Below, piece by piece: positions 1 to 64,000 of a stretch of DNA of 64,000 nt. The stretch is taken from NCBI GenBank assembly GCA_023061495.1, contig GCA_023061495.1_3643.1; one strand, written 5' to 3'. Both the position numbers and the translations under genes were made by a program. The DNA comes from Escherichia coli. Lineage in GTDB: Bacteria > Pseudomonadota > Gammaproteobacteria > Enterobacterales > Enterobacteriaceae. The notes under the pieces were generated by a model. It made no database searches, was not told where the DNA came from, and saw nothing but the letters and a program-made list of their open reading frames with translations. Position 1 is the first letter of the stretch. Each line of letters starts with the position of its first letter.

Positions 1-3000
1 GGCTTTTGGAAGATCCGGACCTTTATTATCACTGCGGCCTGTTTAAAGCGTTGAATAAGAACCGTTTTATGCTGTTCCTTCCTCTGAATGACCGCACACA
101 CTACTCCGAGGAGGATATAGAGAAGGCTAAGAACTTTATTCTGGCAAAGAAAACTCTTTATAAGGATTTTGAAGTTCGCATAGCAGATTTTTCAGAGTTG
201 GAAGGTTGGCTTACAGGAAATTCCGATTGGTCACCAACAGCTTTGAACTGCCATAACTGCTACAGTTATGACTTTATGCTGATGGAAAGATTATCCGGTA
301 TTCATTTTGATATGTTCCGTGATCCTAAATGCATGGGGACTATCAACAACCACCAGGTTAACCTGTTTGATACGTTGGCGATGAGCCGAATCTTGTGGCC
401 TGATCGCCCTTTACCAAAAGGTTGTCCGGACGCTGTATTCAACCCGGTTACTAAGAAAATGCAGCCTGTTGGTCCTCACGGCCTTATGGCATGGGGCTAC
501 GCCCTTGGTAACCAGAAAGTTCAAATTGATGACTGGCGCGATCTTCCGTTGTGGAAGTATGTGGATCGTGTATTCGAGGACGTTATCATCCAGGAGCTGC
601 TCTGGAAAGAGTTGGTAGCGGAATCAAAAGGTGTATTCTACGGCAAATCTGACATGCAGAACTTTATGTACGATCCTGCCAAAGAGAAGCCGAAAGGCTT
701 CAAGAAGATCACCTGGAAGAATGCATTGCGCCGGGGTATGCTGCAACACTTCCTGATGGAGCTGCAGGCCCGTCAGGGTGTGTATTTTGACATAGATGGG
801 GCTATTGCTTTACGTGACCGTTGCGATGCGTGGATGAAAGAAATCGCTGATCGTGTTGAACCACAACTACCTTTAAAAGAGCTGTCAATGTCTCAGCGGC
901 CCAAGTTCCCTGAAAAGCCGTTTAACCAAGATGGGACAATCTCCAATAATGGTTGGAAATGGTTAAAAGATAAGCTTGGCTATCCTGTGGACATGAGCGC
1001 TTTAGAGTTCAAAGCCCCACCTAAGCGAGCATTTACCTCCACAGGGGATGTCAGTAAGATGGGGATAAAATGGTGTGAAGAGATGGGCTGTAAAGACCCT
1101 GATAAGATGGCTGATTTCTTGAGGGGCTATATTAAGGGCACTTCCACACCACAACCTTTACCTAAAGAGCTAATGGATCAGGCAATAAGTGATCTACAGC
1201 AGAAGCGAATGCCTGACTGCAAGATACCTATGAAAATCAGCAATCAGGACGACATTAAGCGATACCTGATTAGTGCTGGTTGGCTTCCGACAATGTGGAG
1301 AACTAAGGATGTAACTAAAGACAGCAAGAAGAAAGCTCTACCTGATGCAGATGTTGATGCACGAGTATATGCATATATGGACGAGCTTTTAGAGTCAGAG
1401 TATTGTGACCTGATTATCAACTTCTGGAACAAAACTGATGCTAAGTTCCAGACAACCGTGCACAAGTTCCGAAGCTTTCCTAACTCCGAAAGGATTAAAA
1501 AGGAAGTATTCGGGAAAATACGTAGAAAAGCTAGGGCACTTATTACTTCTCCGCAACTGAAAGATACGTTTGGACACCTATGCCCTAATCTTGAAAAATT
1601 GAACGGAGAGATGGCTAAAGATATCGTCTTGTGGTTATCATTGCGAAACCGCAGATCGGTACTTGATCCAATCAAGGAGGATAAGGTTGATACTGGTCTT
1701 CTTAATCACCCACGTTTGAAGATTGACCATAAGCTTCCTGCTAAAAGTTCTGGGTTAACAAACACTTCCCGACAGAAACACAGTATTTGTGCGAACATGC
1801 CTAAACCATCTCCTAAAGTGGTTATGGGTAAAGAGATGCGTAGTCTGTGGGGTGTTCCTCCGGGATACTTTGAGATCGGTATTGACGGGTCCAACTTAGA
1901 GCAGCTTATCGGGGCTTGGGGTGCCTTTGAGTTCGACAACGGCCTGTATTATGATGTTGTAAGTAACGGCGATGCACACTGCTATTCAGGAGATACACAA
2001 ATTCTCACAGAGAAAGGGTGGATAAGGTTTGAAGATCTTGATCAGGAAACGCAAGTGTTCCAGTACGATCACAACACCTCGTCAATGAGCCTTGTTACTC
2101 CACTAAACTACGTTAAGCGGAGTTATTGCGGGGATATGTATCATTTCCACAACAGCAGCGTGGATTTTATGGTTACAGATCAACACAGAATGCTGACTGT
2201 TGACCACAGAAGCAATAAATTGTTTGAGGATTTGGCAAAAGATCTGAAAGCAGGTAAAGGGTCTAATTCAGGAAGAAGGTTTATCCATGCGGCAGAGTTT
2301 TATGGGAATACAACCTTATCCCCTGCTCAGATTAATTTACTTATTGCTATCCACGATGACGGAAACTTGCATACAAATAAAGATGGAAGCAGCGTATGCA
2401 GGGTCCAGGTTGGAAAGGGGAGAAAAGTTGCAATGCTTTTGGATACCTTTTCTGCTCTAAATCTTGATTATACAGAGCAGTGCGGGAAAACAACCAAAGG
2501 AGGTTTGCTGGCAAGAAGATTCCAATTCCACGTGCCGTCTTGGGTGTTTAAGTTTTTGGACAGCAACAAAGATTTCACCTATAGTTTGATGGATCTTGAT
2601 AAAGAATCTAAAAACCTGTTTATAGCTTCTTTATCTAACTGGGACGGGTGGGTATCTTCCGAAGGTGGAAAAGTTATTTACTACTCCCAGGCTGAGTGCA
2701 GGAAGAAATCTGTAGAAGTGGTGTCTGCCTTGGCTACTCAGTGTGGTTTACGGAACAACACGGTGACAATTCACAGAGAGGGTCGTGCCGTGCAGCACAG
2801 AATTACAATTGGTAGCAAACAGAAAGCAGGTTTACTAACACTGGATAAAGATCTTGTCGAGGTGAGTAATTCTTTGGTTTATTGCGTCACCGTTCCCTCC
2901 GGAGCGATTATTGTAAGGAGAGGTGGCAAGGTTGCAGTGTGCGGCAATTGCAATAACGCCAAAGCCTACTCTGCTGTAGCAGGTAAGGAAATTTCCCGTA

Positions 3001-3359
3001 ACGATGGTAAACCTGTCACGTATGGGGTTATGTACGGGGCACAAAAAGATAAAGTTGCAGATATGCTAGATATCTCTCCAGAACTGGGGCAGAGAGTAAT
3101 TGACGCTCTCTGGGATGCCAACCCAGGCCTTAAGGGGCGCAAAGAGGATCTGGAGAAATTCTGGGAAGCAACAGGTAAGAAATTTATCTATTCTTTTGAC
3201 GGCCATGCCATCTGGACCCGCTCTAAACACTCTTTGCTTAATGCATATCAGCAAAATGGCGGTGCCTCGTTGTGCGACTTGGTCGGAATCCTCATGCACC
3301 ACCAGATGGTGAAGCGTGGATGGTATGATGAGGGTGTTCGTCGTATTATTTATTACCAT
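1..3359 (+). CDS. DNA polymerase family A (3'-5' exonuclease + polymerase domains), exon 1; 5' end outside window; contains an intein
   Basis: Frame open from window edge; Exo II-like LNCHNCYSYDFMLM, motif A GIDGSNLEQL, motif B RNDGKPVTYGVMYGAQ; track ORF stops at ...IIYYHK* with HDE of motif C missing, so coding is taken to end at the H codon (3357-3359). Confidence 0.85.
1980..2948 (+). mobile_element. Intein (about 323 aa) with LAGLIDADG-type homing endonuclease domain, inserted after GDAH between pol motifs A and B
   Basis: Starts CYSGDTQILTEKG (block A), TDQH/TVDH (block B), LIAIHDDGN and LSNWDGW (LAGLIDADG-like), ends ...VAVCGN followed by Cys; removal restores GDAH-CNNAKAY junction. 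Confidence 0.75.
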
Positions 3360-4202
3360 AAATAACATTGTGGCTTCGTGCAGTGATGCACGTCGAAAAC
3401 CTCTTTAATTGACGGGAAGGCTAAGTTGACTTTTACACCTAAACATGGTAAAAGCTCAATATGCTAATCCGCAGCGAAGACTAAAGGGGTGTAGTTAAAA
3501 TGGCTAGATCAGCTGATTATCACGGGTATACCGTGTTTGATGATGGAACAATACCTTTATCGAAACGTGATCATACAACAATGTTTTGTTTTGATAATGG
3601 TCGAGGTTACCTTTGCGTGACCATGTTCATAGAGGGGAAGCAGTGCACAAAAGGTGTCCACCACTTAGTTGCTGAGTGCTTTGTATCAAACCCTGATCCT
3701 GAAAGGCTCACATGGGTGAACCATAAGGATGGAAATAAGTACAACAATGCATACTGGAACCTGGAGTGGACCACCCCCTGGTGGAAATATCAAACACGCC
3801 TACGATAATGACCTCAGAGTAAGGCCAGTCGGCGAGTATAATGCCAATGCTGTGCTGACCGAGGATGAGGTAATGGAGATTTGTGAACTGTTACAGAGCG
3901 GTCTACGACAATGTGAGATTAGGGATCTTGGGTATCCTTATGAAACGGTCAGAGCCATAAAGCAAAGAAGACAGTGGAAACATATCTCTAAAAACTACAC
4001 CTGGTAGTAACGTTCAGAGACTATCGAAAGCATAGCTCCAACATAGTTTGGTGTGAAGAAGCGAGTAGAGTAGGCCAGCAAGTGCGGTCGAAATGAGAGG
4101 TGCCTTGGTAACAAGGCAGTGAGATAGTCCGATCCATGCGGGAAACTGTATGGCTATGCACGTAATGGTGCGGGGTAGCTTAACGACCTACCTGAACTAT
4201 TG
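3360..4202 (+). mobile_element. Group I self-splicing intron in DNA polymerase gene, carrying an HNH endonuclease ORF
   Basis: 5' exon ends in U (3359), intron ends in G (4202); P-like AATTGACGGGAAGG (~3408), Q-like AATCCGCAGC (~3468), R-like GTTCAGAGACTA (~4010), S-like GAGATAGTCC (~4124); candidate P1 CCAU/GUGG; splicing joins ...IIYYH to DEYQLQV. Confidence 0.75.
3500..4007 (+). CDS. Intron-encoded HNH homing endonuclease, apparent frameshift near 3775-3790 (track ORFs 3500-3808 and 3729-4007)
   Basis: HNH core HHLVAECF...VNHKDGNKYNNAYWNLEWTT in one frame; continuation GNIKHAYDND...LTEDEVMEI...RQWKHI in the next frame; shift at the CCCCC run. Confidence 0.65.
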
Positions 4203-4556
4203 GATGAGTACCAACTTCAAGTACCTGACACACCGAAGTATAAGACTGTGTACACCTTCGACACAATAGAAGAACTGGAAGCATTTAAGGCAGAGCAGGA
4301 GGCCAAACTTCATGTGTTCGACGGTCATAAGTACAAAAAGGCACGCAAGGATGAGGACGGAAACGAAGTGGTTGACAAGGACGGAAATACGGTATACGAT
4401 CCTATCTTGAACGATGACGGAAAGCTTGAACTTATCTGGAGCCCTGTGGGCGAAATGGTGGTGCATTGCTTCTGGCAAGCTTCTAAAATGATGGGCGTTC
4501 CGTTCCAGATCACAGGTGAATACTTGTGTGGTCGTAACTGGGGTGATTGTCACTAA
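4203..4556 (+). CDS. DNA polymerase family A, exon 2 (C-terminal part incl. motif C)
   Basis: Begins GAT GAG (DE of HDE) right after intron omega-G; ends ...GRNWGDCH resembling the family A C-terminus (Klenow ...GENWDQAH). Confidence 0.75.
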   Translation, partial: DEYQLQVPDTPKYKTVYTFDTIEELEAFKAEQEAKLHVFDGHKYKKARKDEDGNEVVDKDGNTVYDPILNDDGKLELIWSPVGEMVVHCFWQASKMMGVPFQITGEYLCGRNWGDCH

Positions 4557-4605
4557 TGTAAACTATCAACACACGGAAGTGTTGTTAGACAGAGAGGAGA
4601 CTTTT

Positions 4606-4890
4606 ATGGTAGTAGAACCGACAAAAACATTTACCTCCATGACTATTCCTGTTATTATGCAGGTAGAGTGCGTTCAGGTTTCCCAAGTGTGGCCCGGTAC
4701 TAAAATTCCAACAGGGCCTGATTTCTTCCAGGTTGGAAAGGTGTACAATGTATGGAAGGCACCGGATTGTTACCCTTTCATTAAAGATGACCGTGGAATG
4801 TTATGGTATCTAGGAAATGATTTGACACTGCATCTTGGAAATGCTATTATTGCAGTGTTCCGGCTCAACAAGAAGGAGACAGATCAATGA
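4606..4890 (+). CDS. Hypothetical small protein (paralog family with KDD-G...W motif)
   Basis: ATG at 4606 preceded by GAGAGGAGA; motif FIKDDRGMLWYL shared with neighbours. Confidence 0.5.
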   Translation: MVVEPTKTFTSMTIPVIMQVECVQVSQVWPGTKIPTGPDFFQVGKVYNVWKAPDCYPFIKDDRGMLWYLGNDLTLHLGNAIIAVFRLNKKETDQ

Positions 4891-5114
4891 CAACTTTGGT
4901 TAAAGCTACGTTTGTAGAAGAAAAGATGACAGGCTTGTCATTCTTTAAAGAAGGAAAGACCTACAAGGTTTATTACGACAAGGATCGCGGAAACAATATG
5001 ATCGAAGACGAGGAAGGTATTTCCTGGTATATCTCTCACCTGGCAAATGGTGAGTATCATGTTTATGGAACCACCCTACTTGCCAAGTTTGTAGCTGTTG
5101 AAGAGGATCTATGA
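4887..5114 (+). CDS. Hypothetical small protein (same paralog family)
   Basis: ATGA start/stop overlap with upstream gene, RBS AAGGAGA; motif IEDEEGISWYI. Confidence 0.55.
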   Translation: MTTLVKATFVEEKMTGLSFFKEGKTYKVYYDKDRGNNMIEDEEGISWYISHLANGEYHVYGTTLLAKFVAVEEDL

Positions 5115-5305
5115 AAGTAAAGTATCTGGCTGAAGGTATGAGTAGGTATTTTACCCTTGGAGAAGAGTATTGGCCCTTTACGGAAAATGGAGATGTATAC
5201 GTGAAGGATGACCAAGGTGTGCCGTGGTTTCTGCACCATAATGGGTTGGGGTATTCCATCTACTGCGGTGCAGTGAACAACACAACCCTTGCAGAGTTCG
5301 TATAG
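5111..5305 (+). CDS. Hypothetical small protein (same paralog family)
   Basis: ATGA overlap coupling; motif VKDDQGVPWFL. Confidence 0.55.
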   Translation: MKVKYLAEGMSRYFTLGEEYWPFTENGDVYVKDDQGVPWFLHHNGLGYSIYCGAVNNTTLAEFV

Positions 5306-5315
5306 AGGAGGTAGA

Positions 5316-5687
5316 ATGTTAGTAAAAGGTACCCACACAGTCAAGCAACGTATTGAAGTTGAGATTGATGATTGTGAGCTGAAGCATATCTTACGGTCGT
5401 GCTCCAACGTTTTGCTCCTTAGTATTCTCCAGGAGCGAGCGGAGAACGAGTTCTTAAATGCACTGGCAGGCCGTCCTGGGGACTTCTGTGTGCGTAAGCG
5501 TGAAGATCGTAAGTCATGGTTGTGGGAAATCGATGCCGACTGGGATTACCACAAAAATGAGGGTATAGATGAGCCTATTCGTGAATTGACAGACAAAGAG
5601 ATTCAGATGTACAATGAAGTTTGTCATTGGGCAAAACGCCAACAAATTTACCTCGACCCTGTGTGGATGATTGAAAATAGCCATTGA
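5316..5687 (+). CDS. Hypothetical protein
   Basis: ATG at 5316 preceded by AGAGGAGG; track ORF 5289-5687 trimmed to this start. Confidence 0.5.
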   Translation: MLVKGTHTVKQRIEVEIDDCELKHILRSCSNVLLLSILQERAENEFLNALAGRPGDFCVRKREDRKSWLWEIDADWDYHKNEGIDEPIRELTDKEIQMYNEVCHWAKRQQIYLDPVWMIENSH

Positions 5688-5764
5688 CAAGAAGTAAGAT
5701 TGGATATAAGATGCTTCACACAAACAGAGAGTTGATTTTTTAAATAATTGAGGAGACTGCTAAG

Positions 5765-6019
5765 ATGCAAATCACTTTGAAGCCAGAATGCGTTGCAAAT
5801 GACCGAGCTTTTAAAGATTGCACAATCGGTGCAATTTATGAAGCAGAGTTTTGTGAGAATCCTCTGGTAAAAGCCCTTCTGGAAGAAGGGGCACCTTTAT
5901 CACAAGAAGAACTTGATGAGTTGGAAAACTCAGCCCAATGTCTTACCTTTAAAGATGATGAAGGAGACTCTGTCTGGTGCACTGTTAATGAAGTCGTTTT
6001 TGTAAAACCTGAACATTAA
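5765..6019 (+). CDS. Hypothetical small protein (paralog of 6083-6355)
   Basis: RBS GAGGAG upstream of ATG; RAFKDCT...KDDEGDSVWCT matches neighbour. Confidence 0.55.
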   Translation: MQITLKPECVANDRAFKDCTIGAIYEAEFCENPLVKALLEEGAPLSQEELDELENSAQCLTFKDDEGDSVWCTVNEVVFVKPEH

Positions 6020-6082
6020 TACTTGACAACAGCGATAGGACCTAATACAATGGTCCTATCAAAACGAAAGGGGACCACAACA

Positions 6083-6355
6083 ATGACCAAACAATACCAA
6101 CGAATTAAAGCCAAGGTTAAGCCAGACTATCTGGAGAAGGACTCTGCTTTTCGGGACTGCACAGCTGACAAAGTTTACACAGGGGCCGTCCTGTTGAACG
6201 ATGAACTTGAAGTAGATATTCTGGGTAAAGAGGCCACTATTAAGGACGACCAAGGCGATTATGTTTGCTGCACCACACGTGAGCTAGAAATCTTAGAATA
6301 CTTCGGTGAAATCTTCACCTCTCTTGATGATTACTTAGACGACGAGGAAGCTTAA
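6083..6355 (+). CDS. Hypothetical small protein (paralog of 5765-6019)
   Basis: ATG 6083 after AAAGGGGA; SAFRDCT...KDDQGDYVCCT. Confidence 0.5.
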   Translation: MTKQYQRIKAKVKPDYLEKDSAFRDCTADKVYTGAVLLNDELEVDILGKEATIKDDQGDYVCCTTRELEILEYFGEIFTSLDDYLDDEEA

Positions 6356-6744
6356 TGAAAAATATTTGGGATATTGATATCTTTGAAGCCTCCAAGCTTG
6401 ACGGTGCTGATGGAGTGATTATGGTGTCTGATGGCAAGGCAACACTAACTTCCGGAGATATCATCTATGCCTTGGACGAGCTGGCGCTTCTGAAGTCTAC
6501 CGGTAACACTCTAGAGGAGCGTCTTCAAGGCTTCGCCTTCAAAGAAGGCACAAATACCGCCATGATGTGCACCACACGGACAGTTCAGGTGGGTAACGGT
6601 GTCTATATGATTATTGCTGTGTGTCCTAAATTCAGCAACGTCAACAAAGATGATGCTGACGCGGTAAACGATGTGGTTGTTCTCTTCGTGGGTGACGCTA
6701 TGGCAGATCTGATGAATGCAGGAGAAGCAGCAAATGAAGACTGA
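6355..6744 (+). CDS. Hypothetical protein
   Basis: ATGA overlap with upstream stop; ORF track. Confidence 0.5.
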   Translation: MKNIWDIDIFEASKLDGADGVIMVSDGKATLTSGDIIYALDELALLKSTGNTLEERLQGFAFKEGTNTAMMCTTRTVQVGNGVYMIIAVCPKFSNVNKDDADAVNDVVVLFVGDAMADLMNAGEAANED

Positions 6745-7036
6745 AAACATCACCCCAGCAGGGTTCTTAAAAGTATACCGTGAACTGCTATATACTACAG
6801 AGGACAGTGTTCTGGAGTATCCAGAATATCTTTTGCTGTATAAGTATCTACAGGAGGCTGGTGAAAATCTGCCAGTTAGTGCAGAAGGCGGTCCGAACTG
6901 GGTATACAGCGCATGGAGAAAGGTTGACATTCTCCCAGATCCAGGTAAAGATATGGTAGTTTGGCAGCTTATCAACAACATCGGGATTCCAATCTTCGAT
7001 GAAGCTGTTAAAATCTATTTTGAACTTGACGATTAA
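6734..7036 (+). CDS. Hypothetical protein
   Basis: ATG 6734 after GGAGAAG; overlaps upstream gene end by 11 nt. Confidence 0.45.
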   Translation: MKTENITPAGFLKVYRELLYTTEDSVLEYPEYLLLYKYLQEAGENLPVSAEGGPNWVYSAWRKVDILPDPGKDMVVWQLINNIGIPIFDEAVKIYFELDD

Positions 7037-7053
7037 TATCAGGAGACCTTAAG

Positions 7054-7299
7054 ATGACTGAAGTAGTTGCTCGCGTAGGACAGAAAGTACGTTGTGTTGA
7101 AGTAGGTTTTGGTGGCAAAGGGTGTCAAAACTTGACTCAAGGTAAGGAATACGCTGTTATCTCTGGTGGTGGCGACGAAAGTATTGTGTTCGAGGGCCAC
7201 ATCCTGGATGCTGAAAACTTTGAAATCTTTGACGACGATGGGGATCCGATCACCTGCCTGCTGGACGGGAATTGGGGAACTTTCGAAGTGATTGGCTAA
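7054..7299 (+). CDS. Hypothetical small protein (IFDDDGDPITC motif, likely same family as 4606-6355 genes)
   Basis: RBS AGGAGA then ATG; ORF track. Confidence 0.55.
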   Translation: MTEVVARVGQKVRCVEVGFGGKGCQNLTQGKEYAVISGGGDESIVFEGHILDAENFEIFDDDGDPITCLLDGNWGTFEVIG

Positions 7300-7382
7300 C
7301 AAATACCTATTGTAATTTACAGAAGGGGATGCTAAAATAGTGTCTCCTTCTATGTTGTTCAAATAAAATCGGAGATTCCATA

Positions 7383-7748
7383 ATGGAACAAATGAACGAT
7401 CAAGAGTCGGTTGCGATGAACGAGCAAGAACAACCTCAAGAATTTTTCTTAGGGTTAAGTAAAGATCAAGTGTCTCTTTTGCTAGTGCTTTCTTCTTTCA
7501 TGGGAAGACTTCAGGAGCTCACACAACAACCGGAGGCTGAACAATTATTTCAGGCTCTGCGTGAAGAAGAAAAATATCGTCGTTTGGACTATGCCTTAGG
7601 TTGGGTAGCTCAACAACGAGATATGCTGATGGCCCTCTCTGGGACCACAAGTTTTGCAATGGGCCTGTTGGCTCAAGTTCAGGACAAATTAATTCAAGCA
7701 GGGTTTGCACACACGGCAAACACTAACGAAGAACAAGGAGACAAATAA
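7383..7748 (+). CDS. Hypothetical protein
   Basis: RBS-like GGAGA upstream of ATG; ORF track. Confidence 0.5.
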   Translation: MEQMNDQESVAMNEQEQPQEFFLGLSKDQVSLLLVLSSFMGRLQELTQQPEAEQLFQALREEEKYRRLDYALGWVAQQRDMLMALSGTTSFAMGLLAQVQDKLIQAGFAHTANTNEEQGDK

Positions 7749-8974
7749 TGAGCGTTATTCAACAATTCGCTAACCCGATGAATCCGCGTGAAACTGTTTT
7801 GCTGGCTCACGGCATGATCAAGCGTGTTAGCATTAAACCTATTAAAGGGGCTGATCCTGCAACAGGTATTAAAACCACCGTGTGGCAAGGTAAGAAAATT
7901 GAATCCAGCCACACTATCTCTTTACTGATTTCTGAACTGGATTCCTCTGATAACCTGCTTCAAGGCGGTGAAGAAGTCTGGATCAGCATGGGTGATAAGC
8001 TGCTTAAACCGGGGCATCAAGACTCTGTCTCTGTTAAGATTGATGACAAGTGGGAAACAGTAACGCCAGGATGGATCGTAAATATTCCTTTGAAGGCAAA
8101 CGAGCATAACGGTAAGACCTATTACAAAGGCTCACTGGCTAAGATGGTTAAGCTGGGTGTAGGAGAGGCTCCAGCAGCGACTCAGCAGCAAAAACAGCAA
8201 CAAGGTGCACAATCACAAGGCCAGAAGCAGAAACCTCAGCAGAATGCCAATCAGGACGTTTTACGCATCTATGGTGATGTGACTCAGATTGTTGGCAACG
8301 TGGTTACTGTCAATGACCACAAGATTGGCGAAGGTGCTATGGTTGTCACCGATGAGCAGCTTAAAGATCTGGTGGTAGGTGGTCGTGTTGCAGCCATTGT
8401 TGACAAAGACACAGGAAACATTATCAGTGGTTTCAAAGCCTATCCCCCTAAGGCAGAGAACGGCACTCAAGGCTCCGGTGGCAAGCGTAAATCCTCTTAC
8501 GACCCTATCGGTGTGGAAACGGGGCATAGCATCAATGCGTTGCAGATCATCCTGGATCGCGGGTTTAAGGTAGACGACCCACTGGGCGTGGCTAAAACAC
8601 TGCACGTAGTCACCATTGAGCTTAAGAAAGAGTATGCTCAGGCCACCAACCGAACTGAAGATGAAGTAGGTGCCAGTGTCGGTAATGCGGTGTTGAACGC
8701 TTGTCGCCGTATTGACAAGAAAACGAAAGTTGATGATTTTGCAGCGGCAATTACTGCAGAAGCAAAAGATGTCTTGACTAATCTGGCTGAGCCGTTGTAC
8801 GATTGGATCAAGAACGGTGCTGGGTCAACTGACCATCAAGAACCTCAGGCTACCAAACAGGAAGCAGCTCCACAGCAAAACACTGTAGACGCTCCTCCTG
8901 TAGATGATGGGGAAGACGACCCGATGGATCAGAATCCGGCACAGTATGATTTCGATGACTCGATCCCCTTCTGA
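7748..8974 (+). CDS. ssb: Single-stranded DNA-binding protein (long form, Q-rich linker, acidic C-terminal tail)
   Basis: C-terminus ...DDGEDDPMDQNPAQYDFDDSIPF matches the bacterial SSB tail (E. coli ...DFDDDIPF); Q/G-rich linker before it. Confidence 0.65.
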   Translation: MSVIQQFANPMNPRETVLLAHGMIKRVSIKPIKGADPATGIKTTVWQGKKIESSHTISLLISELDSSDNLLQGGEEVWISMGDKLLKPGHQDSVSVKIDDKWETVTPGWIVNIPLKANEHNGKTYYKGSLAKMVKLGVGEAPAATQQQKQQQGAQSQGQKQKPQQNANQDVLRIYGDVTQIVGNVVTVNDHKIGEGAMVVTDEQLKDLVVGGRVAAIVDKDTGNIISGFKAYPPKAENGTQGSGGKRKSSYDPIGVETGHSINALQIILDRGFKVDDPLGVAKTLHVVTIELKKEYAQATNRTEDEVGASVGNAVLNACRRIDKKTKVDDFAAAITAEAKDVLTNLAEPLYDWIKNGAGSTDHQEPQATKQEAAPQQNTVDAPPVDDGEDDPMDQNPAQYDFDDSIPF

Positions 8975-8982
8975 GTCCAATT

Positions 8983-9561
8983 ATGAAATGCAAACGTTGT
9001 GGGGAGGACAAGGAGGCCTCCGACTTCTATACCAGCAACAAATCAACGTGCAAAGAGTGTTGCAAGAAGGCCAGTAGAGAGTCTGACCAATTTGCTAGAG
9101 ACTCTTCCGAAAAAGGTGTAATACGCGTGTTGTACAAGGCTCAAAAGTGCAACAGCAAGCAAAGAGGTCACCCTCCTCCGACTTACACCAAGAAAGAGTT
9201 TAAGGATTGGCTATACCTAAACGGTTACAAAGAGTTGTATGACCAATGGGTAGCCAGCGGATACGACAAAAGGAAAAAGCCTTCTTGTGACAGGATAGAT
9301 GATTTCAAAGGATACTCTTTTGATAATATCCGTTTAACGACTTGGGGAGAAAATAAAGACAAACAGACAGATGATATTCTGTTGCATAGGAGCACCAGTG
9401 GTAGACGGTGTAAAAACGTAAGAAGACTGGATAGGAATGGTAACATTCTCAAAGAGTGGGTATCTCACAATTCTTGTAGAAGAGAAACCGGAATATGTGT
9501 TGATTACTACATTCATGAAAAAATTCCAGCTCCAGATGGATACTTCTATGAATACTTTTAA
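8983..9561 (+). CDS. Zinc-ribbon protein with degenerate HNH-like and NUMOD-like segments (homing-endonuclease-like)
   Basis: N-terminal CxxC...CxxC; DNIRLTTWGENKDK resembles HNH_3 C-terminal strand but catalytic His pattern absent. Confidence 0.45.
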   Translation: MKCKRCGEDKEASDFYTSNKSTCKECCKKASRESDQFARDSSEKGVIRVLYKAQKCNSKQRGHPPPTYTKKEFKDWLYLNGYKELYDQWVASGYDKRKKPSCDRIDDFKGYSFDNIRLTTWGENKDKQTDDILLHRSTSGRRCKNVRRLDRNGNILKEWVSHNSCRRETGICVDYYIHEKIPAPDGYFYEYF

Positions 9562-9623
9562 TACCTAGTTAACATAGCTCTGCCCGAAAGGGTGGGGCAT
9601 TTTTGTATAAAGAGGCCTGAAAA

Positions 9624-10040
9624 ATGACATTAGAAGATATCATTGTTAAACCTGAGAACTATGATCAATACAATCTATCAACTCAGTCTGTGGACCTTGG
9701 ATGCGCCACTGTCAGTGCGTGGCTGGTTAACGGAAAAGAGCTGGATAAATGCTTAGAAGCTCACATGACTGTGAACAAGTTCCTTGATGAAAATACTCAC
9801 TGGCTGGAAGGTGCAGGTGTATACGCTTCGTGGCTGGAGAGTATGGGATTTGACTACCAATCTGAAGAGGGGTGGTGGAGCTATTTAGCTATCTGTCCAG
9901 AGACGCTGAAATGCTTCATGAAATATTCTGAAGATTTGGAGTACCGGGCGGTGGTTGACAGTGCTATTGCCCGTTATAGCCGCAAACCTTTTTCCCACGA
10001 CATTAAAACTGTGGAAGAATTTGTTGAAGTTTTCTGTTGA
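9624..10040 (+). CDS. Hypothetical protein
   Basis: RBS AAAGAGG upstream of ATG; ORF track. Confidence 0.5.
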   Translation: MTLEDIIVKPENYDQYNLSTQSVDLGCATVSAWLVNGKELDKCLEAHMTVNKFLDENTHWLEGAGVYASWLESMGFDYQSEEGWWSYLAICPETLKCFMKYSEDLEYRAVVDSAIARYSRKPFSHDIKTVEEFVEVFC

Positions 10041-10136
10041 CACAGATTGAAAGGTGTGCAATTATAACTTCATAGAACGGGAGGACGCGATGAACGAAGA
10101 AAACTGGGATGTATAACTAACAGGAGGCCACTGCCC

Positions 10137-10334
10137 ATGATTTATCGAATCCGTGTAAGAGAAGATGCACCAGGCTGTTACTTTGACTGGCGTGGGTGGT
10201 GGTTTCTCCACCCAATGGATGGACTCGCAGATAGAATGCTGGATGCTGCCCTTTATACAGATACCGATATAGAATATAATCTCTATCTGAAGGACGGTAT
10301 AGATAACGGCCTGTTTGAAGCAATTCCTGTGTAA
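10137..10334 (+). CDS. Hypothetical small protein
   Basis: RBS AGGAGG upstream of ATG. Confidence 0.5.
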   Translation: MIYRIRVREDAPGCYFDWRGWWFLHPMDGLADRMLDAALYTDTDIEYNLYLKDGIDNGLFEAIPV

Positions 10335-10402
10335 GAGACTGTGATAGCTATGTTTTATGATCTTCCTGTAGCACCACCACCTGTTGAACCCGGAGAACTA
10401 AG

Positions 10403-10828
10403 ATGATCTATGAAATGCCAAAACTGATTCGCGACGATGCCCAAAACGCTCACACCATTATTATGGGCAAACGCATGGATATTATTTGTCATAGAGATTT
10501 CTGGGAAGGAAGTTACTTCACAGAGTATTTTGGTAAACTGGACAATGGTCTGCTGATCCAGTTCTACACCGATGCGGAAAACAACATTCACTGGGAGTTC
10601 GAAACTGAAGATATTCATAAACTTTTCACCTTCCTCGGTATTAAGGTTGAGGCCAAGTTTGAAGAAGGCGAGTGCGACGATTGTGGATTCTACGAGGTAA
10701 CAGATTTCTATCTCCCAAGTGGTGAGAACCTTTACTATGAAAGCCACTTCGGCAACTCAAATATGCCACAAGGTTGGGATGAGTTTTTTGAAATTGCGGA
10801 AGAGGAGCTGGCATACCGTGATTATTGA
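10403..10828 (+). CDS. Hypothetical protein
   Basis: RBS GGAGAA upstream of ATG; ORF track. Confidence 0.5.
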   Translation: MIYEMPKLIRDDAQNAHTIIMGKRMDIICHRDFWEGSYFTEYFGKLDNGLLIQFYTDAENNIHWEFETEDIHKLFTFLGIKVEAKFEEGECDDCGFYEVTDFYLPSGENLYYESHFGNSNMPQGWDEFFEIAEEELAYRDY

Positions 10829-11276
10829 TACTGTAGAGGGAGATTTAATCTCCCTTTTTAAGAGCGGTGCTGGTCACCTGATCCACGGTTGTAACTGCTT
10901 CCACACAATGGGCAAGGGGATAGCAAAACAGATTGCCCGTGAGTTCCCTCAAGCATTGGCAGCTGACAAAGAGACCAGACACGGTTGCCTAAGTAAACTG
11001 GGTGCGTTCTCCCGATGGGAGCACTTATCTCCGAGAGGTATTGTCTACGGAATCAATCTGTATACTCAGTTCTACCCAGGACCTAATGCTGAATATTTCT
11101 CAATCCTGAAAGGCTTTGAGCTAGTCAATGAGGTATTCAGTGGATCGACTTTACCATTCTACATCCCTAAGATCGGGTGCGGCATAGGCGGTTTGAAGTG
11201 GGAGCACGTAGAGGACGTTATTAACCTTGCCACTTTTGATATGAATATTATCGTGGTGGAGTACAAAAAGTGTTGA
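10818..11276 (+). CDS. Macro-domain protein (ADP-ribose binding/processing)
   Basis: GDLISLFKSGAGHLIHGCNCFHTMGKGIAKQI and IPKIGCGIGGL fit macro-domain signature blocks; GTG at 10818 overlaps upstream stop, start uncertain. Confidence 0.6.
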   Translation: MIIDTVEGDLISLFKSGAGHLIHGCNCFHTMGKGIAKQIAREFPQALAADKETRHGCLSKLGAFSRWEHLSPRGIVYGINLYTQFYPGPNAEYFSILKGFELVNEVFSGSTLPFYIPKIGCGIGGLKWEHVEDVINLATFDMNIIVVEYKKC

Positions 11277-11329
11277 CAGCGGGTTTTTGAGATGGTATAG
11301 TCACCACAACGATTGAGAGAGGGAGCACT

Positions 11330-11500
11330 ATGGAGACTAAAATCTTAATTCTGGCTGTGATAGATACAACCGAAGGGGCTGTGTTCGAATCTGCAGGAGG
11401 GTATTTCTACCTACCCTACGGAAAAAGAACTGCTGAACCAGGTAAAGATTCAATCATCAAAGTGTCCCCGTGTGCTTTCTGGCTGGAGATTTTGGTATAA
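11330..11500 (+). CDS. Hypothetical small protein (56 aa, below track cutoff)
   Basis: TTGACA-17-TATAGT promoter at about 11273-11301, then GAGAGAGGGAG RBS and ATG at 11330. Confidence 0.4.
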   Translation: METKILILAVIDTTEGAVFESAGGYFYLPYGKRTAEPGKDSIIKVSPCAFWLEILV

Positions 11501-11526
11501 GATTGCAGAGGATTTGGGAGAGAATT

Positions 11527-11721
11527 ATGAGAAACAAGAGAGAGCTTTACTCTGGCGCGTGGATAAACGATCAACAGGTTGGAGAGGTAACCTGCTTCCG
11601 GTGTTTTACTCGGTACAATCTTAAAACTGCACCAAAAAGTGTTCCAAAGACTGATGGTTATTACATAAAAGAGCCTCATTGCCCGAAATGTAAATGCCGA
11701 GTATACTGGAGTAACCTGTAA
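11527..11721 (+). CDS. Hypothetical zinc-ribbon protein (64 aa)
   Basis: ATG 11527 after GGGAGAG; CFRCF...CPKCKC. Confidence 0.45.
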   Translation: MRNKRELYSGAWINDQQVGEVTCFRCFTRYNLKTAPKSVPKTDGYYIKEPHCPKCKCRVYWSNL

Positions 11722-11725
11722 AAGA

Positions 11726-11753
11726 TTGACATCTGAAAACTACAGTGTATAAT
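11726..11753 (+). promoter_or_regulatory. Sigma70-like promoter (TTGACA-16-TATAAT)
   Basis: Near-consensus -35 and -10 hexamers about 30 nt upstream of the 11785 gene. Confidence 0.55.
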
Positions 11754-11784
11754 ATACGCACAGACTAACAGAGAGCGACGTATT

Positions 11785-11976
11785 ATGGTAATTTTTAACC
11801 GGGATGGCATCATAGTTAGACAGCACCCCTTCCTTGAATACTATCAAATTGAGCAATGGTGCTACGGAGATTGCAGTCACTCCTATGGGCAAAGTTGGGG
11901 ATATCGCACAGTTTTTGAATCAACAGACCTTGACAAAGTAAGACAGAAAGTTTTAGAACTTATTAACAACAAGTGA
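11785..11976 (+). CDS. Hypothetical small protein
   Basis: ORF track; downstream of strong promoter. Confidence 0.5.
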   Translation: MVIFNRDGIIVRQHPFLEYYQIEQWCYGDCSHSYGQSWGYRTVFESTDLDKVRQKVLELINNK

Positions 11977-11986
11977 GTATCGTGCC

Positions 11987-12319
11987 ATGGTAACATTGGA
12001 AAGACGTAAAGCTATCGCCGCCACACTGGCAGACATCTTTTGGGATTGCAACTTAAAAGATACCCGAAATTGTGGCGCATCTGTAGATGTATTATTCCCA
12101 CGGCCCACCATTGTTGCAATGGGAAACCTGTTAAACGTAGTGTACGGAGCATGGGACAAAGAAGGTGGATTCTATATCTGGCAACCTGACTACGGAGCCT
12201 GGAAAGAGGTAAGGGGTGCGGATGACTTTGGGCCTACAGTTGCTAAGATGGATGGCTGGGAAATTTATGTTGGAAACGACATGAAGCTGAAAGGCGAGAT
12301 TGTTTACTGGTTACCTTAA
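11987..12319 (+). CDS. Hypothetical protein
   Basis: ORF track; compact spacing. Confidence 0.5.
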   Translation: MVTLERRKAIAATLADIFWDCNLKDTRNCGASVDVLFPRPTIVAMGNLLNVVYGAWDKEGGFYIWQPDYGAWKEVRGADDFGPTVAKMDGWEIYVGNDMKLKGEIVYWLP

Positions 12320-12339
12320 GAAAGTGCAGGAGATAAAGT

Positions 12340-12585
12340 ATGAACAAAGGGTGGACATTCGTAGACGGCGTTGAAAACATGCCTCTCGGAAAGTATATCG
12401 TAGCCATGGCTGACAAGAATGGCAATGTAGATTTCGGAGCTTGCGAGGTTGTTCTTGCAGGATCTGGTGGCTATGTGCACAAAACTGGGGTAATTAATGG
12501 TCAGTTCTACTTTGATCACAACCCTGTTGTAGCGTATATGGCTATGCCAGAGTTCAAGCTACCAAAGGAGGGTGCTGATGTTTAA
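12340..12585 (+). CDS. Hypothetical protein
   Basis: RBS GCAGGAG upstream of ATG. Confidence 0.5.
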   Translation: MNKGWTFVDGVENMPLGKYIVAMADKNGNVDFGACEVVLAGSGGYVHKTGVINGQFYFDHNPVVAYMAMPEFKLPKEGADV

Positions 12586-12772
12586 GCTTAAATCTGCATG
12601 GAACATTGCTGTAGGCGATGAGATCCGCATTCCGGGTGGGAAGACCGTTATGAAGATATCCCGTATTGAATACGAAGGTGACCGTGTATTCCATATTTTT
12701 GCAGAAGATGGTCGAGAAATTTATATACAGGCAGGCTCACACATCTATATTCGTAAAGGGGATGACAAATGA
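12578..12772 (+). CDS. Hypothetical small protein
   Basis: ATG 12578 after AAAGGAGGG; overlaps upstream gene end. Confidence 0.5.
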   Translation: MFKLKSAWNIAVGDEIRIPGGKTVMKISRIEYEGDRVFHIFAEDGREIYIQAGSHIYIRKGDDK

Positions 12773-13110
12773 CAGAGATCATCATTTCAACTGCAGGGTA
12801 TGTATTCCTGACAATCATTGCGCTGATCATCTTGGTGGTGGTGTATGGATTTGTTATCCTGCCTATTCTTGAGACATTTAGTTTGTGTCGGTGTTGGAGA
12901 AAGGCTTACGGACCACAGCCGTGGAAAGACTGGCCTCATCTGTTACGCATAGCGTTCTCCTATGCCTATGATCACTCCAGCAGTGCATGCATAACTGGGT
13001 ATCACGCCCACAACTGGAACTGGGAAGGGTTGGGGAGATGGAATGTTATAAAAACTATACCTCTACGCATGTACAAAGGAAAAGGAGGGATTGATGGGAA
13101 TACCTGTTAA
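12769..13110 (+). CDS. Hypothetical membrane protein
   Basis: ATGA overlap with upstream stop; N-terminal hydrophobic segment IISTAGYVFLTIIALIILVVVYGFVILPIL. Confidence 0.5.
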   Translation: MTEIIISTAGYVFLTIIALIILVVVYGFVILPILETFSLCRCWRKAYGPQPWKDWPHLLRIAFSYAYDHSSSACITGYHAHNWNWEGLGRWNVIKTIPLRMYKGKGGIDGNTC

Positions 13111-13738
13111 AGACAGAAAAGTATGTGGTCGTGGAGTAAACGATTTAAAAGACAAAGTCCCAATGTACCAATCTGTTAATGGTAAGAGAGTACCAGAACC
13201 CCACTACGCTACATGGAAAGCATTATTCCAGAGGTGCTACGGCGATAACTCAAAGTACCATACAGGTTGTGAAGTTGTAGAAGATTGGTGGTTGTTCTCA
13301 GAATTCTGGAAATGGATGGATACACAAGAGTGGAAAAGAGACTCTAAGAAGTTCACTCTTGACAAAGATCTGAAAATCCCTGGAAACAGAATATACTCCC
13401 CAGAAACATGTATGTTTGTCCCACCACAAATAAACACCTTATTTGGCATAAGACAGGCAGCACGAGGGGATTTACCTTTGGGTGTGACACTTAGAAAAGA
13501 TGTAAACAAGTATCTCGTGCATTGTCATCGAGATGGAAAAATTGTTCATGGCGGTCATTTCGATGATCCACAGACAGCACACAAGGTGTGGCAAGAAATG
13601 AAACTTGAGGAGATGAAACTTCAGGCTATTAAAAACAAAGATGAGATTTGGCTGTTCGCCATTAAACGTGCAATAACTATCCTTGAGAATGATTTGAAAA
13701 ATAATAAGGAGACTATAACATTGGTGAAATTTATTTAA
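13094..13738 (+). CDS. AP2-domain protein with degenerate HNH-like N-terminal region (homing-endonuclease-derived)
   Basis: GVTLRKDVNKYLVHCHRDGKIVHGGHFDDPQTAHKVWQE fits AP2 DNA-binding domain; RBS AAAGGAGGG before ATG 13094. Confidence 0.55.
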   Translation: MGIPVKDRKVCGRGVNDLKDKVPMYQSVNGKRVPEPHYATWKALFQRCYGDNSKYHTGCEVVEDWWLFSEFWKWMDTQEWKRDSKKFTLDKDLKIPGNRIYSPETCMFVPPQINTLFGIRQAARGDLPLGVTLRKDVNKYLVHCHRDGKIVHGGHFDDPQTAHKVWQEMKLEEMKLQAIKNKDEIWLFAIKRAITILENDLKNNKETITLVKFI

Positions 13739-13839
13739 GATATTTATGGTAGTATTTATTTTAAAATTATAAAAATTTTAGGCGATGAGGGAAAATATGT
13801 AATGGATTTTCCCTTATTTATCAGATATTTGCAGATATT

Positions 13840-14250
13840 TGGAAATCCTTAGAAAATCAGAAAATGGATCGAAAACTAAAATGGATTTTTCAGAGTAGGC
13901 GCGACAAGCTGAATAACTCATCCTACCGTTTGCACCATATTCCAGGCCACCATTATAGATTTCCCACACATGCTCACATCCTTCTACTAGAACTTCCTCC
14001 ACTTACCCTTGACCTTTTATGGTAATAATCTAACCACTATCTTGAAGTTGCAGTGCAGCTTTCCAGGTACTCGATCTGTTTTTCGTTTCAAAGATTGAAT
14101 TTTCTGAAAATTTTTCTCGATAAATTTTTCGGTACTCGATCTGTTTTTCGTTTTCTGAATCAGATTTTCTGGGAATCGTTCCGGCGCTCGACCTGAAATT
14201 TTTGGGGACGAAATCGATTTTTCGTTTTCAGAAATGGATTTTTAAAATTT
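13840..14250. repeat. AT-rich non-coding region with iterons (23-bp perfect direct repeat at 14066-14088 and 14131-14153; several AAAATGGAT and TTTTTCGTTTTC units)
   Basis: Direct repeats visible in sequence; no convincing ORF. Confidence 0.55.
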
Positions 14251-14389
14251 CTATATGGGAATATTTTAGGAGTTATTATTTTATATAGAATTGTCACGGT
14301 AGGTAATTAGCATGCTAACTAAATTTATGAAATGCGAAAAGTTCTCATTTAGAATTTTGAGTGATAATCATTCTCGTTTGCAGAATAAC

Positions 14390-14566
14390 GGGCACCCCCG
14401 GTGATTGTCTCCCGGCCCCTACTGCCCCGGCTTGTTATTATAGTAACACACAGGACAAAGAAAGCAAGAAGTTTTTGCATAAATTTTTAGACGATAATGA
14501 TAATCGTTCTCATTTCATGCAGCGCCCATCCCCGGTGGTTGTCTCCCCCGTCACCGGTGCCTGCCG
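14390..14566 (+). repeat. Two copies of a GC-rich element (core CCGGTG(A/G)TTGTCTCCC) in an AT-rich intergenic region; third copy inverted at 22498-22540
   Basis: 14390-14431 and 14525-14566 share core and upstream GATAATC(A/G)TTCTC flank; potential stem CCGGTG/CACCGG. Confidence 0.45.
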
Positions 14567-14770
14567 TCCTTTCGATATGTATATTGTGCCACCTGGCGGG
14601 GCCGCTGTCAACACTTTTCAAAAAATTTTTCTAACCTGATGCGCTAACCGCTGCAACCTGGCGGGGCCAGCCTGGCAGGACCTAACTGACCAGGTAGGGG
14701 AGAATGAAGGCTTGCAAACCTGGTAGGCCTATGCTATAGGATAAGTAACAATTGAAGAGGAGGTACAAAA

Positions 14771-14947
14771 ATGAAAGGTAATATAATCCCCCTGGAAAAT
14801 GTAGCTATTAATGACGCTGAGGCTATCGCCCTGGTTGAAAAGGCTATGGCGGGAGCGTTGGAACATAAAGAAGAGTACGAAAAAATGATGGTTAACCTGG
14901 CAGGGGCGGCGGCTGGAGAGTTCTGCCCAAAAAATAATTTTAACTAA
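14771..14947 (+). CDS. Hypothetical small protein (58 aa, below track cutoff)
   Basis: RBS GAAGAGGAGG 8 nt before ATG 14771; stop TAA 14945-14947. Confidence 0.45.
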   Translation: MKGNIIPLENVAINDAEAIALVEKAMAGALEHKEEYEKMMVNLAGAAAGEFCPKNNFN

Positions 14948-14950
14948 TGG

Positions 14951-14979
14951 TTGACAGCTCGTACAGTTCTTGTTATTCT
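14951..14979 (+). promoter_or_regulatory. Sigma70-like promoter (TTGACA-17-TATTCT)
   Basis: Hexamers upstream of gene 15035. Confidence 0.45.
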
Positions 14980-15034
14980 TATCCTCGCAAGGTGAACAAC
15001 ACCACACCAATTAACAGAGAGAGGATAAAAAATC

Positions 15035-15232
15035 ATGAACGCCTACGGAATTAAAGTACGTCGCAACACTCACCAGGTGGTCACCGATCAAATGGTTTGC
15101 CGGGTGGATGTAACTATCAACAACGGGCAAGGCCTTTATAAATTCCGTCGTGGTCAGAGCTATACCCGGCAACAGCTTAATCGTTGCGCCCTGACAAAAG
15201 GCCAGATCAACCACTGGTTTAATAAAAAATAA
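15035..15232 (+). CDS. Hypothetical small basic protein
   Basis: RBS GAGAGGATAAAAAATC-ATG; ORF track. Confidence 0.55.
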   Translation: MNAYGIKVRRNTHQVVTDQMVCRVDVTINNGQGLYKFRRGQSYTRQQLNRCALTKGQINHWFNKK

Positions 15233-15234
15233 TA

Positions 15235-15263
15235 TTGACATACGGCCTGACACCAACTACACT
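15235..15263 (+). promoter_or_regulatory. Sigma70-like promoter (TTGACA-17-TACACT)
   Basis: Hexamers upstream of gene 15297. Confidence 0.5.
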
Positions 15264-15296
15264 AAAAACCACAAAAGACACTGAGAGGATAAAATC

Positions 15297-15695
15297 ATGA
15301 AAACCACTACCTTTAATTTTGATAATGCGGACTTTTCTTTTTCTGATGTCAAGAACTGCCGCCGTGATCGTGGATTTTACAAGGCTTATAATCTGGTTGG
15401 CCTGGACGATGACAATAATTTGCACGAAGTAGCTGAGATCCGGTATTATGCCGCCGCCAGCGGGAACACTCACTACTGCGTTTTTTGGATACACGACAAC
15501 AAGAACAATAAGTACGGCTATACTGGCGGCAAGGCGAGCGGTCACGGTTATGATAAAGCCAACGCAGCACTTGAGAGCGCATTAAATGCTATGGGGATCA
15601 CTGCCGACGGCTGGATCTACGAAGAAGAGTTTTTATCGGCACTTGCTGACCGCCTGGGCTATAAAAAGCACATTGTAACATGCGCCCACGAATAA
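15297..15695 (+). CDS. Hypothetical protein
   Basis: RBS GAGAGGATAAAATC-ATG; ORF track. Confidence 0.6.
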   Translation: MKTTTFNFDNADFSFSDVKNCRRDRGFYKAYNLVGLDDDNNLHEVAEIRYYAAASGNTHYCVFWIHDNKNNKYGYTGGKASGHGYDKANAALESALNAMGITADGWIYEEEFLSALADRLGYKKHIVTCAHE

Positions 15696-15701
15696 AAATT
15701 G

Positions 15702-15729
15702 TTGACACGCTGCAAAATTCAAGTAAACT
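15702..15729 (+). promoter_or_regulatory. Sigma70-like promoter (TTGACA-16-TAAACT) followed by leader hairpin GGCGGGAA-TGTT-TCCCGCC (15740-15758)
   Basis: Hexamers and hairpin read directly from sequence. Confidence 0.5.
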
Positions 15730-15778
15730 AGGCACAAAAGGCGGGAATGTTTCCCGCCAACACAAAGGAAAAAAGATC

Positions 15779-16174
15779 ATGAATAAGAACGTACGCCGCA
15801 TCATGAACGAACTGGCAAACGATGAAAAAATTATTGATATGCATTTGGTCAACATTTGCCGCCGTTGTGTAACATACAACAACCGCGCCGCGAAAGCGCG
15901 TGAGATGAACGCAAAAGGCACCTTAAAGCCCTTTCAGGTGGTTGTAAAATCTATAACTAGCGCAGCAGGCCAGGCGCATGACCACAACAACGAGAGCGCT
16001 AATATTGATCCGTCTTACGTAATGAAACGGATCCGGACTTGCAAGAATAAAGAGCAGGTGTATAACGTCATAGATTGGCTGGACTCCCTGGGCGATGTGG
16101 TTTACAATAGGTTTTCTGCAGCTATTGAGATTCAGTTAGACAGGTTGGACGGGAAAGTACTGAAAACTTACTGA
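15779..16174 (+). CDS. Hypothetical protein
   Basis: ATG 15779 in frame with track ORF 15680-16174, preceded by AAAGGAAAAAAGATC leader. Confidence 0.55.
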   Translation: MNKNVRRIMNELANDEKIIDMHLVNICRRCVTYNNRAAKAREMNAKGTLKPFQVVVKSITSAAGQAHDHNNESANIDPSYVMKRIRTCKNKEQVYNVIDWLDSLGDVVYNRFSAAIEIQLDRLDGKVLKTY

Positions 16175-16175
16175 G

Positions 16176-16221
16176 TTTATTTTTAGATGGCCTTGACTCC
16201 AGGGCCATCAATAAAGTAAAC
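16176..16221 (+). repeat. Conserved 46-bp intergenic palindromic element, copy 1 (TTTATTTTTAGATGGCCTTGACTCCAGGGCCATCAATAAAGTAAAC)
   Basis: Near-identical copies at 16796-16842 and 20515-20560; 7-bp stem GATGGCC/GGCCATC with loop containing TTGACT. Confidence 0.6.
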
Positions 16222-16254
16222 TAACCACAGTTGAGCGGAAAGGGGGGCTTAAAG

Positions 16255-16374
16255 ATGAGCACTGCACGCCAATACACAAAGGTAACTATTATCGTTTGCG
16301 TTGTCGGTTACATCCTGGCGCAAATGTTAATGAGTAGCGCCAACAGTTTTGCAAAATTTTTCTTAAATTTTTAA
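16255..16374 (+). CDS. Possible small hydrophobic peptide (39 aa)
   Basis: RBS AAAGGGGGG before ATG 16255; hydrophobic core VTIIVCVVGYILAQML. Confidence 0.3.
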   Translation: MSTARQYTKVTIIVCVVGYILAQMLMSSANSFAKFFLNF

Positions 16375-16402
16375 TTGACAAGCTAATCCAAATCGGTATA
16401 CT
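16375..16402 (+). promoter_or_regulatory. Sigma70-like promoter (TTGACA-16-TATACT) followed by leader hairpin GGGAA-AACT-TTCCC
   Basis: Hexamers upstream of gene 16454. Confidence 0.5.
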
Positions 16403-16453
16403 TAAACACGTAAACGGGAAAACTTCCCAGAACACACAAAAGGAGAAAACACC

Positions 16454-16795
16454 ATGACTACTATGACCGCCGCAGAAAAAGCTATGCAGATCGCCGCGCT
16501 GAAAAAACAGATTGCAGACCTTGAGAACAAGATCGATAACTTTGAAATCGACGAGGACAAGTACGACGAAAACTATGATGAATGGTTAGACGAGATCTAC
16601 GGCGAAATTATGATCGGAAACATTTCTTTTCTTCCGTCGCGTATCCTCAAGGAGCTAGATCCTATCGCTTACCGCTGCGGATTTAGCGACTACATCGACA
16701 GCCTGGATATTGAGGACGATGAAGAGTACCAAGAATTGCAGACAGAGCTCGAAGAAGTGAAAGAAGAGCTTTCAGAGCTGGAAGAAAACGAGTAA
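16454..16795 (+). CDS. Hypothetical acidic coiled-coil protein
   Basis: RBS AAAAGGAGAAAACACC-ATG; highly acidic E/D-rich sequence. Confidence 0.6.
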   Translation: MTTMTAAEKAMQIAALKKQIADLENKIDNFEIDEDKYDENYDEWLDEIYGEIMIGNISFLPSRILKELDPIAYRCGFSDYIDSLDIEDDEEYQELQTELEEVKEELSELEENE

Positions 16796-16842
16796 ATTTA
16801 TTTTTAGATGGCCTTGACTCCAGGGCCATCAATAAAGTAAAC
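16796..16842 (+). repeat. Conserved intergenic palindromic element, copy 2
   Basis: Identical core to 16176-16221. Confidence 0.6.
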
Positions 16843-16881
16843 TTTACACTGTTAACACTGAACTAATGAGGAGTTAAAACC

Positions 16882-17127
16882 ATGGCAGCACTAATCACCA
16901 AATATTATGCGCCCACCAACACCAAAAGCGCCCGTATCATGGTAAAAGGCTTCGGACGTAAAAAGGTTTACGCCTGGGATTATGCCTTAGATATGGAAGA
17001 CAACTACACCAACGCAATGACCGATTTTATTAATGAACTAAATAAACAGATCTTGACAAATTATAAAGTTACCGATATTGCTTACATAGGTGAAGGCGGG
17101 ATCTGTTTTGTAGGCATTGTGAAATAG
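16882..17127 (+). CDS. Hypothetical small protein
   Basis: RBS GAGGAG before ATG; ORF track. Confidence 0.6.
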   Translation: MAALITKYYAPTNTKSARIMVKGFGRKKVYAWDYALDMEDNYTNAMTDFINELNKQILTNYKVTDIAYIGEGGICFVGIVK

Positions 17128-17175
17128 TTATTTTTTCGGTGGTCCTGGTTGCAGGGCCATCTATAAAGATAATTT
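17128..17175 (+). repeat. Degenerate copy of the intergenic palindromic element (hairpin GGTCCTG-GTTG-CAGGGCC)
   Basis: Shares TTATTTTT...GGGCCATC...ATAAAG flanks with the other copies. Confidence 0.45.
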
Positions 17176-17203
17176 ATTAACACCATGAAAGGAGAAAGTA
17201 CAC

Positions 17204-17743
17204 ATGATTAGCGGGGCTAGTTTTATTATTGGCGCTATTGCTACGGCTTTAATTGTAAATAAGATCCAGGATAAAAAGGAAAGAGGAAGTACCGCCCTTG
17301 CAGAATATCCATTTTGGGCATTCAACGATAACGAAGATTATATTATAAAGTATAAAAATAAAGAAGGCGACCAAGTAACACCGCGACCGATCCCGGCTTA
17401 CAAAATGCAGGAAACACTATACCGCCTGGAAGCGGGTGGCGCAAAAATTGTAGACTTTTGGGGATACGACCACACAGATCAGGAAGTTATAAAGCGCCGC
17501 ATCCGGGCTATTCAGGCCAATATTGAAGTTAGCAAGGGGGAAGATATGAAAATTAATTTCGAGAAAATTGTAAAGCGCCCTCATGATTCCGAAGAGCTGC
17601 CAGAACGCCGCCAGCGTAACAATAAACTGAATAAGCCAAAAAGGTTTGGGAAGATCTGGCGCAATCATTATGATCGTAAATTGCCCGGCCTACTTTTGGA
17701 ACGTGAACGACAGGCAGAACGATACCGCCATAAAGACAAATAA
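17204..17743 (+). CDS. Hypothetical protein with N-terminal transmembrane segment and basic C-terminus
   Basis: RBS AAAGGAGAAAG before ATG; hydrophobic ASFIIGAIATALIV. Confidence 0.6.
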   Translation: MISGASFIIGAIATALIVNKIQDKKERGSTALAEYPFWAFNDNEDYIIKYKNKEGDQVTPRPIPAYKMQETLYRLEAGGAKIVDFWGYDHTDQEVIKRRIRAIQANIEVSKGEDMKINFEKIVKRPHDSEELPERRQRNNKLNKPKRFGKIWRNHYDRKLPGLLLERERQAERYRHKDK

Positions 17744-17751
17744 CAACCAAC

Positions 17752-17778
17752 GCCCCGCCATTGTGCGGGGCTTTTTAT
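17752..17778 (+). terminator. Rho-independent terminator
   Basis: CCCCGC-CATTGT-GCGGGG followed by CTTTTTATTT. Confidence 0.55.
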
Positions 17779-17902
17779 TTCTATCCTACTAATAGCGCCC
17801 CTGGTTGGCCCTGTAAGCGCCAAAAAGGCCCCCACCTATGCAATCGCCCCCCTTAACCTGAAAACATCGCCCAGGGCCGTTTTATGGCGTTAAAAATATC
17901 AT

Positions 17903-17930
17903 TGACATCGTCAACAGGTTAGCTATACTA
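17903..17930 (+). promoter_or_regulatory. Sigma70-like promoter (TTGACA ... TATACT)
   Basis: Hexamers upstream of gene 17962. Confidence 0.5.
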
Positions 17931-17961
17931 ACCACATCAAAGAGAGAAAGGAGTAAACGCC

Positions 17962-18222
17962 ATGCGTAAATTAAAAAATTTTGATAAAGTTGATGTTATC
18001 CTGAATAATTTTTACTACTGCAACAACAAGGCTATTTGGTGGCGTGATAGTTCCACCGATAAAGTCAAGGCGCGCTTTCTTCAGGGGCACTGGCAAGGCC
18101 GCCCAGTGATTAAAATCATGGGGCAATTGGTAGCGTTTAAAAATTGCCGCCGTGTTGATGACGTTGAGGAGATTTTAAACATTTTGCGCCACAATAATTT
18201 AAAAAATAGTGTTGACAAGTAA
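17962..18222 (+). CDS. Hypothetical small protein
   Basis: RBS AAAGGAG before ATG; ORF track. Confidence 0.55.
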   Translation: MRKLKNFDKVDVILNNFYYCNNKAIWWRDSSTDKVKARFLQGHWQGRPVIKIMGQLVAFKNCRRVDDVEEILNILRHNNLKNSVDK

Positions 18223-18239
18223 ATCTCAATAAGTATAAT
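18212..18239 (+). promoter_or_regulatory. Sigma70-like promoter (TTGACA-16-TATAAT) followed by leader hairpin GGCGGGAA-AACT-TTCCCGCC (18250-18268)
   Basis: Consensus hexamers; hairpin sits about 10 nt after the -10 box. Confidence 0.6.
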
Positions 18240-18296
18240 TAAACACACAGGCGGGAAAACTTCCCGCCACTAACAAAGAAAACAGGAGAAAATATC

Positions 18297-18920
18297 ATGA
18301 CCACCGTTAACATTACCACAGGTTACAATTTATCTTTCGACGTGCTGACCGACGAACAAAAAGAAAAAGCCATTGAAATGGTACGCGAAAGAGAAGAACG
18401 CAGCGGGGATGATTTTTTCGCAGAAAATGTAATTGAATACTATAAAGAATATATCTTTCCAGAGTACGGCCTTGAAGATACCGAAGTACATTGGTCCGGC
18501 TTTTGGTGCCAGGGTGACGGCGCGTCAATCAGTGCCGAAAACGTGGATTTAGAAAAATTTTTGCGTAAAGTAAAGGCCCTGACCAAGTTCCGATCAATTC
18601 GTCACTTGTTCGGCACAATGCACGATGGCGAACTATCCGCCAGTGTTGAACGCGACAAGTACAGCCATTACAGCCATGAAAACACTGTAAGCGGGTACAT
18701 TGATACCACCTGGCTAGATCTGACCGCCAAACAAGAAAACAAAGTGGAAGACCTGGAAGAACTGATCACCGAGACGGTACGGGAGCTATCCCGCAAGGTT
18801 TACGTAGACCTGGAACAGGCCTATCTGGAACAGTTCACCGCAGAAAACCTGATCGGCCTTATCGAGGCCAACGACTGGCGGTTTGATGTCGATGAATATG
18901 GTGAGATGACTTTTTCATAA
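18297..18920 (+). CDS. Hypothetical protein (207 aa)
   Basis: RBS ACAGGAGAAAATATC-ATG; ORF track. Confidence 0.6.
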   Translation: MTTVNITTGYNLSFDVLTDEQKEKAIEMVREREERSGDDFFAENVIEYYKEYIFPEYGLEDTEVHWSGFWCQGDGASISAENVDLEKFLRKVKALTKFRSIRHLFGTMHDGELSASVERDKYSHYSHENTVSGYIDTTWLDLTAKQENKVEDLEELITETVRELSRKVYVDLEQAYLEQFTAENLIGLIEANDWRFDVDEYGEMTFS

Positions 18921-19011
18921 ATAAAGTGTTGCAATAATCTAAAAACCTGCTATATTAAAAACTCAAGGGGCAAGACGTTTGCCCCACACACAAAACAAAG
19001 AGGATAACATC

Positions 19012-19392
19012 ATGAAAAACACTACCAAGGCTATTGACACCGTTATGTTTAACCTGGTCACATTCCGTGAAGATATGAAAGATCTTCCGCGTGAAACAGT
19101 GTGCGACCATATCGAAAACTATCGCAAACTAATCAAAGAGTTGCCTTTAAAACGTGATCAATATGCGGCTAACGCCATGCTTAATGCCATGATCAAAAAG
19201 ATGATCCAGTGTGATTTAACCCTGGCCTATGATTATGCGGGTGGTCGTTTTGCAGTATACAATCAGCCCGTGCCCGGTATGAGCACCACCGAAGAATTGC
19301 ACGCGCTCAATCTAAAACAAGACGTGTGGGATAGTATGCCTCGCGTGGTGGTATGGGTAGAAAGCGGAAAGATTTACGGCGATAATTTTTAA
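19012..19392 (+). CDS. Hypothetical protein
   Basis: ATG 19012 after AAAGAGGATAACATC; promoter TTGCAA...TATATT and leader hairpin GGGGCAA-GACG-TTTGCCCC upstream. Confidence 0.6.
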   Translation: MKNTTKAIDTVMFNLVTFREDMKDLPRETVCDHIENYRKLIKELPLKRDQYAANAMLNAMIKKMIQCDLTLAYDYAGGRFAVYNQPVPGMSTTEELHALNLKQDVWDSMPRVVVWVESGKIYGDNF

Positions 19393-19402
19393 TCAGGTAA
19401 CA

Positions 19403-19428
19403 GGCGGCATATTTGCCGCCTTATTGTT
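19403..19428 (+). terminator. Rho-independent terminator
   Basis: GGCGGCA-TATT-TGCCGCC followed by TTATTGTT. Confidence 0.55.
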
Positions 19429-19456
19429 GATCAGAACTGTAAAAGAGGTACATAGA

Positions 19457-19828
19457 ATGGAATTTATTATTTTGGCTATATTGGTTGCCTTGTTTAACGC
19501 CTGGATCGCTGGCAAGATGGGGAGATCCGCCTTTTTATGGTTTATTATATCTATTTTCCTGGGGGTGGTTGCAACTATTGTATTGGTTATCCTTGCAATT
19601 GTTGACAAGGGGAATAATAGAAAGGGTAAAGTATTTTCAGACCTGTACGACGCTCAAACGTTTGTCAACGCCTATTATAGCGATCTTCCAGTCTCCCTAC
19701 GTTGCAGCCTTGCACAACAGGTTTTCGATGAAGCTAAAACCAGAGATCACGCCCATGAGATTTGTTTAACTGAGGCGGATCGCTTATTTGAGAGGAATAG
19801 AAAATATGTGGGCCAACCGTTTAAATAA
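19457..19828 (+). CDS. Hypothetical membrane protein (two predicted TM helices)
   Basis: ATG 19457 after AAAAGAGG; MEFIILAILVALFNAWIAG and FLWFIISIFLGVVATIVLVILAIV. Confidence 0.55.
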   Translation: MEFIILAILVALFNAWIAGKMGRSAFLWFIISIFLGVVATIVLVILAIVDKGNNRKGKVFSDLYDAQTFVNAYYSDLPVSLRCSLAQQVFDEAKTRDHAHEICLTEADRLFERNRKYVGQPFK

Positions 19829-19938
19829 TGCCACGTTAATTAATCCATTTAGTGAAGATTTGAAGCCAGCCGCCTGGCGTGACGGATTCAATAACGAAAG
19901 ATTTACTTTTAGGCCTGATCTTGAGAGGTTTTATAGCA

Positions 19939-20064
19939 ATGGATCGAACAACGGGAGAGATAATTTTTCTTGCGATGTGTGTCGTGATCGGACTACTGGG
20001 GGCCATTGCAAACCACGTAACTGCTAACAGGAGGGAAGGGGGAGACGATGACAACCAAGGATAA
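19939..20064 (+). CDS. Possible small membrane peptide (41 aa)
   Basis: ATG 19939 after GAGAGG; hydrophobic IIFLAMCVVIGLLGAIA; competes with an alternative-frame ORF. Confidence 0.3.
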   Translation: MDRTTGEIIFLAMCVVIGLLGAIANHVTANRREGGDDDNQG

Positions 20065-20170
20065 GCCCCGCACCGATAAGGCGCGCCGTGTTATGGTATG
20101 GCTTGAGATCATCGCCCTTGAAATATTGTTAGGCGTAGGGATGTATTTTATCGCTGTAAGCAACTGATAA
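20048..20170 (+). CDS. Possible small membrane peptide (39 aa)
   Basis: RBS CAGGAGGGAAGGGGGAG before ATG 20048; hydrophobic VMVWLEIIALEILLGVGMYFIAV; terminator follows. Confidence 0.4.
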
Positions 20171-20171
20171 C

Positions 20172-20202
20172 GGCCCCCGATCCCTGGGGGCCTAACTTTT
20201 TT
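20172..20202 (+). terminator. Rho-independent terminator
   Basis: GGCCCCC-GATCCCT-GGGGGCC followed by TAACTTTTTT. Confidence 0.6.
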
Positions 20203-20312
20203 CAAAAAATTTTTCTTCCTGAGTGTTGCAATCCGGTCCAGAATATGGATAATAACAATCAACGGGGAGACACTCCCCACCACACAGACAAAGTTCCAAA
20301 AGGAGAAACAAA

Positions 20313-20513
20313 ATGAGCAACAATATCCGCGTTATTAACTTCAAAAAAGAAGAAAAAATTGCTGTGCTGGTTGATGGTCAAGAAATATTCAAAGGCGACT
20401 ACGAGGACCACCAAGCGGCGATCAGTATTACCCGCGTGATTGGTTATCATAATTTCTACCCTCAAGGCGCTGAGGCAGCAGTAAAACGAATTAAAGAGAT
20501 TGTAGATCTGTAA
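20313..20513 (+). CDS. Hypothetical small protein
   Basis: RBS AAAAGGAGAAACAAA-ATG; promoter and leader hairpin GGGGAG-ACAC-TCCCC upstream. Confidence 0.55.
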   Translation: MSNNIRVINFKKEEKIAVLVDGQEIFKGDYEDHQAAISITRVIGYHNFYPQGAEAAVKRIKEIVDL

Positions 20514-20514
20514 A

Positions 20515-20560
20515 ATTTATTTTTAGATGGCCTTGACTCCAGGGCCATCAATAAAGTAAA
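20515..20560 (+). repeat. Conserved intergenic palindromic element, copy 3
   Basis: Identical core to 16176-16221. Confidence 0.6.
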
Positions 20561-20604
20561 TTTAAACCCTGTTAAAATAATCAGTGCAAAAAGGAGCAAT
20601 GATC

Positions 20605-20904
20605 ATGTTTATACCCGCCAATAATCTCTATTTCTTTGATGGTCAGATCGTAGACGGCGTGGAAGTTGAGATCACTGGATGTCAAGGCGGTCAGGTAATG
20701 ATCTTCCGCAATAGTGCCTTTAACGATCAATTTATTACAATGACTGTGGAAGTTAAAAAACTGGACGATAAGAAAACACTCATTGACTATTCCGTGAAAG
20801 ATTATCCAGACTACCACATGATCTATGGTGATTTGTGCATTGTTGACCGTGACAAGGTAGGCGGCATTGTGATCGCTATTGTGAACGATGTTTTCTCTAA
20901 ATAA
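20605..20904 (+). CDS. Hypothetical protein
   Basis: ATG 20605 with AGGAG 7 nt upstream; track ORF 20584-20904. Confidence 0.55.
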   Translation: MFIPANNLYFFDGQIVDGVEVEITGCQGGQVMIFRNSAFNDQFITMTVEVKKLDDKKTLIDYSVKDYPDYHMIYGDLCIVDRDKVGGIVIAIVNDVFSK

Positions 20905-21125
20905 TTCCGGCAAATGATGCAAAATAAGGCCCCTGGCGGGGCCTGCAGCGATATAATCACATAAAGACTATGCGGTTGCATGGCCTTTATTATTTTGGCG
21001 CTACAGCGGCCCCCAAGGCGCTTAAAAAATTTTTAAAGAAGTACTTGCATCAAGTCCGACAATATGGATAATAGGACGTATCAGGGGGCAACAAGCCCCA
21101 CCAACCACAAAGAGGATAAAAAATC

Positions 21126-21305
21126 ATGGCTATTATTGCAAAGACTGAGATCGTAGGCTTGGATTCTATTCTCCTCGCATATGAGGAAGCTATAGAAATG
21201 TATGTAGTTTCCTATGGTGAATATATCCGTGAATATAAATCTATTGATCTGGCTTTTGAATGTTATATTCGCCAGGTTAATAAAGCGTACGATGATTATC
21301 GTTAA
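21126..21305 (+). CDS. Hypothetical small protein (59 aa, below track cutoff)
   Basis: RBS AAAGAGGATAAAAAATC-ATG; promoter TTGCAT...ATAATA and hairpin GGGGGC-AACAA-GCCCC upstream. Confidence 0.45.
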   Translation: MAIIAKTEIVGLDSILLAYEEAIEMYVVSYGEYIREYKSIDLAFECYIRQVNKAYDDYR

Positions 21306-21395
21306 AACAGTTTGACAACAAACAACCATTTAACAAAGCATAATACATAAGGCGGTGGAATGGTCCGCCACCTGGAACAAGAAGAGGAAAACAAG

Positions 21396-21500
21396 ATGAA
21401 ACAGAAATTAATTGATGCGGTGATCCTGGTTATTGCCCTGGGTATTGGCCTGATTGCAACCATGGCTAATATGATCTTGTCTTCCAACGGTATCGGGTAA
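21396..21500 (+). CDS. Possible small membrane peptide (34 aa)
   Basis: RBS AAGAAGAGGAAAACAAG-ATG; hydrophobic AVILVIALGIGLIATMANMIL; hairpin GGCGGTGG...CCGCCACC upstream. Confidence 0.35.
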   Translation: MKQKLIDAVILVIALGIGLIATMANMILSSNGIG

Positions 21501-21510
21501 GGTGAAACAA

Positions 21511-21726
21511 ATGATCACGAACAAAACAGGCAAAACGGAATTTTTACGCGGCTTGCAAATAGGTAAGCCCGAGATCTGGCATTGCACTAAAACACCACGC
21601 GACGAAATGAAAGACTTTACCGCCACGCTGAAGCGGGTAAAGATATCCATTACGCAGAAAAAAGCCTTGATAGTGGTGGAAGGTGAGATCCCTCAAGCCG
21701 TTGTTATAGTTGAGCGTACAGCATAG
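21511..21726 (+). CDS. Hypothetical small protein
   Basis: ATG 21511 after AAGGTG; ORF track 21502-21726. Confidence 0.45.
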   Translation: MITNKTGKTEFLRGLQIGKPEIWHCTKTPRDEMKDFTATLKRVKISITQKKALIVVEGEIPQAVVIVERTA

Positions 21727-21815
21727 TTTAATCTATACCGTACGCCCCATTAACTAACAAAGCATAAACAGGCGGCGGTAACCGCCTTAAACGCAGCAGA
21801 AAGAGGATAGACAAC

Positions 21816-22100
21816 ATGAAAAAGATGATCGCAGTGGTTGCCCTGGTTATTGGACTTAATGCGCCTGTAATGGCCAAAGAGTTGGCAAAAGAGGTAGATC
21901 TAACTGATATCCATGCCGTCAATCAAATCGGTGTTACTTATCGGTTATGCCTTGCCGCAAAAACTTTCCAGGACGGCACAACAGAGTACTACGGATTCGA
22001 GGGCGTCCGGTGCGGTGAGCTTGCTCGCGACCTTAAAGAAGATCCAGACCTGGAGGATCTGCCGATAACCGTAAACGGGAAAACTTACGTGAACCGTTAA
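21816..22100 (+). CDS. Hypothetical secreted protein (signal peptide)
   Basis: RBS AGAAAGAGGATAGACAAC-ATG; N-terminus MKKMIAVVALVIGLNAPVMA; hairpin GGCGG-CGGTAA-CCGCC in leader. Confidence 0.55.
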   Translation: MKKMIAVVALVIGLNAPVMAKELAKEVDLTDIHAVNQIGVTYRLCLAAKTFQDGTTEYYGFEGVRCGELARDLKEDPDLEDLPITVNGKTYVNR

Positions 22101-22102
22101 CC

Positions 22103-22237
22103 ATGAGAAAGATAATTATTACCATGGGGATCATGGCGGCAATGTTGGCGATCTTTCCCTTTATGGTTAGGTATGTGCTGATTAATGTTGTCCTGGTAGT
22201 AAGCGATCTGGTGTTATATATTAACTCATTGTTTTAG
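22103..22237 (+). CDS. Possible small membrane peptide (44 aa)
   Basis: ATG 22103 overlapping upstream stop region; strongly hydrophobic; no strong RBS. Confidence 0.3.
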   Translation: MRKIIITMGIMAAMLAIFPFMVRYVLINVVLVVSDLVLYINSLF

Positions 22238-22245
22238 GCGCGATA

Positions 22246-22437
22246 ATGACAGCGGAAGAAGTTAAAAAAGTACTGGCGGTACTGCGTTATCATAATCATT
22301 GCAAGGTGAAGAATGATCCTGATTATCTTGATTCATCCCTTGAAGAGGATACACTACAAGCCATAAGCAACATGCAAGAATTGCTTAAGCGTATGACAGA
22401 GAAAAACCGACCGGACTATATAGGCGAAAAAGTATAA
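22246..22437 (+). CDS. Hypothetical small protein
   Basis: ORF track; terminator follows. Confidence 0.45.
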   Translation: MTAEEVKKVLAVLRYHNHCKVKNDPDYLDSSLEEDTLQAISNMQELLKRMTEKNRPDYIGEKV

Positions 22438-22451
22438 TCTTTATAAACCAT

Positions 22452-22483
22452 AAAACAGGGCTTGTAATGGTCCTGTTTTTTGT
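22452..22483 (+). terminator. Rho-independent terminator
   Basis: AACAGG-GCTTGTAATGGT-CCTGTT followed by TTTTTG. Confidence 0.5.
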
Positions 22484-22497
22484 TATACTTGTTTCAC

Positions 22498-22540
22498 GGG
22501 TGGCACCTGGCGACGGGGGGAGACAATCACCGGTGGTGCC
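22498..22540 (-). repeat. Inverted copy of the GC-rich CCGGTGATTGTCTCCC element
   Basis: Reverse complement reads GGCACCACCGGTGATTGTCTCCCCCCGTCGCCAGGTGCC, close to the 14525-14566 copy. Confidence 0.45.
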
Positions 22541-22566
22541 TGTTATATAAAAAACTATAAAAACCG

Positions 22567-22595
22567 TTGACATCTGCCAGGTGGTGGGGTAACAT
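22567..22595 (+). promoter_or_regulatory. Sigma70-like promoter (TTGACA-17-TAACAT) followed by leader hairpin GGGCA-AAAG-TGCCC
   Basis: Hexamers upstream of gene 22650. Confidence 0.5.
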
Positions 22596-22649
22596 TTATC
22601 TTGAAGGGGCAAAAGTGCCCACACAACAACCAGAAGAGAGGAAAACGCC

Positions 22650-22922
22650 GTGTCAAGCTGGATTAACCAAGAAGTCGAATCACGTTTTAATGCTATTTGG
22701 GATCTCATCGAAAAAGAGGACGGAACATCAAGCCCCTACCTTAATAATCTTGAATTCCATTTTGTGGAAGCGATGAACGCAGAACATGATCACGAAGGCG
22801 GCGCGGATGAGTTCGCTAAAGGGTATGGCTTCAACAATGCCAACGAAATGATCGAGGCGGTTGTACTCCAGGCTGAGGAAGATTATCAATTAAAAACACT
22901 TGAATTTTGCCGCCGTAAGTAA
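22650..22922 (+). CDS. Hypothetical acidic protein (GTG start)
   Basis: RBS AGAGAGGAAAACGCC-GTG; ORF track. Confidence 0.5.
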   Translation: MSSWINQEVESRFNAIWDLIEKEDGTSSPYLNNLEFHFVEAMNAEHDHEGGADEFAKGYGFNNANEMIEAVVLQAEEDYQLKTLEFCRRK

Positions 22923-22983
22923 TAAGATAATGACACGGGCCAAAAGGCCAACCAAACCAGAACCCCATAAAGAGGTAAACATC

Positions 22984-23247
22984 ATGAAACGTCTTGATCA
23001 GCTCAAACTAGTTCAGTACATGGCCTACAAAGTTCTTGAAGTTCAAAAAGGTAGCAAAAAAGAGGTTTGCGAGAAAGCATATAAGATCTTTACCCGTAAA
23101 AAAGATGATTGGATGTTACGCCAGACCAAAAAGGCGGACATCTTGGGGTACCTGGAAGAAGAGATCCGGCTTGAAGAACAAGAAGAGATCCGCCGCAGTG
23201 AGGCAGATTATCAGGCAGCTTGGGAAAACTGGATGAGCAACAAATAA
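22984..23247 (+). CDS. Hypothetical small charged protein
   Basis: ATG 22984 after AAAGAGGTAAACATC; leader hairpin GGCC-AAAA-GGCC. Confidence 0.55.
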   Translation: MKRLDQLKLVQYMAYKVLEVQKGSKKEVCEKAYKIFTRKKDDWMLRQTKKADILGYLEEEIRLEEQEEIRRSEADYQAAWENWMSNK

Positions 23248-23314
23248 TACAACAAGTTACGGTCAGGGGGGGTAATAAAGCCCCTTGATCACATAAAAAT
23301 TATGCTATCCCTGG

Positions 23315-23343
23315 TTGACAGGGATCGGCAGTTTTGCTATATT
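23315..23343 (+). promoter_or_regulatory. Sigma70-like promoter (TTGACA-17-TATATT)
   Basis: Hexamers upstream of gene 23393. Confidence 0.55.
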
Positions 23344-23392
23344 CTTTTTTGAAGGGAAGTTGTAAGAAAATTAACTAAGAGGTAAAAACACC

Positions 23393-23812
23393 ATGAACAT
23401 TAAATCTAATAATCCGGCATATAGCTTTGATAACGCTTTTTGTCACGGTCCGGCGGCGAAAGGATTCGAAATCGATGGTAAACTAATTATTGTCAATGTT
23501 GACGGGGAAGAGGTTGCAGTATATCCGGTGGCAGACGTTAAAAGCCGTCTACAATGCCGCATCGATGTTACCGCCTATCAGCTTGATCCGGTCCGCATAG
23601 TTGCCCTGGTCCTGGAAGAAGAAATTAAAGCAATGCACCACAGCAACAAGTTTATTGGTGACGCTCAAGATAATATGAAGGTATGCCGCCATAAAGTTAA
23701 TGAAGTGCTTAAAGAGTACGGTTATAAAGATCTGATGATCAAACGTGAGGAAAAATTCCGCTACCGTAACGACCTAGCAAATCGGATTTTTGAAATATAC
23801 GAATCATTATAA
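23393..23812 (+). CDS. Hypothetical protein
   Basis: RBS AAGAGGTAAAAACACC-ATG; ORF track. Confidence 0.6.
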   Translation: MNIKSNNPAYSFDNAFCHGPAAKGFEIDGKLIIVNVDGEEVAVYPVADVKSRLQCRIDVTAYQLDPVRIVALVLEEEIKAMHHSNKFIGDAQDNMKVCRHKVNEVLKEYGYKDLMIKREEKFRYRNDLANRIFEIYESL

Positions 23813-26410
23813 TTTTTTAACTGAATTATCAAGGGGCTTAGGCCTGTCTGCTCTTCCCCCTACCATAAACGGCCCTACCTGGCAAGTGGAATAATTGACG
23901 GGCCATCAATCCAGCACACTGTACAAATATACATATAAAAATAACTATTGCATAATCTTTCATCTTGTGGTAGCAGGGCCATTTTTACACGTTTTTCCTT
24001 CCAAAAATGCACGTAATGCAACTATTGCACAAAATTTAACCTGATACACATCTTCAGTATACTGTCAACAATTAAAAACACTTATAAGTCATACACTTAC
24101 ACCACCACAAAAGCGTGTCCTACGTGAAAAATCGGGTGTAACTATAGCCGCCAGATCTCAGAATTCACGTACGCACATCATTCTATAGCCTGCAAAGTAT
24201 TTATTCCAACCACAGAATAACGGAATAGTCAATACCTGTACAAAATAATTATTCGTACAAACTGCATAACATAAACCTGCCCAGGTGTCAACATTTTTCG
24301 TAAACAGTCCTAAATTGTCACGATAGGTTACTATAATCAGAGAAATCTTTAGTCGTCTAATGTTTACTGCACATAACTATACTGATTGGAATCATTAGAT
24401 GACTAAGAGAAAGATAAGAAATAGTTAACAATGTAATTGTTTTACCTGTAACAATAAGGCAACTATGCAAACGAATGCCATGGCGCGACGGAGTCGCGAC
24501 ATAATATAAAAGCAGTAACAATCACCCCCGTGATAGTTTGTCTGCAATCTATTAGTCAGATCATAGTTGCCTTGTATTCAGTTAATCATGACATAATAAG
24601 CAAGGCAACTATAGATCTGCTAATAGTTGCCCTGCTTTTATATTATGTCATAGAAACGCCCGAAGGGGTGACCTAGCCACCTGGCATAGCCAGCGAAAGA
24701 TTATTAGCTTGCTAGTTGTAAGCTTGTTGGCTGTTAGCTTGTCAATTGTTAACTTGCTAATTGTTAAACTCGGGAGCATAGCCCTCGTCTCAAGGGTGTT
24801 TTCATGCAAACGAATGTCATGGCTTATCATCTCTGTGTAAACAGTTTGGGCGTAAACAGTCTATGCGTAAATAGTGAGATATGGAATAGTAACAGCCGTT
24901 ATTGTGTCATATTGTGTGACATTGTGTCAAAGGTAAAAGTGTCAAAAGTGACAAAAGTGTATAAGGTGTCAGACAAGTTTTTCTCCTCTTTGTCAAGTGC
25001 TGCATGGAAAATTTACAAACTGGTATGGTAGCATTTTTGCGGCCCTGTTTACATTCAGGAGTGTATGTATAATCCTTGTGGTGTGGGCGTTTAGACGTCT
25101 AGACGGTCAGAAGTCCGCAGGTTAATAACTAATCTATTGGTTGTTAACTATATCCCCCACAAATAATAAGAAATGCAATTGTTATATGCGTAAACAGTAA
25201 CTCATGTTATCAATCCATGTATGTATCGCCAGTGGTGCGCATAATGGGTATTATGTTAAATTGCCCGTAATGATAACGATTCTCACAATGATAAGTATTC
25301 TCATTCGCCCACACAAAATAGCTTGCAAATGTTGTGCCACTGTGTGAACGGCCTCGCCTATTAATTTGCCTCACTGCCCCGATATTTGAGAATTGTTATA
25401 AGAATGAGAAGTATTCCCATTTCGTCCGCCTGGCAGCGCTCCTGTAGGTCAGGTCAAAATCGTGGCAGAACTGGACCCCCCTTCAGATATTTCTGGCTGA
25501 CTCTTCAGGTCTGTGTGGGAAAAGCCAACCTCTCCGGCGGGGCAGGGGGTCTGCAGGAAAAAAATTGCAGGTCAATTAAAAAATTTACGTGGTGTATGAA
25601 GCGCTCTTCAGGTAAGGCAGGTATTATGGGATGAAACCCTCTTCAGGCAATGATATTTGTGGGTGTGATATTTGCTGGAAAGCCAGATATGACGGGACTC
25701 CCGGCGGGGCAGGGGTAGTACAGGCAGGGAAAATGTGGAGAATGTGGTGGGTAAATTGATCAGGCAGGTAGAGTATGGAATATGTTACAGGTATGTTAAA
25801 TATGGAGGTAAGATATTTGTAAGATTTGTGTGTAAAATCAAAGACTTAAGTGGTGTTGTGGTATTTTCTATAAATAATTCAAGTTTAATAGGTAATATTT
25901 GTCTCTATCCACTTTGTGTGGTAACCAGATTCAGATGAAATTGGTTTACAAGTGTATACATAATATACAAATTAAAGATACAAGAAACCCCCCTCCCCCT
26001 TCGGCTACCATTCACCTTTTCCTCTGACTGGTACTTAAACACTTATTCAGACTCTTCAGGTTATCACCCATATACCATATGGCAGTGACTGGTGTCCTCC
26101 GGCCCCTCTTTCGTCACCCGTCCGCTTCGCCATGCTAATGCCATAGCTAACTGTTCGGTTGTTCACCCTGTTCACTCAGGTGTATCTCCATACCCCTTCA
26201 AACCGAAGAGAACAGAAAACCCGAATTACTCGGTAAAAGAAAAGAGAAGAACTTAATTTTATCAGGATAGGCAAGAATGTCAAGGAATGACTGCTCACTA
26301 AACAAGCAAACAGTCATGTGTGGGAGGTAAGTGATTGTGGTGGTAGGAAATTTAGTTGAAAGATGTGTTATAGGTGCTTCCAGCACTTTAGCCGGGCAGC
26401 TAATTGTGTG
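23813..26410. other. 2.6-kb repeat-dense non-coding region at the convergence of + and - strand transcription units
   Basis: No convincing ORF with RBS; multiple families of 10-16 bp tandem or dispersed repeats and palindromes. Confidence 0.6.
24465..24823. repeat. Nested palindrome/iteron unit flanked by 20-bp direct repeats (ATGCAAACGAATG(C/T)CATGGC at 24465-24484 and 24804-24823)
   Basis: 18-bp perfect inverted repeat GACATAATATAAAAGCAG (24498-24515 / 24632-24649); 12-bp inverted repeat ATAGTTGCCTTG/CAAGGCAACTAT (24562-24573 / 24601-24612); three 15-bp AGCTTGT..ATTGTT-type units 24721-24766. Confidence 0.55.
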
Positions 26411-26626
26411 TCAGTCCAGCGGTTCATCCTCTACTTCACTGAAATCAATGTTCATGGTCTCTTCCCAGCCATCGATCTCAGCACAAGAGTGGAGTTCTTT
26501 AGGGTTTACTCCCAAAGCCTCAGCAACAGAGTCCATATTTAACACCTCTGGCAGATAAGATTCATCAAATTCAAGGTAAATCAGGCCACGAGTGTTGTTA
26601 GCTCCACCAAATATTTCTATTTTCAT
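26411..26626 (-). CDS. Hypothetical small acidic protein (MKIE... family)
   Basis: ORF track; N-terminus MKIEIF and acidic C-terminus like neighbouring paralogs. Confidence 0.5.
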   Translation of the reverse strand: MKIEIFGGANNTRGLIYLEFDESYLPEVLNMDSVAEALGVNPKELHSCAEIDGWEETMNIDFSEVEDEPLD

Positions 26627-26745
26627 GAAATCTCCTCTGGAAATGAGAGTGTGAACAGGGTTATACGTTCCAATGCGCAGGAATTATGCTCGTTTGCCTC
26701 TTCAGGCCATGCTTTAGCATGATAAACTTATGTGGGCTCGGTGCT

Positions 26746-27135
26746 TCATAGTCTCCCACCCCTGAACTCTTCGTGCTCAGGCATGATAGAGAACCAGATG
26801 TATACGATGTCCTCCCACGTCAGGTCATCAGCCTCAGGATCCACCTGAGACGAAGATAAAGAATCCTCAGAATTGAAGTTTTCCTCTGTAGTCACTTCTT
26901 CAGATGACTCTTTAGGTGCATGTGTGTTGGTCATGTTCCACCCGTTAGTATTCCGGCAACAGCTGCTATGGACGTAATGATCATCAGGATCACCACTAAA
27001 ACCTCGGATAATGTTTTCATTGCGTATTCCATATTCTCCAAACGATGTGAGGATACTATCACAGGAGCGGTAATGTGTCAACAGAAACGCCGCGAGGGTT
27101 TGGTTAAAATCCGAGCGTATGGTGATTTGGGTCAA
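26746..27135 (-). CDS. Hypothetical acidic protein
   Basis: ORF track; start uncertain. Confidence 0.4.
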   Translation of the reverse strand: MTQITIRSDFNQTLAAFLLTHYRSCDSILTSFGEYGIRNENIIRGFSGDPDDHYVHSSCCRNTNGWNMTNTHAPKESSEEVTTEENFNSEDSLSSSQVDPEADDLTWEDIVYIWFSIMPEHEEFRGGRL

Positions 27136-27294
27136 AACGGACGTGCGTTCTCGCTACGCTCGAAATAGAGAGTTGTTTGTAAGCGGCTCTTAAACGCTCT
27201 GTAGTGAGATTATTCATCTAAGGTATGCAATCGTGCACCAGATAAAGAAAAGGACGCCACAGAGCGTCCTAGGTGCCTTAAATTTGATATTTTG

Positions 27295-27606
27295 CTATAC
27301 CCATGAGGGCTTGTCCAGATTGGAGTAGCTGAAAGGGGTCAAAAGGTGATTGTCAAAATCTTTCAAACTATCCAAATCTTTTTCCTCGTCCTGACACCAT
27401 CTGTGCCTACATTTATTGTTGTAGTGCATAGAATGCATAGCGTTCTGCAACTTAACAGGCACAAGTGATTCAGGAGTAGATAGTATTGTCGGGTATGCCA
27501 GAACCACCTCAAACAGTGGAAACACATCGAAACTAAAGTCTACCTCTGCAGAGGTTGATGGCATATAGGAGTATTTAGCCGCCCTTGTAGACATAATCCA
27601 CCTCAC
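27295..27606 (-). CDS. Hypothetical protein
   Basis: ORF track; start uncertain. Confidence 0.4.
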   Translation of the reverse strand: MRWIMSTRAAKYSYMPSTSAEVDFSFDVFPLFEVVLAYPTILSTPESLVPVKLQNAMHSMHYNNKCRHRWCQDEEKDLDSLKDFDNHLLTPFSYSNLDKPSWV

Positions 27607-27929
27607 ACAGGTTTGATAATACCTTTACCGAATAACTCTTCGTATCTAATCTTATCCGGATCCCACTCCTGGATAATTTCGAAGACAATATCCAACCCTG
27701 GGATAATCACTTCTCCAGTGTCAAGTTTGGCAAGAACAAAACCAGAAGGCTGAATGGTTTCCCAGTTGCGACGATTGGAATAGAAGACCTCAAAAATATC
27801 ACCGACCCCGATCTGTTGATCAAGATGTTCAAGATTCTCTTTCATACGGACGCAGCGTATTTTTCGTGCAGGCCATAGACCGCCTGCATCACGTTCATTT
27901 AGCTCTTTTACAGTGATCGGTATACCCAT
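27603..27929 (-). CDS. Hypothetical protein
   Basis: ORF track; 4-nt overlap with downstream gene. Confidence 0.5.
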   Translation of the reverse strand: MGIPITVKELNERDAGGLWPARKIRCVRMKENLEHLDQQIGVGDIFEVFYSNRRNWETIQPSGFVLAKLDTGEVIIPGLDIVFEIIQEWDPDKIRYEELFGKGIIKPV

Positions 27930-27949
27930 CTCAAATCTCCTTCATAGAT

Positions 27950-27977
27950 AGTAAAAAGAGGGGCCCAAGCCCCCTCT
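27950..27977 (-). terminator. Rho-independent terminator (minus strand)
   Basis: AGAGGGG-loop-CCCCTCT hairpin followed on the minus strand by TTTTTAC. Confidence 0.5.
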
Positions 27978-27983
27978 TTGTCA

Positions 27984-28289
27984 TTATTCTACAGAGCGTT
28001 TGAACAGAATGTCTGCCTCGGACATGTGTTCAACCTCTTCTTCGATTTTAGCTCGACGTTTTTCAGCCTCATAGCGAATATCGAACTCGGTAGCCACCAG
28101 AGATTTGATGAATTTAGGAGAATACAGATGATCCTGCTTCTCAACAAGAATGATATCCTTGATGGCATCTTTCAGATCTTTAATCTGAAGCTGGAGTTCC
28201 ACCAGTTCTTCGATTGTTTTGCGAAGGCGATCACGTTCTGCAGTGTCAGAAGGAAGAGAGGTGAACAGTTCAACTTTAGATTTAGCCAT
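27984..28289 (-). CDS. Hypothetical coiled-coil protein
   Basis: ORF track; charged heptad-like sequence. Confidence 0.5.
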   Translation of the reverse strand: MAKSKVELFTSLPSDTAERDRLRKTIEELVELQLQIKDLKDAIKDIILVEKQDHLYSPKFIKSLVATEFDIRYEAEKRRAKIEEEVEHMSEADILFKRSVE

Positions 28290-28317
28290 AGTAAGAGTCT
28301 CCTTATGTTGTTTTAAA

Positions 28318-28569
28318 TTAACGTTCTACAAAAATACCGTTCAGTTCAATAACCAGAAATTTCTGGTCTTCACTATCGTCTCGTGCCAGCACCTCACAGA
28401 CGTATCGGTCATCCCCATCATCATCGCAGTCAAATACAAGACTGAGGACTTTATCATGGTAAACCTTCGCCACTACCGCCTCGTAAGTATTGCCGATTGT
28501 GAATCCAAGATAATCCCCGATGCATTTGACAACAACATGGTCGCCAGCATTTAAGTCAATCTTCGTCAT
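28318..28569 (-). CDS. Hypothetical small acidic protein
   Basis: ATG at 28569 (MTKIDLN...) preceded by AAGGAG; track ORF 28318-28635 trimmed. Confidence 0.5.
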   Translation of the reverse strand: MTKIDLNAGDHVVVKCIGDYLGFTIGNTYEAVVAKVYHDKVLSLVFDCDDDGDDRYVCEVLARDDSEDQKFLVIELNGIFVER

Positions 28570-28724
28570 TACTGTGCTCCTTGGGTGATAATATGGTATG
28601 TAAAACTTTAACCAGAGATGTGAATAACGCCCCAAAACACACCGACAGCGCTAAAACAGATAAGGCCATCATTAAAGCTTCAGTAAAATCAGTCATTCCT
28701 CACCTCTTGTTAGTAACTATACTA

Positions 28725-28988
28725 TCATTTATCTTCGCCGTCAAGAACTTTTTTAAATCTCTCAGGAATATCTCCTGTTCTTAGATAGCTCATGACCTCC
28801 CAAGGTTTCCACTTGAACTTCTTGCACAGTAAGGCAGCCGAGATCGTCTCGTTGCGAAAAGAAAGGATATTAATATCCCACTCTGAGAACCCCAATTTCC
28901 GAAGGGTAGCTACAGAAATCCTCACCGCAACCCAGCAGCAAAAACATGCAACAAACGCCACTGCTACAACCCACATCAGGATGTTCAT
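28725..28988 (-). CDS. Hypothetical membrane protein
   Basis: N-terminal hydrophobic MNILMWVVAVAFVACFCCWVAV. Confidence 0.5.
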   Translation of the reverse strand: MNILMWVVAVAFVACFCCWVAVRISVATLRKLGFSEWDINILSFRNETISAALLCKKFKWKPWEVMSYLRTGDIPERFKKVLDGEDK

Positions 28989-29077
28989 ACAGCCACCTTA
29001 ATGAAATACAAGGCATAGTGTTAAGGTTGCTACCCAGCAAATAATTAACAGTGCCGTTGCAACCTTGGCAAGATTTA

Positions 29078-29365
29078 TCATAGTGTCTCTAAAATTTCAT
29101 ACCCTTCGGGTCGGAAAACAAGCCACTCAGGTGCTCCATTTGGTCGATACGCTTTATACAGAACAACCTGATCTCGGCACATGCACATGGCTACATAGTT
29201 TTCATCAACACCTGCCTCCTGCATTGCATCTTCTTCTCCGGCAACAGCCTTGCTTACAACTTCCTTGGTAGGCAGGTGGGCGATCAGCTCGTCACCATCG
29301 TTAATTCCAAAATGACTGAGTTCTCCATTGGTATCTTTAATCTTGATCTTAACCAAATCTTTCAT
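29078..29365 (-). CDS. Hypothetical small acidic protein
   Basis: ORF track; ATGA-type overlap with upstream gene. Confidence 0.55.
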   Translation of the reverse strand: MKDLVKIKIKDTNGELSHFGINDGDELIAHLPTKEVVSKAVAGEEDAMQEAGVDENYVAMCMCRDQVVLYKAYRPNGAPEWLVFRPEGYEILETL

Positions 29366-29694
29366 TAGTCTTCCTCCAGGTTCAAAGGTCCTAAGATTTC
29401 ATATGCTAGATTAGAAGTTACCAGAGGGTCTTCTGCATCTTTAGTATTATACCATCCGTGAATAACCAGAGTCCCGCTGTGTTGCATGTCTAACTGGAAC
29501 TGCTCTGCCGTTTCCTCATCCATCTCCAAGATCTCCATGAGGTATTTGATGTTAGGGAGATATGCGGTTGTTACAGTCCCCTCTACCAGACCTTCAGGCC
29601 AACCTACATCCGGATGACAAGTAGGAACCAGAGAGGTCAGTTTAATAATGTATGCTTTTTCTGCACGAGCCTTCAGTAACGGATCAATTTTCAT
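29365..29694 (-). CDS. Hypothetical small acidic protein
   Basis: ORF track; overlapping start/stop with neighbours. Confidence 0.55.
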   Translation of the reverse strand: MKIDPLLKARAEKAYIIKLTSLVPTCHPDVGWPEGLVEGTVTTAYLPNIKYLMEILEMDEETAEQFQLDMQHSGTLVIHGWYNTKDAEDPLVTSNLAYEILGPLNLEED

Positions 29695-30044
29695 TATTCT
29701 TCCTCCTCTTCGGTGCCTGCTTCCAGTAGTAAGTTAAGAACATCTTCAGCAGAAGGTTCGTAGAACTCTTGGCCTTCGTTGTCGATGATGCGATAGTCAT
29801 CACCACGAATAATCAGAGGATCGTCATCAAAACCTTCAAGACCTTTAACAACGACAACACGATCGATTGCCATCATTGTAAGAACTTTATCGACATCTTC
29901 CTCTGCTACACCATACTGCAGCAGAATGTTTTTGGTAGGAGGAACAGCATCCACCACAACGCCGTTACCAAAACCTTCTGGAAGTTTAGCTAAAATATCT
30001 TCCGGAACCACATTCACATCAAAACCGGTAATTTCTACTTTCAT
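29694..30044 (-). CDS. Hypothetical small acidic protein (MKVEITG N-terminus, poly-E tail)
   Basis: ORF track; C-terminus ...EAGTEEEEE. Confidence 0.55.
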   Translation of the reverse strand: MKVEITGFDVNVVPEDILAKLPEGFGNGVVVDAVPPTKNILLQYGVAEEDVDKVLTMMAIDRVVVVKGLEGFDDDPLIIRGDDYRIIDNEGQEFYEPSAEDVLNLLLEAGTEEEEE

Positions 30045-30302
30045 TTACAGCACCTCTTCGTCAACTACTTCATAAAAATGGCCTGGGATTGCAATAGCGT
30101 TCTCACCTTCACCTACAAACACAGTTCCGTCAAGAATCAACATCATAAGAATTTCTTGAATATCCTCTTCCGGAACGTTGCCAAAACCTTTAATCAGCTC
30201 GTAGGTTGGAAGATTTACCTCTAAGATGTCACCATCTTTAGAGCGGAAATCAACACCATCCTGAATCTCTGCCGTTTCAAGGTTTTTCAATTTAATCTTC
30301 AT
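30045..30302 (-). CDS. Hypothetical small acidic protein (MKIKLKN...; paralog family)
   Basis: ATG at 30302; the track start at 30305 is a TTG codon. Confidence 0.55.
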   Translation of the reverse strand: MKIKLKNLETAEIQDGVDFRSKDGDILEVNLPTYELIKGFGNVPEEDIQEILMMLILDGTVFVGEGENAIAIPGHFYEVVDEEVL

Positions 30303-30381
30303 CAATCAGTCTCCTGTCTTGTTAAGATGAAGGTATTATTGCACACAGGGTTGGTGTTTTCAACACCTGTGTGGGATAAAA

Positions 30382-30777
30382 TTACTGGAACAGTGCAGAT
30401 AAATTACCTTCTGGTGGGAACTTATCCGCCAAGAATGGAGTCAGAACAGTGGCCTTCTGAAGATCTGGAGTCCACTCGTTGTTCAGAACATCCCAGTAGT
30501 ACGCAATGTTGCTGTGTGGGTGCCGCATTACGAACTTTTTCCCTTCGTAGTCAGTTGAAACCTCTACAGAAGAAATAACAACAGAATCTTCAAGAGTTTC
30601 TTCATAGAAAGATCCACCCTCGAATTTCCAACGAGATGCAAGAGCCCCTGCCTTAAACGCTGCAGATAACGGACTGTCGGCAAGAACATACATTTCTTGC
30701 ACTCTGTCGCTGCGATCTTTGCTTCTTACGTTGTATACAGTATCTGAGCTATACTCAACACGGTATAGACTTACCAT
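30382..30777 (-). CDS. Hypothetical protein (paralog of 32593-32991)
   Basis: Shared HP-S...YW...W-TP block (HPHSNIAYYWDVLNNEWTP vs HPDSRVKHYWNARTKTWTP). Confidence 0.5.
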   Translation of the reverse strand: MVSLYRVEYSSDTVYNVRSKDRSDRVQEMYVLADSPLSAAFKAGALASRWKFEGGSFYEETLEDSVVISSVEVSTDYEGKKFVMRHPHSNIAYYWDVLNNEWTPDLQKATVLTPFLADKFPPEGNLSALFQ

Positions 30778-31109
30778 TACCGCACCTCCTCAATAACTTC
30801 CACATCTGAACCTACCACAAATGCAAAAGGGCAGGTTTCATGAAAGACATCCGGATCGCCACCAAGCTTGCTAACTATTTCTCCACCACTAATAAACACA
30901 AGCTCACCGATATTCATCAGATTGCTGAAATAGTATCCATAATGATTAAAGAATGCAGCAGGGTCAGGCAGACTGGTAGCCTCAAGCTCTACATCGGTTG
31001 AGATTACTTTCTTATCATACCCTCTGGCCTTTTGAGATGCAAGATCTGCAGAATCCTCAGGCGACCGGAGATGCACAGGAATTGTTTCACCAATAAAGCG
31101 TACTTTCAT
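30777..31109 (-). CDS. Hypothetical small acidic protein (MKVRF...; ...DVEVIEEVR; paralog family)
   Basis: ATG at 31109 four nt after upstream stop; track start at 31136 is an in-gene TTG. Confidence 0.5.
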   Translation of the reverse strand: MKVRFIGETIPVHLRSPEDSADLASQKARGYDKKVISTDVELEATSLPDPAAFFNHYGYYFSNLMNIGELVFISGGEIVSKLGGDPDVFHETCPFAFVVGSDVEVIEEVR

Positions 31110-31113
31110 ATTC

Positions 31114-31377
31114 TCACCCAACAACCATAGCTTCAAAAGGAGTCATGAACGAATAAACGGCATCATCATCTGCTTCAGGGAATGCTCCCAAAGACTTCAT
31201 GTCTGAGCCCTTGACAAATACAAGGTTTTGATCAAAGGCTTCTTGGGGGTCAATCCGATACATATTTCGTAGAATATCACTTACCTCCTCATCAAGAGGT
31301 GAGTATGCTGTGCACGTTTTTCCGATCAAGCTTTGAGAATCAGGATATCCACCTGAAGTTTTAAAATAAACAATCAT
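31114..31377 (-). CDS. Hypothetical small acidic protein
   Basis: ORF track. Confidence 0.5.
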   Translation of the reverse strand: MIVYFKTSGGYPDSQSLIGKTCTAYSPLDEEVSDILRNMYRIDPQEAFDQNLVFVKGSDMKSLGAFPEADDDAVYSFMTPFEAMVVG

Positions 31378-31472
31378 ATAGTATCACCTCTAGTAAGAGA
31401 TTGGGATTCCTTTCCCACAAATAATTACAAACTTTTCTTTTTATTGAGAGAAGTATGCTAATCCAAGCAGGA

Positions 31473-31742
31473 TTACTCTTCTACAATCTCATACACATCA
31501 GGGGTTACAATCAACTCTTCTCCGTTACCTGGAGCAACAAACACTACCAAGCCTTCAGGTGTGTGCTTTTTAGCCATCTCGATAACATCTTCTCGCATAG
31601 CTGGCTCCATCAGATCAAAACCTTCACCCAGAGCATCACGAACCACCTTCATGTAGTCCACTGGTTGTGCTTCAACGATCATGCCTTCAACCAGTCCGCA
31701 GTTTTTGTCTGCCAGCTCAGTTTTGAATAATTTAATTTTCAT
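31473..31742 (-). CDS. Hypothetical small acidic protein (MKIKLFK...; ...DVYEIVEE; paralog family)
   Basis: ORF track; shared terminal motifs. Confidence 0.55.
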   Translation of the reverse strand: MKIKLFKTELADKNCGLVEGMIVEAQPVDYMKVVRDALGEGFDLMEPAMREDVIEMAKKHTPEGLVVFVAPGNGEELIVTPDVYEIVEE

Positions 31743-31879
31743 TTAGAGGTCTCCTCAATTATTTGATATTAATAGCCGTAACCTAACACATTAACTACAA
31801 CTGCGATTGCAAACATAATTTCAAAGCATGCAATCTCTACATTTGGGACTAATTTCTTAATCACACCCATTGTAGCACC

Positions 31880-32197
31880 TCATTCTCCAAAGTCAATCTT
31901 TACTTTGCCTTTCCCCTTACCTTTCTTTCCACCGCATTTAGCCAGCTGACGTGCTGCAACATCTACCATACGGTCAGTTGCCTCGTAAGCATCACTGCCT
32001 TTAGCCTTGGCAATAACTTCTTTTCCAGAATTGTCAAAAATGAACGCCATAACTTCCTGATGATCATTTTCAACTTTTACACTAACACGTGCATAGTTGG
32101 CAGATGGGTGCAAACGCTCCAGCTTAGACATTTTGTGGGAAATGAAAGACACCATACCTTCAGTGATTTCTACGTTGCCAGTGATTTCAATTTGCAT
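31880..32197 (-). CDS. Ribosome hibernation/translation inhibitor homolog (HPF/RaiA/YfiA family)
   Basis: MQIEITGNVEITEGM...KLERL...YARVSVKVEN...GKEVIAKAKGSDAYEATDRMVDVAARQLAK aligns along its length with E. coli HPF as recalled (MQLNITGNNVEITEAL...YVVLKVEK...GGEIHASAEGQDMYAAIDGLIDKLARQLTK). Confidence 0.7.
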   Translation of the reverse strand: MQIEITGNVEITEGMVSFISHKMSKLERLHPSANYARVSVKVENDHQEVMAFIFDNSGKEVIAKAKGSDAYEATDRMVDVAARQLAKCGGKKGKGKGKVKIDFGE

Positions 32198-32284
32198 AAC
32201 GTGCTCCTTTTAAGGAAGAGAGAATAACAACCATCTCTCTTTGAAAACAATAATACTATAGCTGAAGCGTTGTGTCAACAGTTT

Positions 32285-32575
32285 TTACAGCTTATTATCG
32301 ATAGTATCTAAAATATCTACAGCAAGATCTGCCATTTTTCTAACATACTCTGCAAACTCAACAGGATCCTTGATCAAAGAATTCACAGGGTCGTACCCTA
32401 GAGCGTTCAAAATGGCTGCAGCATCTACAACCTTCTCATCATTTGCGGAGATCTCACCGTCAAACTTGTGGGTCCATTTTGAGTCAATCTTGGCATGGCA
32501 GAATTGGTCCATGCTTATTACACCATCTTTTTTAAACGATTCGGTGTTATCAGTATCCAAAACTAAATCCATCAT
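32285..32575 (-). CDS. Hypothetical acidic protein
   Basis: ORF track; start may be second Met. Confidence 0.5.
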   Translation of the reverse strand: MMDLVLDTDNTESFKKDGVISMDQFCHAKIDSKWTHKFDGEISANDEKVVDAAAILNALGYDPVNSLIKDPVEFAEYVRKMADLAVDILDTIDNKL

Positions 32576-32592
32576 AGTGGCACCTCACTGTT

Positions 32593-32991
32593 TCAGTCTA
32601 GCTTTTCTTCAACAACCCCGTAGCTCGGGGCAGAGTCAAGAGCTTTTTGGTTTAAAAGTGGTGTAGCAGAATCTGCAAACGGTGTCCAAGTTTTTGTTCT
32701 GGCATTCCAGTAATGCTTCACTCTGGAATCTGGATGCACTATAACAAAAACTTTTTCACTTGTCAACACATTAATTTCTTCCACACCCTTGCTGACAATT
32801 TCTCCGTCATAGCCCCCAGTCTGGTACCCTTCGTACCAGGTTCTTGCATAGGCATAGCCAGCCTGCCAGCATGCAGCCTCCTCCGAGGTGGAGACTACGT
32901 AGAAGTCTTTCTCAAATTCTGGGATACGTCCTTGCTTTACGCTCCAAGCTCCGCGAATTTTCATTGTTACTTTGAAAAGCTTGTTCTTCAT
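32593..32991 (-). CDS. Hypothetical protein (paralog of 30382-30777)
   Basis: ATG start verified (MKNKLFK); shared block with 30382-30777. Confidence 0.5.
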   Translation of the reverse strand: MKNKLFKVTMKIRGAWSVKQGRIPEFEKDFYVVSTSEEAACWQAGYAYARTWYEGYQTGGYDGEIVSKGVEEINVLTSEKVFVIVHPDSRVKHYWNARTKTWTPFADSATPLLNQKALDSAPSYGVVEEKLD

Positions 32992-32992
32992 A

Positions 32993-33247
32993 CTACCGCT
33001 CTACAATCTCTACGTCTGTTCCTACACCGAAGGCATAGTAATGTTCTTCCCCAAAGTAATACTTGGGGACACCAGCTTTGATCAGGTCTAACCCGCGAAT
33101 AAATACCACACCGTGTGATACAGTGGAATGCTTCTGACGCACAGGATCGTTGTCAGGCAACCATTCAAAGTACACCGCAGGTACAACCTTCCCTTTAAGA
33201 AAGGATTGCCCCAAGTAGACGTTAGAATCAAGAATTTTGACCTTCAT
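32993..33247 (-). CDS. Hypothetical small protein (MKVKILDSN...; ...TDVEIVER; paralog family)
   Basis: ORF track; near-identical N-terminus to 33228-33461. Confidence 0.55.
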   Translation of the reverse strand: MKVKILDSNVYLGQSFLKGKVVPAVYFEWLPDNDPVRQKHSTVSHGVVFIRGLDLIKAGVPKYYFGEEHYYAFGVGTDVEIVER

Positions 33248-33461
33248 GATCGTCCTCCACTATCTCCACATCCTCCCCTAGGGCAAAGTTGTAGGCCCAC
33301 TGACTGTCAAAGCATTCCTGAGACGCGCCAGCGGCAATAAGATCTGCCCCTTTTATTTTTAAAAGGTCAGGATAATCTTCGTTAGGGATAGCGGTAAACA
33401 CTTTTCCAACTAAAGGCTCTTGACCAATATAGAAGTTTGAATCTAAAACTTTCACTTTCAT
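33228..33461 (-). CDS. Hypothetical small acidic protein (MKVKVLDSN...; ...EDVEIVEDD; paralog family)
   Basis: ORF track; 20-nt overlap with downstream paralog. Confidence 0.55.
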   Translation of the reverse strand: MKVKVLDSNFYIGQEPLVGKVFTAIPNEDYPDLLKIKGADLIAAGASQECFDSQWAYNFALGEDVEIVEDDHEGQNS

Positions 33462-33745
33462 CAGAGGTCTCCATCGGGCGGTTGTGGAACGTAAACACTG
33501 TTACGAATCTCGTCAGCAGTGTAGTAACAAGTTTTTCCCTCTCTGTCCCTGGCAGCAATGTATTCAGCTATACCAATAAGTGCCATAGCCTTGGTGGCGT
33601 ATCTCTTAAGCTCGTTAGCTCCCCAGCAAAATCTCTGCCAAAACGGTATGAAACCGAATAGGTACACCTTCTGTTTCACTATCCAATAAGTTCCTTTACA
33701 GATCACTTTAAACTCTGCAGCACTGTTACTGACACCATTGCTCAT
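33461..33745 (-). CDS. Hypothetical protein
   Basis: ORF track. Confidence 0.5.
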   Translation of the reverse strand: MSNGVSNSAAEFKVICKGTYWIVKQKVYLFGFIPFWQRFCWGANELKRYATKAMALIGIAEYIAARDREGKTCYYTADEIRNSVYVPQPPDGDL

Positions 33746-33757
33746 TATCTTCTCCTT

Positions 33758-34042
33758 TTATTTTTCTGGGTTTGGCAGATATTGCACATTGGCGGGAGGA
33801 ACACCGGATAGCTCCCAAACAACCATAGTGCTGTACCCTGGCACACTTCTAACATTTAAAAGAGTAGGAGCACCAACACATTTAAACTTCCTTTTCCCGA
33901 ATCCGTTCTCCATCATAACCCAGTATCCGGTATCCTGATCACCTGGAATTTGTGTTCCATCATCGTCCACCCAGCGGACGGTCCATTTCGATACAGCAAC
34001 GGCTCGGTATTTAAACTTTTTAAACCACTCAAACAGTTTCAT
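33758..34042 (-). CDS. Hypothetical protein
   Basis: ORF track. Confidence 0.5.
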   Translation of the reverse strand: MKLFEWFKKFKYRAVAVSKWTVRWVDDDGTQIPGDQDTGYWVMMENGFGKRKFKCVGAPTLLNVRSVPGYSTMVVWELSGVPPANVQYLPNPEK

Positions 34043-34137
34043 AATTCAGCCTCGCATAGCCATAATAACTATAAACAGACAAATAATGAATCCGAATGCC
34101 ACGCCACCCATAAACGTTAATATTGATGCGACCATAA

Positions 34138-34323
34138 TCAATCATCCTCGTTTGGCAGCTCTTCCATTTTGACATACCGGAAAGTGTTGCCGTAATAGTT
34201 GATCCATGACATCAACTCGTTTTCTTGCTCTTCCTCTGGGATTGACTCTCGGATGCTGACAAGTTTTAAGAAAATCCAATCACAATCTACACCCATCCTA
34301 CCGGACAGGCAATAGTGCTTCAT
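34138..34323 (-). CDS. Hypothetical small protein
   Basis: ORF track. Confidence 0.4.
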   Translation of the reverse strand: MKHYCLSGRMGVDCDWIFLKLVSIRESIPEEEQENELMSWINYYGNTFRYVKMEELPNEDD

Positions 34324-34341
34324 AGAACCCTCCCGACTGGT

Positions 34342-34536
34342 TTAAAATATTGCTTCTTCCATTGCACCTGAGAGCAACAAAGAGGTAATATGGCTAACAT
34401 TCATCTCAGACTCTACTTCCTCCCCTTTGAAAGGTTCGCGGCAGAATAGAACTGTTTCAGGACTTTTACTTCGAACAATATAATACAAATCATTCAAGGT
34501 GTTGTAGTAATAAGTGTTAAAACGTAAGTTTTTCAT
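34342..34536 (-). CDS. Hypothetical small protein
   Basis: ORF track. Confidence 0.4.
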   Translation of the reverse strand: MKNLRFNTYYYNTLNDLYYIVRSKSPETVLFCREPFKGEEVESEMNVSHITSLLLSGAMEEAIF

Positions 34537-34820
34537 TTTCTAGTCCCCTTCTTAGATTTTTGTGCAGAAACGCTTTCTGCAATACGAGACAGGCGTTCTT
34601 CTGAAGCTTTACCTACCCCAGGTTTCTTGAGCGGGTTATCTTTATGACCGCAATCCAATTGGATGCTAGATACCTCCCCAACCTTGTAAGTCAATTCTAA
34701 CAAAAGGTTGTCGTCCTTGTCAAATGTTTTTACGATAAATTTTTTATCGTCCTCCTGAACTTCATACCTAGTACCTGCAGTATACAGCATGGTGCCATCA
34801 GTGTAGGATATCCAAATCAT
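34533..34820 (-). CDS. Hypothetical protein
   Basis: ORF track; 4-nt overlaps with neighbours. Confidence 0.45.
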   Translation of the reverse strand: MIWISYTDGTMLYTAGTRYEVQEDDKKFIVKTFDKDDNLLLELTYKVGEVSSIQLDCGHKDNPLKKPGVGKASEERLSRIAESVSAQKSKKGTRK

Positions 34821-35164
34821 TGCACCTCCTTCTGCTGCAACAGCATTAACTCTTTGTTGGAAATCTTTACTGCTGTCTTTATTGTTCCATCTTCACGGAA
34901 CCACGACCAGAATTCTACAGTGTCGCCACTATCAAGCAAGGCATGACCGTGGTAAAAATCCTTGTCCTTAGACAGTTTCTCATCTATATCTGCATCGACA
35001 CATTCGTGATCCATAGCATTTTGCCTGAATGCATCGGTTATGCCAAGGCATGCCTTGCTCTCAAGACTGGTATATCCGATATCTTTTAATTCAGTTTCCC
35101 AAGTCCAGTAGCCTACAAAAGCCACAACAGCTGCCCACATCAATATCGACTTAATCTTTGGCAT
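34817..35164 (-). CDS. Hypothetical protein with N-terminal signal/TM segment
   Basis: MPKIKSILMWAAVVAFVGYW hydrophobic N-terminus. Confidence 0.5.
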   Translation of the reverse strand: MPKIKSILMWAAVVAFVGYWTWETELKDIGYTSLESKACLGITDAFRQNAMDHECVDADIDEKLSKDKDFYHGHALLDSGDTVEFWSWFREDGTIKTAVKISNKELMLLQQKEVQ

Positions 35165-35224
35165 TCTCTCTACCTCTTTCTTAGTTTATTTAATTATGGC
35201 ACATCCTTTGTGCCTTGTTGCACA

Positions 35225-35686
35225 CTACTTGAACAACAGTTCAAGATAGTGCAAAATTAACAGAAGTTGAATTACGCCTAGCACAACGGCGAGTATATTA
35301 ATCTTAGAATCAAAAAACTTCTTAACTTTTACCCAAAAAGGCTCCTTAATGTCCTTCACGATCCTATTTATAGATGATTTCATATCTCTGATTACCATCC
35401 TAAACATTAGAGACGGATCTTCCTTCTCTGTAACAGAATCGAAAACATACTCTCTTCGATCACAAGGACCTCCAGATCTGCGTATTAACCTCTCCACAGA
35501 GACCTCGTACGACACACCTGTAACGTAATCATCTATGACAAGTAGTGACGGGTCTTTATCATCCAAAGGTATCAGAGTTATCTTTCCAGATTTTGTTAAA
35601 ATTTCTCCTTTTTCAAGCAAGGTGTACCAATGCTCTCTACCAAGATTGTTGAGGCACGTTTTTACATATTTAACAAACATCGTCAC
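35225..35686 (-). CDS. Hypothetical protein with C-terminal TM segment
   Basis: C-terminal ILAVVLGVIQLLLILHYL. Confidence 0.5.
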   Translation of the reverse strand: MTMFVKYVKTCLNNLGREHWYTLLEKGEILTKSGKITLIPLDDKDPSLLVIDDYVTGVSYEVSVERLIRRSGGPCDRREYVFDSVTEKEDPSLMFRMVIRDMKSSINRIVKDIKEPFWVKVKKFFDSKINILAVVLGVIQLLLILHYLELLFK

Positions 35687-35886
35687 CCCTCATCGCACGT
35701 CTGATATAACCATTCTATAAAATCTTGATACCACTCTCCCTCTGAACGCTCCGTAGGCCAATAATCTTCCCCATCTCTTGCATTAAAATCCGAGTATTCA
35801 ACTTTCCACTCCTTTACCAGCTCGTGGAGAAGGTTTTCAGCCTGTTCTAAGGATTTATTTTTTGTCATCACTGTCCCCTTTTTCAA
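35683..35886 (-). CDS. Hypothetical small acidic protein
   Basis: ORF track; start uncertain. Confidence 0.45.
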   Translation of the reverse strand: MKKGTVMTKNKSLEQAENLLHELVKEWKVEYSDFNARDGEDYWPTERSEGEWYQDFIEWLYQTCDEG

Positions 35887-36088
35887 GATAATTATACATC
35901 AGTGCCGCGCCACCCAAAATGGCTACCAGCAGTAATACTCCAGAGAGCATTTCAATAAACATGGCTTGAAACATTAGAAGGCCCCCTCTAATTTCACGCA
36001 CCATTTTAAATACACACTCTTTTCCCATGAAGATGCTGAACTAAGTTCTGCATAGAATGCAATCTCCCTAAGAATAGTATAAACAGTT

Positions 36089-36325
36089 TCAGGCACTGTT
36101 ACCATTCTTATCTACCTCCTTCATTTTCCTGACGGTTTTACAGTGATCTACCAAGCACATAACAACAATGAAGAGAACGACAGGCCAAAAAGGTGCGGCA
36201 GTGATTATAGTTATAAAGTCGTCAAACTTAATTTTTCTACAAGATATGATGCAAAGAGTTGCTAAAACAACCATTGTCAGAAAGGTCAATGCGCAATACC
36301 AAACCAGCACAGTGTCTATAGTCAT
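36089..36325 (-). CDS. Hypothetical membrane protein
   Basis: Two hydrophobic segments. Confidence 0.45.
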   Translation of the reverse strand: MTIDTVLVWYCALTFLTMVVLATLCIISCRKIKFDDFITIITAAPFWPVVLFIVVMCLVDHCKTVRKMKEVDKNGNSA

Positions 36326-36326
36326 A

Positions 36327-36854
36327 CTACATCTCCTGGTTCAAACTGTTAAGAAAGGATACCCTGTCTTCGCTATTTTTCTCTGTGATATACCCTCCAA
36401 ACATGGAAAGAATCACATGCTTCAAGTAATCTTTTTCTGGATCGCTTAGATGATTGCGTGGCTTTATTTCCACATCATGATAGTCGTACAATCCACAATC
36501 ATGATACCCCCAGTATCGACACACCTCAATACTGATCGGGAGTTTTTTGTCACACGAAACTTTCCAACGGGTTACGTTGTTACCAGGGGATAAATCCTCG
36601 CCCACCTTCACGAATGACAGATCGTAACTCATAAACTTTTCGTACAGTTTAAGCACAAAACTCTCGACCTGTGGAGAAACACCAGCCACTAGCTGAGCGT
36701 ATCTATACTTACTTTCGATAATTTTTCGGCGCTTTGCTGTAAGGTTTATTGCAGCAATTTGACTTTCTGAGTATCTCCAAGGCTTATATATAAATGCTTT
36801 CGGGTCTTTGTCGCCATAAAAATCTTTCCAATCAACTAGCAGCATACCTGTCAC
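36327..36854 (-). CDS. Hypothetical protein
   Basis: ORF track. Confidence 0.5.
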   Translation of the reverse strand: MTGMLLVDWKDFYGDKDPKAFIYKPWRYSESQIAAINLTAKRRKIIESKYRYAQLVAGVSPQVESFVLKLYEKFMSYDLSFVKVGEDLSPGNNVTRWKVSCDKKLPISIEVCRYWGYHDCGLYDYHDVEIKPRNHLSDPEKDYLKHVILSMFGGYITEKNSEDRVSFLNSLNQEM

Positions 36855-37084
36855 TCCTCCACAACTTCAAGGCCTTTGCCGCCTCGTTCTGGTAGATTAC
36901 TTAAAGACAGGTAATACGTATAGTAAGGAGAGATCCTGCCAGACTCTGCACCTGCAGATAGTAAATCTTTTCCCTTAACCATGACAACATTATCGTTTGC
37001 AGATAGTCGTTTTGCTTCCACAATTTTACCAACGCAGTCAACCAAGGAAGGGTACCCTAAATCTGTAAGAAATTTAACTTTCAT
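36851..37084 (-). CDS. Hypothetical small protein (MKVKFLTD...; ...GLEVVEE; paralog family)
   Basis: ORF track; shared terminal motifs. Confidence 0.55.
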   Translation of the reverse strand: MKVKFLTDLGYPSLVDCVGKIVEAKRLSANDNVVMVKGKDLLSAGAESGRISPYYTYYLSLSNLPERGGKGLEVVEE

Positions 37085-37123
37085 GCTACCTCCTACTTCT
37101 ACCGTCCCTGGTAAGATAAATTA

Positions 37124-37522
37124 TTACTGAACAGAGCGCGGAGCTGGGAAGGATAACTCTTCTAAAGAGAAGATTTCATTTCCCACAATCCATGTTGCCG
37201 GATCATCTGGGTTGACCGGATAGATAATCATCACCTCGTCCGTGTTACATACCCGCTTTTTACCTGTGGAGTCATCAGCAACCAGCATACGCGGTTCTTC
37301 AGAAATGCACAGGTAGCCTCCTCGGCCCACTGTTCCTTCCACAGGGTCTTGTCCTTTGATCACGATGATTATCTTCTCCCCTGAGGCGATATTACCTTGC
37401 ACACTCACCGTTTGACCAACCTTGGATGTGCCAATCTTAGTGACTTCGAACATTACATCCCGAATTACCGTTGCATAATCGCCAGACACTTTCTTACCTT
37501 CTTTAGTGATCTCAATCTTCAT
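37124..37522 (-). CDS. Hypothetical protein (MKIEITKEG... N-terminus)
   Basis: ORF track. Confidence 0.55.
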   Translation of the reverse strand: MKIEITKEGKKVSGDYATVIRDVMFEVTKIGTSKVGQTVSVQGNIASGEKIIIVIKGQDPVEGTVGRGGYLCISEEPRMLVADDSTGKKRVCNTDEVMIIYPVNPDDPATWIVGNEIFSLEELSFPAPRSVQ

Positions 37523-37758
37523 ACACTGTGCTCCTTAAATGAATCTATGTAATCAATTAAATCCCAAGCATCCCTATGACCTGTCAGAGGGTATACTTCT
37601 CCAAGAGGGATCATAGCAGTAAGTCTATCAAAAACCCAATCCGGACGCAACATCTTATGGTGATATTCCCACTCACCTTCTACAGACTTTTTCTGAGTGA
37701 TCAGAATCTCTGTGTAGTGTTTTGCCTGTCTTGAGTAAATTGAAAATGACTTATACAT
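37519..37758 (-). CDS. Hypothetical small protein
   Basis: ORF track. Confidence 0.5.
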   Translation of the reverse strand: MYKSFSIYSRQAKHYTEILITQKKSVEGEWEYHHKMLRPDWVFDRLTAMIPLGEVYPLTGHRDAWDLIDYIDSFKEHSV

Positions 37759-37795
37759 AGATGACCCTCCCTCTTGTTGAAAACAAAATACACTA

Positions 37796-38080
37796 CTACC
37801 AAGTCACTGTCAAGTAGGCAACCGTGTTATTTTTCTCCGGAGAGATGCCAACAACATCCACCTGCAGACCTCCTGCCCTCAAATCTCCAACGATGTGTGG
37901 AAAGTAGTCTGAGAGGTGTGATGGGAGATTTATCGAAAATCCACATCCCAGAAAGCCTGCTAACGCTTTATTTTGTATCTCCCCTACAATCGCATCATAA
38001 ATAGAGTTAAGCTCGTCAGGAAGCGTTACAGGACGTTTTAGAGCTAACTGGTGCAACTTGTCCTTAGCACTCATTTTCAT
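37796..38080 (-). CDS. Hypothetical protein
   Basis: ATG at 38080 overlapping the methyltransferase stop (ATGA); track ORF 37796-38149 trimmed. Confidence 0.45.
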   Translation of the reverse strand: MKMSAKDKLHQLALKRPVTLPDELNSIYDAIVGEIQNKALAGFLGCGFSINLPSHLSDYFPHIVGDLRAGGLQVDVVGISPEKNNTVAYLTVTW

Positions 38081-38610
38081 TTCAAGTCTGCCTCTGGTGG
38101 TGCCAACCACATAAATGGCGGCAAGTCTAGACGGTTTTTCTTGTCCCATACAAAATATGCATATGCCTGCCCATCCGTTCTACCATTGGATTGGAATGAC
38201 GGACGCTTAGATATTGTGATCACGGTGGTAGGTGCATTATCAAGCCACCATTCAAATCTGGCCTTGCTTTCCAGAAAATTAAGACGCAAAAGCATAATAA
38301 CTACGTCAGCATCTTTCAACGCCTTGTCTACAAACTCACGAGCCAGGCTGTACGGTGGGTTGGTGATAATACAGTCAACATGGTTGTATTCTGTATTCAG
38401 ATAGTCAACACCTTCTTGGATTTCTCCCCATGCAGATCCTAACGGCATACGGGAGTAGAACACACCTGAGGCACTATTCCTGCAAGGCTCTAAGTAAGTC
38501 CAGTCTTCTGGGAACGGAATAAGGTCATACAGCCCTTCTGCACACCACTCCGGTGTCACATACTCATCGTAAGCGTTACGTTGTTCATCAGGTTTTCTAG
38601 CACAAGTCAT
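38077..38610 (-). CDS. DNA N6-adenine methyltransferase (NPPY motif)
   Basis: Motif IV DCIITNPPY; motif I-like LEPCRNSASGVF. Confidence 0.65.
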   Translation of the reverse strand: MTCARKPDEQRNAYDEYVTPEWCAEGLYDLIPFPEDWTYLEPCRNSASGVFYSRMPLGSAWGEIQEGVDYLNTEYNHVDCIITNPPYSLAREFVDKALKDADVVIMLLRLNFLESKARFEWWLDNAPTTVITISKRPSFQSNGRTDGQAYAYFVWDKKNRLDLPPFMWLAPPEADLK

Positions 38611-38620
38611 GCAAATCTCC

Positions 38621-38649
38621 AGATCATAAAAGCCCTCCGAAGAGGGCTT
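38621..38649 (-). terminator. Rho-independent terminator after ClpP-like gene
   Basis: AAAGCCCTC-TTCG-GAGGGCTTT followed by T-rich tract on minus strand. Confidence 0.55.
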
Positions 38650-38661
38650 TAGAATTAATGT

Positions 38662-39711
38662 TTAAGCTTCTTCGACAATTCCTGCGCCCAGGATTTTTTC
38701 ATTGAGCTCTTTTGCTGTTTTAATAATATTGTCCACCAGACGCTTACGGGTCTTATCTTTCACCTGAACTTCTTCGCCGCCGTTCAGGGTGGTTTTCAAT
38801 TGGGACAAAATGTCCTGAAGCTCTACCACAGAGAATCGCTGCAGATCTTCCGAGGTAATCTCCCCCAGTGCAATCTTAACGGTCTCACCACTCTCCATCT
38901 GCAGATTCAGGAACACAGTGTGAACATCACCTTTCATACCATTTTCTTTTGCAGACTCAACAGCATGAACCAGCTCGTCCAAAGATGTGCATTGGTGAAT
39001 CTCTGGCAGGCCTGCTTCGCCTAGCACACCTTCTTCATCACTTTTTGCCAAAAGCTTTTTCGGTTTCTGTCCATTCTGAATGCGCTGAATGTTTTCATCG
39101 TCCAGAATGATAGCACCAGTTCTAGATGCCAGCTCTTCTCCATCTAACCACACTTCACCGCCAGCTGTGATGGATGCGATCTCATCTTCTGTTAACACCC
39201 CACCGTAGTATTTTTCGATCAGGCGTTCAAAACGTTTCTTCCAGTAGTTGATCTGGGTATTCATGTTCACACCGTTACCATAGGTGCCACCTTGATAGTA
39301 GTGGAACATAAATTCTGTGTCCGGAGCCACAGTTCGTTCTTTGCAACCCAGCCATAAGATTGTTCCTGCCGAGCAGCACATCCCTTCAGCGTGTACAACA
39401 ACGCTTGCCTGAGACTCGCGGAATGCCTGCAAATACGCCATAGCAATGTGAACGCAACCACCAGGACTGTTAATGATTACACGGATACTTTCTTCTGGCT
39501 GAGCCATACGGATCGTCTGTAGACGAGACATGTGATCTTGTAGGTCGTCCAAATCGTCGATATAAAGAACGTGGTCAACAACAGGTGTTGGGTAGCTGTA
39601 TGTTTCCATAATACCACCAGGCATACCGAACATTTTGTTACTCATAGGTTCGAAACCGTTCTGTTTTTCTTTCATGCCGTGTACCATGGTGCTGCGAGGT
39701 GTTAAATTCAT
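38662..39711 (-). CDS. ClpP-family serine protease with C-terminal extension
   Basis: INSPGG, GMCCSAG (Ser) and FHYYQGG (His) match ClpP catalytic-region blocks; ATG start verified. Confidence 0.65.
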   Translation of the reverse strand: MNLTPRSTMVHGMKEKQNGFEPMSNKMFGMPGGIMETYSYPTPVVDHVLYIDDLDDLQDHMSRLQTIRMAQPEESIRVIINSPGGCVHIAMAYLQAFRESQASVVVHAEGMCCSAGTILWLGCKERTVAPDTEFMFHYYQGGTYGNGVNMNTQINYWKKRFERLIEKYYGGVLTEDEIASITAGGEVWLDGEELASRTGAIILDDENIQRIQNGQKPKKLLAKSDEEGVLGEAGLPEIHQCTSLDELVHAVESAKENGMKGDVHTVFLNLQMESGETVKIALGEITSEDLQRFSVVELQDILSQLKTTLNGGEEVQVKDKTRKRLVDNIIKTAKELNEKILGAGIVEEA

Positions 39712-39771
39712 GAGAAATCCTTAATATTGGAAGTTGAAAGCTATTTATTTAAACCTGATTCACATTTACCT

Positions 39772-40083
39772 TTATTTAGCAATCACTATAGAATACTTAC
39801 GATTGTCAGAAGCATCACAGCTCAACGATTGCCAGTCTACCACATACCACGTATCATTGTCAACAATTACTTTGTCGCCTGTTCTGTAGCAGGTGCTGCT
39901 TTCAATAATTCGAGACTCGATAAAGAATCTGTGTCTGCGCTCACGTAACAACGCTAAGTTGATTATATTACCACCGCTGTCCTTGGTCCACACATTCTTG
40001 GATCCCTTATTTGCCAAAATTGTCTCACCGTTATAGACAAATAGGCAGTATATTTTATTCAGTCTCTCTTGTATTGTAGCCAT
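39772..40083 (-). CDS. Hypothetical protein
   Basis: ORF track. Confidence 0.45.
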   Translation of the reverse strand: MATIQERLNKIYCLFVYNGETILANKGSKNVWTKDSGGNIINLALLRERRHRFFIESRIIESSTCYRTGDKVIVDNDTWYVVDWQSLSCDASDNRKYSIVIAK

Positions 40084-40186
40084 ACTGTGCCCTTCTCCTT
40101 GTTTTGTCCAATAATAATATCTAAAGCTTACCTGTTTGTCAACAACTGTTTTAGATATTTAAGGGTGGAATAACCACCCTTCTGTA

Positions 40187-40975
40187 TTACTCGGAAACAG
40201 GAGTCCAAATATGATTTGCACGATCCTCAATAAGATTAAGTGCAATCTGACGGCCCAACCCGGAACGAACAACATCGTCCGGGCTATCAAAGCTAATCAT
40301 TCCAACCTCAGGATCTGGATGACGCGTAAAGAAATCTGTCACCCATGCAAGGCCAGACTTACCGGGGATGTCACGTTGGCTGTTATCACCCATAATTACA
40401 AGGGTGGCCTGATCAGAGATCCTTGTGATAATTGACAACATTTCTTCAGGGTTAGTTTGCTGTGCCTCGTCAATCAGGACAAAGCATCGCTCATCGAAAC
40501 TACGACCACGAATGCTTTCAACTTCACAAATCTCTATACGGCTGTTCTGACCGTCTCCCAGCATTGCGGCAAAAGCACCTTTGCCAACACGACGACAAAT
40601 CGTGTCCATCATACTACGAAGGTAAGGCCAAAGCTTCTGCATTGACGTTCCCGGTTTGTATCCGCTTGATTTCCCGGTCTGTACATAAGGACGTGCAACA
40701 ATGATCTTATCAATCTCATTCTTACGCAGAAGATCACCTGCATATGCAGATGCCAGGAATGTCTTACCAGATCCAAACACACCGTTTACAATAATAATCT
40801 TACGTGACCCTAGATAATCAAGATACTTTTGCTGCTTTTTATTCATTGGTCGGAGAGCTGGAGCGGTGTGCTCTCGTTCGTCAGCAAATTTCTCAGCAGC
40901 CTTACGCAGGCGATCAGATTTGCGAGCCTCTCTAGCTTCATCACGCATGCGTTTTGTTTCTTTAGCTCGACCCAT
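40187..40975 (-). CDS. phoH: PhoH-like ATPase
   Basis: Walker A GVFGSGKTF, downstream LVIMGDNSQRDIP block; ATG start verified. Confidence 0.7.
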   Translation of the reverse strand: MGRAKETKRMRDEAREARKSDRLRKAAEKFADEREHTAPALRPMNKKQQKYLDYLGSRKIIIVNGVFGSGKTFLASAYAGDLLRKNEIDKIIVARPYVQTGKSSGYKPGTSMQKLWPYLRSMMDTICRRVGKGAFAAMLGDGQNSRIEICEVESIRGRSFDERCFVLIDEAQQTNPEEMLSIITRISDQATLVIMGDNSQRDIPGKSGLAWVTDFFTRHPDPEVGMISFDSPDDVVRSGLGRQIALNLIEDRANHIWTPVSE

Positions 40976-41013
40976 GTTGGGACTCCTTTCAGATTGAGAT
41001 GTGCCAAGTACTT

Positions 41014-41364
41014 TTACTGCAACAGTTTTTCAATAGCCGCTTCCATGCTGCTTGCAACAGCCTGAACTCGGATATTCATCTCTTCTTGGTGGATCAGCTC
41101 CTTAAGCTCTTTAATGGTAAATTCTTTAGAGAAACCTTCCACCATAATCTTGTGCAAGGCTTCTTGCGTGTCCACTTGCAAGAACTTTTCCAGTTTGTTG
41201 GCAGAGGCTTCTAAATCAGCCCGAATACGAGGGTCATCTGTGCGATTCAGCATCAGGCGTAAGCCATCAAGATTAGTAGAAATAGCGTCTGCATGTTGAG
41301 TAACTAACCGTGGCAAAATGAGATCTACAAACTTATTAGCCAAATCGATACGTTCTTGTGTCAC
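41014..41364 (-). CDS. Hypothetical protein (GTG start)
   Basis: ORF track. Confidence 0.5.
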   Translation of the reverse strand: MTQERIDLANKFVDLILPRLVTQHADAISTNLDGLRLMLNRTDDPRIRADLEASANKLEKFLQVDTQEALHKIMVEGFSKEFTIKELKELIHQEEMNIRVQAVASSMEAAIEKLLQ

Positions 41365-41474
41365 TGTTGCACCCCCTCTTCATCCTCATGATGTTTCTTT
41401 TCACGCTTGTGTTTTTTCTTAAGCTCAAGCGCAATCTCTTTTTTGTACGCCTTCTTCAAGGCCTTTTTAGCCAT
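41361..41474 (-). CDS. Possible small lysine-rich basic protein (37 aa)
   Basis: GAGGAGG RBS then ATG at 41474; MAKKALKKAYKKEIALELKKKHKREKK... Confidence 0.3.
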   Translation of the reverse strand: MAKKALKKAYKKEIALELKKKHKREKKHHEDEEGVQQ

Positions 41475-41503
41475 TTGGCACCTCCTCTGCTTTCATTACG
41501 CTA

Positions 41504-41533
41504 ATTATAACCAACTTAACAAGACTTTGTCAA
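41504..41533 (-). promoter_or_regulatory. Sigma70-like promoter on minus strand (TTGACA-17-TTATAAT)
   Basis: Reverse complement of 41504-41533 reads TTGACAAAGTCTTGTTAAGTTGGTTATAAT. Confidence 0.5.
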
Positions 41534-41536
41534 CAA

Positions 41537-42028
41537 TTAGTCAACCTGAACCCAACCTCCTGCTACCTTTTTAAACATTCTTTGGTTATCGCTGCCTCGG
41601 AATGGTTTCTTGGTTGGTAAATCTTTTACATACTTTCCATCAATGACGATATCAGCCAGTTTAAGAACATCACTAGAGATATGCTCAAATGTGAACCCAG
41701 TATACACAAGAATAGTTTTCTTGTCACCAAACTTTTCCTTAATTCTCCTCATAAGGTCAATAATACCTGGCTCATTATAAGTAGCCAAAGGCTCTCCACC
41801 TAGTAAAGAAATACCGCATACAGAGTCATTGTCTAAATCCGACAAAATTTTCTGCAAATCTTCTTCGGTGAACTCTCTTCCTTTATCTTTTGACCAAAAT
41901 GCTTGATTAAAGCAACCAGGACAAGCATGTGGGCACCCAGATACCCACAAAGCTATCCTAATACCTGGTCCCTCGGTGTAAGATATCTCTGTATACCCGG
42001 CAATATTCATACATACTCCGCGTCGCAT
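41537..42028 (-). CDS. nrdG: Anaerobic ribonucleotide reductase activating protein (radical SAM)
   Basis: GPGIRIALWVSGCPHACPGCFN cysteine motif; ATG start verified. Confidence 0.7.
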   Translation of the reverse strand: MRRGVCMNIAGYTEISYTEGPGIRIALWVSGCPHACPGCFNQAFWSKDKGREFTEEDLQKILSDLDNDSVCGISLLGGEPLATYNEPGIIDLMRRIKEKFGDKKTILVYTGFTFEHISSDVLKLADIVIDGKYVKDLPTKKPFRGSDNQRMFKKVAGGWVQVD

Positions 42029-42186
42029 TTAGGACAATGCCAAATAAAATCGTCCAGTGCCTTACACCAACGAAGATTGCAATGACAACCACACTTGCAA
42101 ATTTTATAAATACCTGATGACATACTGCACCTCCTAGCTCACTGTGTGTCAATAATATGCCACATCCTTGTGGCTTTTGTCAAGAA

Positions 42187-43446
42187 TCAGCAACCACAAC
42201 TTCCGTAGTGCTTAACTCGCTCGATAACTTCCGCTTGCTTACCTTTATTGTAAGGACGGGAGTTAGGGCTGGAAAGGTATCCAGACACACGTCGAATTAC
42301 ACTGATCGTTCCCTCTTCATGGTTTCCACACCCTGGGCATACAAAGCCTTTAGCTGTTGCACTGAACTCACCAGAGAAACCGCACTTGAGACATTTATCT
42401 ACAGGTTGGTTAATACCAAAATACATAATGTGTTTATATCCGAAATCAACAAGAGCTTCCAAAGCATCTAAGTTGTTTTTCAGATTTGGTGTCTCTATGT
42501 ACCCAATGTTGCCACCAGAGGAGATCATAGCAAAACCTTCCTCATACTTCCACTTATCAAAAGGCGAGCTATTGATCCATACTGGCTGATGGAAACTGTT
42601 GGTGAGGTATTCATGCTCGTGCTTCAACACTTCTGGGTATTCACGATCCAGACAGGTTGCAGCTTTATAGCATAAACTCTCAGAAGGTGTGCCGTACAAG
42701 CTAAATGCTAGTCCACTTTCCTTCTTGTATCGCTCACAAGCATCTTTCATGTGCTGAAGGATTCCAAGAGCTAAAGCCTTGTCACCCTCTCTGCCCAAAA
42801 TCTGACAGGTTTCATACACACCAATATACCCAATACTGATGGAAGCGTACCCGTCATAGAAGAGTTTATCGATACTCTCTTCAGGATCCAGGCGAGCAAG
42901 AGCTCCTTCACACCACATGATAGGGTTCTGCCCTGCCTTTGTTCCTTTTAGACGGTTAACCCTTACAAGGTGAGCCTCGTATGCAAGATCCAAGTATTCG
43001 TCAAGAACTGCAAAGAAATCAATACCTTCCGTCTTAGCTTTTGCCGCAATCATTGGTAGGTTAAGGCTAACAACACCCAAGTTGAATCTGCCAAGGTATT
43101 TTTCATCACCCTCCGGTGTAACATATTTGCCAAGGAACGACCTACATCCCATGCTTGTTACTTTGCCGTCTGTTGAACCTGTCACTTTACGATTTAGCGG
43201 AACAGAAACAAAGTCAGGATAAATCCGCTCTGCAGAGCATTCTAGGGCTAATCGTTTCAAATCGTAGTTAGGATCCCCAGGGTTCATGTTGACACCCTCC
43301 TCTAAGAAGAACAGCACTTTAGGGAACACAGGTGTGATCCGTTCTTCACCAAGACCCATTTTGTGAACTTTCAAGTAGTTTTTGGTAATCATTCTACCAA
43401 AGACCGAAGTATCCAGCCCTAAACTTAATGTGATGAATGGAGTCTG
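42187..43446 (-). CDS. nrdD: Anaerobic ribonucleotide reductase NrdD, exon 2 (C-terminal part)
   Basis: YLGRFNLGVVSLNLP core block and C-terminal RVSGYLSS glycine-radical-like region; predicted to begin QTPFITL after the intron. Confidence 0.65.
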   Translation of the reverse strand, partial: QTPFITLSLGLDTSVFGRMITKNYLKVHKMGLGEERITPVFPKVLFFLEEGVNMNPGDPNYDLKRLALECSAERIYPDFVSVPLNRKVTGSTDGKVTSMGCRSFLGKYVTPEGDEKYLGRFNLGVVSLNLPMIAAKAKTEGIDFFAVLDEYLDLAYEAHLVRVNRLKGTKAGQNPIMWCEGALARLDPEESIDKLFYDGYASISIGYIGVYETCQILGREGDKALALGILQHMKDACERYKKESGLAFSLYGTPSESLCYKAATCLDREYPEVLKHEHEYLTNSFHQPVWINSSPFDKWKYEEGFAMISSGGNIGYIETPNLKNNLDALEALVDFGYKHIMYFGINQPVDKCLKCGFSGEFSATAKGFVCPGCGNHEEGTISVIRRVSGYLSSPNSRPYNKGKQAEVIERVKHYGSCGC

Positions 43447-44244
43447 CTGTCTCCACCCCTGTGTTTCCACAGGGCCAGACTATCTCTTACTCTACTTCAA
43501 TAAGATAATAACCCTTTATTGTGAGATGCTTACCTTCGGCATTTCCTTCGATAGCCCTGTGGACGTTTCCTACGTTCAAATTTAAGGCTTTTGCACAGGC
43601 ATAGAGTGAAGGATATTCACCCACCAAGGTTTTCCCTTGGTATGCCTGCACTTTCCTGTAGCACTTGCCTGGACAAAGCCCTGTTCGGAAAGCATGTCTC
43701 TTATTATCTTCCGGCAAAACCCACTCTAGGTTAGACGGATGATCATTCAATGTATTGCCATCTTTATGATTCACTTCCCAGTTTTCAGGGTCTTCTGGGA
43801 CATCTGGCAAACAATACAAGGCAACAACCCTTGAAGTTTGGATTCGAATCTTTTTACCTTTGTGGTTGAAAGAATACATATAGCGGCGTTTAACATGCTT
43901 GTTACCTTTTCCATAACCTCCCCACAATATGGGGTGCAGCATTCCACGTTTTCCGTATACGTTTCCCACCTCATCAATCACATAGTTTGATTCTTCACCA
44001 TTAAGAATGATCTTTTTCATAGAGTCTCTCCCTTTCGAAGTTAGTATTTCAACTAACCCCTACACTACTCGGTTCAGAAATGTTTGTCAAGCATCTCTGC
44101 CTTTCGTTAGTCGTTACAACCGTTCCAACTCCTGTAAGAACTAGTCACGGGATTGGCATAGCTTTCGCCTTAGCGTTCCCCGTTAGCCGGATTCACCGAC
44201 CCCTCTTATGAGGTTAGGAGAGTTTTACAACGGCCAGTTTGTTA
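43447..44244 (-). mobile_element. Group I intron in nrdD carrying an HNH endonuclease ORF
   Basis: Minus strand: exon ends AACGGU, intron has GCCGUU for P1; P-like AACGGGGAAC, Q-like CAATCCCGTG, R-like GACTAG, S-like AAGAGATAGTCT; intron ends ...GACAG; boundaries inferred. Confidence 0.6.
43487..44020 (-). CDS. HNH homing endonuclease (intron-encoded)
   Basis: VNHKDGNTLNDHPSNLEWV core; sits inside the nrdD intron. Confidence 0.75.
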   Translation of the reverse strand: MKKIILNGEESNYVIDEVGNVYGKRGMLHPILWGGYGKGNKHVKRRYMYSFNHKGKKIRIQTSRVVALYCLPDVPEDPENWEVNHKDGNTLNDHPSNLEWVLPEDNKRHAFRTGLCPGKCYRKVQAYQGKTLVGEYPSLYACAKALNLNVGNVHRAIEGNAEGKHLTIKGYYLIEVE

Positions 44245-45105
44245 ACCGTTGACAGAAGTTAACGTATTGATTTGGTAGAGCAAAGTTTGCATACTATCAA
44301 ACACGTCTTTATCTGTCATTTGCATTGCAACAGTCTCAGCATCTGGCAACCAATGTTCCTGACAAAATTTAAGGTTCTTCTCATAGGTTGCTTCAGCATA
44401 CTGTGCCAGATAATGATCAATATGGCTCATGGTCTGACCACCATATTGAGCACTAGCTACTGCACTAGAGATTTGGCTAAGGATTGTTGTTGCAACCCCT
44501 ATTGACTTCGGCTTACTGACATGGGCGTTACCAATGTTGAATCCGTTTTCCAGCATATCAGGATAATTTACCAAACAACAGTTTGTTAACGGACTGATCA
44601 GGTAGTCAAGATCATGCACATGGATGAAGCCTTTGTTGTGCTCTTCGGAGACACGGTCTGGCAGGATCTGTGTTGATGCAAGATGTTTGCTAAGGATGCC
44701 TGCAAGCAGGTCACGATGAGTATGAACATGATTAGTAGGCTTATTTGCGTTTTCTTTTGTAAATTCATCACAAGTGCGATCCAAGAAGCCGCTAATATCT
44801 GCAAGCAGTTTTCCACCTGCCTCTCTGTTATTATCTCTTGTCTGTCTATACTGGATGTATTCTCTGGCTGCACATTTTAAACCCATATCCATAAGAGCAT
44901 CTTCAACAAGGATATGGATATTTTTTACAGAGATCGTGCACTGGTCGGTTGGCAGATTGTTGGCAACAACTTCATTAACCGCGCAGGCAATCCGGTAAGC
45001 TTCTTCTTCAGTATGTCCAGACTCAAGTAAGGCGGACTCTGCCGCCTTGATCACCTTAATTCCGTTATAAAACTCTTCTCTACCGTCCCGTTTTACAACT
45101 TTCAC
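44245..45105 (-). CDS. nrdD: Anaerobic ribonucleotide reductase NrdD, exon 1 (N-terminal part with ATP cone)
   Basis: VVKRDGREEFYNGIKVIKA (ATP-cone-like) and FIHVHDLDY; stop codon lies immediately after predicted 5' splice site. Confidence 0.7.
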
Positions 45106-45380
45106 TTTTTCTCTCCAAAACCATTCTTAACAAAAGAGATAAAATCGTCAGCACCACCTATGTGGATACTGTCAAGGTTGCTTTCCAAGAAGATCTGAGG
45201 CAACGTTCTGGGAACAAATGGGCTACACTTCTCGATAAGCTCTTCTTTTGTGTATCCTTCACCTAGCGTCTTGTATACGAAAGGTATGCCTTTGCTGACT
45301 GCAAATTCTTTTGCTCTTACACAATGTGGGCAGTTATCCTTACCGTAAATGATGATGAAAAAAGATTTTTCGCAGCTCAT
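45102..45380 (-). CDS. Glutaredoxin/thioredoxin-like redoxin
   Basis: Active-site-like CPHC in IIYGKDNCPHCVRAKEF; located beside nrd genes. Confidence 0.65.
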   Translation of the reverse strand: MSCEKSFFIIIYGKDNCPHCVRAKEFAVSKGIPFVYKTLGEGYTKEELIEKCSPFVPRTLPQIFLESNLDSIHIGGADDFISFVKNGFGEKK

Positions 45381-45383
45381 ATA

Positions 45384-46472
45384 TTAAAACTCCCAAATTT
45401 CTTCTTCAGCGTCGTTAACAGTTGTGTTGACGCGGTAGTCAGTGTTCGACATTTCTTGGTTCGCCGTCTGTTGCAATGAAGGTTTCATCCACACCTGCAT
45501 AAACGGTAGCGGGTCCTTTGTTGGCGGCACAAAGTCTTTGTCGATGTCGTAATAATCATAAATCGGTGAGCAGTTATAGTCAACCCATTCTTTAAGCAAC
45601 GGTGAATTAAGACCTATAATCGCTCTTCCTTCGCTGAAAATATAGTCACTCCAACCGTACTCCTTGGTCCGCACTTCGTCAAGAATTTCTTTTAACTCAC
45701 CCTTAATCTCAAGAAAGCTTTGCTCCCATGCAGGATCATCAAGCAGGATATCGATGATAGCAAAATCACCTTTCGAATGCAGCATTTCATCAAGCATAAT
45801 TTTTTGAACAAGTTGTGCCACTTGAACAAAAATACCTTGCTCAGCTACTGCGAACGTACATGCAAAACTTGCAATAAACTCAATACTTTCTAGGGCTAAA
45901 AGTGCAAAAAGTGCTCTAAGGATACATTTCCGTACAACATCTTCTTCAACACTGGAAGGATCCAGTCGGTATTTTGCACCAATAACCTCAAGCTCTTGCA
46001 TATATTTGACAATAACTCCAGATCTGCTCAGCACGTTCTGGTTTTCCTGAATCTCTTCTATAATCTCGCGAGCATTAGGAAGGCATTGTCTAACAATCTC
46101 TGAGTAAGTTAGTGCATGAAGAACCTCAATCTCAGACTGCTTCATCAACAAGGTGAAAAGTTCACTGTTGGTGATAAATGGTGAAAACAGACAAATGATA
46201 GACCTTGCTGCAACACTGTCTGCCTCCCATTGCCACATCAGTGTCTGCACCATCACATCGTAAGTTGACTTTGAGCATGTTACGAAATCAGAAATAGACT
46301 GTGACAAATCTACTTCGTCCTCTGCCCAATCTTGTTCTTTTTGTTTTTTGTATAGTTCAAACAGCTGTGGGTACTTTTTGTTAATAGAGTCGTACATCCC
46401 CATCTGCTGTCCTAAAAACAGCGGATAATCACCAGTTTTATGAGCAGTGTTCTCAGTATTAAATACAGCCAT
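45384..46472 (-). CDS. nrdB: Ribonucleotide reductase small subunit (class I)
   Basis: Iron-ligand-like E..H blocks (EIEVLHALTYSE; DEMLH); size and position next to nrdA. Confidence 0.75.
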   Translation of the reverse strand: MAVFNTENTAHKTGDYPLFLGQQMGMYDSINKKYPQLFELYKKQKEQDWAEDEVDLSQSISDFVTCSKSTYDVMVQTLMWQWEADSVAARSIICLFSPFITNSELFTLLMKQSEIEVLHALTYSEIVRQCLPNAREIIEEIQENQNVLSRSGVIVKYMQELEVIGAKYRLDPSSVEEDVVRKCILRALFALLALESIEFIASFACTFAVAEQGIFVQVAQLVQKIMLDEMLHSKGDFAIIDILLDDPAWEQSFLEIKGELKEILDEVRTKEYGWSDYIFSEGRAIIGLNSPLLKEWVDYNCSPIYDYYDIDKDFVPPTKDPLPFMQVWMKPSLQQTANQEMSNTDYRVNTTVNDAEEEIWEF

Positions 46473-46480
46473 TATTCTAC

Positions 46481-46506
46481 CTCTAAAATGGGGCCGAAGC
46501 CCCTTT
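46481..46506 (-). terminator. Hairpin plus U-tract between nrdA and nrdB (terminator or attenuator)
   Basis: GGGGC-TTCG-GCCCC followed by ATTTT on minus strand. Confidence 0.4.
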
Positions 46507-46510
46507 TAAA

Positions 46511-48826
46511 TTACAGTGCACAACTTTCGCAATACGGATCTTCAACTGAACTATCTGCAATCAAAGGATAGTTCTTTCTGGTTTCATCTTCAGCCTGTTT
46601 CTTCGCGTGAAGCTCCTCTGTCAAAGAGTCACCAGCACCAACCCGAGAGTTTAAGTAATACCATGTCTTCATCCCGAATTTAGTAGCACGGATAAGATAC
46701 CCAAGCTGCTCCTTCATTGAAATTTTACCATCTTTCAACTTGGTGTAATCAATATATAGGTCAGCACTGATTGCCTGTCCTGTGAATTTTTGAATCACAG
46801 CATACATATCAATCATGTCGTTAGTATCAACGTCCCAAGCCGAGGTATAATACTCTTTCAGTTCATCATATTCAGGAACGATAAACAGCACCTGCCCTTG
46901 TGGCGACTTTTTAAAGATAATGTGCTCACGGACAGGATAAACCCCGTTAGTTGTGTTTGTTGCCAACGAGGAGCTTTCATTAGGCATATATGCTTCAAGA
47001 ACGCTATTACGTAGTCCACCGTTTTCAATAATTTCTTTACGTAACCCTTCCCAATCCTGCTTAAGAGAAGGATCTTTCACCACACTATCGACCTCTTTGT
47101 TATAAGTGTCGATTGGTAACCAACCCTCTGGGTATTTTGTTTTATGCATCCACTCGCAGACACCACGCTCTTTTGCCAATCGTAAACTTGCCTTATGCAA
47201 GCTGTAGCTGTGAAGCTCTGCAAGATCGTGAACAAGCTGTTTACTTTCAGGAGACCCGTAAGCAACCTTGTGGCTGGCAATAAAATGTGCAATATTGGTA
47301 AGGCCAACCCCGATGGATCTGCGTTTTTTAACAGTGCTCTCCATATTTTCATACGGATATGTCATGATTTCCATAACATTGTCAATCATAAGCACAGTGT
47401 AGTATGCAACATCCTCATACTCCTCTGGGGTAACCCTTCCAGCTACAAGGGATGATAGGAAGCACAATGCAACCTCACCATCATCAGCATCGTACTTGAA
47501 GATATTACGCATATCTGAATAGCCTTTTGTCGGAAGGGCTATCTCTGCACACAGATTACTTGAATAGATTACATCTTTAAAAGGTGTATGCCTATTCATC
47601 TCATCTGTCCAGTACACATACAGCCTGCCTACCTCGGTACGCTGCGTGATCAGTTCAACAGCAAGGTCTCTAGCACGGATCCATGTTTTAGGAATGCTGT
47701 CATCTTTAGCGATACGATCAACCTCTGCATCAAACTCCTCCATAGACATGGTGAAGATACCCTCGTGCAGTTGAGGTGCGTGCTTATAAGAAACAAGCAT
47801 CCAATCTAAATTCTTAGCCACACGGTTGATAAATGATCTATTAATACCTATAGAGTAGTCCATAGTGTTGATTCTTTTTGAAGCAACAGTCATAGGGTTT
47901 CTCAAACGGATCAGTTCATCAATCTGTGGATCTAGCGCAAGGAATGATACCGTTGCCGAACCTCCGCGTGATTGTTGTCTATTCTCCTTAACCCCAGCAT
48001 CAATGCCTCGATAATATGGAAGCTTACCCATATGTTTAATAGTGTTACCACGAACACCATCACCTGCAGATCTTGATGATAGATAGTAGCCAATACCTGC
48101 TTGGTTAACCGTCATTGTGTACGCAACTTCACGTGCCACACCAATAGATTTTGCTGTATCGTCCGCTCTTATTACGCAACAAGATGCATACCCTGTCTTA
48201 CCTGTGCGTAGACCGTTTAAGTACGGTGTCGGGGCATTAATCTTCAAGTCCGACAGATAAGTGTATAATTTTACAACATCGTTGATACGACGTTCTTTCG
48301 GCATATTCTTCATGACAGCCATTGCTATCCCCATAAACATCATCTGGGGAGATTCAAACAGGGTGTCTTTAAGAGTATCCTTGATCCCGTATTTGTCGCG
48401 AAACTGTTTAAGGACTGCATAGCCATAACCGAGATCTTTACTGTGATCAATAACAGCGTCTAAAGTGTTTAACTCGGTAAAGCTATAACCCATATCCTCC
48501 CAATACCCTTTATCAACCATGGTATTGTAAAATGAGGGTAAGGAAGGGATCTTTGTAAATCCTCCAAAAGCCTCTTTATAAATCTGACCGATAAGAACAC
48601 GACCAGCCATACGAGAATGGGCTTCGTCTTTACGGCTAACACAGGAGTCTATGATAGCTTGGTTAACTTCTTTGGTTGTACACCCATCATACAGCCGTTT
48701 GTATGCATCAAGTGCAATATGTGACCAATTGCCGTTACCGTCGTCACCGAAAATAGCTGCCTTATTTAAACGTTCTGGATCGAATGCCGCTTCACATCCG
48801 TTGCTTTTAATTACCTTGGTGATCAA
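46511..48826 (-). CDS. nrdA: Ribonucleotide reductase large subunit (class I)
   Basis: ATP-cone-like N-terminus VIKSNGCEAAFDPERL; active-site block SSNLCAEIALP; TTG start preceded by GGAGG. Confidence 0.85.
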   Translation of the reverse strand: MITKVIKSNGCEAAFDPERLNKAAIFGDDGNGNWSHIALDAYKRLYDGCTTKEVNQAIIDSCVSRKDEAHSRMAGRVLIGQIYKEAFGGFTKIPSLPSFYNTMVDKGYWEDMGYSFTELNTLDAVIDHSKDLGYGYAVLKQFRDKYGIKDTLKDTLFESPQMMFMGIAMAVMKNMPKERRINDVVKLYTYLSDLKINAPTPYLNGLRTGKTGYASCCVIRADDTAKSIGVAREVAYTMTVNQAGIGYYLSSRSAGDGVRGNTIKHMGKLPYYRGIDAGVKENRQQSRGGSATVSFLALDPQIDELIRLRNPMTVASKRINTMDYSIGINRSFINRVAKNLDWMLVSYKHAPQLHEGIFTMSMEEFDAEVDRIAKDDSIPKTWIRARDLAVELITQRTEVGRLYVYWTDEMNRHTPFKDVIYSSNLCAEIALPTKGYSDMRNIFKYDADDGEVALCFLSSLVAGRVTPEEYEDVAYYTVLMIDNVMEIMTYPYENMESTVKKRRSIGVGLTNIAHFIASHKVAYGSPESKQLVHDLAELHSYSLHKASLRLAKERGVCEWMHKTKYPEGWLPIDTYNKEVDSVVKDPSLKQDWEGLRKEIIENGGLRNSVLEAYMPNESSSLATNTTNGVYPVREHIIFKKSPQGQVLFIVPEYDELKEYYTSAWDVDTNDMIDMYAVIQKFTGQAISADLYIDYTKLKDGKISMKEQLGYLIRATKFGMKTWYYLNSRVGAGDSLTEELHAKKQAEDETRKNYPLIADSSVEDPYCESCAL

Positions 48827-49131
48827 TTTGCTTCCTCCACTTCATCAACGTATTTATCAAGGCAGGTATCAGTGTCTTGTTGGATAAAAGTATCCTCTTC
48901 TACAGAGATATTTATAATTTTACCTGTATATTCATCATAATAAACATCATCATACATTTTAATATCGTTTGTCAGACCGTTGAACCAAAGCCAACCAACA
49001 TACTCTGCCCGACTTGCAAAACCAAGATCCTTCCACTTGGAGTTATGACTCATCTTCACCACCTTAGCTTTCAATACCGAATAATTTTTCCAGGCGATGC
49101 AGATCTTCAAAATTGAAAGGTTCATCAACAA
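48823..49131 (-). CDS. Hypothetical protein
   Basis: ORF track. Confidence 0.45.
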   Translation of the reverse strand: MLMNLSILKICIAWKNYSVLKAKVVKMSHNSKWKDLGFASRAEYVGWLWFNGLTNDIKMYDDVYYDEYTGKIINISVEEDTFIQQDTDTCLDKYVDEVEEAN

Positions 49132-49564
49132 TATGAATATCTTCAGCCTTTTCAGATTGTTTTGTATACTTTCTCACATTAACACGATCTTCTACGGGGA
49201 TATCATACGGAAGATCTTGAACAAGCATTGCCTCACCGGGTGCTTTATCTACATCTAAAATATCTACACCGTTATACATCTGCGGGTATCTAAAGTCTGC
49301 ACGCATGACACCAGCAAATACATCTGCCTTTCGATAATGGGTTGGCTTATTTTTGCATCGAACGTTTTTTCCACGAAGAACATCAATATTTTTTAAATCA
49401 AACCCTACAGCAAAGAGTGCAGCTCGGAGACCGTTTCGTGTGCGAACGTTAAATCCGGGAACAGTAGATAGGAAGTCTAAAGTAACTGAAATAAATGTCT
49501 TTTTAGGAATCATAACATTACTCATATCTGTCTCCATTTCTGGCTCACCAACAAAGTGAGCCAT
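49064..49564 (-). CDS. Hypothetical protein (weak dUTPase/dCTP-deaminase-like resemblance, unverified)
   Basis: ORF track; only weak motif similarity. Confidence 0.4.
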   Translation of the reverse strand: MAHFVGEPEMETDMSNVMIPKKTFISVTLDFLSTVPGFNVRTRNGLRAALFAVGFDLKNIDVLRGKNVRCKNKPTHYRKADVFAGVMRADFRYPQMYNGVDILDVDKAPGEAMLVQDLPYDIPVEDRVNVRKYTKQSEKAEDIHIVDEPFNFEDLHRLEKLFGIES

Positions 49565-49623
49565 TATTATAGACTATCTAATACTATTAGTCAACACAAA
49601 AGTTACCTATCGCTGTGATAGGA

Positions 49624-50607
49624 TTAACCTTTCATGAAGTGGTTATTAAGCAGCTGTCTGTGCTGAACCCACCCACAAAAGTTGGCAGACCAGAATTTAC
49701 CATCACGGTCTTGATGGGTTACACCTTCCTGCCAAACACAGCTGTCCTGTGTGATTTCACATGAAGACAGGTAGTAGTTTAAACGTTCCATCGCGTTATC
49801 GTGATCCATAGGTGTTGCCTGGTGCTCGTAAGGGCTTGCATGAATACGATCCCCACCAATCAATTTTTTAGCCACACTGTCTGCCTTTTCAAACGTGCTG
49901 TCAATATTTCGATAAGATACTTGTGCACAGCAACTAGCACTAATAGACAGAGCTTCTTTAGTATCGAGAATGCAGAGCTTTCCTTCTGTGTCACGTACAG
50001 CGTAGTTAAACTCTCCGTCCAAATAAACATGCTCTACATATGGGGTGTGCCATTGACCCGGTTTAAGGATTTCAGGAGTGCTATTCATAATAGCATCCTG
50101 CATGCAATTAGCCAACATCTGAATCGTAGGATCCGCATCGTGCCAGCAACGCAGGTGGAAAAAATTATTCCACTCGGTGCTTGTTACAACTGTTTTCATG
50201 CGCTGAAACGGCTCTACTAAGCGGTTACATACTTGCTTATGGTAACCAGCAAGGGCGAACTTCTCTGCATGCCAAGCGGCGTTTTTTGCAGCTTCTTTCC
50301 AAAACTCTTCAGGGGTCATCTCCATGTCAGTGTATTCTACACGGATCTTTTGATCGTGTTCCCCTCCATCTTCCATTCCTCGCTTATTTACACCGAAGCG
50401 AACTGGCATTGCCGGATTCTCCACAATTTGCTGCAGCATCTTGCTGACAGGTACTGCACGAGAAGACATAGCGTTTCGGCTGAACATTCGATGTGTCATA
50501 AGCTCTGAGTGAATAATTCGAGGATATTCTAGCTCAAAAGTAGTGATACGCTTACCTTTCTCGGAAATGCTGTCGGCAATAATCTTTGCAGTGCACAGTT
50601 TTAGCAT
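49624..50607 (-). CDS. thyX: Flavin-dependent thymidylate synthase
   Basis: ELMTHRMFSRNAMSSRA fits the ThyX RHR...S signature region; ATG start verified. Confidence 0.65.
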   Translation of the reverse strand: MLKLCTAKIIADSISEKGKRITTFELEYPRIIHSELMTHRMFSRNAMSSRAVPVSKMLQQIVENPAMPVRFGVNKRGMEDGGEHDQKIRVEYTDMEMTPEEFWKEAAKNAAWHAEKFALAGYHKQVCNRLVEPFQRMKTVVTSTEWNNFFHLRCWHDADPTIQMLANCMQDAIMNSTPEILKPGQWHTPYVEHVYLDGEFNYAVRDTEGKLCILDTKEALSISASCCAQVSYRNIDSTFEKADSVAKKLIGGDRIHASPYEHQATPMDHDNAMERLNYYLSSCEITQDSCVWQEGVTHQDRDGKFWSANFCGWVQHRQLLNNHFMKG

Positions 50608-50807
50608 TATTTAGCTCTCCTTGTTTTAATTTTGGAAATTTCGTCTGGGTTTATGTTGGCCTTAAATGCAAGGTATCTGTTAAACATATCGGAGCACATA
50701 TCTTGGGTGATCCTAGAGGCGTACACCAGCTTACCACCCAGATCATACACCTCTAGCCAGTCACCGTATCTGACTACAGGATCGCCACCTTTAGAACATC
50801 TGCCCAT
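50607..50807 (-). CDS. Hypothetical small protein
   Basis: ORF track. Confidence 0.45.
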   Translation of the reverse strand: MGRCSKGGDPVVRYGDWLEVYDLGGKLVYASRITQDMCSDMFNRYLAFKANINPDEISKIKTRRAK

Positions 50808-50808
50808 T

Positions 50809-51402
50809 TCAAATACCTTCTAAAAACTTCCCTATTTTATACCAGCTGTTAGCGGTATAGTCAACACTAACCTTCAACTCCTCGAATTGTTCATAAGGAG
50901 TGTCTTTTAAGATTTTAATAACTTCAGGGCGTGAAGCGAATTGGTTCAGGTATTCATGCCTGTCGTCAATTATAACATCTACAGCCACATTACCTTTGAA
51001 ATGTGTGGCGTAGAAGCCGTGACCCTGGGTGTGATCGTCAAGATCCATAAAATCGCTGGTCCAACGCTTTAAGAACCTTGATTTAGATGCAAGGTGACCT
51101 TTCTTGCATACAGAGATAAACGCAAGCTTGTGACCACGAGCCACCAAATCTTTCATAACCTCAATAGCCCCCTCTTCAGGCTTAAGAAAGTCGTAGAGGA
51201 ACGGGTCACTCCAGAAATCAAAAGGCCCTATGATGTTTTCTTTGGGGCGATCAGGCCAATACTTTGACAGATCGTAATACATCAGTCCGTTAGAAGGTTT
51301 AGCGACTGTCTTGCTGGCTGGACCATATAAACGCTCTAGCCACTCCCACCATGCTGTTCCTGAGTCTACCAGTGTTAAATCTACATCAATTCCGATCAGC
51401 AT
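50809..51402 (-). CDS. HAD-family phosphatase (deoxynucleotidase-like)
   Basis: N-terminal motif GIDVDLTLVD (DxDxT). Confidence 0.55.
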   Translation of the reverse strand: MLIGIDVDLTLVDSGTAWWEWLERLYGPASKTVAKPSNGLMYYDLSKYWPDRPKENIIGPFDFWSDPFLYDFLKPEEGAIEVMKDLVARGHKLAFISVCKKGHLASKSRFLKRWTSDFMDLDDHTQGHGFYATHFKGNVAVDVIIDDRHEYLNQFASRPEVIKILKDTPYEQFEELKVSVDYTANSWYKIGKFLEGI

Positions 51403-51407
51403 TGTTC

Positions 51408-52010
51408 TCAGCCCTCTTTAGCATCAATATACTTGCACACAATCTCAGATGCGCACTCCCAAGGAGCTCCCTCGGGGTTAACAACATCAAACTCAATACC
51501 TTTTATCCCGTTCTTCTCTAGGCTAAGGTAAGTTCTGGAATCATTTCCCCAATCATATCCTGCACGGTGGATACGGAACAGTAGAAGATCGCCACCTGTG
51601 ATGGATGCGTACTCGCCAAGGCATGCCAGCTCCTCTTTGAAGCCACCATCGGAGTAAACAACAACCCCTTTACCTTCAGGGAAATCTTTCTTCAAGGATG
51701 CGACTGCGGCCTTACCGAAAGCATCTTCACCAAAGATAGGTTTGATCAGATTTTCACTACAATGGATCATCCATTCTCGCGGAGAAACATGCTTGCCGTC
51801 TATCATTAAGAACGGGCACGGTTCTTCTTTGTAGCGGCGATCATAGAGTGCATTCCACAACTGTGGTGAAATACCAGCTGCCTTAATTGCCACACTGAAT
51901 AGCATTTCCTTTACCTCGCGGTGATGCGAGTTTGGAATGGCTTCCAACAAAAGATCTGCGATATGGTCTTTTCCAGAACTTGGTGGAGCATTAAGAACAA
52001 TAATATCCAT
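51408..52010 (-). CDS. Deoxynucleoside monophosphate kinase-like protein
   Basis: P-loop-like LNAPPSSGKDHIAD resembling the T4 gp1-type SGKD motif. Confidence 0.5.
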   Translation of the reverse strand: MDIIVLNAPPSSGKDHIADLLLEAIPNSHHREVKEMLFSVAIKAAGISPQLWNALYDRRYKEEPCPFLMIDGKHVSPREWMIHCSENLIKPIFGEDAFGKAAVASLKKDFPEGKGVVVYSDGGFKEELACLGEYASITGGDLLLFRIHRAGYDWGNDSRTYLSLEKNGIKGIEFDVVNPEGAPWECASEIVCKYIDAKEG

Positions 52011-52213
52011 TAAAAACCTCCGTGGTATTCTTCAACTGCATCAATAATACTTTTACACTTATCTACCAGTTCGTTAGCTACTACGGCATCGTCTTCCCAA
52101 ACAGCCTCCTCAATCTGATCAAGCAATGATCGCATCTTATTCATCATTTCTGGGATAAAGCTTTCTGAAAAGCTGTCTGGAATTGTTAACTCTGGTGTCA
52201 TTGCGGTCTCCAA
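52010..52213 (-). CDS. Hypothetical small acidic protein
   Basis: ORF track. Confidence 0.45.
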   Translation of the reverse strand: METAMTPELTIPDSFSESFIPEMMNKMRSLLDQIEEAVWEDDAVVANELVDKCKSIIDAVEEYHGGF

Positions 52214-52228
52214 TCATACTGCACGTTA

Positions 52229-52687
52229 TTAGAAGTTTGTTTTTACACGTCCCTTTTCATCTACTTCGTTGTTAGCTAAAAGCGTTACAAAGTCTGTAAA
52301 ACGAACATGAAGAACTCTTTTCTTATCCAGGTATCCCAAAGCCACGCCTGAGAAATTTAGCATCAAAGGGGCCAAAGAAGCTCTAGCACTGAGATGCTGC
52401 TGCTCCACTCTTCCAACACCCTTAGTATAAGAAGGGTTGAGATTGTAAGTTCTGAATCCAAGTTTTGTTGGAGCTTTAGAATTAAAAACAACTTTATAAC
52501 GTTTCTTACTCAGCTTATGTTCCAGAATAAGCATTCCCTTTTCGCCCCGGATAAGCTGAAAATCTGTAAAATGCTCTTTTAAGACAAAAGGTAGTGCCAG
52601 CCCCATAGCCTGCCCCCTTTGCACGGCTGTCTCACCAAAAGCTTTTGCATCAGTAAGCTCTTTAGTCAAGTCTATACTTTTGATCAT
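52229..52687 (-). CDS. Hypothetical protein
   Basis: ORF track. Confidence 0.5.
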   Translation of the reverse strand: MIKSIDLTKELTDAKAFGETAVQRGQAMGLALPFVLKEHFTDFQLIRGEKGMLILEHKLSKKRYKVVFNSKAPTKLGFRTYNLNPSYTKGVGRVEQQHLSARASLAPLMLNFSGVALGYLDKKRVLHVRFTDFVTLLANNEVDEKGRVKTNF

Positions 52688-53498
52688 ACCTAGTCTCCAA
52701 AATGTATTGTAGTTCTTTCTTGCCTATACTCTTCATTCCAGCAGTCTTACCTGCTTCTTCTTGAAAAGAAGAATAGCATTCAGCAAACACTCTGTCAACA
52801 CCATCAACTAAAGATTTTATGAAATATGTTGATTCTTCAGATTTTGGGTCATCATCTCCCAATACTTTTCCAGCATTATATCCAACACGTCTTATGCAGA
52901 AGTCGTAGTCATCCGGTGTGCTAAAAGAAAATAGCTTATTCTCTCCAATCTCTACAGGATCCCTATTGCACACCTTTTTCTCCCAAATTTGGAAAACACA
53001 TGGCACGTCATAAGGTTTGTCGTTAAGTAAAAACGAGTTCTTGGGGCACCTTTCGCTGTAGATAAGGTGCATTGACATGTCCAGCTTGTTTGCAAAAAAT
53101 ATTTTTTCAAATGTCCGTGGCAAGATGAAGGCTATAGCCCCGCCAGGCTCTAGCAATGATGCACAGTGGTTAAAGAACTTGCAAGCTAAAGACGAATTTT
53201 TGCCGAATGGAGGATTACCTATGAAGACATCAGCCTTAGGGTACACCTCTAAGAAGTTTGCCTTAATACACGGTGTTGGGCCTTCAAACTCAGGATCTGG
53301 TACCAAATCGTACGACAGTATCTCTGAAAATAGTTTTGAAAAAGAACCTTTTCCAGCAGAAGGCTCAACGTATGCACAATTCCCATACCTACCTTTTACT
53401 TTACCAACAAGATATTCTGCATACTCAGGGTCTGTGTAATATTTGTCGTTGGACTCTTTCTTGCTCAAAGTGCCTCCAAAATGAAAAGGGAGGCGCAA
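52662..53498 (-). CDS. DNA N6-adenine methyltransferase (NPPF motif)
   Basis: VEPSAGKGSF (motif I-like) and FIGNPPFG (motif IV); TTG start preceded by AGGGAGG. Confidence 0.6.
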   Translation of the reverse strand: MRLPFHFGGTLSKKESNDKYYTDPEYAEYLVGKVKGRYGNCAYVEPSAGKGSFSKLFSEILSYDLVPDPEFEGPTPCIKANFLEVYPKADVFIGNPPFGKNSSLACKFFNHCASLLEPGGAIAFILPRTFEKIFFANKLDMSMHLIYSERCPKNSFLLNDKPYDVPCVFQIWEKKVCNRDPVEIGENKLFSFSTPDDYDFCIRRVGYNAGKVLGDDDPKSEESTYFIKSLVDGVDRVFAECYSSFQEEAGKTAGMKSIGKKELQYILETRYDQKYRLD

Positions 53499-53513
53499 GC
53501 CTCCCTCTACTTG

Positions 53514-54497
53514 TCAGATTATCTGAATCAGGGTGTTTTTCATCTCTTCTCGGGTACGGATGTTGTTACGATCACGAACAACAGATCCACAACCTTCGCA
53601 GCGGTAGGTTTTAAATGCACTCAGCTGAGTATACGCCAAAGCCTCTTCCTCGTGAAGGTGTTCTCCACCACAACGTGGGCAACGAACTTTTGACTCCTCA
53701 TCTTGGTAGTACAACGACATGTTGGGGTGCTGCTTAGCAAACGGACGCGCCAGCAAATATAGGCCTTCCAGAGACAAGATGTCCCCAACATTATACTCCC
53801 GCATCTGTTTAAACGCCTCAAGATCACCATGAACACACTTGATCCACATTTCAAATGTGTGGTCAATTAGTTTCTGTCGGGCCAGTTGGAAGTATTTACA
53901 TGCATACTCTAACGTGTTTGCATTCAAACGGAATGCCTTTTTAATCATCTTGAGGGTGTCAACCTCTTTGTATGGGCTTGTTGGCGGCAAACCGTGAAAT
54001 GCAAATCGTTGGTTGGCCCACCCACAGTCAAAACCAGAGTTGTGTGCTACTGCTACATCACATTTATCCAGATAATACCACAAATCTTGAATCAGCTCAA
54101 GATCGTTGTGGATATCCTCGCCCCACATTTTGTAATCAGGAAGAGCACAGTCAACCACACTGGGGCTGTCTAACCATTTACCTGCGAAAGTTAGCATATA
54201 GGGCATAATTTCAATACCGCAGGTTTGAATGTTGGTCTTATAATGCCCAAAGAACCAGCCGTTTGTTGGGGATGTCTCTGTATCATACACCCAAACTTTA
54301 GCACCTTTGTGTTCTTCAAGGAAGCGCTCCGTTGCCTCTCCTACAATCTCTGACATATTCTCTTGTGCACGTTTAAGCTGTAGCCGGATCCAGCTCTCAC
54401 GTGACTCACGACCTAGAAATTCACGAGCAATTTGTCTATTGGTGTATCCCTGTTGCTTTAGTGTTAAAATTTGCTCAAGAGTTAACTTTGTCATCAT
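53514..54497 (-). CDS. DEDD-family 3'-5' exonuclease with C-terminal zinc ribbon
   Basis: Exo I-like VYDTETS, Exo II-like AHNSGFD, CPRCGG...CEGCG. Confidence 0.55.
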   Translation of the reverse strand: MMTKLTLEQILTLKQQGYTNRQIAREFLGRESRESWIRLQLKRAQENMSEIVGEATERFLEEHKGAKVWVYDTETSPTNGWFFGHYKTNIQTCGIEIMPYMLTFAGKWLDSPSVVDCALPDYKMWGEDIHNDLELIQDLWYYLDKCDVAVAHNSGFDCGWANQRFAFHGLPPTSPYKEVDTLKMIKKAFRLNANTLEYACKYFQLARQKLIDHTFEMWIKCVHGDLEAFKQMREYNVGDILSLEGLYLLARPFAKQHPNMSLYYQDEESKVRCPRCGGEHLHEEEALAYTQLSAFKTYRCEGCGSVVRDRNNIRTREEMKNTLIQII

Positions 54498-54509
54498 CGT
54501 TAAGATTCC

Positions 54510-54731
54510 TTAGTAAAACTGAAGAATGTCTTTTAAAGCGAAGTCACGATATTCGCCCTTGTCTACATCAAATGCATGCATCAACCACTGATCTTCTTTA
54601 TGATAATCTGTAGAGCCAAACCATAAACTAGGCTCAGTAACGCAGCGATCTGCAACAACACCTTTCCAGTTACGGTATTTCATCCTGATCAGAACTGAAT
54701 CACAAGGATTGAATACCTTTTTCGTCTCCAT
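54510..54731 (-). CDS. Hypothetical small protein
   Basis: ORF track. Confidence 0.45.
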   Translation of the reverse strand: METKKVFNPCDSVLIRMKYRNWKGVVADRCVTEPSLWFGSTDYHKEDQWLMHAFDVDKGEYRDFALKDILQFY

Positions 54732-55275
54732 AGAAATCTCTCTCCTCAGTTTTCTTTATAAACTCCTGCATGTAGGCCTCAATAGCCTCATGCTTGGTGT
54801 ACTCTGAATTAATGACAAGATCGAGATCCGATTCTGCCCGTGCAATAATCGTAGCTTTAGAGCATCTCCTCAAGAACTTTGTCATATCGTCCCTGTAGTT
54901 TTTGTGGAGCGGGAAGTCGCTGTAGTCTTTCTCCAGATAGTCAGCCATCCGGCGCAACGCCTCTGATAAACTGCAATCTGTGTACTCGTTACAGTATTTC
55001 ATCCAGTATTTAAGCACATACCCCTCGAAGGTATTAGTGCATTGGGACAAAACACCCCTGCAACGACCAGTTAGATGATCATGATCTAAACAAGGCTTAC
55101 GAAGTGGTTCACACAAGATCGGATCAAGACCATCCTGCTCTTCTGACAATTCTTTTCGAAAGTTGGCTATGTCCTTAGAATCTTTTAGCCACCCGCTATG
55201 AACGGGGGCCTTGACAGCTTTCTTTCTTATTTTACGCTTTGCGATAATCCCTCCAGATGCGCCCTGCCTATCCAA
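54700..55275 (-). CDS. Endonuclease VII-like recombination endonuclease (no in-frame ATG; TTG at track start)
   Basis: CLDHDHLTGRCRGVLSQCTNTFEG matches the endo VII zinc/HNH-like core. Confidence 0.6.
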   Translation of the reverse strand: MDRQGASGGIIAKRKIRKKAVKAPVHSGWLKDSKDIANFRKELSEEQDGLDPILCEPLRKPCLDHDHLTGRCRGVLSQCTNTFEGYVLKYWMKYCNEYTDCSLSEALRRMADYLEKDYSDFPLHKNYRDDMTKFLRRCSKATIIARAESDLDLVINSEYTKHEAIEAYMQEFIKKTEERDFYGDEKGIQSL

Positions 55276-55856
55276 TAAGCATCTGCGAGATCGGCCTTAC
55301 CTTGTACCAAATTGATCCCATCTAGGAACCCAGGTTCAGATACTTCGCAGGCCTTAACCATCAACTTTTTATCCATTGTAACAGGTTTCTTCACAGCATG
55401 CTCTTTACCTGTCTTTTTGTCAAGCTTTTTCTTCTCCTCGAAAGCAAGTTCCTCAGGAAGATGACTACGAGCAAACTTTTTGGCAGTTGTTGGTGTCACT
55501 GTGTGGACCTTAAACAGGCCGTCATTTTCACAATCAGCTAAGGCATCCCAAAGCATAACTTCAAGACCGTAAAACAACCCAGCCAGTTCACGTGTGGCAT
55601 CACCGCGTGATCCAAAGGAAAGCCCTTCCATAACTACGGTGTCAACGCCGTGCGTGTGGATATAATATCTGACCTGTTTGCAGATCCAGTCAATACGCTC
55701 AGCAGCTGTTGCAAAAGAAACCGTCCCTGGTTTCTTCTCTTTTGCAGATGAGCTTTGAGTTCGTAACACAACCTTATGAACAGGCTTTCCATCGTCCCAT
55801 ACAACGCAAGCTGTGTGTGTCAACGACTGGTCTATGGATAATAGACGCTCTCTCAT
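55227..55856 (-). CDS. RuvC-like Holliday junction resolvase
   Basis: N-terminal LSIDQSLTHTACVV and VVMEGLSFGSRGD blocks. Confidence 0.5.
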   Translation of the reverse strand: MRERLLSIDQSLTHTACVVWDDGKPVHKVVLRTQSSSAKEKKPGTVSFATAAERIDWICKQVRYYIHTHGVDTVVMEGLSFGSRGDATRELAGLFYGLEVMLWDALADCENDGLFKVHTVTPTTAKKFARSHLPEELAFEEKKKLDKKTGKEHAVKKPVTMDKKLMVKACEVSEPGFLDGINLVQGKADLADAYWIGRAHLEGLSQSVK

Positions 55857-56188
55857 GCTTCCTCATCCTCCTCTCCTTCATCAGGAGCATAAGCCTTATC
55901 TTTGAACAAGACGAGAGAGCAAAGCTTAACATCTGTTTCCACACTGGTGAACATGCATAACCGCTCGCCCTCAATCAGCTCACAATCCTCTTTTAAAACA
56001 GCAGACCATACACGGTCATCTGCGTAATCATCCGTGTACAGGATGTATGAAATGGTGTCATCTTCATACAACCGCCACATACCTGTGGCAACAACGAATG
56101 TGTTTTTTGTTTTAAGTGTCCCTGTTGTATGATCATCCTCAAAAACAGCTTCCATAATTGCGTTATCTACAGCATTTTTAGTCATCAA
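55853..56188 (-). CDS. Hypothetical acidic protein
   Basis: ORF track. Confidence 0.45.
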   Translation of the reverse strand: MMTKNAVDNAIMEAVFEDDHTTGTLKTKNTFVVATGMWRLYEDDTISYILYTDDYADDRVWSAVLKEDCELIEGERLCMFTSVETDVKLCSLVLFKDKAYAPDEGEEDEEA

Positions 56189-57324
56189 ATTGCTCCAACA
56201 TTTCTAAGAACGTTAACAAGTTTTGTTTGATCATTGAATGTTCGCTTCATATACAAACAGTCAAAAATTATACTCATCCATTGACCTACGGAAATTCTGC
56301 GATCAATACCATTGAAGTCAGTATACTTAACAACACCTTTCGGGAACCACTTCTTGTACTGATCAATAATAGCCACCCACATCTCCTTTGGAGTGCTGCA
56401 CTGAGACAGTAGGTAGAATGCTGAGGCATCCCCGAACTTACCCTTACCGATAAGTCCTTGATACGGCTTGATATTGTCAGCAGAGTCACCACACAGCATT
56501 TGGTATCCGAAGAACAGCATCCCGTAACCACCAACCTCTCCATTAGGCTTCATGAAGATGTTCCCCATACCGTTATCGATCAGCATAGGGGTTTCCCTTA
56601 CAAAATCTCCCTTATCGTTTCGCATGGGATCGAACACAAGCCCCGGTAGTGTTCTTTGGTCCTTATCAATAGAGATAATAAACTTGTTGAACTTACCTGT
56701 TTTTTGGTAGTGGTTCCAACCTTCAAATTGCTGGATAGCTAACCAGTCGTCAGCCTCGATACCGTTGATCACTTGAGCATTATACTGCTTTTGGAGATAC
56801 TGTCTTGCATCTCCAAGCAGCAGTGGTCGAAGAGTATTGTTACGGTTGGCTTTATATCTTTCCGGCATGGGAAGATCTAGTCTGAAATTACCTGTTCCTC
56901 CAAGCACTCCTACGCACCGATCTTCAGGAATACCAAGATAGTTAAGGACTGCATTAGCTTTACACTTAATTGTGTGCAAGCAGTTCTCTACAGGATCAGG
57001 GGTTTGGATATCCAAGACATCGAAATCTTCGCGTGTCCACGGAATAAACTCCTTGCCAGCTTTTTTACATGCAGCTTCACGGTTGGTGTTCTCAGCCTTT
57101 AACCAACCGCCAACTGCGTTCTTCTGCCTCCCCCAAAACTCTGTTCGTGTTTTGAACACCTTCTTACGTCCGGAGGCTTTATGTGTTACCTCAATTGTCC
57201 TTTTTTCACAACTTGCTGCAGCTTGATATGCAACCTGATCGAAGTCATAATAGACTATAGCGTCAGGTTCAAGAAGATCGGCAAGACAATCTATGGACTC
57301 AATAAGTGGATATTCTCTACTCAA
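56185..57324 (-). CDS. 5'-3' exonuclease / flap endonuclease (RNase H-like)
   Basis: GIEADDW and LCGDSADNIKPY blocks; TTG start preceded by AGGAGG. Confidence 0.65.
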   Translation of the reverse strand: MSREYPLIESIDCLADLLEPDAIVYYDFDQVAYQAAASCEKRTIEVTHKASGRKKVFKTRTEFWGRQKNAVGGWLKAENTNREAACKKAGKEFIPWTREDFDVLDIQTPDPVENCLHTIKCKANAVLNYLGIPEDRCVGVLGGTGNFRLDLPMPERYKANRNNTLRPLLLGDARQYLQKQYNAQVINGIEADDWLAIQQFEGWNHYQKTGKFNKFIISIDKDQRTLPGLVFDPMRNDKGDFVRETPMLIDNGMGNIFMKPNGEVGGYGMLFFGYQMLCGDSADNIKPYQGLIGKGKFGDASAFYLLSQCSTPKEMWVAIIDQYKKWFPKGVVKYTDFNGIDRRISVGQWMSIIFDCLYMKRTFNDQTKLVNVLRNVGAI

Positions 57325-57625
57325 AGACCCTCCTGTTAGTTATTCTGCAAGATGGTTGGATGCTGTAATGGAATGCATCCTCACTTTCTGCAATAAGTGA
57401 CTCAACATCCCAATACTTTTCAAAAAGGAACGGATTGGAACCCCAATGATGAGTTATTTTCATCAAGGAGTCTGGTATCAGATAACCAGAGATCTTAATT
57501 ACATCGCCAGGTTGAATTGTGTTTTCATGAAGGTTGCTTGCCTTCTTCAGGATCATACCTTTATGATTCTCGTTTGCATACAACTGGACAATATCTTTAT
57601 CTTCAACAATAAAAATTTTAAGCAT
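57317..57625 (-). CDS. Hypothetical protein
   Basis: ATG start verified; promoter upstream. Confidence 0.5.
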   Translation of the reverse strand: MLKIFIVEDKDIVQLYANENHKGMILKKASNLHENTIQPGDVIKISGYLIPDSLMKITHHWGSNPFLFEKYWDVESLIAESEDAFHYSIQPSCRITNRRVFE

Positions 57626-57658
57626 ATCTAGTTCTCCTAGTTTATAAATACCTGAACG

Positions 57659-57688
57659 ATAATATCAGATTAATAACACTTTTGTCAA
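57659..57688 (-). promoter_or_regulatory. Sigma70-like promoter on minus strand (TTGACA-18-TATTAT)
   Basis: Reverse complement read directly from sequence. Confidence 0.45.
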
Positions 57689-57978
57689 GACTTTTTAGTC
57701 TTCCTTGGGGAGCTTTTTGTTGATTTTTTCCTTTTGTGGTAGATTCCAAGTGCAGCGTTTTCTTGGGCGCACGTTTTAACAGTTCTCAGACAAGAACTTT
57801 CAGCTTTAGGCAGGTTTAACTCCCACCAACCAAGCCAGTAAAGTTCTGATTCAGACAACTGCTCAGATTCAGCCTTCCGATACAATGATTGCATACCCCT
57901 AATAATATCGTCCAGAGGTGTATCGAATACAAAAGCTGTCTTATCAAATTTCTCTTTTACAGGTTTCTTAGCCATCAA
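57685..57978 (-). CDS. Hypothetical basic protein
   Basis: ORF track. Confidence 0.45.
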   Translation of the reverse strand: MMAKKPVKEKFDKTAFVFDTPLDDIIRGMQSLYRKAESEQLSESELYWLGWWELNLPKAESSCLRTVKTCAQENAALGIYHKRKKSTKSSPRKTKKS

Positions 57979-58432
57979 GGTAACCCTCTATCCACGAAAA
58001 GTCGGTCTTCCATTCCGGAACTTTACTAAGCTCCCGCCACTCTGCAAAGCAGTCTCGGTAATAAGCTTCAGCCATGCCCTTAGTGATCTTATTTACCTTA
58101 GCCAACTGATTAACTGCCTGAGCATATTTCCCACGGATATTTGCTAACCCAGGATGCACCGATGTGTGACAATCTGGGCACAGGGCTATCAGTCCGACAA
58201 GCCGGATCACCCCCTCTTCGAAGGTGTAAAGTTCATGACACTCCACAGGGTGTTTGCTACCTTTGCCACCACACACCTCGCAAGTGTAGTTGGCTTCTCT
58301 GTAGCACTTCTTACGGATCTTATCCCACTCACTCTTCTTCACAGCGTTTCGGAGGTTATTATACCAAGCTGTTTCTGGGATCAGTTGCACAATAAGCCTG
58401 CGTTCAGACTTCATTAAACGTCCGTCTTCCAC
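57968..58432 (-). CDS. HNH-like zinc-finger nuclease-fold protein
   Basis: CEVCGG...ECHELY...LCPDCH. Confidence 0.5.
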   Translation of the reverse strand: MEDGRLMKSERRLIVQLIPETAWYNNLRNAVKKSEWDKIRKKCYREANYTCEVCGGKGSKHPVECHELYTFEEGVIRLVGLIALCPDCHTSVHPGLANIRGKYAQAVNQLAKVNKITKGMAEAYYRDCFAEWRELSKVPEWKTDFSWIEGYLDG

Positions 58433-58441
58433 GTATCCTCC

Positions 58442-58648
58442 TCATTCAAAGAAATGGGTGCGAGGGCAGGAACCTGCCTCACCTTGTTTCACAAGCTCAT
58501 ATAGCTCACCTTGGCTTGTCTCATAAAGGCAAATACGTTTACCATTGTCCCGATATACATCTACAAGGTACGCTGTCTCACCTGCAAACACGACACCACA
58601 GACAAGGCATGCTGCCATGAACAAAATTGCCAACAGAAAATCTTTCAT
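58442..58648 (-). CDS. Small secreted/lipoprotein-like protein next to endolysin (spanin-like candidate)
   Basis: Hydrophobic N-terminus MKDFLLAILFMAACLVCG; position downstream of endolysin. Confidence 0.4.
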   Translation of the reverse strand: MKDFLLAILFMAACLVCGVVFAGETAYLVDVYRDNGKRICLYETSQGELYELVKQGEAGSCPRTHFFE

Positions 58649-58711
58649 GGTTAAACCCTACCAAACATTTTATGAGGTGACAATACCACGTCCGTGTGGT
58701 TATGTCAACCA

Positions 58712-59191
58712 TTAATCCAGTACTGTGCCTCCGGCTTTTCGGAAGACGTCCAGCATCTTCTCTATGTTTTCTACACGCTGATCATACAGTTTACCAGCCC
58801 CCGGTGGTGGTGGGAAACTTGCCCAACGGCTACGGCATTTATAGATAGCTGAACGGATCCTTCCTTCATAAATGTCATCAAGGGCTTTACATTCGCGGAT
58901 CAACTGTTTTGCTATGGCATCCTGACTTGCCGGACCAAAATCTCTTAAGCCAAGCTGCTTCATGTAATGCTTAGCGTATTTCTCCAGAATTTGGTATCTG
59001 CCAAATGCTGAAGAGGTAAGGCCCGGTCTTAATTTGACATAAATACCGGGATGCCTGCTGAGATCCTCTATGTATTTTCCACCAACAAGGATGTGGTACG
59101 AAGCATCTTCGCCACCATACCTGTCAGTACCTTCTGAGTGTGAAATCATCGAAAAAAATGCTCTCAATTGTACATTTTTATCTAGCTTCAT
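58712..59191 (-). CDS. Endolysin, lambda R-type lytic transglycosylase
   Basis: SEGTD...GRYQ...KQLGL...DF.P.SQDA...WAS.PGAG...AGGTV blocks collinear with lambda R as recalled. Confidence 0.75.
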   Translation of the reverse strand: MKLDKNVQLRAFFSMISHSEGTDRYGGEDASYHILVGGKYIEDLSRHPGIYVKLRPGLTSSAFGRYQILEKYAKHYMKQLGLRDFGPASQDAIAKQLIRECKALDDIYEGRIRSAIYKCRSRWASFPPPPGAGKLYDQRVENIEKMLDVFRKAGGTVLD

Positions 59192-59904
59192 TTAAACCTC
59201 CGATTAAACCACTCTTCCAACGAATCATCATGTTTTGCATATTCTGCGGATTTTCTGACGCATACAGCATCCCACCACTCCGTGTATTGCCCCAAATGAT
59301 ACCTTTTGCTGTTTTCAGCAATCTGAACTTGCCACTTGTCAGTATCGTGTCTCCATTTAACACCTGTACACCCAGATGTGTTATTAAGTTTTAGTATTTT
59401 GCCTTTATAAGTACCTGAAACTAGCTGTTTTCTTGCCTCTACAGCCTCATCTTTGGTCTTAAAGTACCCAGCAAACCTATCTCCTTCGAGGGTGTTATAT
59501 ACTGCATACCATAAACCACATTTCTTATAAACTCCTAAGTTACCGTGCGGGTTATTTTTCGGGAGTAAATTATTTCTTATACGGTCCTTGTTGTTATCAC
59601 TGTAGGTGCCCATAGAAAGATTTTCTATATTATCCTGGCCTTTTATATCATTTAAATGCCTGACAAGAAAGTTTTTTGTTAAAGAGTTATAAAACATGTC
59701 GTAAATAATTCTATGACGCTTCTTATCACCACCTTTATGAGAGTTGATTATAACATACCCTTGTGCATCATTACAACCAGCTTTTGTGCCAGCTTTTATG
59801 AAGAGTTGATTTTTACCTCGGCCTCTATAATGATTCTTTGTCCAAACTAGCTCCCCATCTTTGTACCAAAATGCAAAATTATCATTGAAGAAGAAATTAA
59901 TCAT
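59188..59904 (-). CDS. Free-standing HNH homing endonuclease with AP2 domain
   Basis: HNH-like DNIENLSMGTYSDNNKDRI; AP2-like GDRFAGYFKTKDEAVEARKQ. Confidence 0.65.
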   Translation of the reverse strand: MINFFFNDNFAFWYKDGELVWTKNHYRGRGKNQLFIKAGTKAGCNDAQGYVIINSHKGGDKKRHRIIYDMFYNSLTKNFLVRHLNDIKGQDNIENLSMGTYSDNNKDRIRNNLLPKNNPHGNLGVYKKCGLWYAVYNTLEGDRFAGYFKTKDEAVEARKQLVSGTYKGKILKLNNTSGCTGVKWRHDTDKWQVQIAENSKRYHLGQYTEWWDAVCVRKSAEYAKHDDSLEEWFNRRFK

Positions 59905-59925
59905 TTTTTTTTTANNNNNNNNNNN

Positions 59926-60011
59926 NNNNNNNNNNNNNNNNNNNNNNNNNNNNNNNNNNNNNNNNNNNNNNNNNNNNNNNNNNNNNNNNNNNNNNNNNNN
60001 NNNNNNNNNNN
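59926..60011. other. Assembly gap (run of N)
   Basis: 86 consecutive n characters. Confidence 0.95.
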
Positions 60012-60167
60012 TATTTTTTTTTTACTCTCCAATCTACTTATAGCATATCCGATCAACAACACTGTACAGCATGGTTATATTGCACAGTGCGAATATCAGG
60101 GCATATGCAGGTGCCAATTGAAAACACTCATTCAATTGGCTACCGTTATCTACTAAACATACCTAAA

Positions 60168-61451
60168 TTATTCCAGCACCTCCCAAGTGTCTGGGTTAAC
60201 ATTTCGGACGCAGATACCGACAGGGAATTGGTAGTTGTTGTCTTCTGTCCTTGCTTGATATTTGAAGGTGACAAACTTGCCGATCATTTCCTGCATCCTG
60301 TCATAGCTACGCTCCTCGTGCGTACCTTTCATCTTCATTTTAACAACAATACCTTCCTTGTCAACACAGATAAGAACACCTTCATCATTCTTATCTTTCT
60401 CAACGTCAATAACTTTCACCTCAGCATCGTTGAACTTTTTCCATTTCAATGCTTCAGATGTTCGCTGACCGTATTCGTATTTACCACAGAAGTTACGCAT
60501 GATAGTACCTTCATACCCTTCGGACATGAATACACCGACAGATTCTTCGCAATGATCAACTGTGTACGCAAGCTCTGCGTCAACAACCTTGATATGGTCA
60601 AGCATCAGAGTGGTAATGGTATCTTCTACATCCATAAGATCCTTGCAGCGTCCAGATTCTGTTTCTGGATCCCACCACACCTTGTCACTAGGAATATCAA
60701 AAATGTGATACTCTAGATCGTAGCTACAGTACCCACCGTAACGCAAATCATCACGAACAGGCTCAACATCAACAGGAATATCTACCTTGTTGAAGTTTTT
60801 GTATGTTGATAAGCCTGCCTTAATTGCGGCATGACGTCGTTTTTTATCTGCCTCGTAGTCTTTATCGATCTCGGCCTGAATCTCTTCCTGTGTGCGCCAC
60901 CGTTTAGCAAGAGACACTATTTTCTGCAGAGGCAGACCATGAATATAGATCTCTCCGTCGAGCTGTTTAATCCCGGTGGTGAAGTGGAAAGAACGAAGTT
61001 GCTCCAGAAGCTTTCCTTGAATAGGGTAGGACTTATTACCACGGGAAATAAATTTAGGCTCACCATTTTGGAAAACAACAAGTAGACGAAGGCCATCTAA
61101 CTTACGCAAGATCCAGCAAGGTAATTTAAGTGCCTTTCCACGCTTCAGGTAGTCATGCACCAGCATGGGTAAAAGGTCAACACCCTGCTCGCAATCTTCC
61201 ATATTTTCAACATACCCCAGACGGACTTGTTTTTCCCACTTACTGATCGCTTCCAGCTCAGCCTGTTGCTCAGCTGTAGTTTCATTGGCACGACCCACAT
61301 TCTTAGGTGTGCAGATCGTCTCTTTGTATTGCAGTTTACCATCAAGCTTGCCAAACTCTACGATAACCTTATCACCATCCGTGAATACTTTCCACTGTTG
61401 GTAGCTGCCATCTTTGTTCAGTGCGTACAGTGTTGTTTTGATCTGATGCAT
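60168..61451 (-). CDS. ATP-dependent DNA ligase
   Basis: Motif I RKLDGLRL (KxDGxR), motif IV-like SEGYEGTIMR, motif V-like LKWKKF. Confidence 0.65.
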   Translation of the reverse strand: MHQIKTTLYALNKDGSYQQWKVFTDGDKVIVEFGKLDGKLQYKETICTPKNVGRANETTAEQQAELEAISKWEKQVRLGYVENMEDCEQGVDLLPMLVHDYLKRGKALKLPCWILRKLDGLRLLVVFQNGEPKFISRGNKSYPIQGKLLEQLRSFHFTTGIKQLDGEIYIHGLPLQKIVSLAKRWRTQEEIQAEIDKDYEADKKRRHAAIKAGLSTYKNFNKVDIPVDVEPVRDDLRYGGYCSYDLEYHIFDIPSDKVWWDPETESGRCKDLMDVEDTITTLMLDHIKVVDAELAYTVDHCEESVGVFMSEGYEGTIMRNFCGKYEYGQRTSEALKWKKFNDAEVKVIDVEKDKNDEGVLICVDKEGIVVKMKMKGTHEERSYDRMQEMIGKFVTFKYQARTEDNNYQFPVGICVRNVNPDTWEVLE

Positions 61452-61720
61452 TACTCAGCCTCTTCCTTAAAAATTTTAAACATCTCTTCTTTGCTCATTA
61501 CCAACCAGTCTCCCATAAAGTCAACTAACCAATCCCCTTGGTACAAGACCAGGTTACCAAACGGCTCGACAAGCTCACACATGCGAAGAATATCTCTGGT
61601 TCGAACAGGTGACGATGTAAACACACCTGTATCAATCCACCGTTGCAGATCAGATACTGATGAAGAGCTTCCGTCAAACTGGTGTGCTTCTACAGGTTTA
61701 GCAAGATTAAATAACGGCAT
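61451..61720 (-). CDS. Hypothetical protein
   Basis: ORF track. Confidence 0.45.
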   Translation of the reverse strand: MPLFNLAKPVEAHQFDGSSSSVSDLQRWIDTGVFTSSPVRTRDILRMCELVEPFGNLVLYQGDWLVDFMGDWLVMSKEEMFKIFKEEAE

Positions 61721-62015
61721 TGCAGTCCTCCTTCTCTAATAGGTCTTTTATCGGGTAAACAAGCAGGTGCGGATCGTAATAACTTATAGTCTTATTCTGC
61801 CACACTATGAACTTAATTACAACTAAATTTACCACATCTTTATCCCCATGTAGTCCAACACACAAATTTGTCCATATTTTGTGGTTGAATACTTTGCTGT
61901 CGATGTAGATCTTAGTGTCAAACTTATCCTCTATCCTACCTATAAGTTTAACCAATTCTTTCATCTGATCACCAAACACAGCATCGTTTTCAAGATCTCT
62001 GGAGTGCTTGTACAT
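61707..62015 (-). CDS. Hypothetical protein
   Basis: ORF track. Confidence 0.45.
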   Translation of the reverse strand: MYKHSRDLENDAVFGDQMKELVKLIGRIEDKFDTKIYIDSKVFNHKIWTNLCVGLHGDKDVVNLVVIKFIVWQNKTISYYDPHLLVYPIKDLLEKEDCNAVI

Positions 62016-62043
62016 AACTTTCTACCTCACTTGCATACTTTCC

Positions 62044-62072
62044 GAAACAAGTAAAGCCGGGATCGCCCCGGC
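62044..62072 (-). terminator. Rho-independent terminator (minus strand)
   Basis: GCCGGG-GATCGC-CCCGGC followed by T-rich tract. Confidence 0.45.
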
Positions 62073-62079
62073 TATGTTA

Positions 62080-62793
62080 TTAAATATATTCTGTTACATC
62101 CTTGAAGCTTGAAGGCTTCATAATCTTACCTTTACTGTCGAGGAATATGATAACTTTATTTCCGTTGTAGAATTCTTCTTTAGCAACAAAACCTTCATAG
62201 CGACCATCAAAGCGTCGCTCAAGATCTTTAATCTCCAACTCGATGAGTTGTTCAGCAGGCATATCTGCACTGGCACCGTGTGAATACCGCAGATGGTTGA
62301 CGCGTGCAAACTTGCTGTCATTAGATTTTAGAACTTTCCGCATCATCCCGCACACATCACCGCGAAGCTGGAACAGCAAAGCTGTTGACAACTCTGCTAA
62401 GCGGTAAGCAGACGCTCTTTGCTTAGAGGTATTTTTAGCAGCGATCAGTGTATCATAAAATTCACCGATCTTAAACTTAAGACCTCGCGGATTATCAAAC
62501 AGGTTTGACCACTTTTCATGGTTATCGTTAACAAGATAGGCGGCATAACTTGTGACAACGTGAAGATCGCAGGCCTCTTTTAGGAGATGATCCCCACCAT
62601 CACCTTTCTCCAACTCTTCCAAAACTTCATTGAACTCTTCCTCAATGAAACTAAGTTGGAGTTCGAATGGTGTGTATGATTTTTTCACTTTAGCTGCTAC
62701 ACGGTTCCAATTTTCCACCCAGTTGGCAGACCAAAGGTAGTTTTCAGGTTGAGACAGTTTTTCCAGGTTGTCGATCAGTTTAGTATTCAGCAT
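62080..62793 (-). CDS. Hypothetical protein (possible MazG-like all-alpha NTP pyrophosphohydrolase)
   Basis: E-rich block LSFIEEEFNEVLEELEKGD; assignment tentative. Confidence 0.45.
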   Translation of the reverse strand: MLNTKLIDNLEKLSQPENYLWSANWVENWNRVAAKVKKSYTPFELQLSFIEEEFNEVLEELEKGDGGDHLLKEACDLHVVTSYAAYLVNDNHEKWSNLFDNPRGLKFKIGEFYDTLIAAKNTSKQRASAYRLAELSTALLFQLRGDVCGMMRKVLKSNDSKFARVNHLRYSHGASADMPAEQLIELEIKDLERRFDGRYEGFVAKEEFYNGNKVIIFLDSKGKIMKPSSFKDVTEYI

Positions 62794-62807
62794 TAGAAGG
62801 CCTCCGC

Positions 62808-63569
62808 TTACAGTTCCATAAAGTTTTCTACGATGTCAATAAATGTTTTATCAGAGAAAGCATCAACCGCCCCGTTAAACCAAACTGGGATGCCGCGATC
62901 CTCGTACTGGTAAATGTCACTACGTGAAATGCCATTCTCCCATAAATGCTGTGAGTCGTATTTGTTAACGATCAGTAGTTTAGTCCCATTATTACAGGCA
63001 GGGAATAGCTCCCAGTTAAAATTGATAACTGTGTTGGAACACCCTACAAGGATAACCATATCATTGCTCGTCAGAGAAGTCAACAGGTCATACATGTCTG
63101 TATATTTTGGAGCTACTTCTCCGAAGAACACTACATTAGGCTTGACCCAAGTATACTCGCTTGCATCTACCTCAGAGTATCCAATGTCTTTAATGACGTC
63201 ACTCCCTTCATCATCCTCATAGACTATTTCTGGCAAATATCCGTGGACATGTAAAATATCTTCATGTTTTACACCAGCACGCTCCAGCAAATCATCTACA
63301 TTGGTGGTCAGGTTGATCACACGACCAGACCAGCGGGAATACCACTCAGCGATCCGGAGATGTGCAAGGTTAGGCTCAACACTCCCCAAAGCTACACGAC
63401 GTGCATTGTAAAAGTCATGCACCTTATAGTAGTTCTTGGTAAAGGTGTGGATGTTACACACCTCATCGATGCTGAAATTCTCCCACATTGCAGTGCCACC
63501 AGATCGGAAAGTGGGGATACCAGATTCAGCGCTCAAACCAGCACCGGAGATAATGATCAGTCGTCGCAT
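62808..63569 (-). CDS. Sir2-family NAD-dependent protein (deacylase/ADP-ribosyltransferase-like)
   Basis: IIISGAGLSAESGIPTFRSGG matches the sirtuin NAD-binding signature; ATG start with GAGGA RBS. Confidence 0.65.
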   Translation of the reverse strand: MRRLIIISGAGLSAESGIPTFRSGGTAMWENFSIDEVCNIHTFTKNYYKVHDFYNARRVALGSVEPNLAHLRIAEWYSRWSGRVINLTTNVDDLLERAGVKHEDILHVHGYLPEIVYEDDEGSDVIKDIGYSEVDASEYTWVKPNVVFFGEVAPKYTDMYDLLTSLTSNDMVILVGCSNTVINFNWELFPACNNGTKLLIVNKYDSQHLWENGISRSDIYQYEDRGIPVWFNGAVDAFSDKTFIDIVENFMEL

Positions 63570-63577
63570 AAGTGTCC

Positions 63578-63928
63578 TCAGTAGATGTTTTGTTTAATCT
63601 CTATTCCAAACTTTTTAAACGAGTCAGCAGCAAGCATGAATTTACGAGCCGCTGATGGGTTAGAAGTATGCACGAAAATCTTCACGTTGTCAACTACAGG
63701 AGGCTTACCAAATACAAATTTTTCCTCCAGCATGGATAGGCAATCGTACCCTTCAAATACCTCTCCGAGATCGTTGTCCATGTGCCACTCAGAAACGCGC
63801 CTGTAGAGCTTTCCCTTATCGTTAATAAAATCCATAAACTCGGAGGAATTCTTTAGCCAAAGAGCATCTGGGAGCCCATAATTTGACGGATCTCTCAAGT
63901 CATCCAGCCACACAATCAACTTCTTCAT
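63578..63928 (-). CDS. Hypothetical protein
   Basis: ATG start with GAGGA RBS; ORF track. Confidence 0.5.
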   Translation of the reverse strand: MKKLIVWLDDLRDPSNYGLPDALWLKNSSEFMDFINDKGKLYRRVSEWHMDNDLGEVFEGYDCLSMLEEKFVFGKPPVVDNVKIFVHTSNPSAARKFMLAADSFKKFGIEIKQNIY

Positions 63929-64000
63929 TGCATATAGTCCTCGTTGTAGAAATAGCAGTCAAGTATCTCACGGCGTTCCTGTTCCAGGAGGCAATTCCAC

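Follow-up and report, generated by a model that had tools for sequence, protein, structure and literature searches.

Organization of the polymerase locus

The window, the 64,000-nucleotide stretch of DNA analysed here, derives from an rV5-like coliphage (Vequintavirus). At its start lies a T7-type family A DNA polymerase gene, which is interrupted at the protein level by an intein and at the RNA level by a group I intron. The region shares 97.6% identity with Escherichia phage VB-EcoM-WM, and 125 related records were found. The locus comprises the following features:

1..1979, plus strand: polymerase exon 1, N-extein (ORF 6..3365; CDS starts of annotated relatives; alignment with T7 gp5 468-506, including the D475 equivalent)
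1980..2948, plus strand: class-1 intein of 323 aa, Cys1 (CYSGDTQ) to Asn323 (VAVCGN), with embedded LAGLIDADG domain (presence/absence against relatives; splicing blocks; AF2 and Foldseek)
2949..3359, plus strand: polymerase exon 1, C-extein (alignment with T7 gp5 507-653)
3360..4202, plus strand: group I intron of 843 nt, IA2-like with P7.1 and P7.2 (intron-less NHEP1 and CarlMeissner; Rfam RF00028; covariation; helix coordinates)
3500..4007, plus strand: HNH homing-endonuclease gene, disrupted (alignment with intact 168-aa genes of relatives; weak Pfam HNH_3 match)
4203..4556, plus strand: polymerase exon 2, 117 aa and stop (ORF list; uninterrupted ORF in intron-less alleles; alignment with T7 gp5 D654/E655)

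Both the exonuclease region and motif A (GIDGSNLE) fall within the N-extein. The C-extein opens with the +1 Cys (2949-2951), includes motif B and closes with ...IIYYH, U3359 being the last exon base. As had been read in the original prediction, all of whose coordinates held, the exon-1 frame terminates as ...IIYYHK with its stop at 3363-3365, and a second frame runs from DEYQLQV, which completes the HDE of motif C, to GRNWGDCH and a stop. The predicted unspliced product of 1119 aa had to be corrected. The polymerase CDS of annotated relatives begins 40 nt 5' of the base aligned with window position 7, and the true start here lies about 39 nt beyond the 5' edge of the window. As about 13 codons are thus missing, the figure of 1119 aa is a truncated one; exon 1 in full encodes 1132 aa.

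The protein spliced in silico was aligned with residues 468-658 of T7 gp5 across both junctions, with no gap at either. In this alignment the intein follows the equivalent of T7 H506, between motifs A and B as originally proposed, and the intron lies between the equivalents of H653 and D654 in motif C. In a Pfam/NCBIfam model search the DNA_pol_A match was under the curated cut-off.

Boundaries and class of the intron

In the intron-less phage NHEP1, the equivalent of window 7..3359 is joined directly to that of 4203..4700, reading ...IIYYHDEYQLQV, and therefore the intervening sequence is exactly 3360..4202 (843 nt). NHEP1 thus reads across precisely where the joining of U3359 to G4203 had been predicted to give YHDE, and intron-less relatives read ...IIYYH/DEYQLQV. 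The 5' splice site follows U3359, which forms a U.G wobble with G3370 within P1, and G4202 is the terminal G; pair and terminal G coincide exactly with the boundaries set by the empty alleles. In the unspliced RNA, an in-frame UAA at 3363-3365 stops translation.

The P-, Q-, R- and S-like elements noticed originally were located at 3407-3418, 3466-3475, 4012-4023 and 4121-4130. With the Rfam model Intron_gpI (RF00028, gathering threshold 50 bits), the ORF-less orthologues of JEP1 and YP-6 scored 73.7 and 64.7 bits, and position 10 of the model corresponded to the splice-site U. The covariance-model search that had been suggested hence succeeded on these orthologues, but the window intron scored 28.7 bits, under the threshold, because the model was unable to bridge the 529-nt ORF insert. 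The empty-site allele, the Rfam matches of the ORF-less orthologues and covariation bear out the assignment to group I, and the intron is an ordinary member of this well-known class of selfish elements. Its insertion site, between the motif C His and the catalytic Asp, is common to the Vequintavirinae, and both site and P1 sequence are identical in Avunavirus, Seunavirus and Certrevirus.

Secondary structure and covariation

The structure of the intron was drawn by hand from P1 to P9.2 and showed strong covariation. Its elements are listed below; where no other evidence is given, the assignment is that of the hand-drawn structure.

3356..3476, plus strand: ribozyme core, 5' half (helix coordinates, covariation)
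3356-61 / 3368-73, plus strand: P1
3377-81 / 3388-92, plus strand: P2 (4/5 pairs with double changes)
3400-05 (5' strand) / 4095-4100 (3' strand), plus strand: P3 (2/6 pairs with double changes)
3410-16 / 3468-73, plus strand: P4
3419-3465, plus strand: P5, P5a, P5b
3474-76 (5' strand) / 4011-13 (3' strand), plus strand: P6
3487..4002, plus strand: P6 loop extension carrying the HNH gene (sequence)
4011..4202, plus strand: ribozyme core, 3' half (helix coordinates, covariation)
4019-23 / 4125-29, plus strand: P7
4024-26 / 4062-64, plus strand: P7.1
4035-41 / 4048-54, plus strand: P7.1a
4073-76 / 4086-89, plus strand: P7.2
4101-07 / 4112-18, plus strand: P8 (5/7 pairs with double changes)
4135-41 / 4146-52, plus strand: P9 (4/7 pairs with double changes)
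4158-61 / 4168-71, plus strand: P9.1
4174-78 / 4188-92, plus strand: P9.2 (2/5 pairs with double changes)
4202, plus strand: terminal G

Across 11 introns from four genera, 95.5% of the cells in this structure were paired. Both-sided changes were detected in 28 of the 82 pairs as compared to 2-6 in slid controls, over which the structure is favoured because it was drawn on the window sequence, and this was matched by none of 500 shuffles, a statistic that is inflated because the 11 introns are related and represent only about six distinct lineages. Since P1 is invariant among the 11 introns, it lies outside the covariation evidence.

A candidate P6a stem, in which 3487-3494 (GGGUGUAG) would pair with 3995-4002 (CUACACCU), may close the P6 loop; it would cover the Shine-Dalgarno sequence AAGGGG just 5' of the AUG at 3500. 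P6a-like stems with apparent compensatory changes were seen in Av-05, GEC_vB_MG and LTH01 when the flanks were inspected by eye.

The HNH gene is frameshifted

An HNH ORF had been reported in the intron, and it is indeed present in the P6 loop, but it is disrupted by an extra C that had been missed. The gene harbors a run of five C at 3774-3778, where WM, Mangalyan, EmilHeitz and Av-05 have four. The extra C therefore shifts the frame, resulting in 102 aa (frame 1, 3500-3808, including VNHKDGNKYNN...NLEW) instead of 168 aa; 74 further codons follow in the next frame up to a stop at 4005-4007. A tblastn search with the HNH protein returned 1611 phage records, many of them labelled HNH homing endonuclease, and the weak HNH_3 match was under the curated cut-off in the Pfam/NCBIfam search.

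As its HNH gene is frameshifted, the window intron is probably splicing-competent but not self-mobile. There is a nearly even chance, falling slightly short of it, that the frameshift is a homopolymer sequencing error, in which case the gene would be intact and the intron still mobile, with the main picture unchanged. A single C added to a run of four is the sole lesion, and both halves of the gene are otherwise open and encode a protein near-identical to that of intact relatives. However, many members of the genus have ORF-less and hence immobile versions of the intron (rV5, YP-6, JEP1, JLBYU08), and loss of the nuclease is therefore a normal stage of the intron life cycle.

The intein in the fingers subdomain

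At the insertion point the intein-free phages EmilHeitz, CarlMeissner and rV5 read GDAH-QNNAEAY. The window carries here an insert of 323 codons, exactly 1980..2948 (CYSGD...VAVCGN), followed by Cys 2949-2951. Within it, four regions were assigned:

1980..2186, plus strand: N-terminal splicing region, block A (Cys1) to block B (match to the PDB AceL NrdHF intein 6zgq)
2337..2366, plus strand: first LAGLIDADG motif LLIAIHDDGN, presumed catalytic Asp127 (D127 invariant in alignments A2 and A3; I-DmoI/I-SceI fold matches)
2616..2651, plus strand: second LAGLIDADG motif LFIASLSNWDGW, presumed catalytic Asp222 (W221 and G223 invariant, D222 nearly invariant in A3)
2877..2948, plus strand: C-terminal splicing region, block F (VYCVTVPSG) and block G to Gly322-Asn323 (alignment A2)

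Block B is VTDQH (2172-2186), with T66-x-x-H69, of which H69 is invariant in A3. Full-length homologues of the intein were found as inserts in unrelated phage proteins, namely RNR alpha, RNR beta, NAPRT, RtcB, PhoH, a methylase, a primase-helicase and others, and part of these inserts have been deposited with intein annotation. A homologous intein occupies the same GDxH/C site in at least 12 diverse PolA clusters. The AceL NrdHF intein 6zgq was matched with E-values of 7.6e-6 (single sequence) and 7e-12 (profile). In the AlphaFold (AF2) model (pLDDT 87.3, pTM 0.87) the two LAGLIDADG motifs are located on helices 115-127 and 208-222, and Foldseek retrieved PI-SceI (2.6e-13), then TliVMA, PI-PfuI, I-DmoI and I-SceI. 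Three empty alleles, the conserved blocks, the full-length homologues and the predicted fold thus substantiate the 323-aa Cys-to-Asn LAGLIDADG intein of the original prediction, likewise an ordinary member of a well-known selfish-element class.

It is highly unlikely that the insert is instead a degenerate intein or domesticated domain that is retained in the mature polymerase. Its penultimate residue is Gly, where His is canonical, but this holds for the entire family examined, which ends in ...GN followed by C, S or T (A2) and of which some members are deposited as inteins. The matches to the Hint and intein N-terminal models were under the curated Pfam/NCBIfam cut-offs, and the intein was annotated by no depositor of the seven Vequintavirus records that carry the insert; yet none of Cys1, T66xxH69, Asn323 and the +1 Cys is missing, the intein family conserves them (A2, A3), and the structure prediction gives a HINT and LAGLIDADG fold at high confidence. 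Moreover, the +1 Cys is restricted to insert-bearing alleles and empty ones carry Gln, as would be expected only where splicing requires the Cys. In the fingers subdomain the insert comes directly after the counterpart of T7 His506, which binds dNTP, and a permanent 36-kDa domain at this point should be disruptive.

Proposed expression of the polymerase and mobility of its elements

We propose that the pre-mRNA folds as an IA2-like group I ribozyme. An external guanosine would attack after U3359 in the P1 U.G pair, and the freed 3'-OH of exon 1 would then attack after the terminal G4202, a step probably aided by a short P10 in which CAUU (3366-69) may pair with GAUG (4203-06). Ligation would restore ...TAC CAT/GAT GAG..., the Y-H-D-E of motif C, with the predicted peptide ...IIYYH-DEYQLQVPDTPK. 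On unspliced RNA, translation would stop at the second intron codon (AAA UAA), and the product would be without the motif C catalytic Asp/Glu. From the 1248-aa precursor encoded by the ligated mRNA, the 323-aa intein would excise itself by the class-1 pathway, in which Cys1 undergoes an N-S acyl shift, trans-thioesterification transfers the chain to the +1 Cys and Asn323 cyclises. This would join the exteins as ...GDAH-CNNAKAY..., in which the adjoining His matches the dNTP-contacting H506 of T7, and yield a polymerase of 925 aa. Each element may home into empty alleles during co-infection by means of its own nuclease, presumably the LAGLIDADG domain, of which both acidic motifs are intact, for the intein and the product of the HNH gene in the P6 loop for the intron.

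Aeromonas phage Aeh1, whose nrdA is split, sets a precedent for assembly from two polypeptides. That a decayed intron or an inserted HNH cassette is present here, which does not splice and leaves 1132-aa and ~117-aa chains to assemble non-covalently, is nevertheless extremely improbable: exon 1 does end in a stop, many depositors list two separate 'DNA polymerase' CDSs and an in-frame TTG is present at 4200, but this codon lies inside the intron with no Shine-Dalgarno sequence visible in CGACCUACCUGAACUAUUG, and the split would part His from Asp-Glu within the catalytic motif. The broken HNH gene indicates some decay, but purifying selection clearly acts on the ribozyme core, whose helices P2, P3, P7, P7.2, P8, P9, P9.1 and P9.2 show compensatory changes across four genera; the ORF-less versions retain the full core and exceed the Rfam threshold, and U.G pair and terminal G fall exactly at the empty-allele boundaries. 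In CB7 at least one HNH-associated insertion failed to splice, but the orthologous intron does splice, as RT-PCR and Sanger sequencing indicated for both polymerase introns of that phage (PMC7344957). Taken together, we are highly confident that the window harbors a T7-type family A polymerase gene invaded by two independent homing elements, each self-excising at its own level of expression.

Distribution and comparison with known systems

Within the genus, intron and intein occur in all four combinations of presence and absence, and only 7 of about 125 related genomes carry the intein. The arrangement is already contained in public phage genomes, where it is mostly unannotated, and the finding, although correct, is of modest novelty.

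EmilHeitz/Bas49 (BASEL Vequintavirus; PMC8594841; MZ501062) has the same intron, site and HNH gene with a core that is 97% identical, and its polymerase has already been deposited as a two-piece, intron-aware joined CDS. Unlike the window, BASEL phages such as this one have no intein and an intact HNH gene. The second polymerase intron of phiTE and CB7 (CB7_52; Certrevirus), the CB7 copy being a phiTE orthologue of 95.7% identity, belongs to phages of the same subfamily and occupies the same site (...IIYYH/DEYQLEV). Its P1 is identical to that of the window, the 3' end nearly so and the 3' half of the core about 73% identical. It also carries an HNH gene, but a different one (phiTE_007, 127 aa), and its 5' core has diverged; in addition, these polymerases have an extra intron in motif B and no intein.

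The introns of the T7-like phages PhiI and W31 are of class IA2 with an HNH gene in P6a and are inserted at site 881 of Pol I, which is the HDE His (PMC3428280). As in the window, a T7-type family A polymerase gene is interrupted at the motif C His, the intron is IA2-like with P7.1 and P7.2, and the HNH ORF lies in the P6/P6a loop with its RBS near or inside a stem. Their hosts are podoviruses, not rV5-like myoviruses, and the HNH gene of the window is frameshifted. The likeness, judged by the published description, is one of site and architecture.

The intein resembles PI-SceI (VMA1), TliVMA and PI-PfuI in a HINT fold interrupted by a two-motif LAGLIDADG domain, in Cys1, TxxH, terminal Asn and +1 Cys, and in interrupting an essential enzyme where it is conserved and functionally important. 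Identity to these is only 11-15%, however, and the window intein is smaller (323 aa vs ~450 aa), lacks the extra DNA-recognition region, has Gly instead of His at the penultimate position and resides in a phage family A polymerase.

Two mobile elements with two nuclease types in one essential gene had been considered notable. Both elements are real, but their combination was overstated, since it is known from other phage genes: bnrdE of SPbeta contains an intron and an intein (PMC8270828, which cites Lazarevic 1998), and nrdA of CB7 an intein with LAGLIDADG and an HNH intron (PMC7344957). Both resemble the window in that one essential gene of nucleotide or DNA metabolism hosts a LAGLIDADG intein and a group I intron, with the difference that the host gene encodes ribonucleotide reductase and not a polymerase; a polymerase with both elements is accordingly less remarkable than had been suggested.

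The polymerase gene and its two inserts

The first 4600 bases of the window matched 125 phage records, nearly all of them from rV5-like coliphages (Vequintavirus), and the closest match among these 125 was Escherichia phage VB-EcoM-WM (WM) with 97.6% identity. In annotated relatives the polymerase CDS lies directly after the primase/helicase gene, with its start 40 nt upstream of the base matching window position 7, so about 13 codons of the gene precede the window. The length of 1119 aa previously reported for the exon-1 product results from the window edge; going by the CDS starts of the relatives, the full product comprises 1132 aa. No tRNA or tmRNA genes were detected by ARAGORN in the whole 64 kb window. 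Between 16 and 19 records named 'Campylobacter phage' (MG065635, MG065658 and others), with C. jejuni as stated host, were about 95% identical to rV5-like coliphages in a comparison covering the polymerase and nrdD regions, and their host attribution looks doubtful.

When the intein and the intron were both removed in silico, the resulting protein aligned with T7 DNA polymerase (gp5) 468-658 (E 1.5e-15) without gaps at either junction, and equivalents of D475 and H653-D654-E655 were present. Thus motifs A, B and C and the two catalytic Asp residues of a T7 gp5-like family A polymerase were all found after insert removal; before it, Pfam DNA_pol_A reached 17.6 bits only. The intein lies directly behind the residue equivalent to T7 His506, in the stretch from motif A (D475) to motif B, and the intron parts the codons of the His653 and Asp654 equivalents within motif C, which agrees with the placement of both inserts in the original prediction. 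In T7, His506 contacts the incoming dNTP. With both inserts correctly bounded the enzyme is predicted to be 925 aa long, and the relative CarlMeissner, which has neither insert, has a CDS of 925 aa.

A class-1 intein with a LAGLIDADG domain

The boundaries of the intein were derived from related phages with an empty site. EmilHeitz, which has the intron (its depositors annotate a two-piece CDS for it) and lacks the intein, reads ...VVSNGDAH-QNNAEAY..., whereas the window reads ...VVSNGDAH-[CYSGD...VAVCGN]-CNNAKAY..., placing the intein exactly at 1980..2948 (323 codons). The same junction was found in CarlMeissner (neither element) and in rV5 (no intein, short intron), and relative to these three empty alleles the insert measures exactly 969 nt.

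Searches of the whole exon-1 product and of the isolated intein against Pfam and NCBIfam returned sub-threshold matches only (for the intein, Hint_2 15.6 bits and TIGR01445 17.9 bits), and such matches were never used alone as evidence. By tblastn, full-length homologues of 20-30% identity were detected in 376 phage records, some of them labelled as inteins by the depositors, with mutually unrelated host proteins, among them both ribonucleotide reductase subunits (alpha and beta), NAPRT, RtcB, PhoH, methylases, thymidylate synthase, primase-helicase and phosphoesterases. All expected blocks were present in an alignment of the intein with seven homologues (A2); invariance was read from a further family alignment (A3).

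Conserved blocks of the intein
Block A: Cys1, invariant in A3
Block B: T66-D-Q-H69 (TxxH), with H69 invariant in A3
LAGLIDADG motif 1: LLIAIHDDG, with conserved D127
LAGLIDADG motif 2: SLSNWDG, with conserved D222
KxxK block: seen in the homologue alignment
Block F: VYCVTVPSG
C-terminal ending: Gly-Asn followed by Cys, Ser or Thr, family-wide

The intein ends in Asn323, and the +1 Cys follows it. Gly precedes this Asn here and in each of the seven aligned homologues; a penultimate His is common in inteins but not obligatory. The +1 Cys is confined to intein-bearing alleles and is replaced by Gln in empty ones, which fits its retention as a residue required for splicing. A profile of the intein alignment matched the AceL NrdHF intein (6zgq, 7e-12), and the AceL intein was also matched by an AlphaFold model built from a 17-sequence alignment (pLDDT 87.3, pTM 0.87). 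The top PDB matches of this model were PI-SceI (2.6e-13), the TliVMA intein, PI-PfuI and PI-TkoII, followed by the free LAGLIDADG enzymes I-DmoI and I-SceI (E about 1e-5); one member of the intein family weakly matched Pfam LAGLIDADG_3. The insert therefore has the nucleophile and TxxH, the terminal Asn followed by Cys/Ser/Thr, and the predicted HINT fold together with precise presence or absence, which define a class-1 intein, and the model predicts the alpha-beta-beta-alpha-beta-beta-alpha pseudo-dimer fold of a LAGLIDADG homing endonuclease, whose two motif helices each end in an acidic residue. On the strength of the exact empty sites, the blocks and this fold, the assignment as a class-1 intein with a LAGLIDADG domain was retained.

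A word-index protein search with the intein alone gave no match, owing to the limits of such an index, and a profile search with A2 gave 23 matches, chiefly inteins inside PhoH. An exhaustive phmmer search, whose query was the intein extended by 40 residues of flank at either end, returned 9001 representatives at E ≤ 1e-3. In at least 12 clusters the match ran through both PolA flanks at 30-41% identity, with the same ...GDxH-C(Y/F)S.DTE...SGN-(S/T/C)... junction, demonstrating a recurrent intein site in family A polymerases rather than a single occurrence. This adds a documented intein insertion point in these enzymes, right after the dNTP-contacting His and shared by distant PolA lineages.

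A group I intron within motif C

In NHEP1, which carries the intein and lacks the intron, the sequence matching window 7..3359 joins that of 4203..4700 directly and the annotated single CDS reads ...IIYYHDEYQLQV, so the intron spans exactly 3360..4202 (843 nt), and intron-less alleles thereby bear out the splice sites originally suggested. The ligated exon RNA would read ...UAUUACCAU joined to GAUGAGUAC..., and the spliced polymerase would contain the junction peptide IIYYH-DEYQLQVPDTPK. A separate start of exon 2 at TTG 4200 was rejected on the same grounds as a two-polypeptide reading of the gene.

The covariance-model search gave a divided result. At the gathering threshold Rfam found no match in the whole window, and with relaxed filters Intron_gpI scored 28.7 bits at 3350-3605 (gathering score 50). 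However, the ORF-less orthologues of JEP1 (328 nt) and YP-6 (276 nt) reached 73.7 and 64.7 bits with RF00028, above the threshold of 50. Since the model fails to span the 529-nt ORF in the P6 loop, the sub-threshold result for the window is no evidence that the intron is absent.

The intron was collected from 11 phages; these belong to four genera (Vequintavirus, Avunavirus, Seunavirus and one unclassified in Vequintavirinae), and in all of them it occupies the same YYH-DE site; these related sequences represent about six lineages. After the ORF loops had been cut out the cores were aligned (A1), and P1-P9.2 were drawn by hand on the window sequence. Standard pairs were found in 95.5% of cells, and both sides had changed in 28 of the 82 pairs, compared to 2-6 when the 3' partners were slid by 1-3 columns; none of 500 shuffles reached the observed values. 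Compensatory changes occurred in P2, P3, P7, P7.2, P8, P9, P9.1 and P9.2, while P1 is uninformative for covariation because it is invariant among the 11 introns. In the unedited alignment MAFFT sets the two most distant introns one column out of register at P4 and P5, which explains most unpaired cells of helices 4 and 5. U3359, the last exon base, forms a U.G wobble with G3370 in P1 (3356-61/3368-73), a pair also placed by Rfam and unchanged in all 11 introns, and the terminal intron base G4202 is likewise a G in the 11 relatives. The U.G pair, the omega G and a P3-P9 core including the P3/P7 pseudoknot, as expected for RF00028, were thus all found in silico and, together with the boundaries, the scores of the orthologues and the covariation, uphold the proposed group I assignment. 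A putative P10 could also form between CAUU (3366-69) and GAUG, the four bases that open exon 2.

Subgroup IA2 is recognized by extra P7.1 and P7.2 helices between P7 and the 3' strand of P3 and by a G-U-A linker (PMC3428280). In the window P7.1 (4024-26/4062-64) and P7.2 (4073-76/4086-89) both show compensatory changes and GUA stands immediately before P7.2; the linker of rV5 and YP-6 consists of GUA alone. By this criterion, applied to the hand-drawn structure, the intron would belong to subgroup IA2.

The HNH gene of the intron is frameshifted

An HNH ORF had been noted in the intron; its motif is indeed present, but the ORF is broken. The intact protein of relatives has 168 aa. At 3774-3778 the window has a run of C5 versus C4 in four compared relatives, and this +1 frameshift leads to loss of the frame after ...NLEWTTP and to a product of 102 aa (102 of 168 residues) without the C-terminal 74 residues. 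The HNH motif region is kept (VNHKDGNKYNN..NLEW; Pfam HNH_3 18.6 bits, below the cut-off), but the intact ORF with HNH motif and C-terminal DNA-binding region that characterizes I-HmuI-like (HNH_3) enzymes is lacking in the window. A programmed frameshift was rejected, as the frame with C4 is uninterrupted in all four compared relatives. No further lesions were found in the gene by alignment with relatives, and the extra C reflects either inactivation in the very recent past or a sequencing error in the homopolymer.

Pairing of 3487-94 with 3995-4002 would give a stem that seals off the ORF loop and masks the Shine-Dalgarno sequence; equivalent stems with compensatory changes were read by eye in Av-05, GEC_vB_MG and LTH01. 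In about 31 records an HNH protein at least 90% identical to that of the window is encoded, and the introns of rV5, YP-6, JEP1, JLBYU08 and 19-1-2 contain no ORF. Judged from these sequences, loss of the nuclease is frequent in this intron lineage.

A second candidate intron in nrdD

In the anaerobic ribonucleotide reductase gene of the phage, too, a group I intron with an HNH gene seems to interrupt the coding sequence.

Features of the nrdD region
42187-45105, minus strand: nrdD (anaerobic ribonucleotide reductase), split by a putative group I intron at about 43471-44241
44242-45105: N-terminal half of nrdD, separate ORF
43487-44020: HNH gene of the putative intron, intact, 177 aa
42187-43470: C-terminal half of nrdD, separate ORF with the glycyl-radical motif RVSGY

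Rfam Intron_gpI scored 26.7 bits at 43457-43744, below threshold. The insert is polymorphic, given that about 796 nt are missing at this site in rV5, NHEP1 and many others; it is reminiscent of the T4 nrdD (sunY) intron. The best-matching genome changes along the window, from WM in the polymerase region (97.6%) to FV3 in the nrdD region (97.9%), and WM covers just 70% of 42150-45150 at 94%. This shift between 1-4600 and 42150-45150 points to mosaicism of Vequintaviruses around sites of homing elements.

Occupancy and flanking sequences

Occupancy was counted from the hit tables of the searches. In these tables the intein was found in seven records only (WM, Mangalyan, JEP1, 241Ecol014PP, YP-6, EPFV3-03/2025 and NHEP1), among which the intron is HNH-bearing, ORF-less or absent, indicating that the two elements assort independently. 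Many Vequintaviruses carry neither. The exact double arrangement of the window was found in WM and Mangalyan, which are annotated with separate 'DNA polymerase' and 'HNH endonuclease' CDSs and no intein feature.

Downstream of the intein (2949-2996) the six intein-bearing alleles compared share one haplotype. Within these first 48 nt about 20 differences to the three empty alleles (EmilHeitz, CarlMeissner and rV5) were counted, including CAA (Gln) to TGC (Cys), versus only 2-3 in the 90 nt upstream of the site. This suggests that the intein arrived with a piece of foreign extein from a more distant PolA, and the downstream flank resembles a co-conversion tract on one side only, or else a changed target site. 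At the start of exon 2 (4203-4214), GACGAATATCAG was found in both intron-less alleles examined (NHEP1 and CarlMeissner) and GATGAGTACCAA in all seven Vequintavirus intron-bearing alleles compared. The two differ by four clustered synonymous changes in 12 nt, of which the one at the third base also touches the putative P10 pairing, and these changes could reflect selection for nuclease resistance. Taken together, the flank patterns fit co-conversion from a diverged donor, empty sites that resist the nucleases, or both. That the sequence breaks at the two insertion sites record an ongoing homing contest rather than neutral drift is a tentative reading, to which we give somewhat less than even weight. 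If both flank readings are true, the Vequintavirus polymerase gene would serve as a culturable natural model in which to measure how intein and intron home and interfere with each other in mixed infections, with all four occupancy states and with nuclease-plus, nuclease-dead and ORF-less introns.

Annotation and comparison with known elements

The chief practical value of these results lies in annotation. Most depositors give the polymerase as two or three CDSs, or as a 1132-aa fusion under the plain name 'DNA polymerase' or 'hypothetical protein'. BASEL phage records already show the intron in their annotation. None of the seven public records carrying the intein annotates it, and no mention of a Vequintavirus polymerase intein was found in the literature searched, although the sequences are public. 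Correct boundaries yield the 925-aa enzyme, which matters for the polymerase phylogenies used in phage taxonomy, and the occurrence of every intein/intron combination in one genus is convenient for studying homing and its decay.

Splicing precedent comes from Certrevirus phages of the same subfamily. In Pectobacterium phage phiTE the second polymerase intron occupies the identical site (...RRIIYYH-DEYQLEV), its first 20 bases are identical to those of the window intron and its 3' end is very similar; CB7 carries this intron at 95.7% identity. Both polymerase introns of CB7 are reported to splice, with RT-PCR and Sanger sequencing as evidence (PMC7344957), which argues indirectly, by orthology, that the window intron would splice as well. 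In addition, phiTE and CB7 have an extra HNH-bearing intron in motif B (...GKGVTYG-(V)MYGAQ..., phiTE 207-919), at a position that is empty in the window. The introns of the T7-like phages PhiI and W31 are of subgroup IA2, with an HNH gene in P6a, and interrupt Pol I at site 881, the His of HDE (PMC3428280). By this published description, the site and architecture of the window intron were already on record for family A polymerases.

For each element, the class-defining features that are open to in silico testing are in place. The finding proved correct and clearly bounded, the elements are of known kinds, and current understanding is not overturned. Two mobile elements with two nuclease types in one gene had been considered notable; the arrangement is real, but its novelty is modest in view of bnrdE of SPbeta, where an intron and an intein share one phage gene (PMC8270828), and of CB7 nrdA, where within the same subfamily an intron and an intein show the same pairing of LAGLIDADG and HNH (PMC7344957). 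Far higher densities of such elements have been described for crAss-like phages (PMC7886860).

Follow-up and report, generated by a model that had tools for sequence, protein, structure and literature searches.

Origins of the iteron type, such as lambda ori, SPP1 oriL and oriR, T4 oriE, and those of plasmids, contain direct repeats (iterons) of 17–22 bp that share one orientation, are in helical phase, and adjoin a melting-prone, AT-rich segment and promoters. A second kind of origin is activated by transcription: at the T7 primary origin and at oriF and oriG of T4, tandem promoters with no gene behind them point toward AT-rich DNA. Convergent promoters with palindromic operators over one of them are found in coliphage 186 (pR/pL) and P22 (ant/sar). 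Finally, the Pectobacterium phage phiTE uses a repeated non-coding RNA, pseudo-ToxI, against ToxIN (PMC3475682).

The locus that we compare with these systems lies near 14 kb in a 64-kb stretch of DNA (the window) from a Vequintavirus, an rV5-like E. coli myovirus with a genome of ~137 kb. A 2.2-kb query around the repeats matched 117 phage records at 80–99% identity (top matches: YP-6, SYGMH1, and 241Ecol014PP). In rV5, the replisome is T7-like (a primase-helicase and a family A polymerase), a search for the origin by skew located none and found only transcription-linked skew changes, and the genome map includes a box labeled “non-coding” (PMC3606486). Our literature searches on the origin, the transcriptome, and Fur sites in rV5-like phages returned nothing relevant, and the locus appears to be undescribed in the literature that we searched.

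The repeats lie in a gap of ~1 kb without genes (13739–14770) within a long block of genes on the + strand. To the left of the gap are genes for a helicase, a methyltransferase, a primase-helicase, and a DNA polymerase, along with a series of small ORFs. To the right are dozens of small early ORFs, several of which have annotated sigma70-type promoters in rV5 and Gotham. The annotation of the gap itself is inconsistent: YP-6 has none, and other records have differing short ORFs on either strand. The preliminary description, which covered 13840–14250, called this stretch gene-free and AT-rich. It does lie inside the gap and is moderately AT-rich: its GC content is 37.5% (33.7% for the repeat array), compared to 42.8% for the window. 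The architecture of the locus extends beyond 13840–14250 on both sides.

The array consists of three units at 14066–14255, all on the + strand, with spacings of 65 and 74 nt. The perfect 23-bp direct repeat of the preliminary description is present as two exact copies of GGTACTCGATCTGTTTTTCGTTT (14066–14088 and 14131–14153); GGTACTCGATCTGTTTTTCGTTT has no further match with up to 3 mismatches in the 64-kb window, and it had none in 100 shuffles. These 23-mers are the heads of units 1 and 2, and the similarity extends to 51 nt (76% identical). What had been noticed as a related unit near 14209 is a third, diverged unit (61% identical) at 14205–14255. Besides the 23-mer, unit 1 (14066–14130) contains GATTGAATTTTCT and TCGATAAATTTTTCG, and unit 2 (14131–14204) contains AATCAGATTTTCT and GCTCGACCTGAAATTTTTGG; unit 3 carries the diverged sequence GGGACGAAATCGATTTTTCGTTTTCAGAAATGGATTTTT. 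The full unit is a composite of 65–76 nt with two or three boxes: GGTnCTCGATC..TTTTC, TCG/TGG-ATTTTTYCT, and an A-run/T-run. A profile that we built from 21 units of seven genomes recovered these three units and no others in the window (E = 9e-8, 4e-7, and 3e-6, the last being unit 3), with the next-best hit at E = 1.7. Each genome has three copies, with none elsewhere in the 64-kb window (of a ~137-kb genome) or in the loci that we fetched from other genera. Sub-repeats of the form TCGATCnnTTTTTCG at 14071, 14117, and 14136, which are 46 and 19 bp apart, are the sole matches in the window at up to 1 mismatch; an inverted copy with 2 mismatches is at 13858. The AAATGGATTTT-type units that had also been pointed out are at 13800, 13879, 14211, and 14232, and a related AAATGGATCG is at 13862. 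With up to 1 mismatch allowed, AAATGGATTTT has six matches in the window. Four of these are inside this 450-bp stretch, and the count across the window is not by itself above chance. As at iteron-type origins, these are direct repeats in the same orientation and are unique in the window, but they are composites of 65–76 bp rather than iterons of 17–22 bp.

We tentatively propose that a phage-encoded protein binds the array, which would be a cis-acting DNA platform and most likely one of the origin type. We infer the protein binding, the identity of the binder, and the role in replication from the evidence below.

The array is non-coding and has no signal of RNA structure. We rejected a coding gene because the spacings between units (65, 74, 76, 67, 52, etc.) are mostly not multiples of 3 and the frames differ. 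The longest ORF over the array in this window is 47 amino acids, and the ORFs are broken. The folding energy of the array is equal to that of shuffled sequences (z = 0.01 for the + strand and 0.33 for the − strand), and a search of Rfam gave no match for the array at the gathering score or at E ≤ 10; on these grounds, we rejected a structured RNA or an RNA of a known family. The corresponding Rfam search for five other genera gave a single, chance-level match at E ≤ 1. Our scan found no promoter-like site on either strand within 14066–14255, and we rejected an array of sigma70 promoters because there is no -35/-10 pair at 16–18 bp inside the units. In unit 3, a hairpin is followed by a T-run (a terminator-like site at 14198–14235), and the hairpin is present in both the minimum-energy and centroid folds. 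Unit 3 was the only unit to score in the terminator scan of this array, and the arrays of loci L012, L014, L015, and L016 had no hits, so we rejected a cluster of intrinsic terminators. A CRISPR mini-array was rejected as well: the parts between the repeats are conserved and are common to the units and to the genera, which is not CRISPR-like.

We then compared the locus across phages. Among 10 vequintaviruses, the three units are 93–97% identical in the alignment (92.6% for unit 1, 94.3% for unit 2, and 97.1% for unit 3), versus 72% for the adjoining 174-bp spacer (13893–14066; 72.5% mean pairwise identity for 13896–14065). Substitutions in this fast-evolving spacer are spread evenly over the codon positions (for example, 17/20/19), with no codon periodicity, and no frame is open in all of the genomes. 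Judged by this pattern, the spacer is unconstrained non-coding DNA and a yardstick of neutral drift. By that yardstick, the comparisons show strong purifying selection on the repeats, in six genera. The region to the right of the array at 14331–14680 is nearly invariant among eleven vequintaviruses, and within it and just to its left, 14328–14415 has DNA-level matches in distant genera.

The preliminary description had named absence of the repeats from related phages among the findings that would count against it. Instead, every vequintavirus that we examined has the array, and so do five other genera of the subfamily. We fetched the loci of LNA4 and SSE121/PVP-SE1 (Seunavirus), POP15 and CR3 (Certrevirus), Seu621 (Mydovirus), and Hena1 (Henunavirus), and in each we found a gene-free gap of roughly 0.8–1.3 kb in the matching place. 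In all four of these genera, the gap contains three direct repeats whose order and orientation are kept, and the array is upstream of the same cluster of palindromes and promoters. The spacing of the units is mostly ~76 and 67 nt (76 and 52 nt in POP15). The unit consensus is gGttCTCGATCGa.TTTTC..(8-12)..AtcGtATTtTtyCT..(about 10)..AAAAAATTTTT; the blocks are conserved, and the linkers that join them differ in both sequence and length. When we searched with the array of Seunavirus, 72 further records matched, including Avunavirus and phages of Proteus and Erwinia, and a pattern scan of IMG/VR gave three additional loci, all of known types. In Phapecoctavirus, which belongs to the sister subfamily Stephanstirmvirinae, the gap, the palindromes, and some other motifs are kept, and two unrelated 62-nt repeats replace the three units. 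The recurrence of the array in the same place and order in six genera points to a selected DNA control site and not to chance repetition.

Could the array instead be functionless repeated DNA that arose by slippage or duplication? The perfect 23-mer common to units 1 and 2 is what a recent duplication or gene conversion would leave. However, a three-unit array has been kept across genera whose spacers cannot be aligned, and it is at least 20 percentage points better conserved than the adjacent non-coding DNA. The conservation data contradict this explanation, and we consider it almost certainly wrong.

The conserved blocks, the fixed copy number and orientation, and the lineage-specific drift of the boxes lead us to infer that the array is a platform for a DNA-binding protein that the phage encodes. 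Units within one genome are more similar to each other (identity of 0.68) than are units in the same position across genera (0.59); in close genera, the positional orthology is clear (unit 2 versus unit 2 gives 0.80–0.86). In Hena1, the first box has been rewritten (to GGRGACTTGAG) and the neighboring palindromes are unchanged. This pattern better fits a phage-encoded binder that co-evolves with its sites than a host factor.

This change bears on another explanation, in which the array, with the terminator upstream of it, controls transcription by binding either a regulator made by the phage or a nucleoid protein of the host, such as H-NS. The region would set the activity of the adjacent promoters and operators, and it would keep the operon of replication genes to its left separate from the small early genes, with their many promoters, to its right. 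The gap does lie between two gene blocks with the same orientation, and its left edge is marked by a terminator-like hairpin. At 75–300 bp from the array are operator-like palindromes and, on both strands, conserved promoters of the sigma70 type, and the near-invariance of 14331–14680 among vequintaviruses would also fit. The sequence TCGATAAATT at 14117–14126 is what we take to be the high-affinity motif of H-NS (Lang et al. 2007), and the A6T5 blocks of the array match AWWWWWTTTTT, presumably the consensus of the distal UP element. On the other hand, there is no promoter-like site inside the array, and the array is downstream, not upstream, of the nearest leftward promoter. Also, three 70-bp composite units and two further motif families over 500 bp far exceed what the known operators of single promoters need, and a site for a host factor is not expected to change as box 1 of Hena1 does. 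We regard a role in transcriptional control or as a boundary as the chief alternative to an origin, possible but somewhat doubtful.

The left side of the locus begins with a terminator-like hairpin and T-rich tail on the + strand (13785–13825). The arms of the hairpin (13785–13796 and 13806–13817) form a 12-nt inverted repeat with 92% complementarity, and the hairpin (13785–13817) closes the upstream + strand operon. A AATGGATTTT motif at 13801–13810 spans its loop and 3' arm. Two tandem CAGATATTTG boxes, which belong to the GATATTTG repeat family, follow on the + strand at 13822–13841. Pairs or triplets of GATATTTG are also found at the left edge of the gap in Seunavirus, Certrevirus, and Mydovirus, and six of the nine exact copies of this motif in the window are in two large gene-free regions. 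AAATGG boxes accompany the GATATTTG boxes to the left of the array, and in other genera they form arrays with a 12-nt period. Next is a conserved left module at 13843–13895 with an inverted GATTTTCTAAGGAT box, AAAATGGATCGAAAAC, and AAAATGGATTTTTC; its mean pairwise identity among the 10 vequintaviruses is 94.6% (95% for 13832–13892). The left module resembles the second half of a repeat unit and has weak profile matches to unit positions 19–46.

Directly to the left of the locus, in this phage and in two close relatives, is a gene for an HNH-AP2 homing endonuclease (13091–13738; phrog_953). An HNH-AP2 endonuclease of the same PHROG family is also to the left of the locus in SSE121 and Hena1. 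Relatives that lack the HNH gene have a differing self-complementary stem at the position of the hairpin (AAGGAGGA...TCCTCCTT and then TTGATATTT). Given where the endonuclease gene is located in this phage, SSE121, and Hena1, the conserved left edge is probably a homing target. We also considered that the array itself might be the target of the endonuclease, or that it might be a packaging or recombination site of the pac type. Repeated boxes around a variable center are reminiscent of the pac sites of P1 and SPP1. However, the endonuclease gene is present in just three of the 117 vequintavirus records, while the array is in all of the records examined, which argues against this role for the array. 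As to packaging, the terminase genes are far from the locus, and the start points of the records of relatives are scattered. Furthermore, circular permutation has been reported for two Certrevirus genomes, those of CB7 and phiTE, which show neither a preferred end nor a peak in coverage (PMC7344957). A pac site is unlikely, and for packaging, recombination, and homing together we think that the array is very unlikely to be the site.

On the right, the array adjoins an AT-rich segment of low duplex stability (14238–14332) that separates it from a cluster of promoters and operators. In a nearest-neighbor scan, 14238–14287 and 14233–14332 ranked second in instability among all 50-bp and 100-bp segments, respectively, of the 64 kb (z = 4.0 and 3.8). 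Outside of Vequintavirus, the corresponding linker is shorter and is not clearly AT-rich. Within this segment, at 14285–14318 on the − strand, is a candidate weak promoter (TTAGCA-17-GACAAT) that would lead into the array. This site was read from the sequence and is below the threshold of our scan. We assigned it by position, because there are better sites in Seunavirus and Mydovirus (TTGACA-18-GAAAAT at 1487->1458 in locus L015 and TTGACT-17-GATACT at 1482->1454 in L014). Further right, two tandem rightward promoters are predicted on the + strand at 14327–14386 (ATGAAA-17-TAGAAT and TTGAGT-18-CAGAAT). About 50 nt away, facing them, is a leftward promoter at 14440–14467 on the − strand (TTGCTT-16-TACTAT), which was also read from the sequence. 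Its homologs were detected by the scan in loci L012, L014, L015, and L016, and the hexamers are conserved while the GC-rich spacer varies. Another predicted leftward promoter at 14583–14611 on the − strand (TTGACA-17-CACAAT, with TG upstream; 10 of 12 matches) is invariant in 11 vequintaviruses. Overall, the conserved leftward promoters on the right side number two to three, and in the source phage none of them has an ORF behind it. The GC-rich region to the right of the array gave weak folding signals (z = -1.3 and -1.0) and little covariation. We did not find any E. coli homolog of 14300–14770, and we rejected a host-derived origin of this sequence on that basis.

Because the leftward promoters are conserved in every sampled genus and have no gene behind them in this phage, one might suppose that they produce a non-coding RNA, unstructured and A-rich, that consists mainly of the array and acts in trans. 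It could soak up an RNA-binding protein as a sponge or divert a ribonuclease as a decoy, and the repeats would be the places where the RNA is bound or cleaved. In Seunavirus and Mydovirus, a good predicted leftward promoter points straight into the array, and the relative phiTE offers a precedent in its pseudo-ToxI. In Vequintavirus and Henunavirus, though, a promoter that leads into the array is either weak or missing. In Certrevirus, no promoter leads directly into the array, and leftward transcription from the promoters would meet a terminator-like site before it reached the array. The lack of a folding signal on either strand and of an Rfam match at E ≤ 10 (above) also argues against this explanation. 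Pseudo-ToxI is like the array in being a repeated non-coding sequence in a phage of the same subfamily, but it is at a different locus (the tRNA region, between tRNA-Tyr and phiTE_203), has a 36-nt period and a variable copy number, is a structured RNA, and is unrelated in sequence (PMC3475682). We rejected pseudo-ToxI (type III antitoxin-like) repeats for the differences in locus, period, and sequence, and we view a trans-acting leftward RNA as unlikely. A purine-rich, R-loop-prone leftward RNA was also rejected, as the pyrimidine bias of the + strand reached z = 1.1–1.8 at most.

The promoters beside the array are overlaid by palindromes that look like Fur boxes, as judged by sequence match. 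Two 19-bp palindromes (14331–14349 and 14360–14378) are in the spacers of the tandem rightward promoters, and the best site (GATAATGATAATCGTTCTC, 14493–14511) overlaps a TTGCAT-18-GATAAT promoter at 14475–14504. The best site matches the 19-bp Fur-box consensus, GATAATGATAATCATTATC, at 17 of 19 positions. It is the only site in the window with up to 3 mismatches, it is matched on both strands, and 1 of 100 shuffles reached as many matches. For the 7-1-7 form (TGATAATnATTATCA), 12 of the 14 specified positions are matched at 14362 and at 14498. As with the Fur boxes of Enterobacterales, the sites overlap promoter elements: they are in the spacer or the -10 element of + strand promoters. All of the sampled genera share the arrangement of TTGAAT, palindrome, and CAGAAT (TTGAAT-18-CAGAAT); the number of palindromes ranges from one to five, and their spacing is often ~29 nt. 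However, the consensus of the phage palindromes is TGAGAAT-C-ATTCTCA and not TGATAAT-n-ATTATCA, which makes a phage repressor an equal candidate to Fur. Tandem 19–21 bp palindromes at 29-nt spacing beside AT-rich DNA also resemble the dyad sites of the lambda O protein. The convergent promoters, ~50 nt apart here, with palindromic operators over one of them are like those of the 186 and P22 switches, but those switches belong to temperate phages, control protein-coding genes, and have no 200-bp repeat array beside them.

Returning to the proposed platform, we suggest the following mechanism. The three repeats would form a double-stranded-DNA binding platform whose short boxes are bound by a phage-encoded protein, and this protein would organize the DNA at an origin-type assembly site. 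The array would be one module of a ~1-kb non-coding locus that is found across the subfamily, with the GATATTTG and AAATGG boxes, the melting-prone AT-rich segment, the Fur-box-like operators, and the face-to-face sigma70 promoters as other modules. Transcription from the leftward promoters may help to open the AT-rich DNA for the T7-like primase-helicase and family A polymerase. We consider an origin to be the single most likely role given the repeat families, the melting-prone segment, the promoters without genes, the unique location, and the T7-like replisome. The array is unique in the window and adjoins its second least stable duplex, with leftward promoters to the right, and in this phage it is like iteron-type origins in its melting-prone neighbor and its promoters. 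In addition, a second gene-free region at 24.3–26.4 kb has motif families in common with the 14-kb locus (palindromes and GATATTTG boxes), which is reminiscent of the two origins of SPP1. The tandem gene-less promoters toward AT-rich DNA, together with the T7-like replisome, partly recall the T7 primary origin and T4 oriF and oriG; in this window, the promoter that would lead directly into the array is a weak candidate. The differences from these are that the promoters here are of the host sigma70 type, that there is a repeat array and operator palindromes as well, and that a terminator-like site intervenes in Certrevirus.

Several observations argue against an origin. A spacing of 65–76 bp between units is unlike that of classical iterons of 17–22 bp, and neither the AT-rich segment nor the promoter into the array is universal among the genera. 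None of nine loci contains an IHF site (WATCAANNNNTTR), and no DnaA box (TTATNCACA, up to 1 mismatch) is conserved in position among them. There is no recognizable initiator gene beside the array: on the left are the HNH-AP2 gene or families of unknown function, and on the right are families of unknown function. In lacking a recognizable initiator gene nearby and conserved sites for DnaA and IHF, the array differs from iteron-type origins. The preliminary description had proposed GC skew as a check. Within the 64-kb window, there is no extremum of GC skew at 14 kb, and the mean skew falls from 0.14 (1–13 kb) to 0.06 (14–24 kb). This check gave no sign of an origin, and the fall across the locus counts against one, as a bidirectional origin would be expected to show a rise. 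The case for an origin is circumstantial. The preliminary reading of the cluster as an origin or protein-binding control region stands as far as an iteron-like cluster in non-coding DNA is concerned, and the choice between an origin and a regulatory region is not settled by sequence. The locus is closest to phage origins of the iteron type or the transcription-activated type. We could not file the array under any of the known families with which we compared it, and we rated it as a cis-acting repeat array.

A bolder idea is that the ~1-kb locus is a center that organizes both replication and early transcription in rV5-like phages and their phi92-like sister group, with a phage-specific repeat array that is gated by the face-to-face promoters, and that the operators of these promoters are genuine Fur sites of the host. 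We think that this is improbable. If it were true, an obligately lytic phage would make the firing of its origin, or its early gene expression, depend on how much iron the cell has. In another version, the sites, which multiply with the genome, would titrate Fur and thereby de-repress iron uptake by the host, to the benefit of the phage’s iron-dependent ribonucleotide reductases. More broadly, the Vequintavirinae are widely used in therapy and biocontrol, and the locus gives a precise origin candidate, with coordinates and motifs, for the entire subfamily. If the locus is an origin, then it would be of a composite type that has not been described before, with 70-bp units and without sites for a host initiator, and it could be a tool for phage engineering. 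If it is regulatory, then it would be a conserved switch that may read a metal sensor of the host.

Three other comparisons were made. The theta origin of ICP1 was considered as an analog and rejected, because near 60 kb in ICP1 there is no gene-free stretch with repeats like these. The polymerase of ICP1 is related to that of rV5. Periodicity of AA/TT near 11 bp was significant solely in two Seunavirus-type loci, and we rejected intrinsic curvature from phased A-tracts because it is inconsistent between genera. Clustering of GATC sites (Dam/SeqA) does not define the array, which contains two sites in this phage and none in Hena1; GATC is strongly enriched in the arrays of Seunavirus, Certrevirus, and Mydovirus.

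Positions 14331-14680, in the gene-free gap at 14 kb, are nearly invariant among 11 vequintaviruses. From the sequence, we predict face-to-face pairs of promoters, on both strands, at 14327-14611. The rightward promoters (+ strand) are of the type TTGAAT-18-CAGAAT, and leftward promoters on the minus strand face them from about 50 nt away (TTGCTT-16-TACTAT at 14467->14440 and TTGACA-17-CACAAT at 14611->14583). No ORF lies behind either leftward promoter in the window.

Palindromes that resemble Fur boxes coincide with the -10 element or the spacer of the + strand promoters. They are found at 14331-14349, 14360-14378, and 14493-14511, and also at 25271-25305 and 25403-25421. The best of them, GATAATGATAATCGTTCTC, agrees with the E. 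coli Fur consensus at 17/19 positions, as a match of sequence only. The form AATGAGAATCATTCTCATT is kept in six genera and in Phapecoctavirus, which belongs to a sister subfamily. If these are truly conserved Fur sites, this would be unusual for obligately lytic phages. The stretch also contains an A-run/T-run (TTTTCAAAAAATTTTTCT, 14615-14632), which falls within an ORF that is annotated in rV5 and in other records. Because the length of this run differs among relatives by non-multiples of three, the annotated ORF is probably spurious.

Further left, the spacer before the repeat array (13893-14066) has just 72% identity among phages, versus 93-97% in its flanks, and it comes in a few mosaic haplotypes that carry small indels. 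Its counterpart in other genera contains two to three copies of TTATCTCAAA. Within the array, TCGATAAATT (14117-14126), which is identical to the high-affinity H-NS binding motif, does not vary in vequintaviruses and is the counterpart of a TCGAAAAAATTTTT block in other genera.

Some elements of the homologous gaps are missing here. An element of about 130 nt, containing ACCGGCGATCCACCTTCCGACC and then GTTAGCCCCGCCTTTTCGCCGTGGGGTGGCG, is highly conserved across Seuna-, Certre-, Mydo-, Henuna-, and Phapecoctavirus (L011 1650-1790, L012 1660-1790, L014 1650-1790, L015 1630-1780, and L021 1740-1840, in each gap locus's own coordinates). On the + strand its end resembles a terminator, and beyond the element there is a conserved predicted leftward promoter. 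It is not present in the window, and it has no match in Rfam. Seunavirus and Mydovirus also have, within the gap, a conserved ORF on the minus strand (L011 1815-2020, L014 1820-2011, and L015 1800-1985). This ORF encodes about 63 amino acids and has its own strong predicted promoter; nothing corresponds to it in this vequintavirus.

The gap is bordered on its left by the gene of an HNH-AP2 homing endonuclease (phrog_953, 13091-13738), which just 3 of the 117 vequintavirus records carry. Salmonella phage SSE121 and Erwinia phage Hena1 have a phrog_953 member at this same position, next to the left edge of the non-coding locus. For this endonuclease, the GATATTTG boxes are a possible homing site.

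These boxes and the palindromes are common to the 14 kb locus and a second large gene-free region (24300-26400), at which GC skew flips and the gene blocks of the + and - strands converge. This region has repeat families of its own (GTAAACAGT, TTGTGTCA, CTCTTCAGG, and CCGGCGGGGCAGGGG) and no tRNA or Rfam match, and it may be the box labelled "non-coding" on the published rV5 map. Elsewhere, the bases at 59915-60011 are all N, either masked or unresolved. The + strand has a mean GC skew of about 0.14 over 1-13 kb and of about 0.06 over 14-24 kb; the drop falls at the 14 kb locus, and gene orientation is unchanged across it (positions 1-24000).

Follow-up and report, generated by a model that had tools for sequence, protein, structure and literature searches.

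Promoter-early stem-loop (PeSL) cassettes have been described in the T4-like phages RB49/phi1, KVP40/nt-1 and PST/T4 (Arbiol et al. 2010, PMC2839356; Comeau et al. 2014, PMC4122927). A second point of reference is the 5'-terminal stem-loop, which protects E. coli mRNAs when placed within 2-4 nt of the end (Emory, Bouvet and Belasco 1992, in PMC3997798); the protective effect is established knowledge (references 93-95 in that article). For phage rV5, sigma70 promoters were predicted by Kropinski et al. (2013, Table S4), whose published promoter sequences stop 7 nt past the -10 box; Table S4 and the text passages searched make no mention of hairpins, leaders or the class B cassettes described below.

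Here we analyze a 64-kb stretch of DNA (the window) from an rV5-like E. coli phage (Vequintavirus). The PeSL cassette is the closest known thing to the cassettes found in it, a kind already described in T4-like phages and not in the rV5-like group. Our main reading, to which we assign a probability of about 0.5, is that an array of small genes in the window is a variable, ORFan-rich early region built from self-contained cassettes of the PeSL kind, in which hairpins lying downstream of the -10 box most likely act as 5'-terminal protective stem-loops.

Gene content and transcription units

The ORFan array comprises 25 plus-strand ORFs (14771-23812), each with an SD sequence and a start codon, in line with the approximately 25 small genes of the first-pass annotation. 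It is roughly the counterpart of rV5 genes 164-197, and its DNA is 92-96% identical to Vequintavirus genomes. Each gene has a full-length match to a single PHROG family, gene 8 being the exception with two, and all of these families are of unknown function. The products had been described as devoid of recognizable domains; the C-terminus of gene 8, however, matches PF08200 (T7 gp1.1; E 1.6e-9), the only match in a Pfam search of the array proteins. A minus-strand gene block at 26-64 kb converges on the array, and no minus-strand promoter or gene was found in a scan of the array itself. Expression of the array is presumed to be early, which would make it a candidate for the early takeover module suggested in the first-pass annotation.

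Sixteen sigma70-like promoter sites precede array genes, and 12 of them score at least 9/12 with spacers of 16-18 bp, which bears out the earlier estimate of at least 12 genes with such a promoter. The 22 bp upstream of the -35 box are A+T-rich (75%, against 57% window-wide). Several of these promoters have counterparts among those predicted for rV5: P164, P168, P174, P185 and P186 correspond to the promoters of genes 25, 23, 17, 10 and 9, and P192, P194, P195 and P195A to those of genes 6, 4, 3 and 2. Four canonical terminators, all on the plus strand, divide the array into about five units: intrinsic terminators at 17752-17771 (7 T among the next 8 nt) and 20172-20192 (t181 in the rV5 paper), a terminator or attenuator 3' of gene 11 at 19402-19421 (t184), and an intrinsic terminator 3' of gene 22 (22452-22479). 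Genes 12-14 and 19-22 lack individual promoters, and the array is therefore partly polycistronic. The notion of independently promoted genes thus holds where genes carry their own consensus host-type promoters and fails for these two groups.

Hairpins downstream of the -10 box

In the class A layout, the GC-clamped hairpin starts at approximately +3/+4 of the predicted transcript and is followed by an unstructured leader and a GGAG-type ribosome binding site. Eight promoter-linked hairpins start 10-13 nt past the -10 box, and for five of these the offset is exactly 10 nt. The exception is the gene 18 unit, with an offset of 6 nt and an odd 21-bp spacer. A ninth hairpin unit (gene 24) has a weak promoter, and a tenth (gene 20) has none. 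The first-pass annotation had placed such hairpins 6-10 nt past the -10 box at 12 or more promoters; apart from the gene 18 unit at 6 nt, they lie further out than that, and a downstream hairpin accompanies just eight or nine promoters. Its three quoted examples were all recovered, at 18250-18268, 18967-18985 and 20264-20278.

All of these units lie on the plus strand. The gene 4 cassette (15702-15778) has a -35 box TTGACA (15702-15707), a -10 box TAAACT (15724-15729), an A/C-rich leader and an SD; its hairpin, GGCGGGAA-tgt-TTCCCGCC (15740-15758; -14.6 kcal/mol, z -4.4), matches a covariance model with 44.3 bits and is unchanged across five genomes. The gene 10 cassette (18212-18296) combines a consensus promoter (TTGACA-16-TATAAT, 12/12) with a hairpin at 18250-18268 (-14.6 kcal/mol, z -3.1; 45.8 bits), a leader and an SD. 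The same elements occur before gene 11 (18929-19011; TTGCAA-16-TATATT with a TG extension; hairpin GGGGCAA-gacgt-TTGCCCC at 18967-18985, z -3.6; covariance-model match), gene 15 (20226-20312; TTGCAA-16-GATAAT; GGGGAG-aca-CTCCCC at 20264-20278, z -3.3), gene 17 (21045-21125; TTGCAT-16-GATAAT; hairpin 21085-21099) and gene 23 (22567-22649; TTGACA-17-TAACAT; GGGCA-aaag-TGCCC at 22607-22620), each with a leader and SD. The gene 6 cassette (16375-16453; -35 at 16375-16380, -10 TATACT at 16397-16402, leader, SD) is 76% identical to that of gene 10 over 66 nt (D8 repeat), and its hairpin, GGGAA-aac-TTCCC (16416-16428), is weak (z -0.8; covariance-model E 0.085). The class A-like cassette of gene 18 (21312-21395) consists of TTGACA, the 21-bp spacer, CATAAT (21339-21344) and a hairpin at 21350-21373 (-14.0 kcal/mol, z -2.6; covariance-model E 0.057). 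The weak gene 24 cassette (22900-22983; TTGAAT-17-TAAGAT; hairpin 22937-22949; A/C-rich leader) has identified orthologues. Before the gene 20 leader stands a hairpin, AGGCGG-cggtaa-CCGCCT (21770-21787), with no recognizable -35 box upstream.

The position of the hairpins relative to the -10 box is non-random. Seven of 28 intergenic hairpins begin 9-13 nt past a -10 box, where random placement within intergenic DNA predicts 1.03 (P ~2e-4). Where a hairpin begins is coupled to the -10 box, and the interval from there to the start codon ranges from 20 to 34 nt. When both strands of the whole 64 kb were scanned, downstream-hairpin units were confined to the array. Folding identified the hairpin as the sole stable element of the predicted 5' UTR, with five strong hairpins at -12.6 to -14.6 kcal/mol (z -2.6 to -4.4). 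The leaders contain 56% A, 21% C, 17% G (mostly the SD) and 6% T; C+A at -45 to -16 amounts to 0.62 compared with 0.50 in 42 control genes (P 4e-4), which upholds their description as CA-rich.

A predicted protective role

Because the downstream-type hairpins lack a U tract, a 5'-terminal protective function is their most likely role. With a hairpin 10-13 nt past the -10 box, the predicted mRNA starts with 2-4 free nucleotides (six for gene 6). Host RNA polymerase would thus produce mRNAs in which 2-4 free nt precede a hairpin of 13-24 nt. Such a hairpin would hinder RppH and 5'-end-dependent entry of RNase E, and the U-poor leader would offer few RNase E sites and no pairing with the SD. Small early mRNAs would then be long-lived and well translated, whichever gene is plugged in. 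We infer both the start sites and the stabilizing effect. The U-poor leader and the missing U tract fit RNA protection better than termination.

Several observations count against this explanation. Four of the ten hairpins are 5-bp stems whose stability does not exceed that of shuffles. Three or more free 5' nucleotides may still admit RppH. Two good plus-strand promoters have no hairpin: that of gene 2 (TTGACA-17-TATTCT, 14951-14979; CA-rich leader) has no convincing one, and that of gene 3 (TTGACA-17-TACACT, 15235-15263; leader 90% C+A) has none.

As further background, RNase E is stimulated by the T4 protein Srd. A probable homologue of Srd, gp11, has been reported in rV5.

Hairpins around the promoter boxes

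Seven more promoter-associated hairpins, again on the plus strand, enclose the -35 or -10 box. The class B cassette of gene 5 (16176-16232) comprises a T-rich tract, a hairpin (16186-16209) around the -35 box TTGACT, and the -10 box TAAACT; this hairpin, GATGGCCTTG-actc-CAGGGCCATC, belongs to the D1 repeat family and carries a sense-strand U.G wobble. Further class B cassettes precede gene 7 (16797-16853; hairpin 16807-16830) and gene 16 (20516-20572; hairpin 20526-20549), and a variant with two sense-strand wobble pairs, GGTGGTCCTG-gttg-CAGGGCCATC (17138-17161), precedes gene 8 (17128-17184). The remaining hairpins surround the -35 box TTGCAA of gene 1 (14708-14730), the -10 box TATACT of gene 9 (GGTTAG-ctata-CTAACC, 17917-17933; -35 at 17902) and the -35 box TTGACA of gene 25 (ATCCCTG-gttga-CAGGGAT, 23307-23325). 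Enclosing promoter boxes, these seven cannot be the 5' ends of their own transcripts; if all stem-loops share one function, it would thus be something other than 5' protection. The proposal of a hairpin at the very 5' end of each transcript is accordingly retained for eight or nine units, where it is predicted 2-4 nt from that end, and abandoned for the seven.

One function that could cover the hairpins present at every gene boundary, including those around -35 or -10, is termination or attenuation of upstream read-through, which would insulate each gene and let its own promoter set dosage. This was the role first proposed for PeSLs, and one RB49 stem-loop cut lacZ expression as strongly as rrnB T1; moreover, the class B wobble pairs work only in sense-strand RNA, that is, in upstream read-through RNA. 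We nevertheless consider this unlikely. The 8 nt past class A hairpins contain 0-1 T, and AATAAAGT follows class B hairpins, compared with 5-7 T past the four genuine terminators; the tested RB49 stem-loop was followed by a T/A-rich -10 box, unlike class A hairpins; and a terminator at +4 to +22 would also stop its own transcript.

Selection on pairing and exchange of cassettes

Across five Vequintavirus genomes, site differences amount to 1.9% in stems, 0% in -35 boxes and 3.5% in -10 boxes, compared with 7.5% in spacers, 9.5% in loops and 6.5% in leaders (Fisher P 3e-4); conservation of the stems is close to that of the promoter hexamers, and the loops drift. The gene 25 hairpin shows a compensatory change from C-G to T-A in one relative, and that of gene 11 a compensated extra G-C pair in relatives. 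Loops can also be inverted with the stem kept (GACGT to ACGTC in gene 11, CGGTAA to TTACCG in gene 20). In the alignment of 61 distinct copies behind the covariance model, which was fitted to that model and includes many related copies, 96.6% of cells pair (80.5% in shuffles), 59 cells carry double changes (13.7 in shuffles) and covariation is seen at 7 of 8 pairs; the signal collapses in slid controls. These alignments show purifying and compensatory selection on the stems. A wobble test for selection on sense-strand RNA was neutral for class A.

The array is also mosaic: colinearity holds for 24% of matching records, compared with 84% in an equally long control region. Three indel junctions are located within cassettes: the gene 17 cassette is a chimera of two relatives' cassettes (crossover 21083-21088), that of gene 18 has a crossover with a relative in the SD/start region (21376-21408), and that of gene 24 has a junction within its A/C-rich leader (22950-22974). 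Because they resemble one another, the cassettes may act as joints for the gain, loss or swap of genes. Intergenic junctions are also what survivorship alone would favor, and we count this against the main reading.

Junctions inside cassettes, together with the overlap of seven hairpins with promoter boxes, the two loop inversions (a signature of inverted-repeat-arm events in DNA) and the PeSL mini-circles reported in the PeSL literature, would also suit palindromes that act mainly as DNA, either as hot spots for recombination or template switching or as sites where a dimeric regulator binds to turn early promoters off, with the RNA hairpin as a by-product. This appears distinctly unlikely: a single sequence-specific DNA-binding protein fits poorly with at least eight different stem sequences and the compensatory changes, the stems, at 5-9 bp, are on the short side for extruding cruciforms, crossovers also use SD/leader homology rather than the palindrome alone, and neither the fixed -10 offset nor the U-poor leader is explained.

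The same grammar in other coliphages

Approximately 12-13 units each were found in Paula (Justusliebigvirus), nieznany (Phapecoctavirus) and JNE01 (Asteriusvirus). The cassette grammar fills the early regions of phi92-like, phAPEC8-like and jumbo Asteriusvirus coliphages and is conserved in four coliphage lineages. Homologues of gene 11 in Paula and nieznany, and of gene 17 in nieznany, keep a hairpin of other sequence at the equivalent position.

Some sequences do recur. The stem family GGCGGGAA...TTCCCGCC is common to rV5-like, phi92-like and phAPEC8-like phages, the jumbo phage JNE01 has closely similar stems such as AGCGGGAA...TTCCCGCT, and the discriminator gtatcacaTAG is conserved in phi92-like phages too. 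This recurrence would suit a site, formed by hairpin and leader, for a phage or host RNA-binding factor that controls when early mRNAs are translated or decay; the site would serve as a translational operator or a nuclease target and not as a passive shield. We regard such a site as improbable, since loops vary freely and can invert, many unrelated stem sequences occupy the equivalent position, the stems are too short for RNase III, and searches returned no Rfam match and no boxA-like or other known motif.

Highly improbable, finally, is that the hairpins are minus-strand intrinsic terminators halting antisense transcription from the converging 26-64 kb block: a scan does call five of them minus-strand terminator-like and the GenBank record of Paula annotates equivalent hairpins thus, but the supposed U tracts are interrupted (e.g. 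TGTGTGTTTA) and merely complement the A/C-rich discriminator, one or two at the array end would suffice whereas hairpins recur before individual genes, and they keep a fixed offset from plus-strand promoters in an array that has no minus-strand promoter or gene.

Comparison with known systems

Cluster B mycobacteriophages (Thonko, Imvubu-like contigs) contain 3-5 units per genome with a promoter and GGCGGG-loop-CCCGCC, in the order TTGACA, 16-17 bp spacer, TAnnnT, 9-11 nt, GC hairpin, SD and ATG; these are unrelated phages of a high-GC host, and the search pattern itself imposed the spacing. The ompA and papA 5' UTRs (Emory, Bouvet and Belasco 1992; Bricker and Belasco 1999) resemble the class A units in having a stable hairpin 2-4 nt from the 5' end, predicted in our case, with a single-stranded leader and then a strong ribosome binding site after it. 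Those are single, experimentally proven elements; the element of the array has predicted 5' ends and shorter stems (5-9 bp), and it recurs at many promoters.

The kinship with the published PeSLs, including their tie to gene shuffling, for which the comparison of relatives provides direct evidence here, had escaped the first-pass annotation. The present cassettes belong to Vequintavirinae, not Straboviridae, and the resemblance is one of layout without demonstrated sequence homology. Most hairpins here lie inside the predicted transcript, at about +4, and the downstream type has no U tract, which makes the terminator role suggested for PeSLs a poor fit. In both systems, an A/T-rich tract, a near-consensus sigma70 promoter, a G-run/C-run stem-loop, an SD and a start codon form a cassette that is repeated before small ORFans of a variable region; the stem-loop lies around -35, around -10 or downstream of -10; and indel junctions between close relatives fall inside cassettes. 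The RB49 cassettes, whose sequence we read directly, have CA-rich leaders too (e.g. acacccataccgaaacgaa), and one of their hairpins begins 12 nt past the -10 box.

Organization of the array

The array comprises 25 small plus-strand genes at 14771-23812, in agreement with the first-pass annotation, which had described about 25. All 25 align end to end with PHROG families, every one of them of unknown function. The earlier view that none of the proteins has a recognizable domain stands except for gene 8, whose C-terminal third contains a T7 gp1.1-like domain (PF08200), the only Pfam domain above threshold among the array genes. Gene 8 (17204-17743) is a single 179-aa ORF matching two distinct PHROGs, at residues 1-115 and 115-179; its counterpart in relatives is annotated as two overlapping genes (3962-4315 and 4305-4502 in L003). 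Either two genes have fused in the one-ORF form, or a frameshift distinguishes it from the two-gene form.

The 9-kb array shares 92-96% identity with many Vequintavirus (rV5-like) E. coli genomes and corresponds to about genes 164-197 of rV5. It is flanked by non-coding DNA, with a repeat-rich stretch of about 1 kb on one side (13739-14770) and about 2.9 kb on the other (23813 to about 26700), past which gene direction turns to the minus strand. Among 260 matching records, only 24% keep the array colinear, compared with 84% of 140 for a nucleotide-metabolism region of equal length, indicating that the region is hyperplastic.

Sixteen sigma70-like promoter sites precede array genes, and 12 of these sites score at least 9/12. 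One is a perfect TTGACA-16-TATAAT. The 22 bp upstream of the -35 box average 75% A+T, against 57% for the whole window. Four canonical terminators (17752, 19402, 20172, and 22452) split the array, and none of genes 12-14 and 19-22 has its own promoter. For nine of the array genes, sigma70 promoters were predicted in the rV5 genome paper (Kropinski et al. 2013). The promoter sequences in its Table S4 stop 7 nt past the -10 box, and neither that table nor the searched passages of the paper mention hairpins.

Stem-loops downstream of the -10 box

A GC-clamped hairpin (class A) follows eight plus-strand promoters, those with -35 boxes at 15702, 16375, 18212, 18929, 20226, 21045, 21312, and 22567. 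A ninth plus-strand unit, at gene 24, combines a weak promoter with a hairpin, and a tenth, at gene 20, has the hairpin and leader without a -35 box. A pattern scan and a covariance model, applied to both strands of the 64 kb, detected no such units outside the array; the first lies at 15.7 kb and the last at about 22.9 kb.

The first-pass annotation had placed the hairpin 6-10 nt after the -10 box. In most units it starts 10-13 nt after the box, in five of them at exactly 10 nt, while the 21312 unit, at 6 nt, is the exception. Seven hairpins start 9-13 nt after a -10 box, compared with 1.03 expected when the 28 intergenic hairpins are placed randomly in intergenic DNA (P about 2e-4). The proposed promoter/hairpin/leader unit is thus real, and its non-random offset is statistically sound, but only 8-9 promoters carry the hairpin downstream.

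The leaders 3' of the hairpins contain 56% A, 21% C, 17% G (mostly from the Shine-Dalgarno sequence, SD), and 6% T, bearing out their description as CA-rich. In the predicted RNA folds the hairpin is the sole stable element, and the SD and start codon are left unpaired. Five of the hairpins come out as strong (z -2.6 to -4.4), while the 5-bp hairpins are not significant singly. Stem types among the promoter-associated hairpins include GGCGGG/CCCGCC and GGGG/CCCC.

Stem-loops enclosing promoter boxes

Seven more promoter-associated hairpins, all on the plus strand, do not lie downstream of the promoter. Six enclose the -35 box (14708, 16186, 16807, 17138, 20526, and 23307), and one encloses the -10 box (17917). 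Four of the seven are held by a 57-nt cassette (repeat family D1, class B), present as three nearly identical copies and one variant. These hairpins and the repeated cassette, as well as the four terminators and the promoterless genes, were absent from the first-pass annotation.

A 5'-stabilizer role does not cover the box-enclosing hairpins, which need another explanation. Their wobble pairs form only in sense-strand RNA, which suggests a role in read-through transcripts, as 3' protection or a boundary element, or at the DNA level. In a G.U versus A.C wobble test of the transcribed strand, all stems together gave no signal (59 vs 47) and class A was neutral; the test was suggestive only for the hairpins enclosing the -35 box. 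The order "G-rich arm first" was not used to infer the strand, as GGGG...CCCC is the same sequence on either one.

Repeats in and around the array

Upstream of the array, the non-coding DNA at 14066-14255 contains a direct repeat of about 51 nt (GGTACTCGATCTGTTTTTCGTTT..., family D4) in three tandem-like copies, which are spaced 65-74 nt apart and look like iterons. A conserved core of about 45 nt, GGGAGACAAYCACCGG, occurs in three copies. Two are on the minus strand (14385-14413 and 14527-14549), within the 1-kb non-coding stretch preceding the array, and one is on the plus strand (22516-22546), just past the terminator at 22452-22479 and a TTGTAA-16-TATACT site. Each copy sits 20-30 nt 3' of a -10-like box, and none of the predicted folds reaches significance (z -0.2 to -1.8). 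The core may represent a small RNA, or a site to which a protein binds.

A conserved A/T element, AACnnTTTTCAAAAAATTTTTCT, is found at 14610-14632 and 20194-20216, with weaker copies at 14095 and 16342. It is placed directly after hairpins or terminators and 5' of the next promoter, and is probably an UP-element-like module. The 2.9-kb stretch that separates the array from the converging minus-strand block has no convincing genes. The class B cassette arm (GGGCCATC) recurs there in partial copies at 23900 and 23968, alongside several short repeats, and the stretch may be the 'non-coding' box of the rV5 genome map.

Selection on the stems

Across five Vequintavirus genomes, 1.9% of stem sites diverge from the window, as do 0% of -35 sites and 3.5% of -10 sites, compared with 7.5% in the spacer, 9.5% in the loop, and 6.5% in the leader (Fisher P 3e-4). 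The gene 25 hairpin shows a C-G to T-A double change in one relative (L005), and the gene 11 hairpin has gained a G-C pair in another (L004). Genes 11 and 20 show exact loop inversions between close relatives, with the stem kept. The gene 11 loop (18974-18978) changes from GACGT to ACGTC in L003 (about 5733-5737), and the gene 20 loop (21776-21781) from CGGTAA to TTACCG in L003, L005, and L006. Inversions of this kind are a hallmark of DNA-level events, either flipping between inverted repeats or template switching.

A MAFFT alignment of 40 units lost the stem register and was replaced by a gap-free seed, a covariance model, and a model-based alignment. Ten gap-free seeds yielded 72 matches from nine sources, of which 61 distinct rows were analyzed. 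Paired cells made up 96.6% of the total, compared with 80.5% in shuffles, in an alignment that is fitted to its own model and in which many rows are related. Seven of the eight pairs change on both sides, with 59 double-change cells against 13.7 expected, and slid controls drop to 36-75% paired.

The same arrangement in other phages

Three other lineages, represented by Paula (Justusliebigvirus), nieznany (Phapecoctavirus), and the jumbo phage JNE01 (Asteriusvirus), share this grammar, with about 12-13 copies per phage. Each copy consists of TTGACA, a 16-17 bp spacer, TAnnnT, about 10 nt, a GGCGG-type hairpin, a leader, and an SD. Homologues of gene 11 in Paula and nieznany, and of gene 17 in nieznany, have a hairpin of different sequence at the same position. 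The Paula gene 17 homologue has the promoter and no hairpin, showing that the hairpin is not obligatory. The Paula record (LR865361) labels these hairpins as minus-strand terminators (7927-7951, 11250-11273, 11507-11534, 13820-13843, and 14406-14431). They lie at a fixed offset past plus-strand promoters and immediately 5' of plus-strand genes, and the labels are probably mis-annotations.

In JNE01 (OR670491), the region 7900-17300 has more than 12 small genes, each with TTGCAA or TTGACA, a TATAAT -10 box, and a hairpin 11-12 nt further on, formed by GGGGAGAAA...TTCTCCCC or GCGGGAA...TTCCCGC. Homologues of window genes 10 and 11 are embedded among these cassette genes, a sequence arrangement which suggests that gene-plus-cassette units have been exchanged between phage families.

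A pattern scan of IMG/VR returned 98 loci, and the exact complementary arm TTCCCGCC lay within 9 nt in only 7 of 107 matches. By a rough estimate, 17 fixed bases would give about 40-70 chance matches, and the scan is usable only for multi-copy contigs. Several of these carry 3-5 copies of a unit made of TTGACA, a 16-17 bp spacer, TAnnnT, 9-11 nt, GGCGGGAA-nnn-CCCGCC, SD, and ATG. They are Mycobacterium phage Thonko (L013), a 55.9-kb contig (L029/L034/L037/L068), a 69,897-bp contig (L024/L070), and a 61-kb contig (L007/L055/L071). L034 shares about 82% identity with phage Imvubu, and the contigs identified by similarity are cluster B-type mycobacteriophages. Their promoter and hairpin cassette is analogous to the coliphage units but belongs to an unrelated, high-GC host system. 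Two AT-rich viral contigs, of 134 kb (L012/L050) and 169 kb (L047/L053), carry several instances of a TTGACA...TGTATAAT promoter, after which comes a start region, AGGGGTGGTTGGGCGGGAATAG, that is G-rich and conserved. This region has no complementary arm and is therefore not a hairpin; its sequence is possibly a G-quadruplex-like 5' end.

Possible functions of the stem-loops

By analogy with known protective structures, about half of the promoter-associated hairpins may plausibly act as 5' stabilizers. If transcription starts 7-8 nt after the -10 box, the predicted free 5' end is 2-4 nt in seven units and 6 nt in that of gene 6. RNase E prefers U-containing single strands, so the U-poor leader would offer few sites for the enzyme. 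A hairpin 2-4 nt from the predicted 5' end would have the terminal geometry described for ompA and papA, where the 5' stem-loop is protective (work cited in PMC3997798). Internal stem-loops orthogonal to the RNA path are described as not blocking RNase E scanning (PMC9943677), so terminal position would be what matters. The gp11 protein of rV5 is reported to be a probable homologue of T4 Srd, and a phage with such a protein would have a motive to shield its own messages.

A more ambitious reading takes the +4 hairpin and U-depleted A/C leader as a dedicated RNase E/RppH shield, and as a plug-and-play standard for early ORFans common to unrelated large coliphages (rV5-like, phi92-like, phAPEC8-like, and jumbo Asteriusvirus; RB49 would be a positional variant). 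We consider it unlikely, at roughly one chance in five. Were the shield real, the phage could boost host RNase E, for example through Srd-like gp11, so that host mRNA is destroyed and its own early messages are spared. Were the standard shared, gene-plus-cassette units could move between phage families.

A terminator role for the class A hairpins is unlikely on sequence grounds, since only 0-1 T occurs in the 8 nt past them, compared with 5-7 at the true terminators (17771, 19421, 20192, and 22479). Intrinsic terminators consist of a GC hairpin directly followed by a U tract, an arrangement that the class A hairpins do not have. Other candidates were rejected: nut-like boxA/boxB sites by eye, as the bases past the stems (e.g. 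CGCTCACAAC) do not have the U-rich core of the boxA consensus; RNase III sites, as the stems are just 5-9 bp; and Rho (rut) loading on the C-rich leader, which is only 20-34 nt long with a strong SD directly after it. Rfam yielded no family in 13.5-27 kb, only a chance-level snoRNA match (E 0.69), and nothing usable was found in the start-site or RNA-seq literature on Vequintavirus or phi92-like phages.

Broader relevance

If confirmed, these observations would mean that composite promoter/stem-loop cassettes are not peculiar to T4-like phages, and that large coliphages in general build their variable early regions from them. They would also supply an annotation rule for such regions, as the minus-strand terminator labels in Paula illustrate, and a handle for predicting sites of ORFan exchange. 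Promoter, 5' insulator, and leader, all in about 80 bp, would make compact natural expression parts, and the choice between stabilizer and terminator would be open to simple reporters.

Comparison with PeSL cassettes

The promoter-early stem-loop (PeSL) cassettes of the T4-like phages RB49 and phi1 (PMC2839356, PMC4122927) are defined by an early promoter of sigma70-like sequence that is preceded by an A/T tract and accompanied by a polyG/polyC stem-loop. The stem-loop can take any of five positions, among them over the -35 box, over the -10 box, and downstream of the -10 box. The definition also includes a small ORFan's SD and start codon, and clustering in hyperplastic regions. Their proposed roles are the ending of upstream transcription and gene shuffling through recombination, and encapsidated mini-circles have been reported for them. 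Read directly, the RB49 sequence shows the same grammar and CA-rich leaders, with the hairpin of one cassette 12 nt past the -10 box. The searchable literature contains no earlier report of a PeSL-kind element in rV5-like, phi92-like, phAPEC8-like, or Asteriusvirus phages.

The array shares the PeSL pattern of indels bounded by cassettes, although the sample is small (n=7 junctions) and survivorship bias is possible. Compared with ECP2303 and Mangalyan, three of the seven indel junctions cross over inside cassettes, with 6-33 nt of shared sequence, at a GGGGG arm (21083-21088), an SD/start region (21376-21408), and a leader (22950-22974). All three leave the cassette chimeric yet intact.

Every sequence-level feature of PeSL is present in the array. 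The sigma70 consensus promoter and the A/T-rich upstream tract are both found, and the stem-loops occupy PeSL-type positions, with 8-9 downstream of the -10 box, six over the -35 box, and one over the -10 box. The cassettes likewise cluster before small ORFans in a hyperplastic region. The element repeated in the array belongs to the published PeSL kind.
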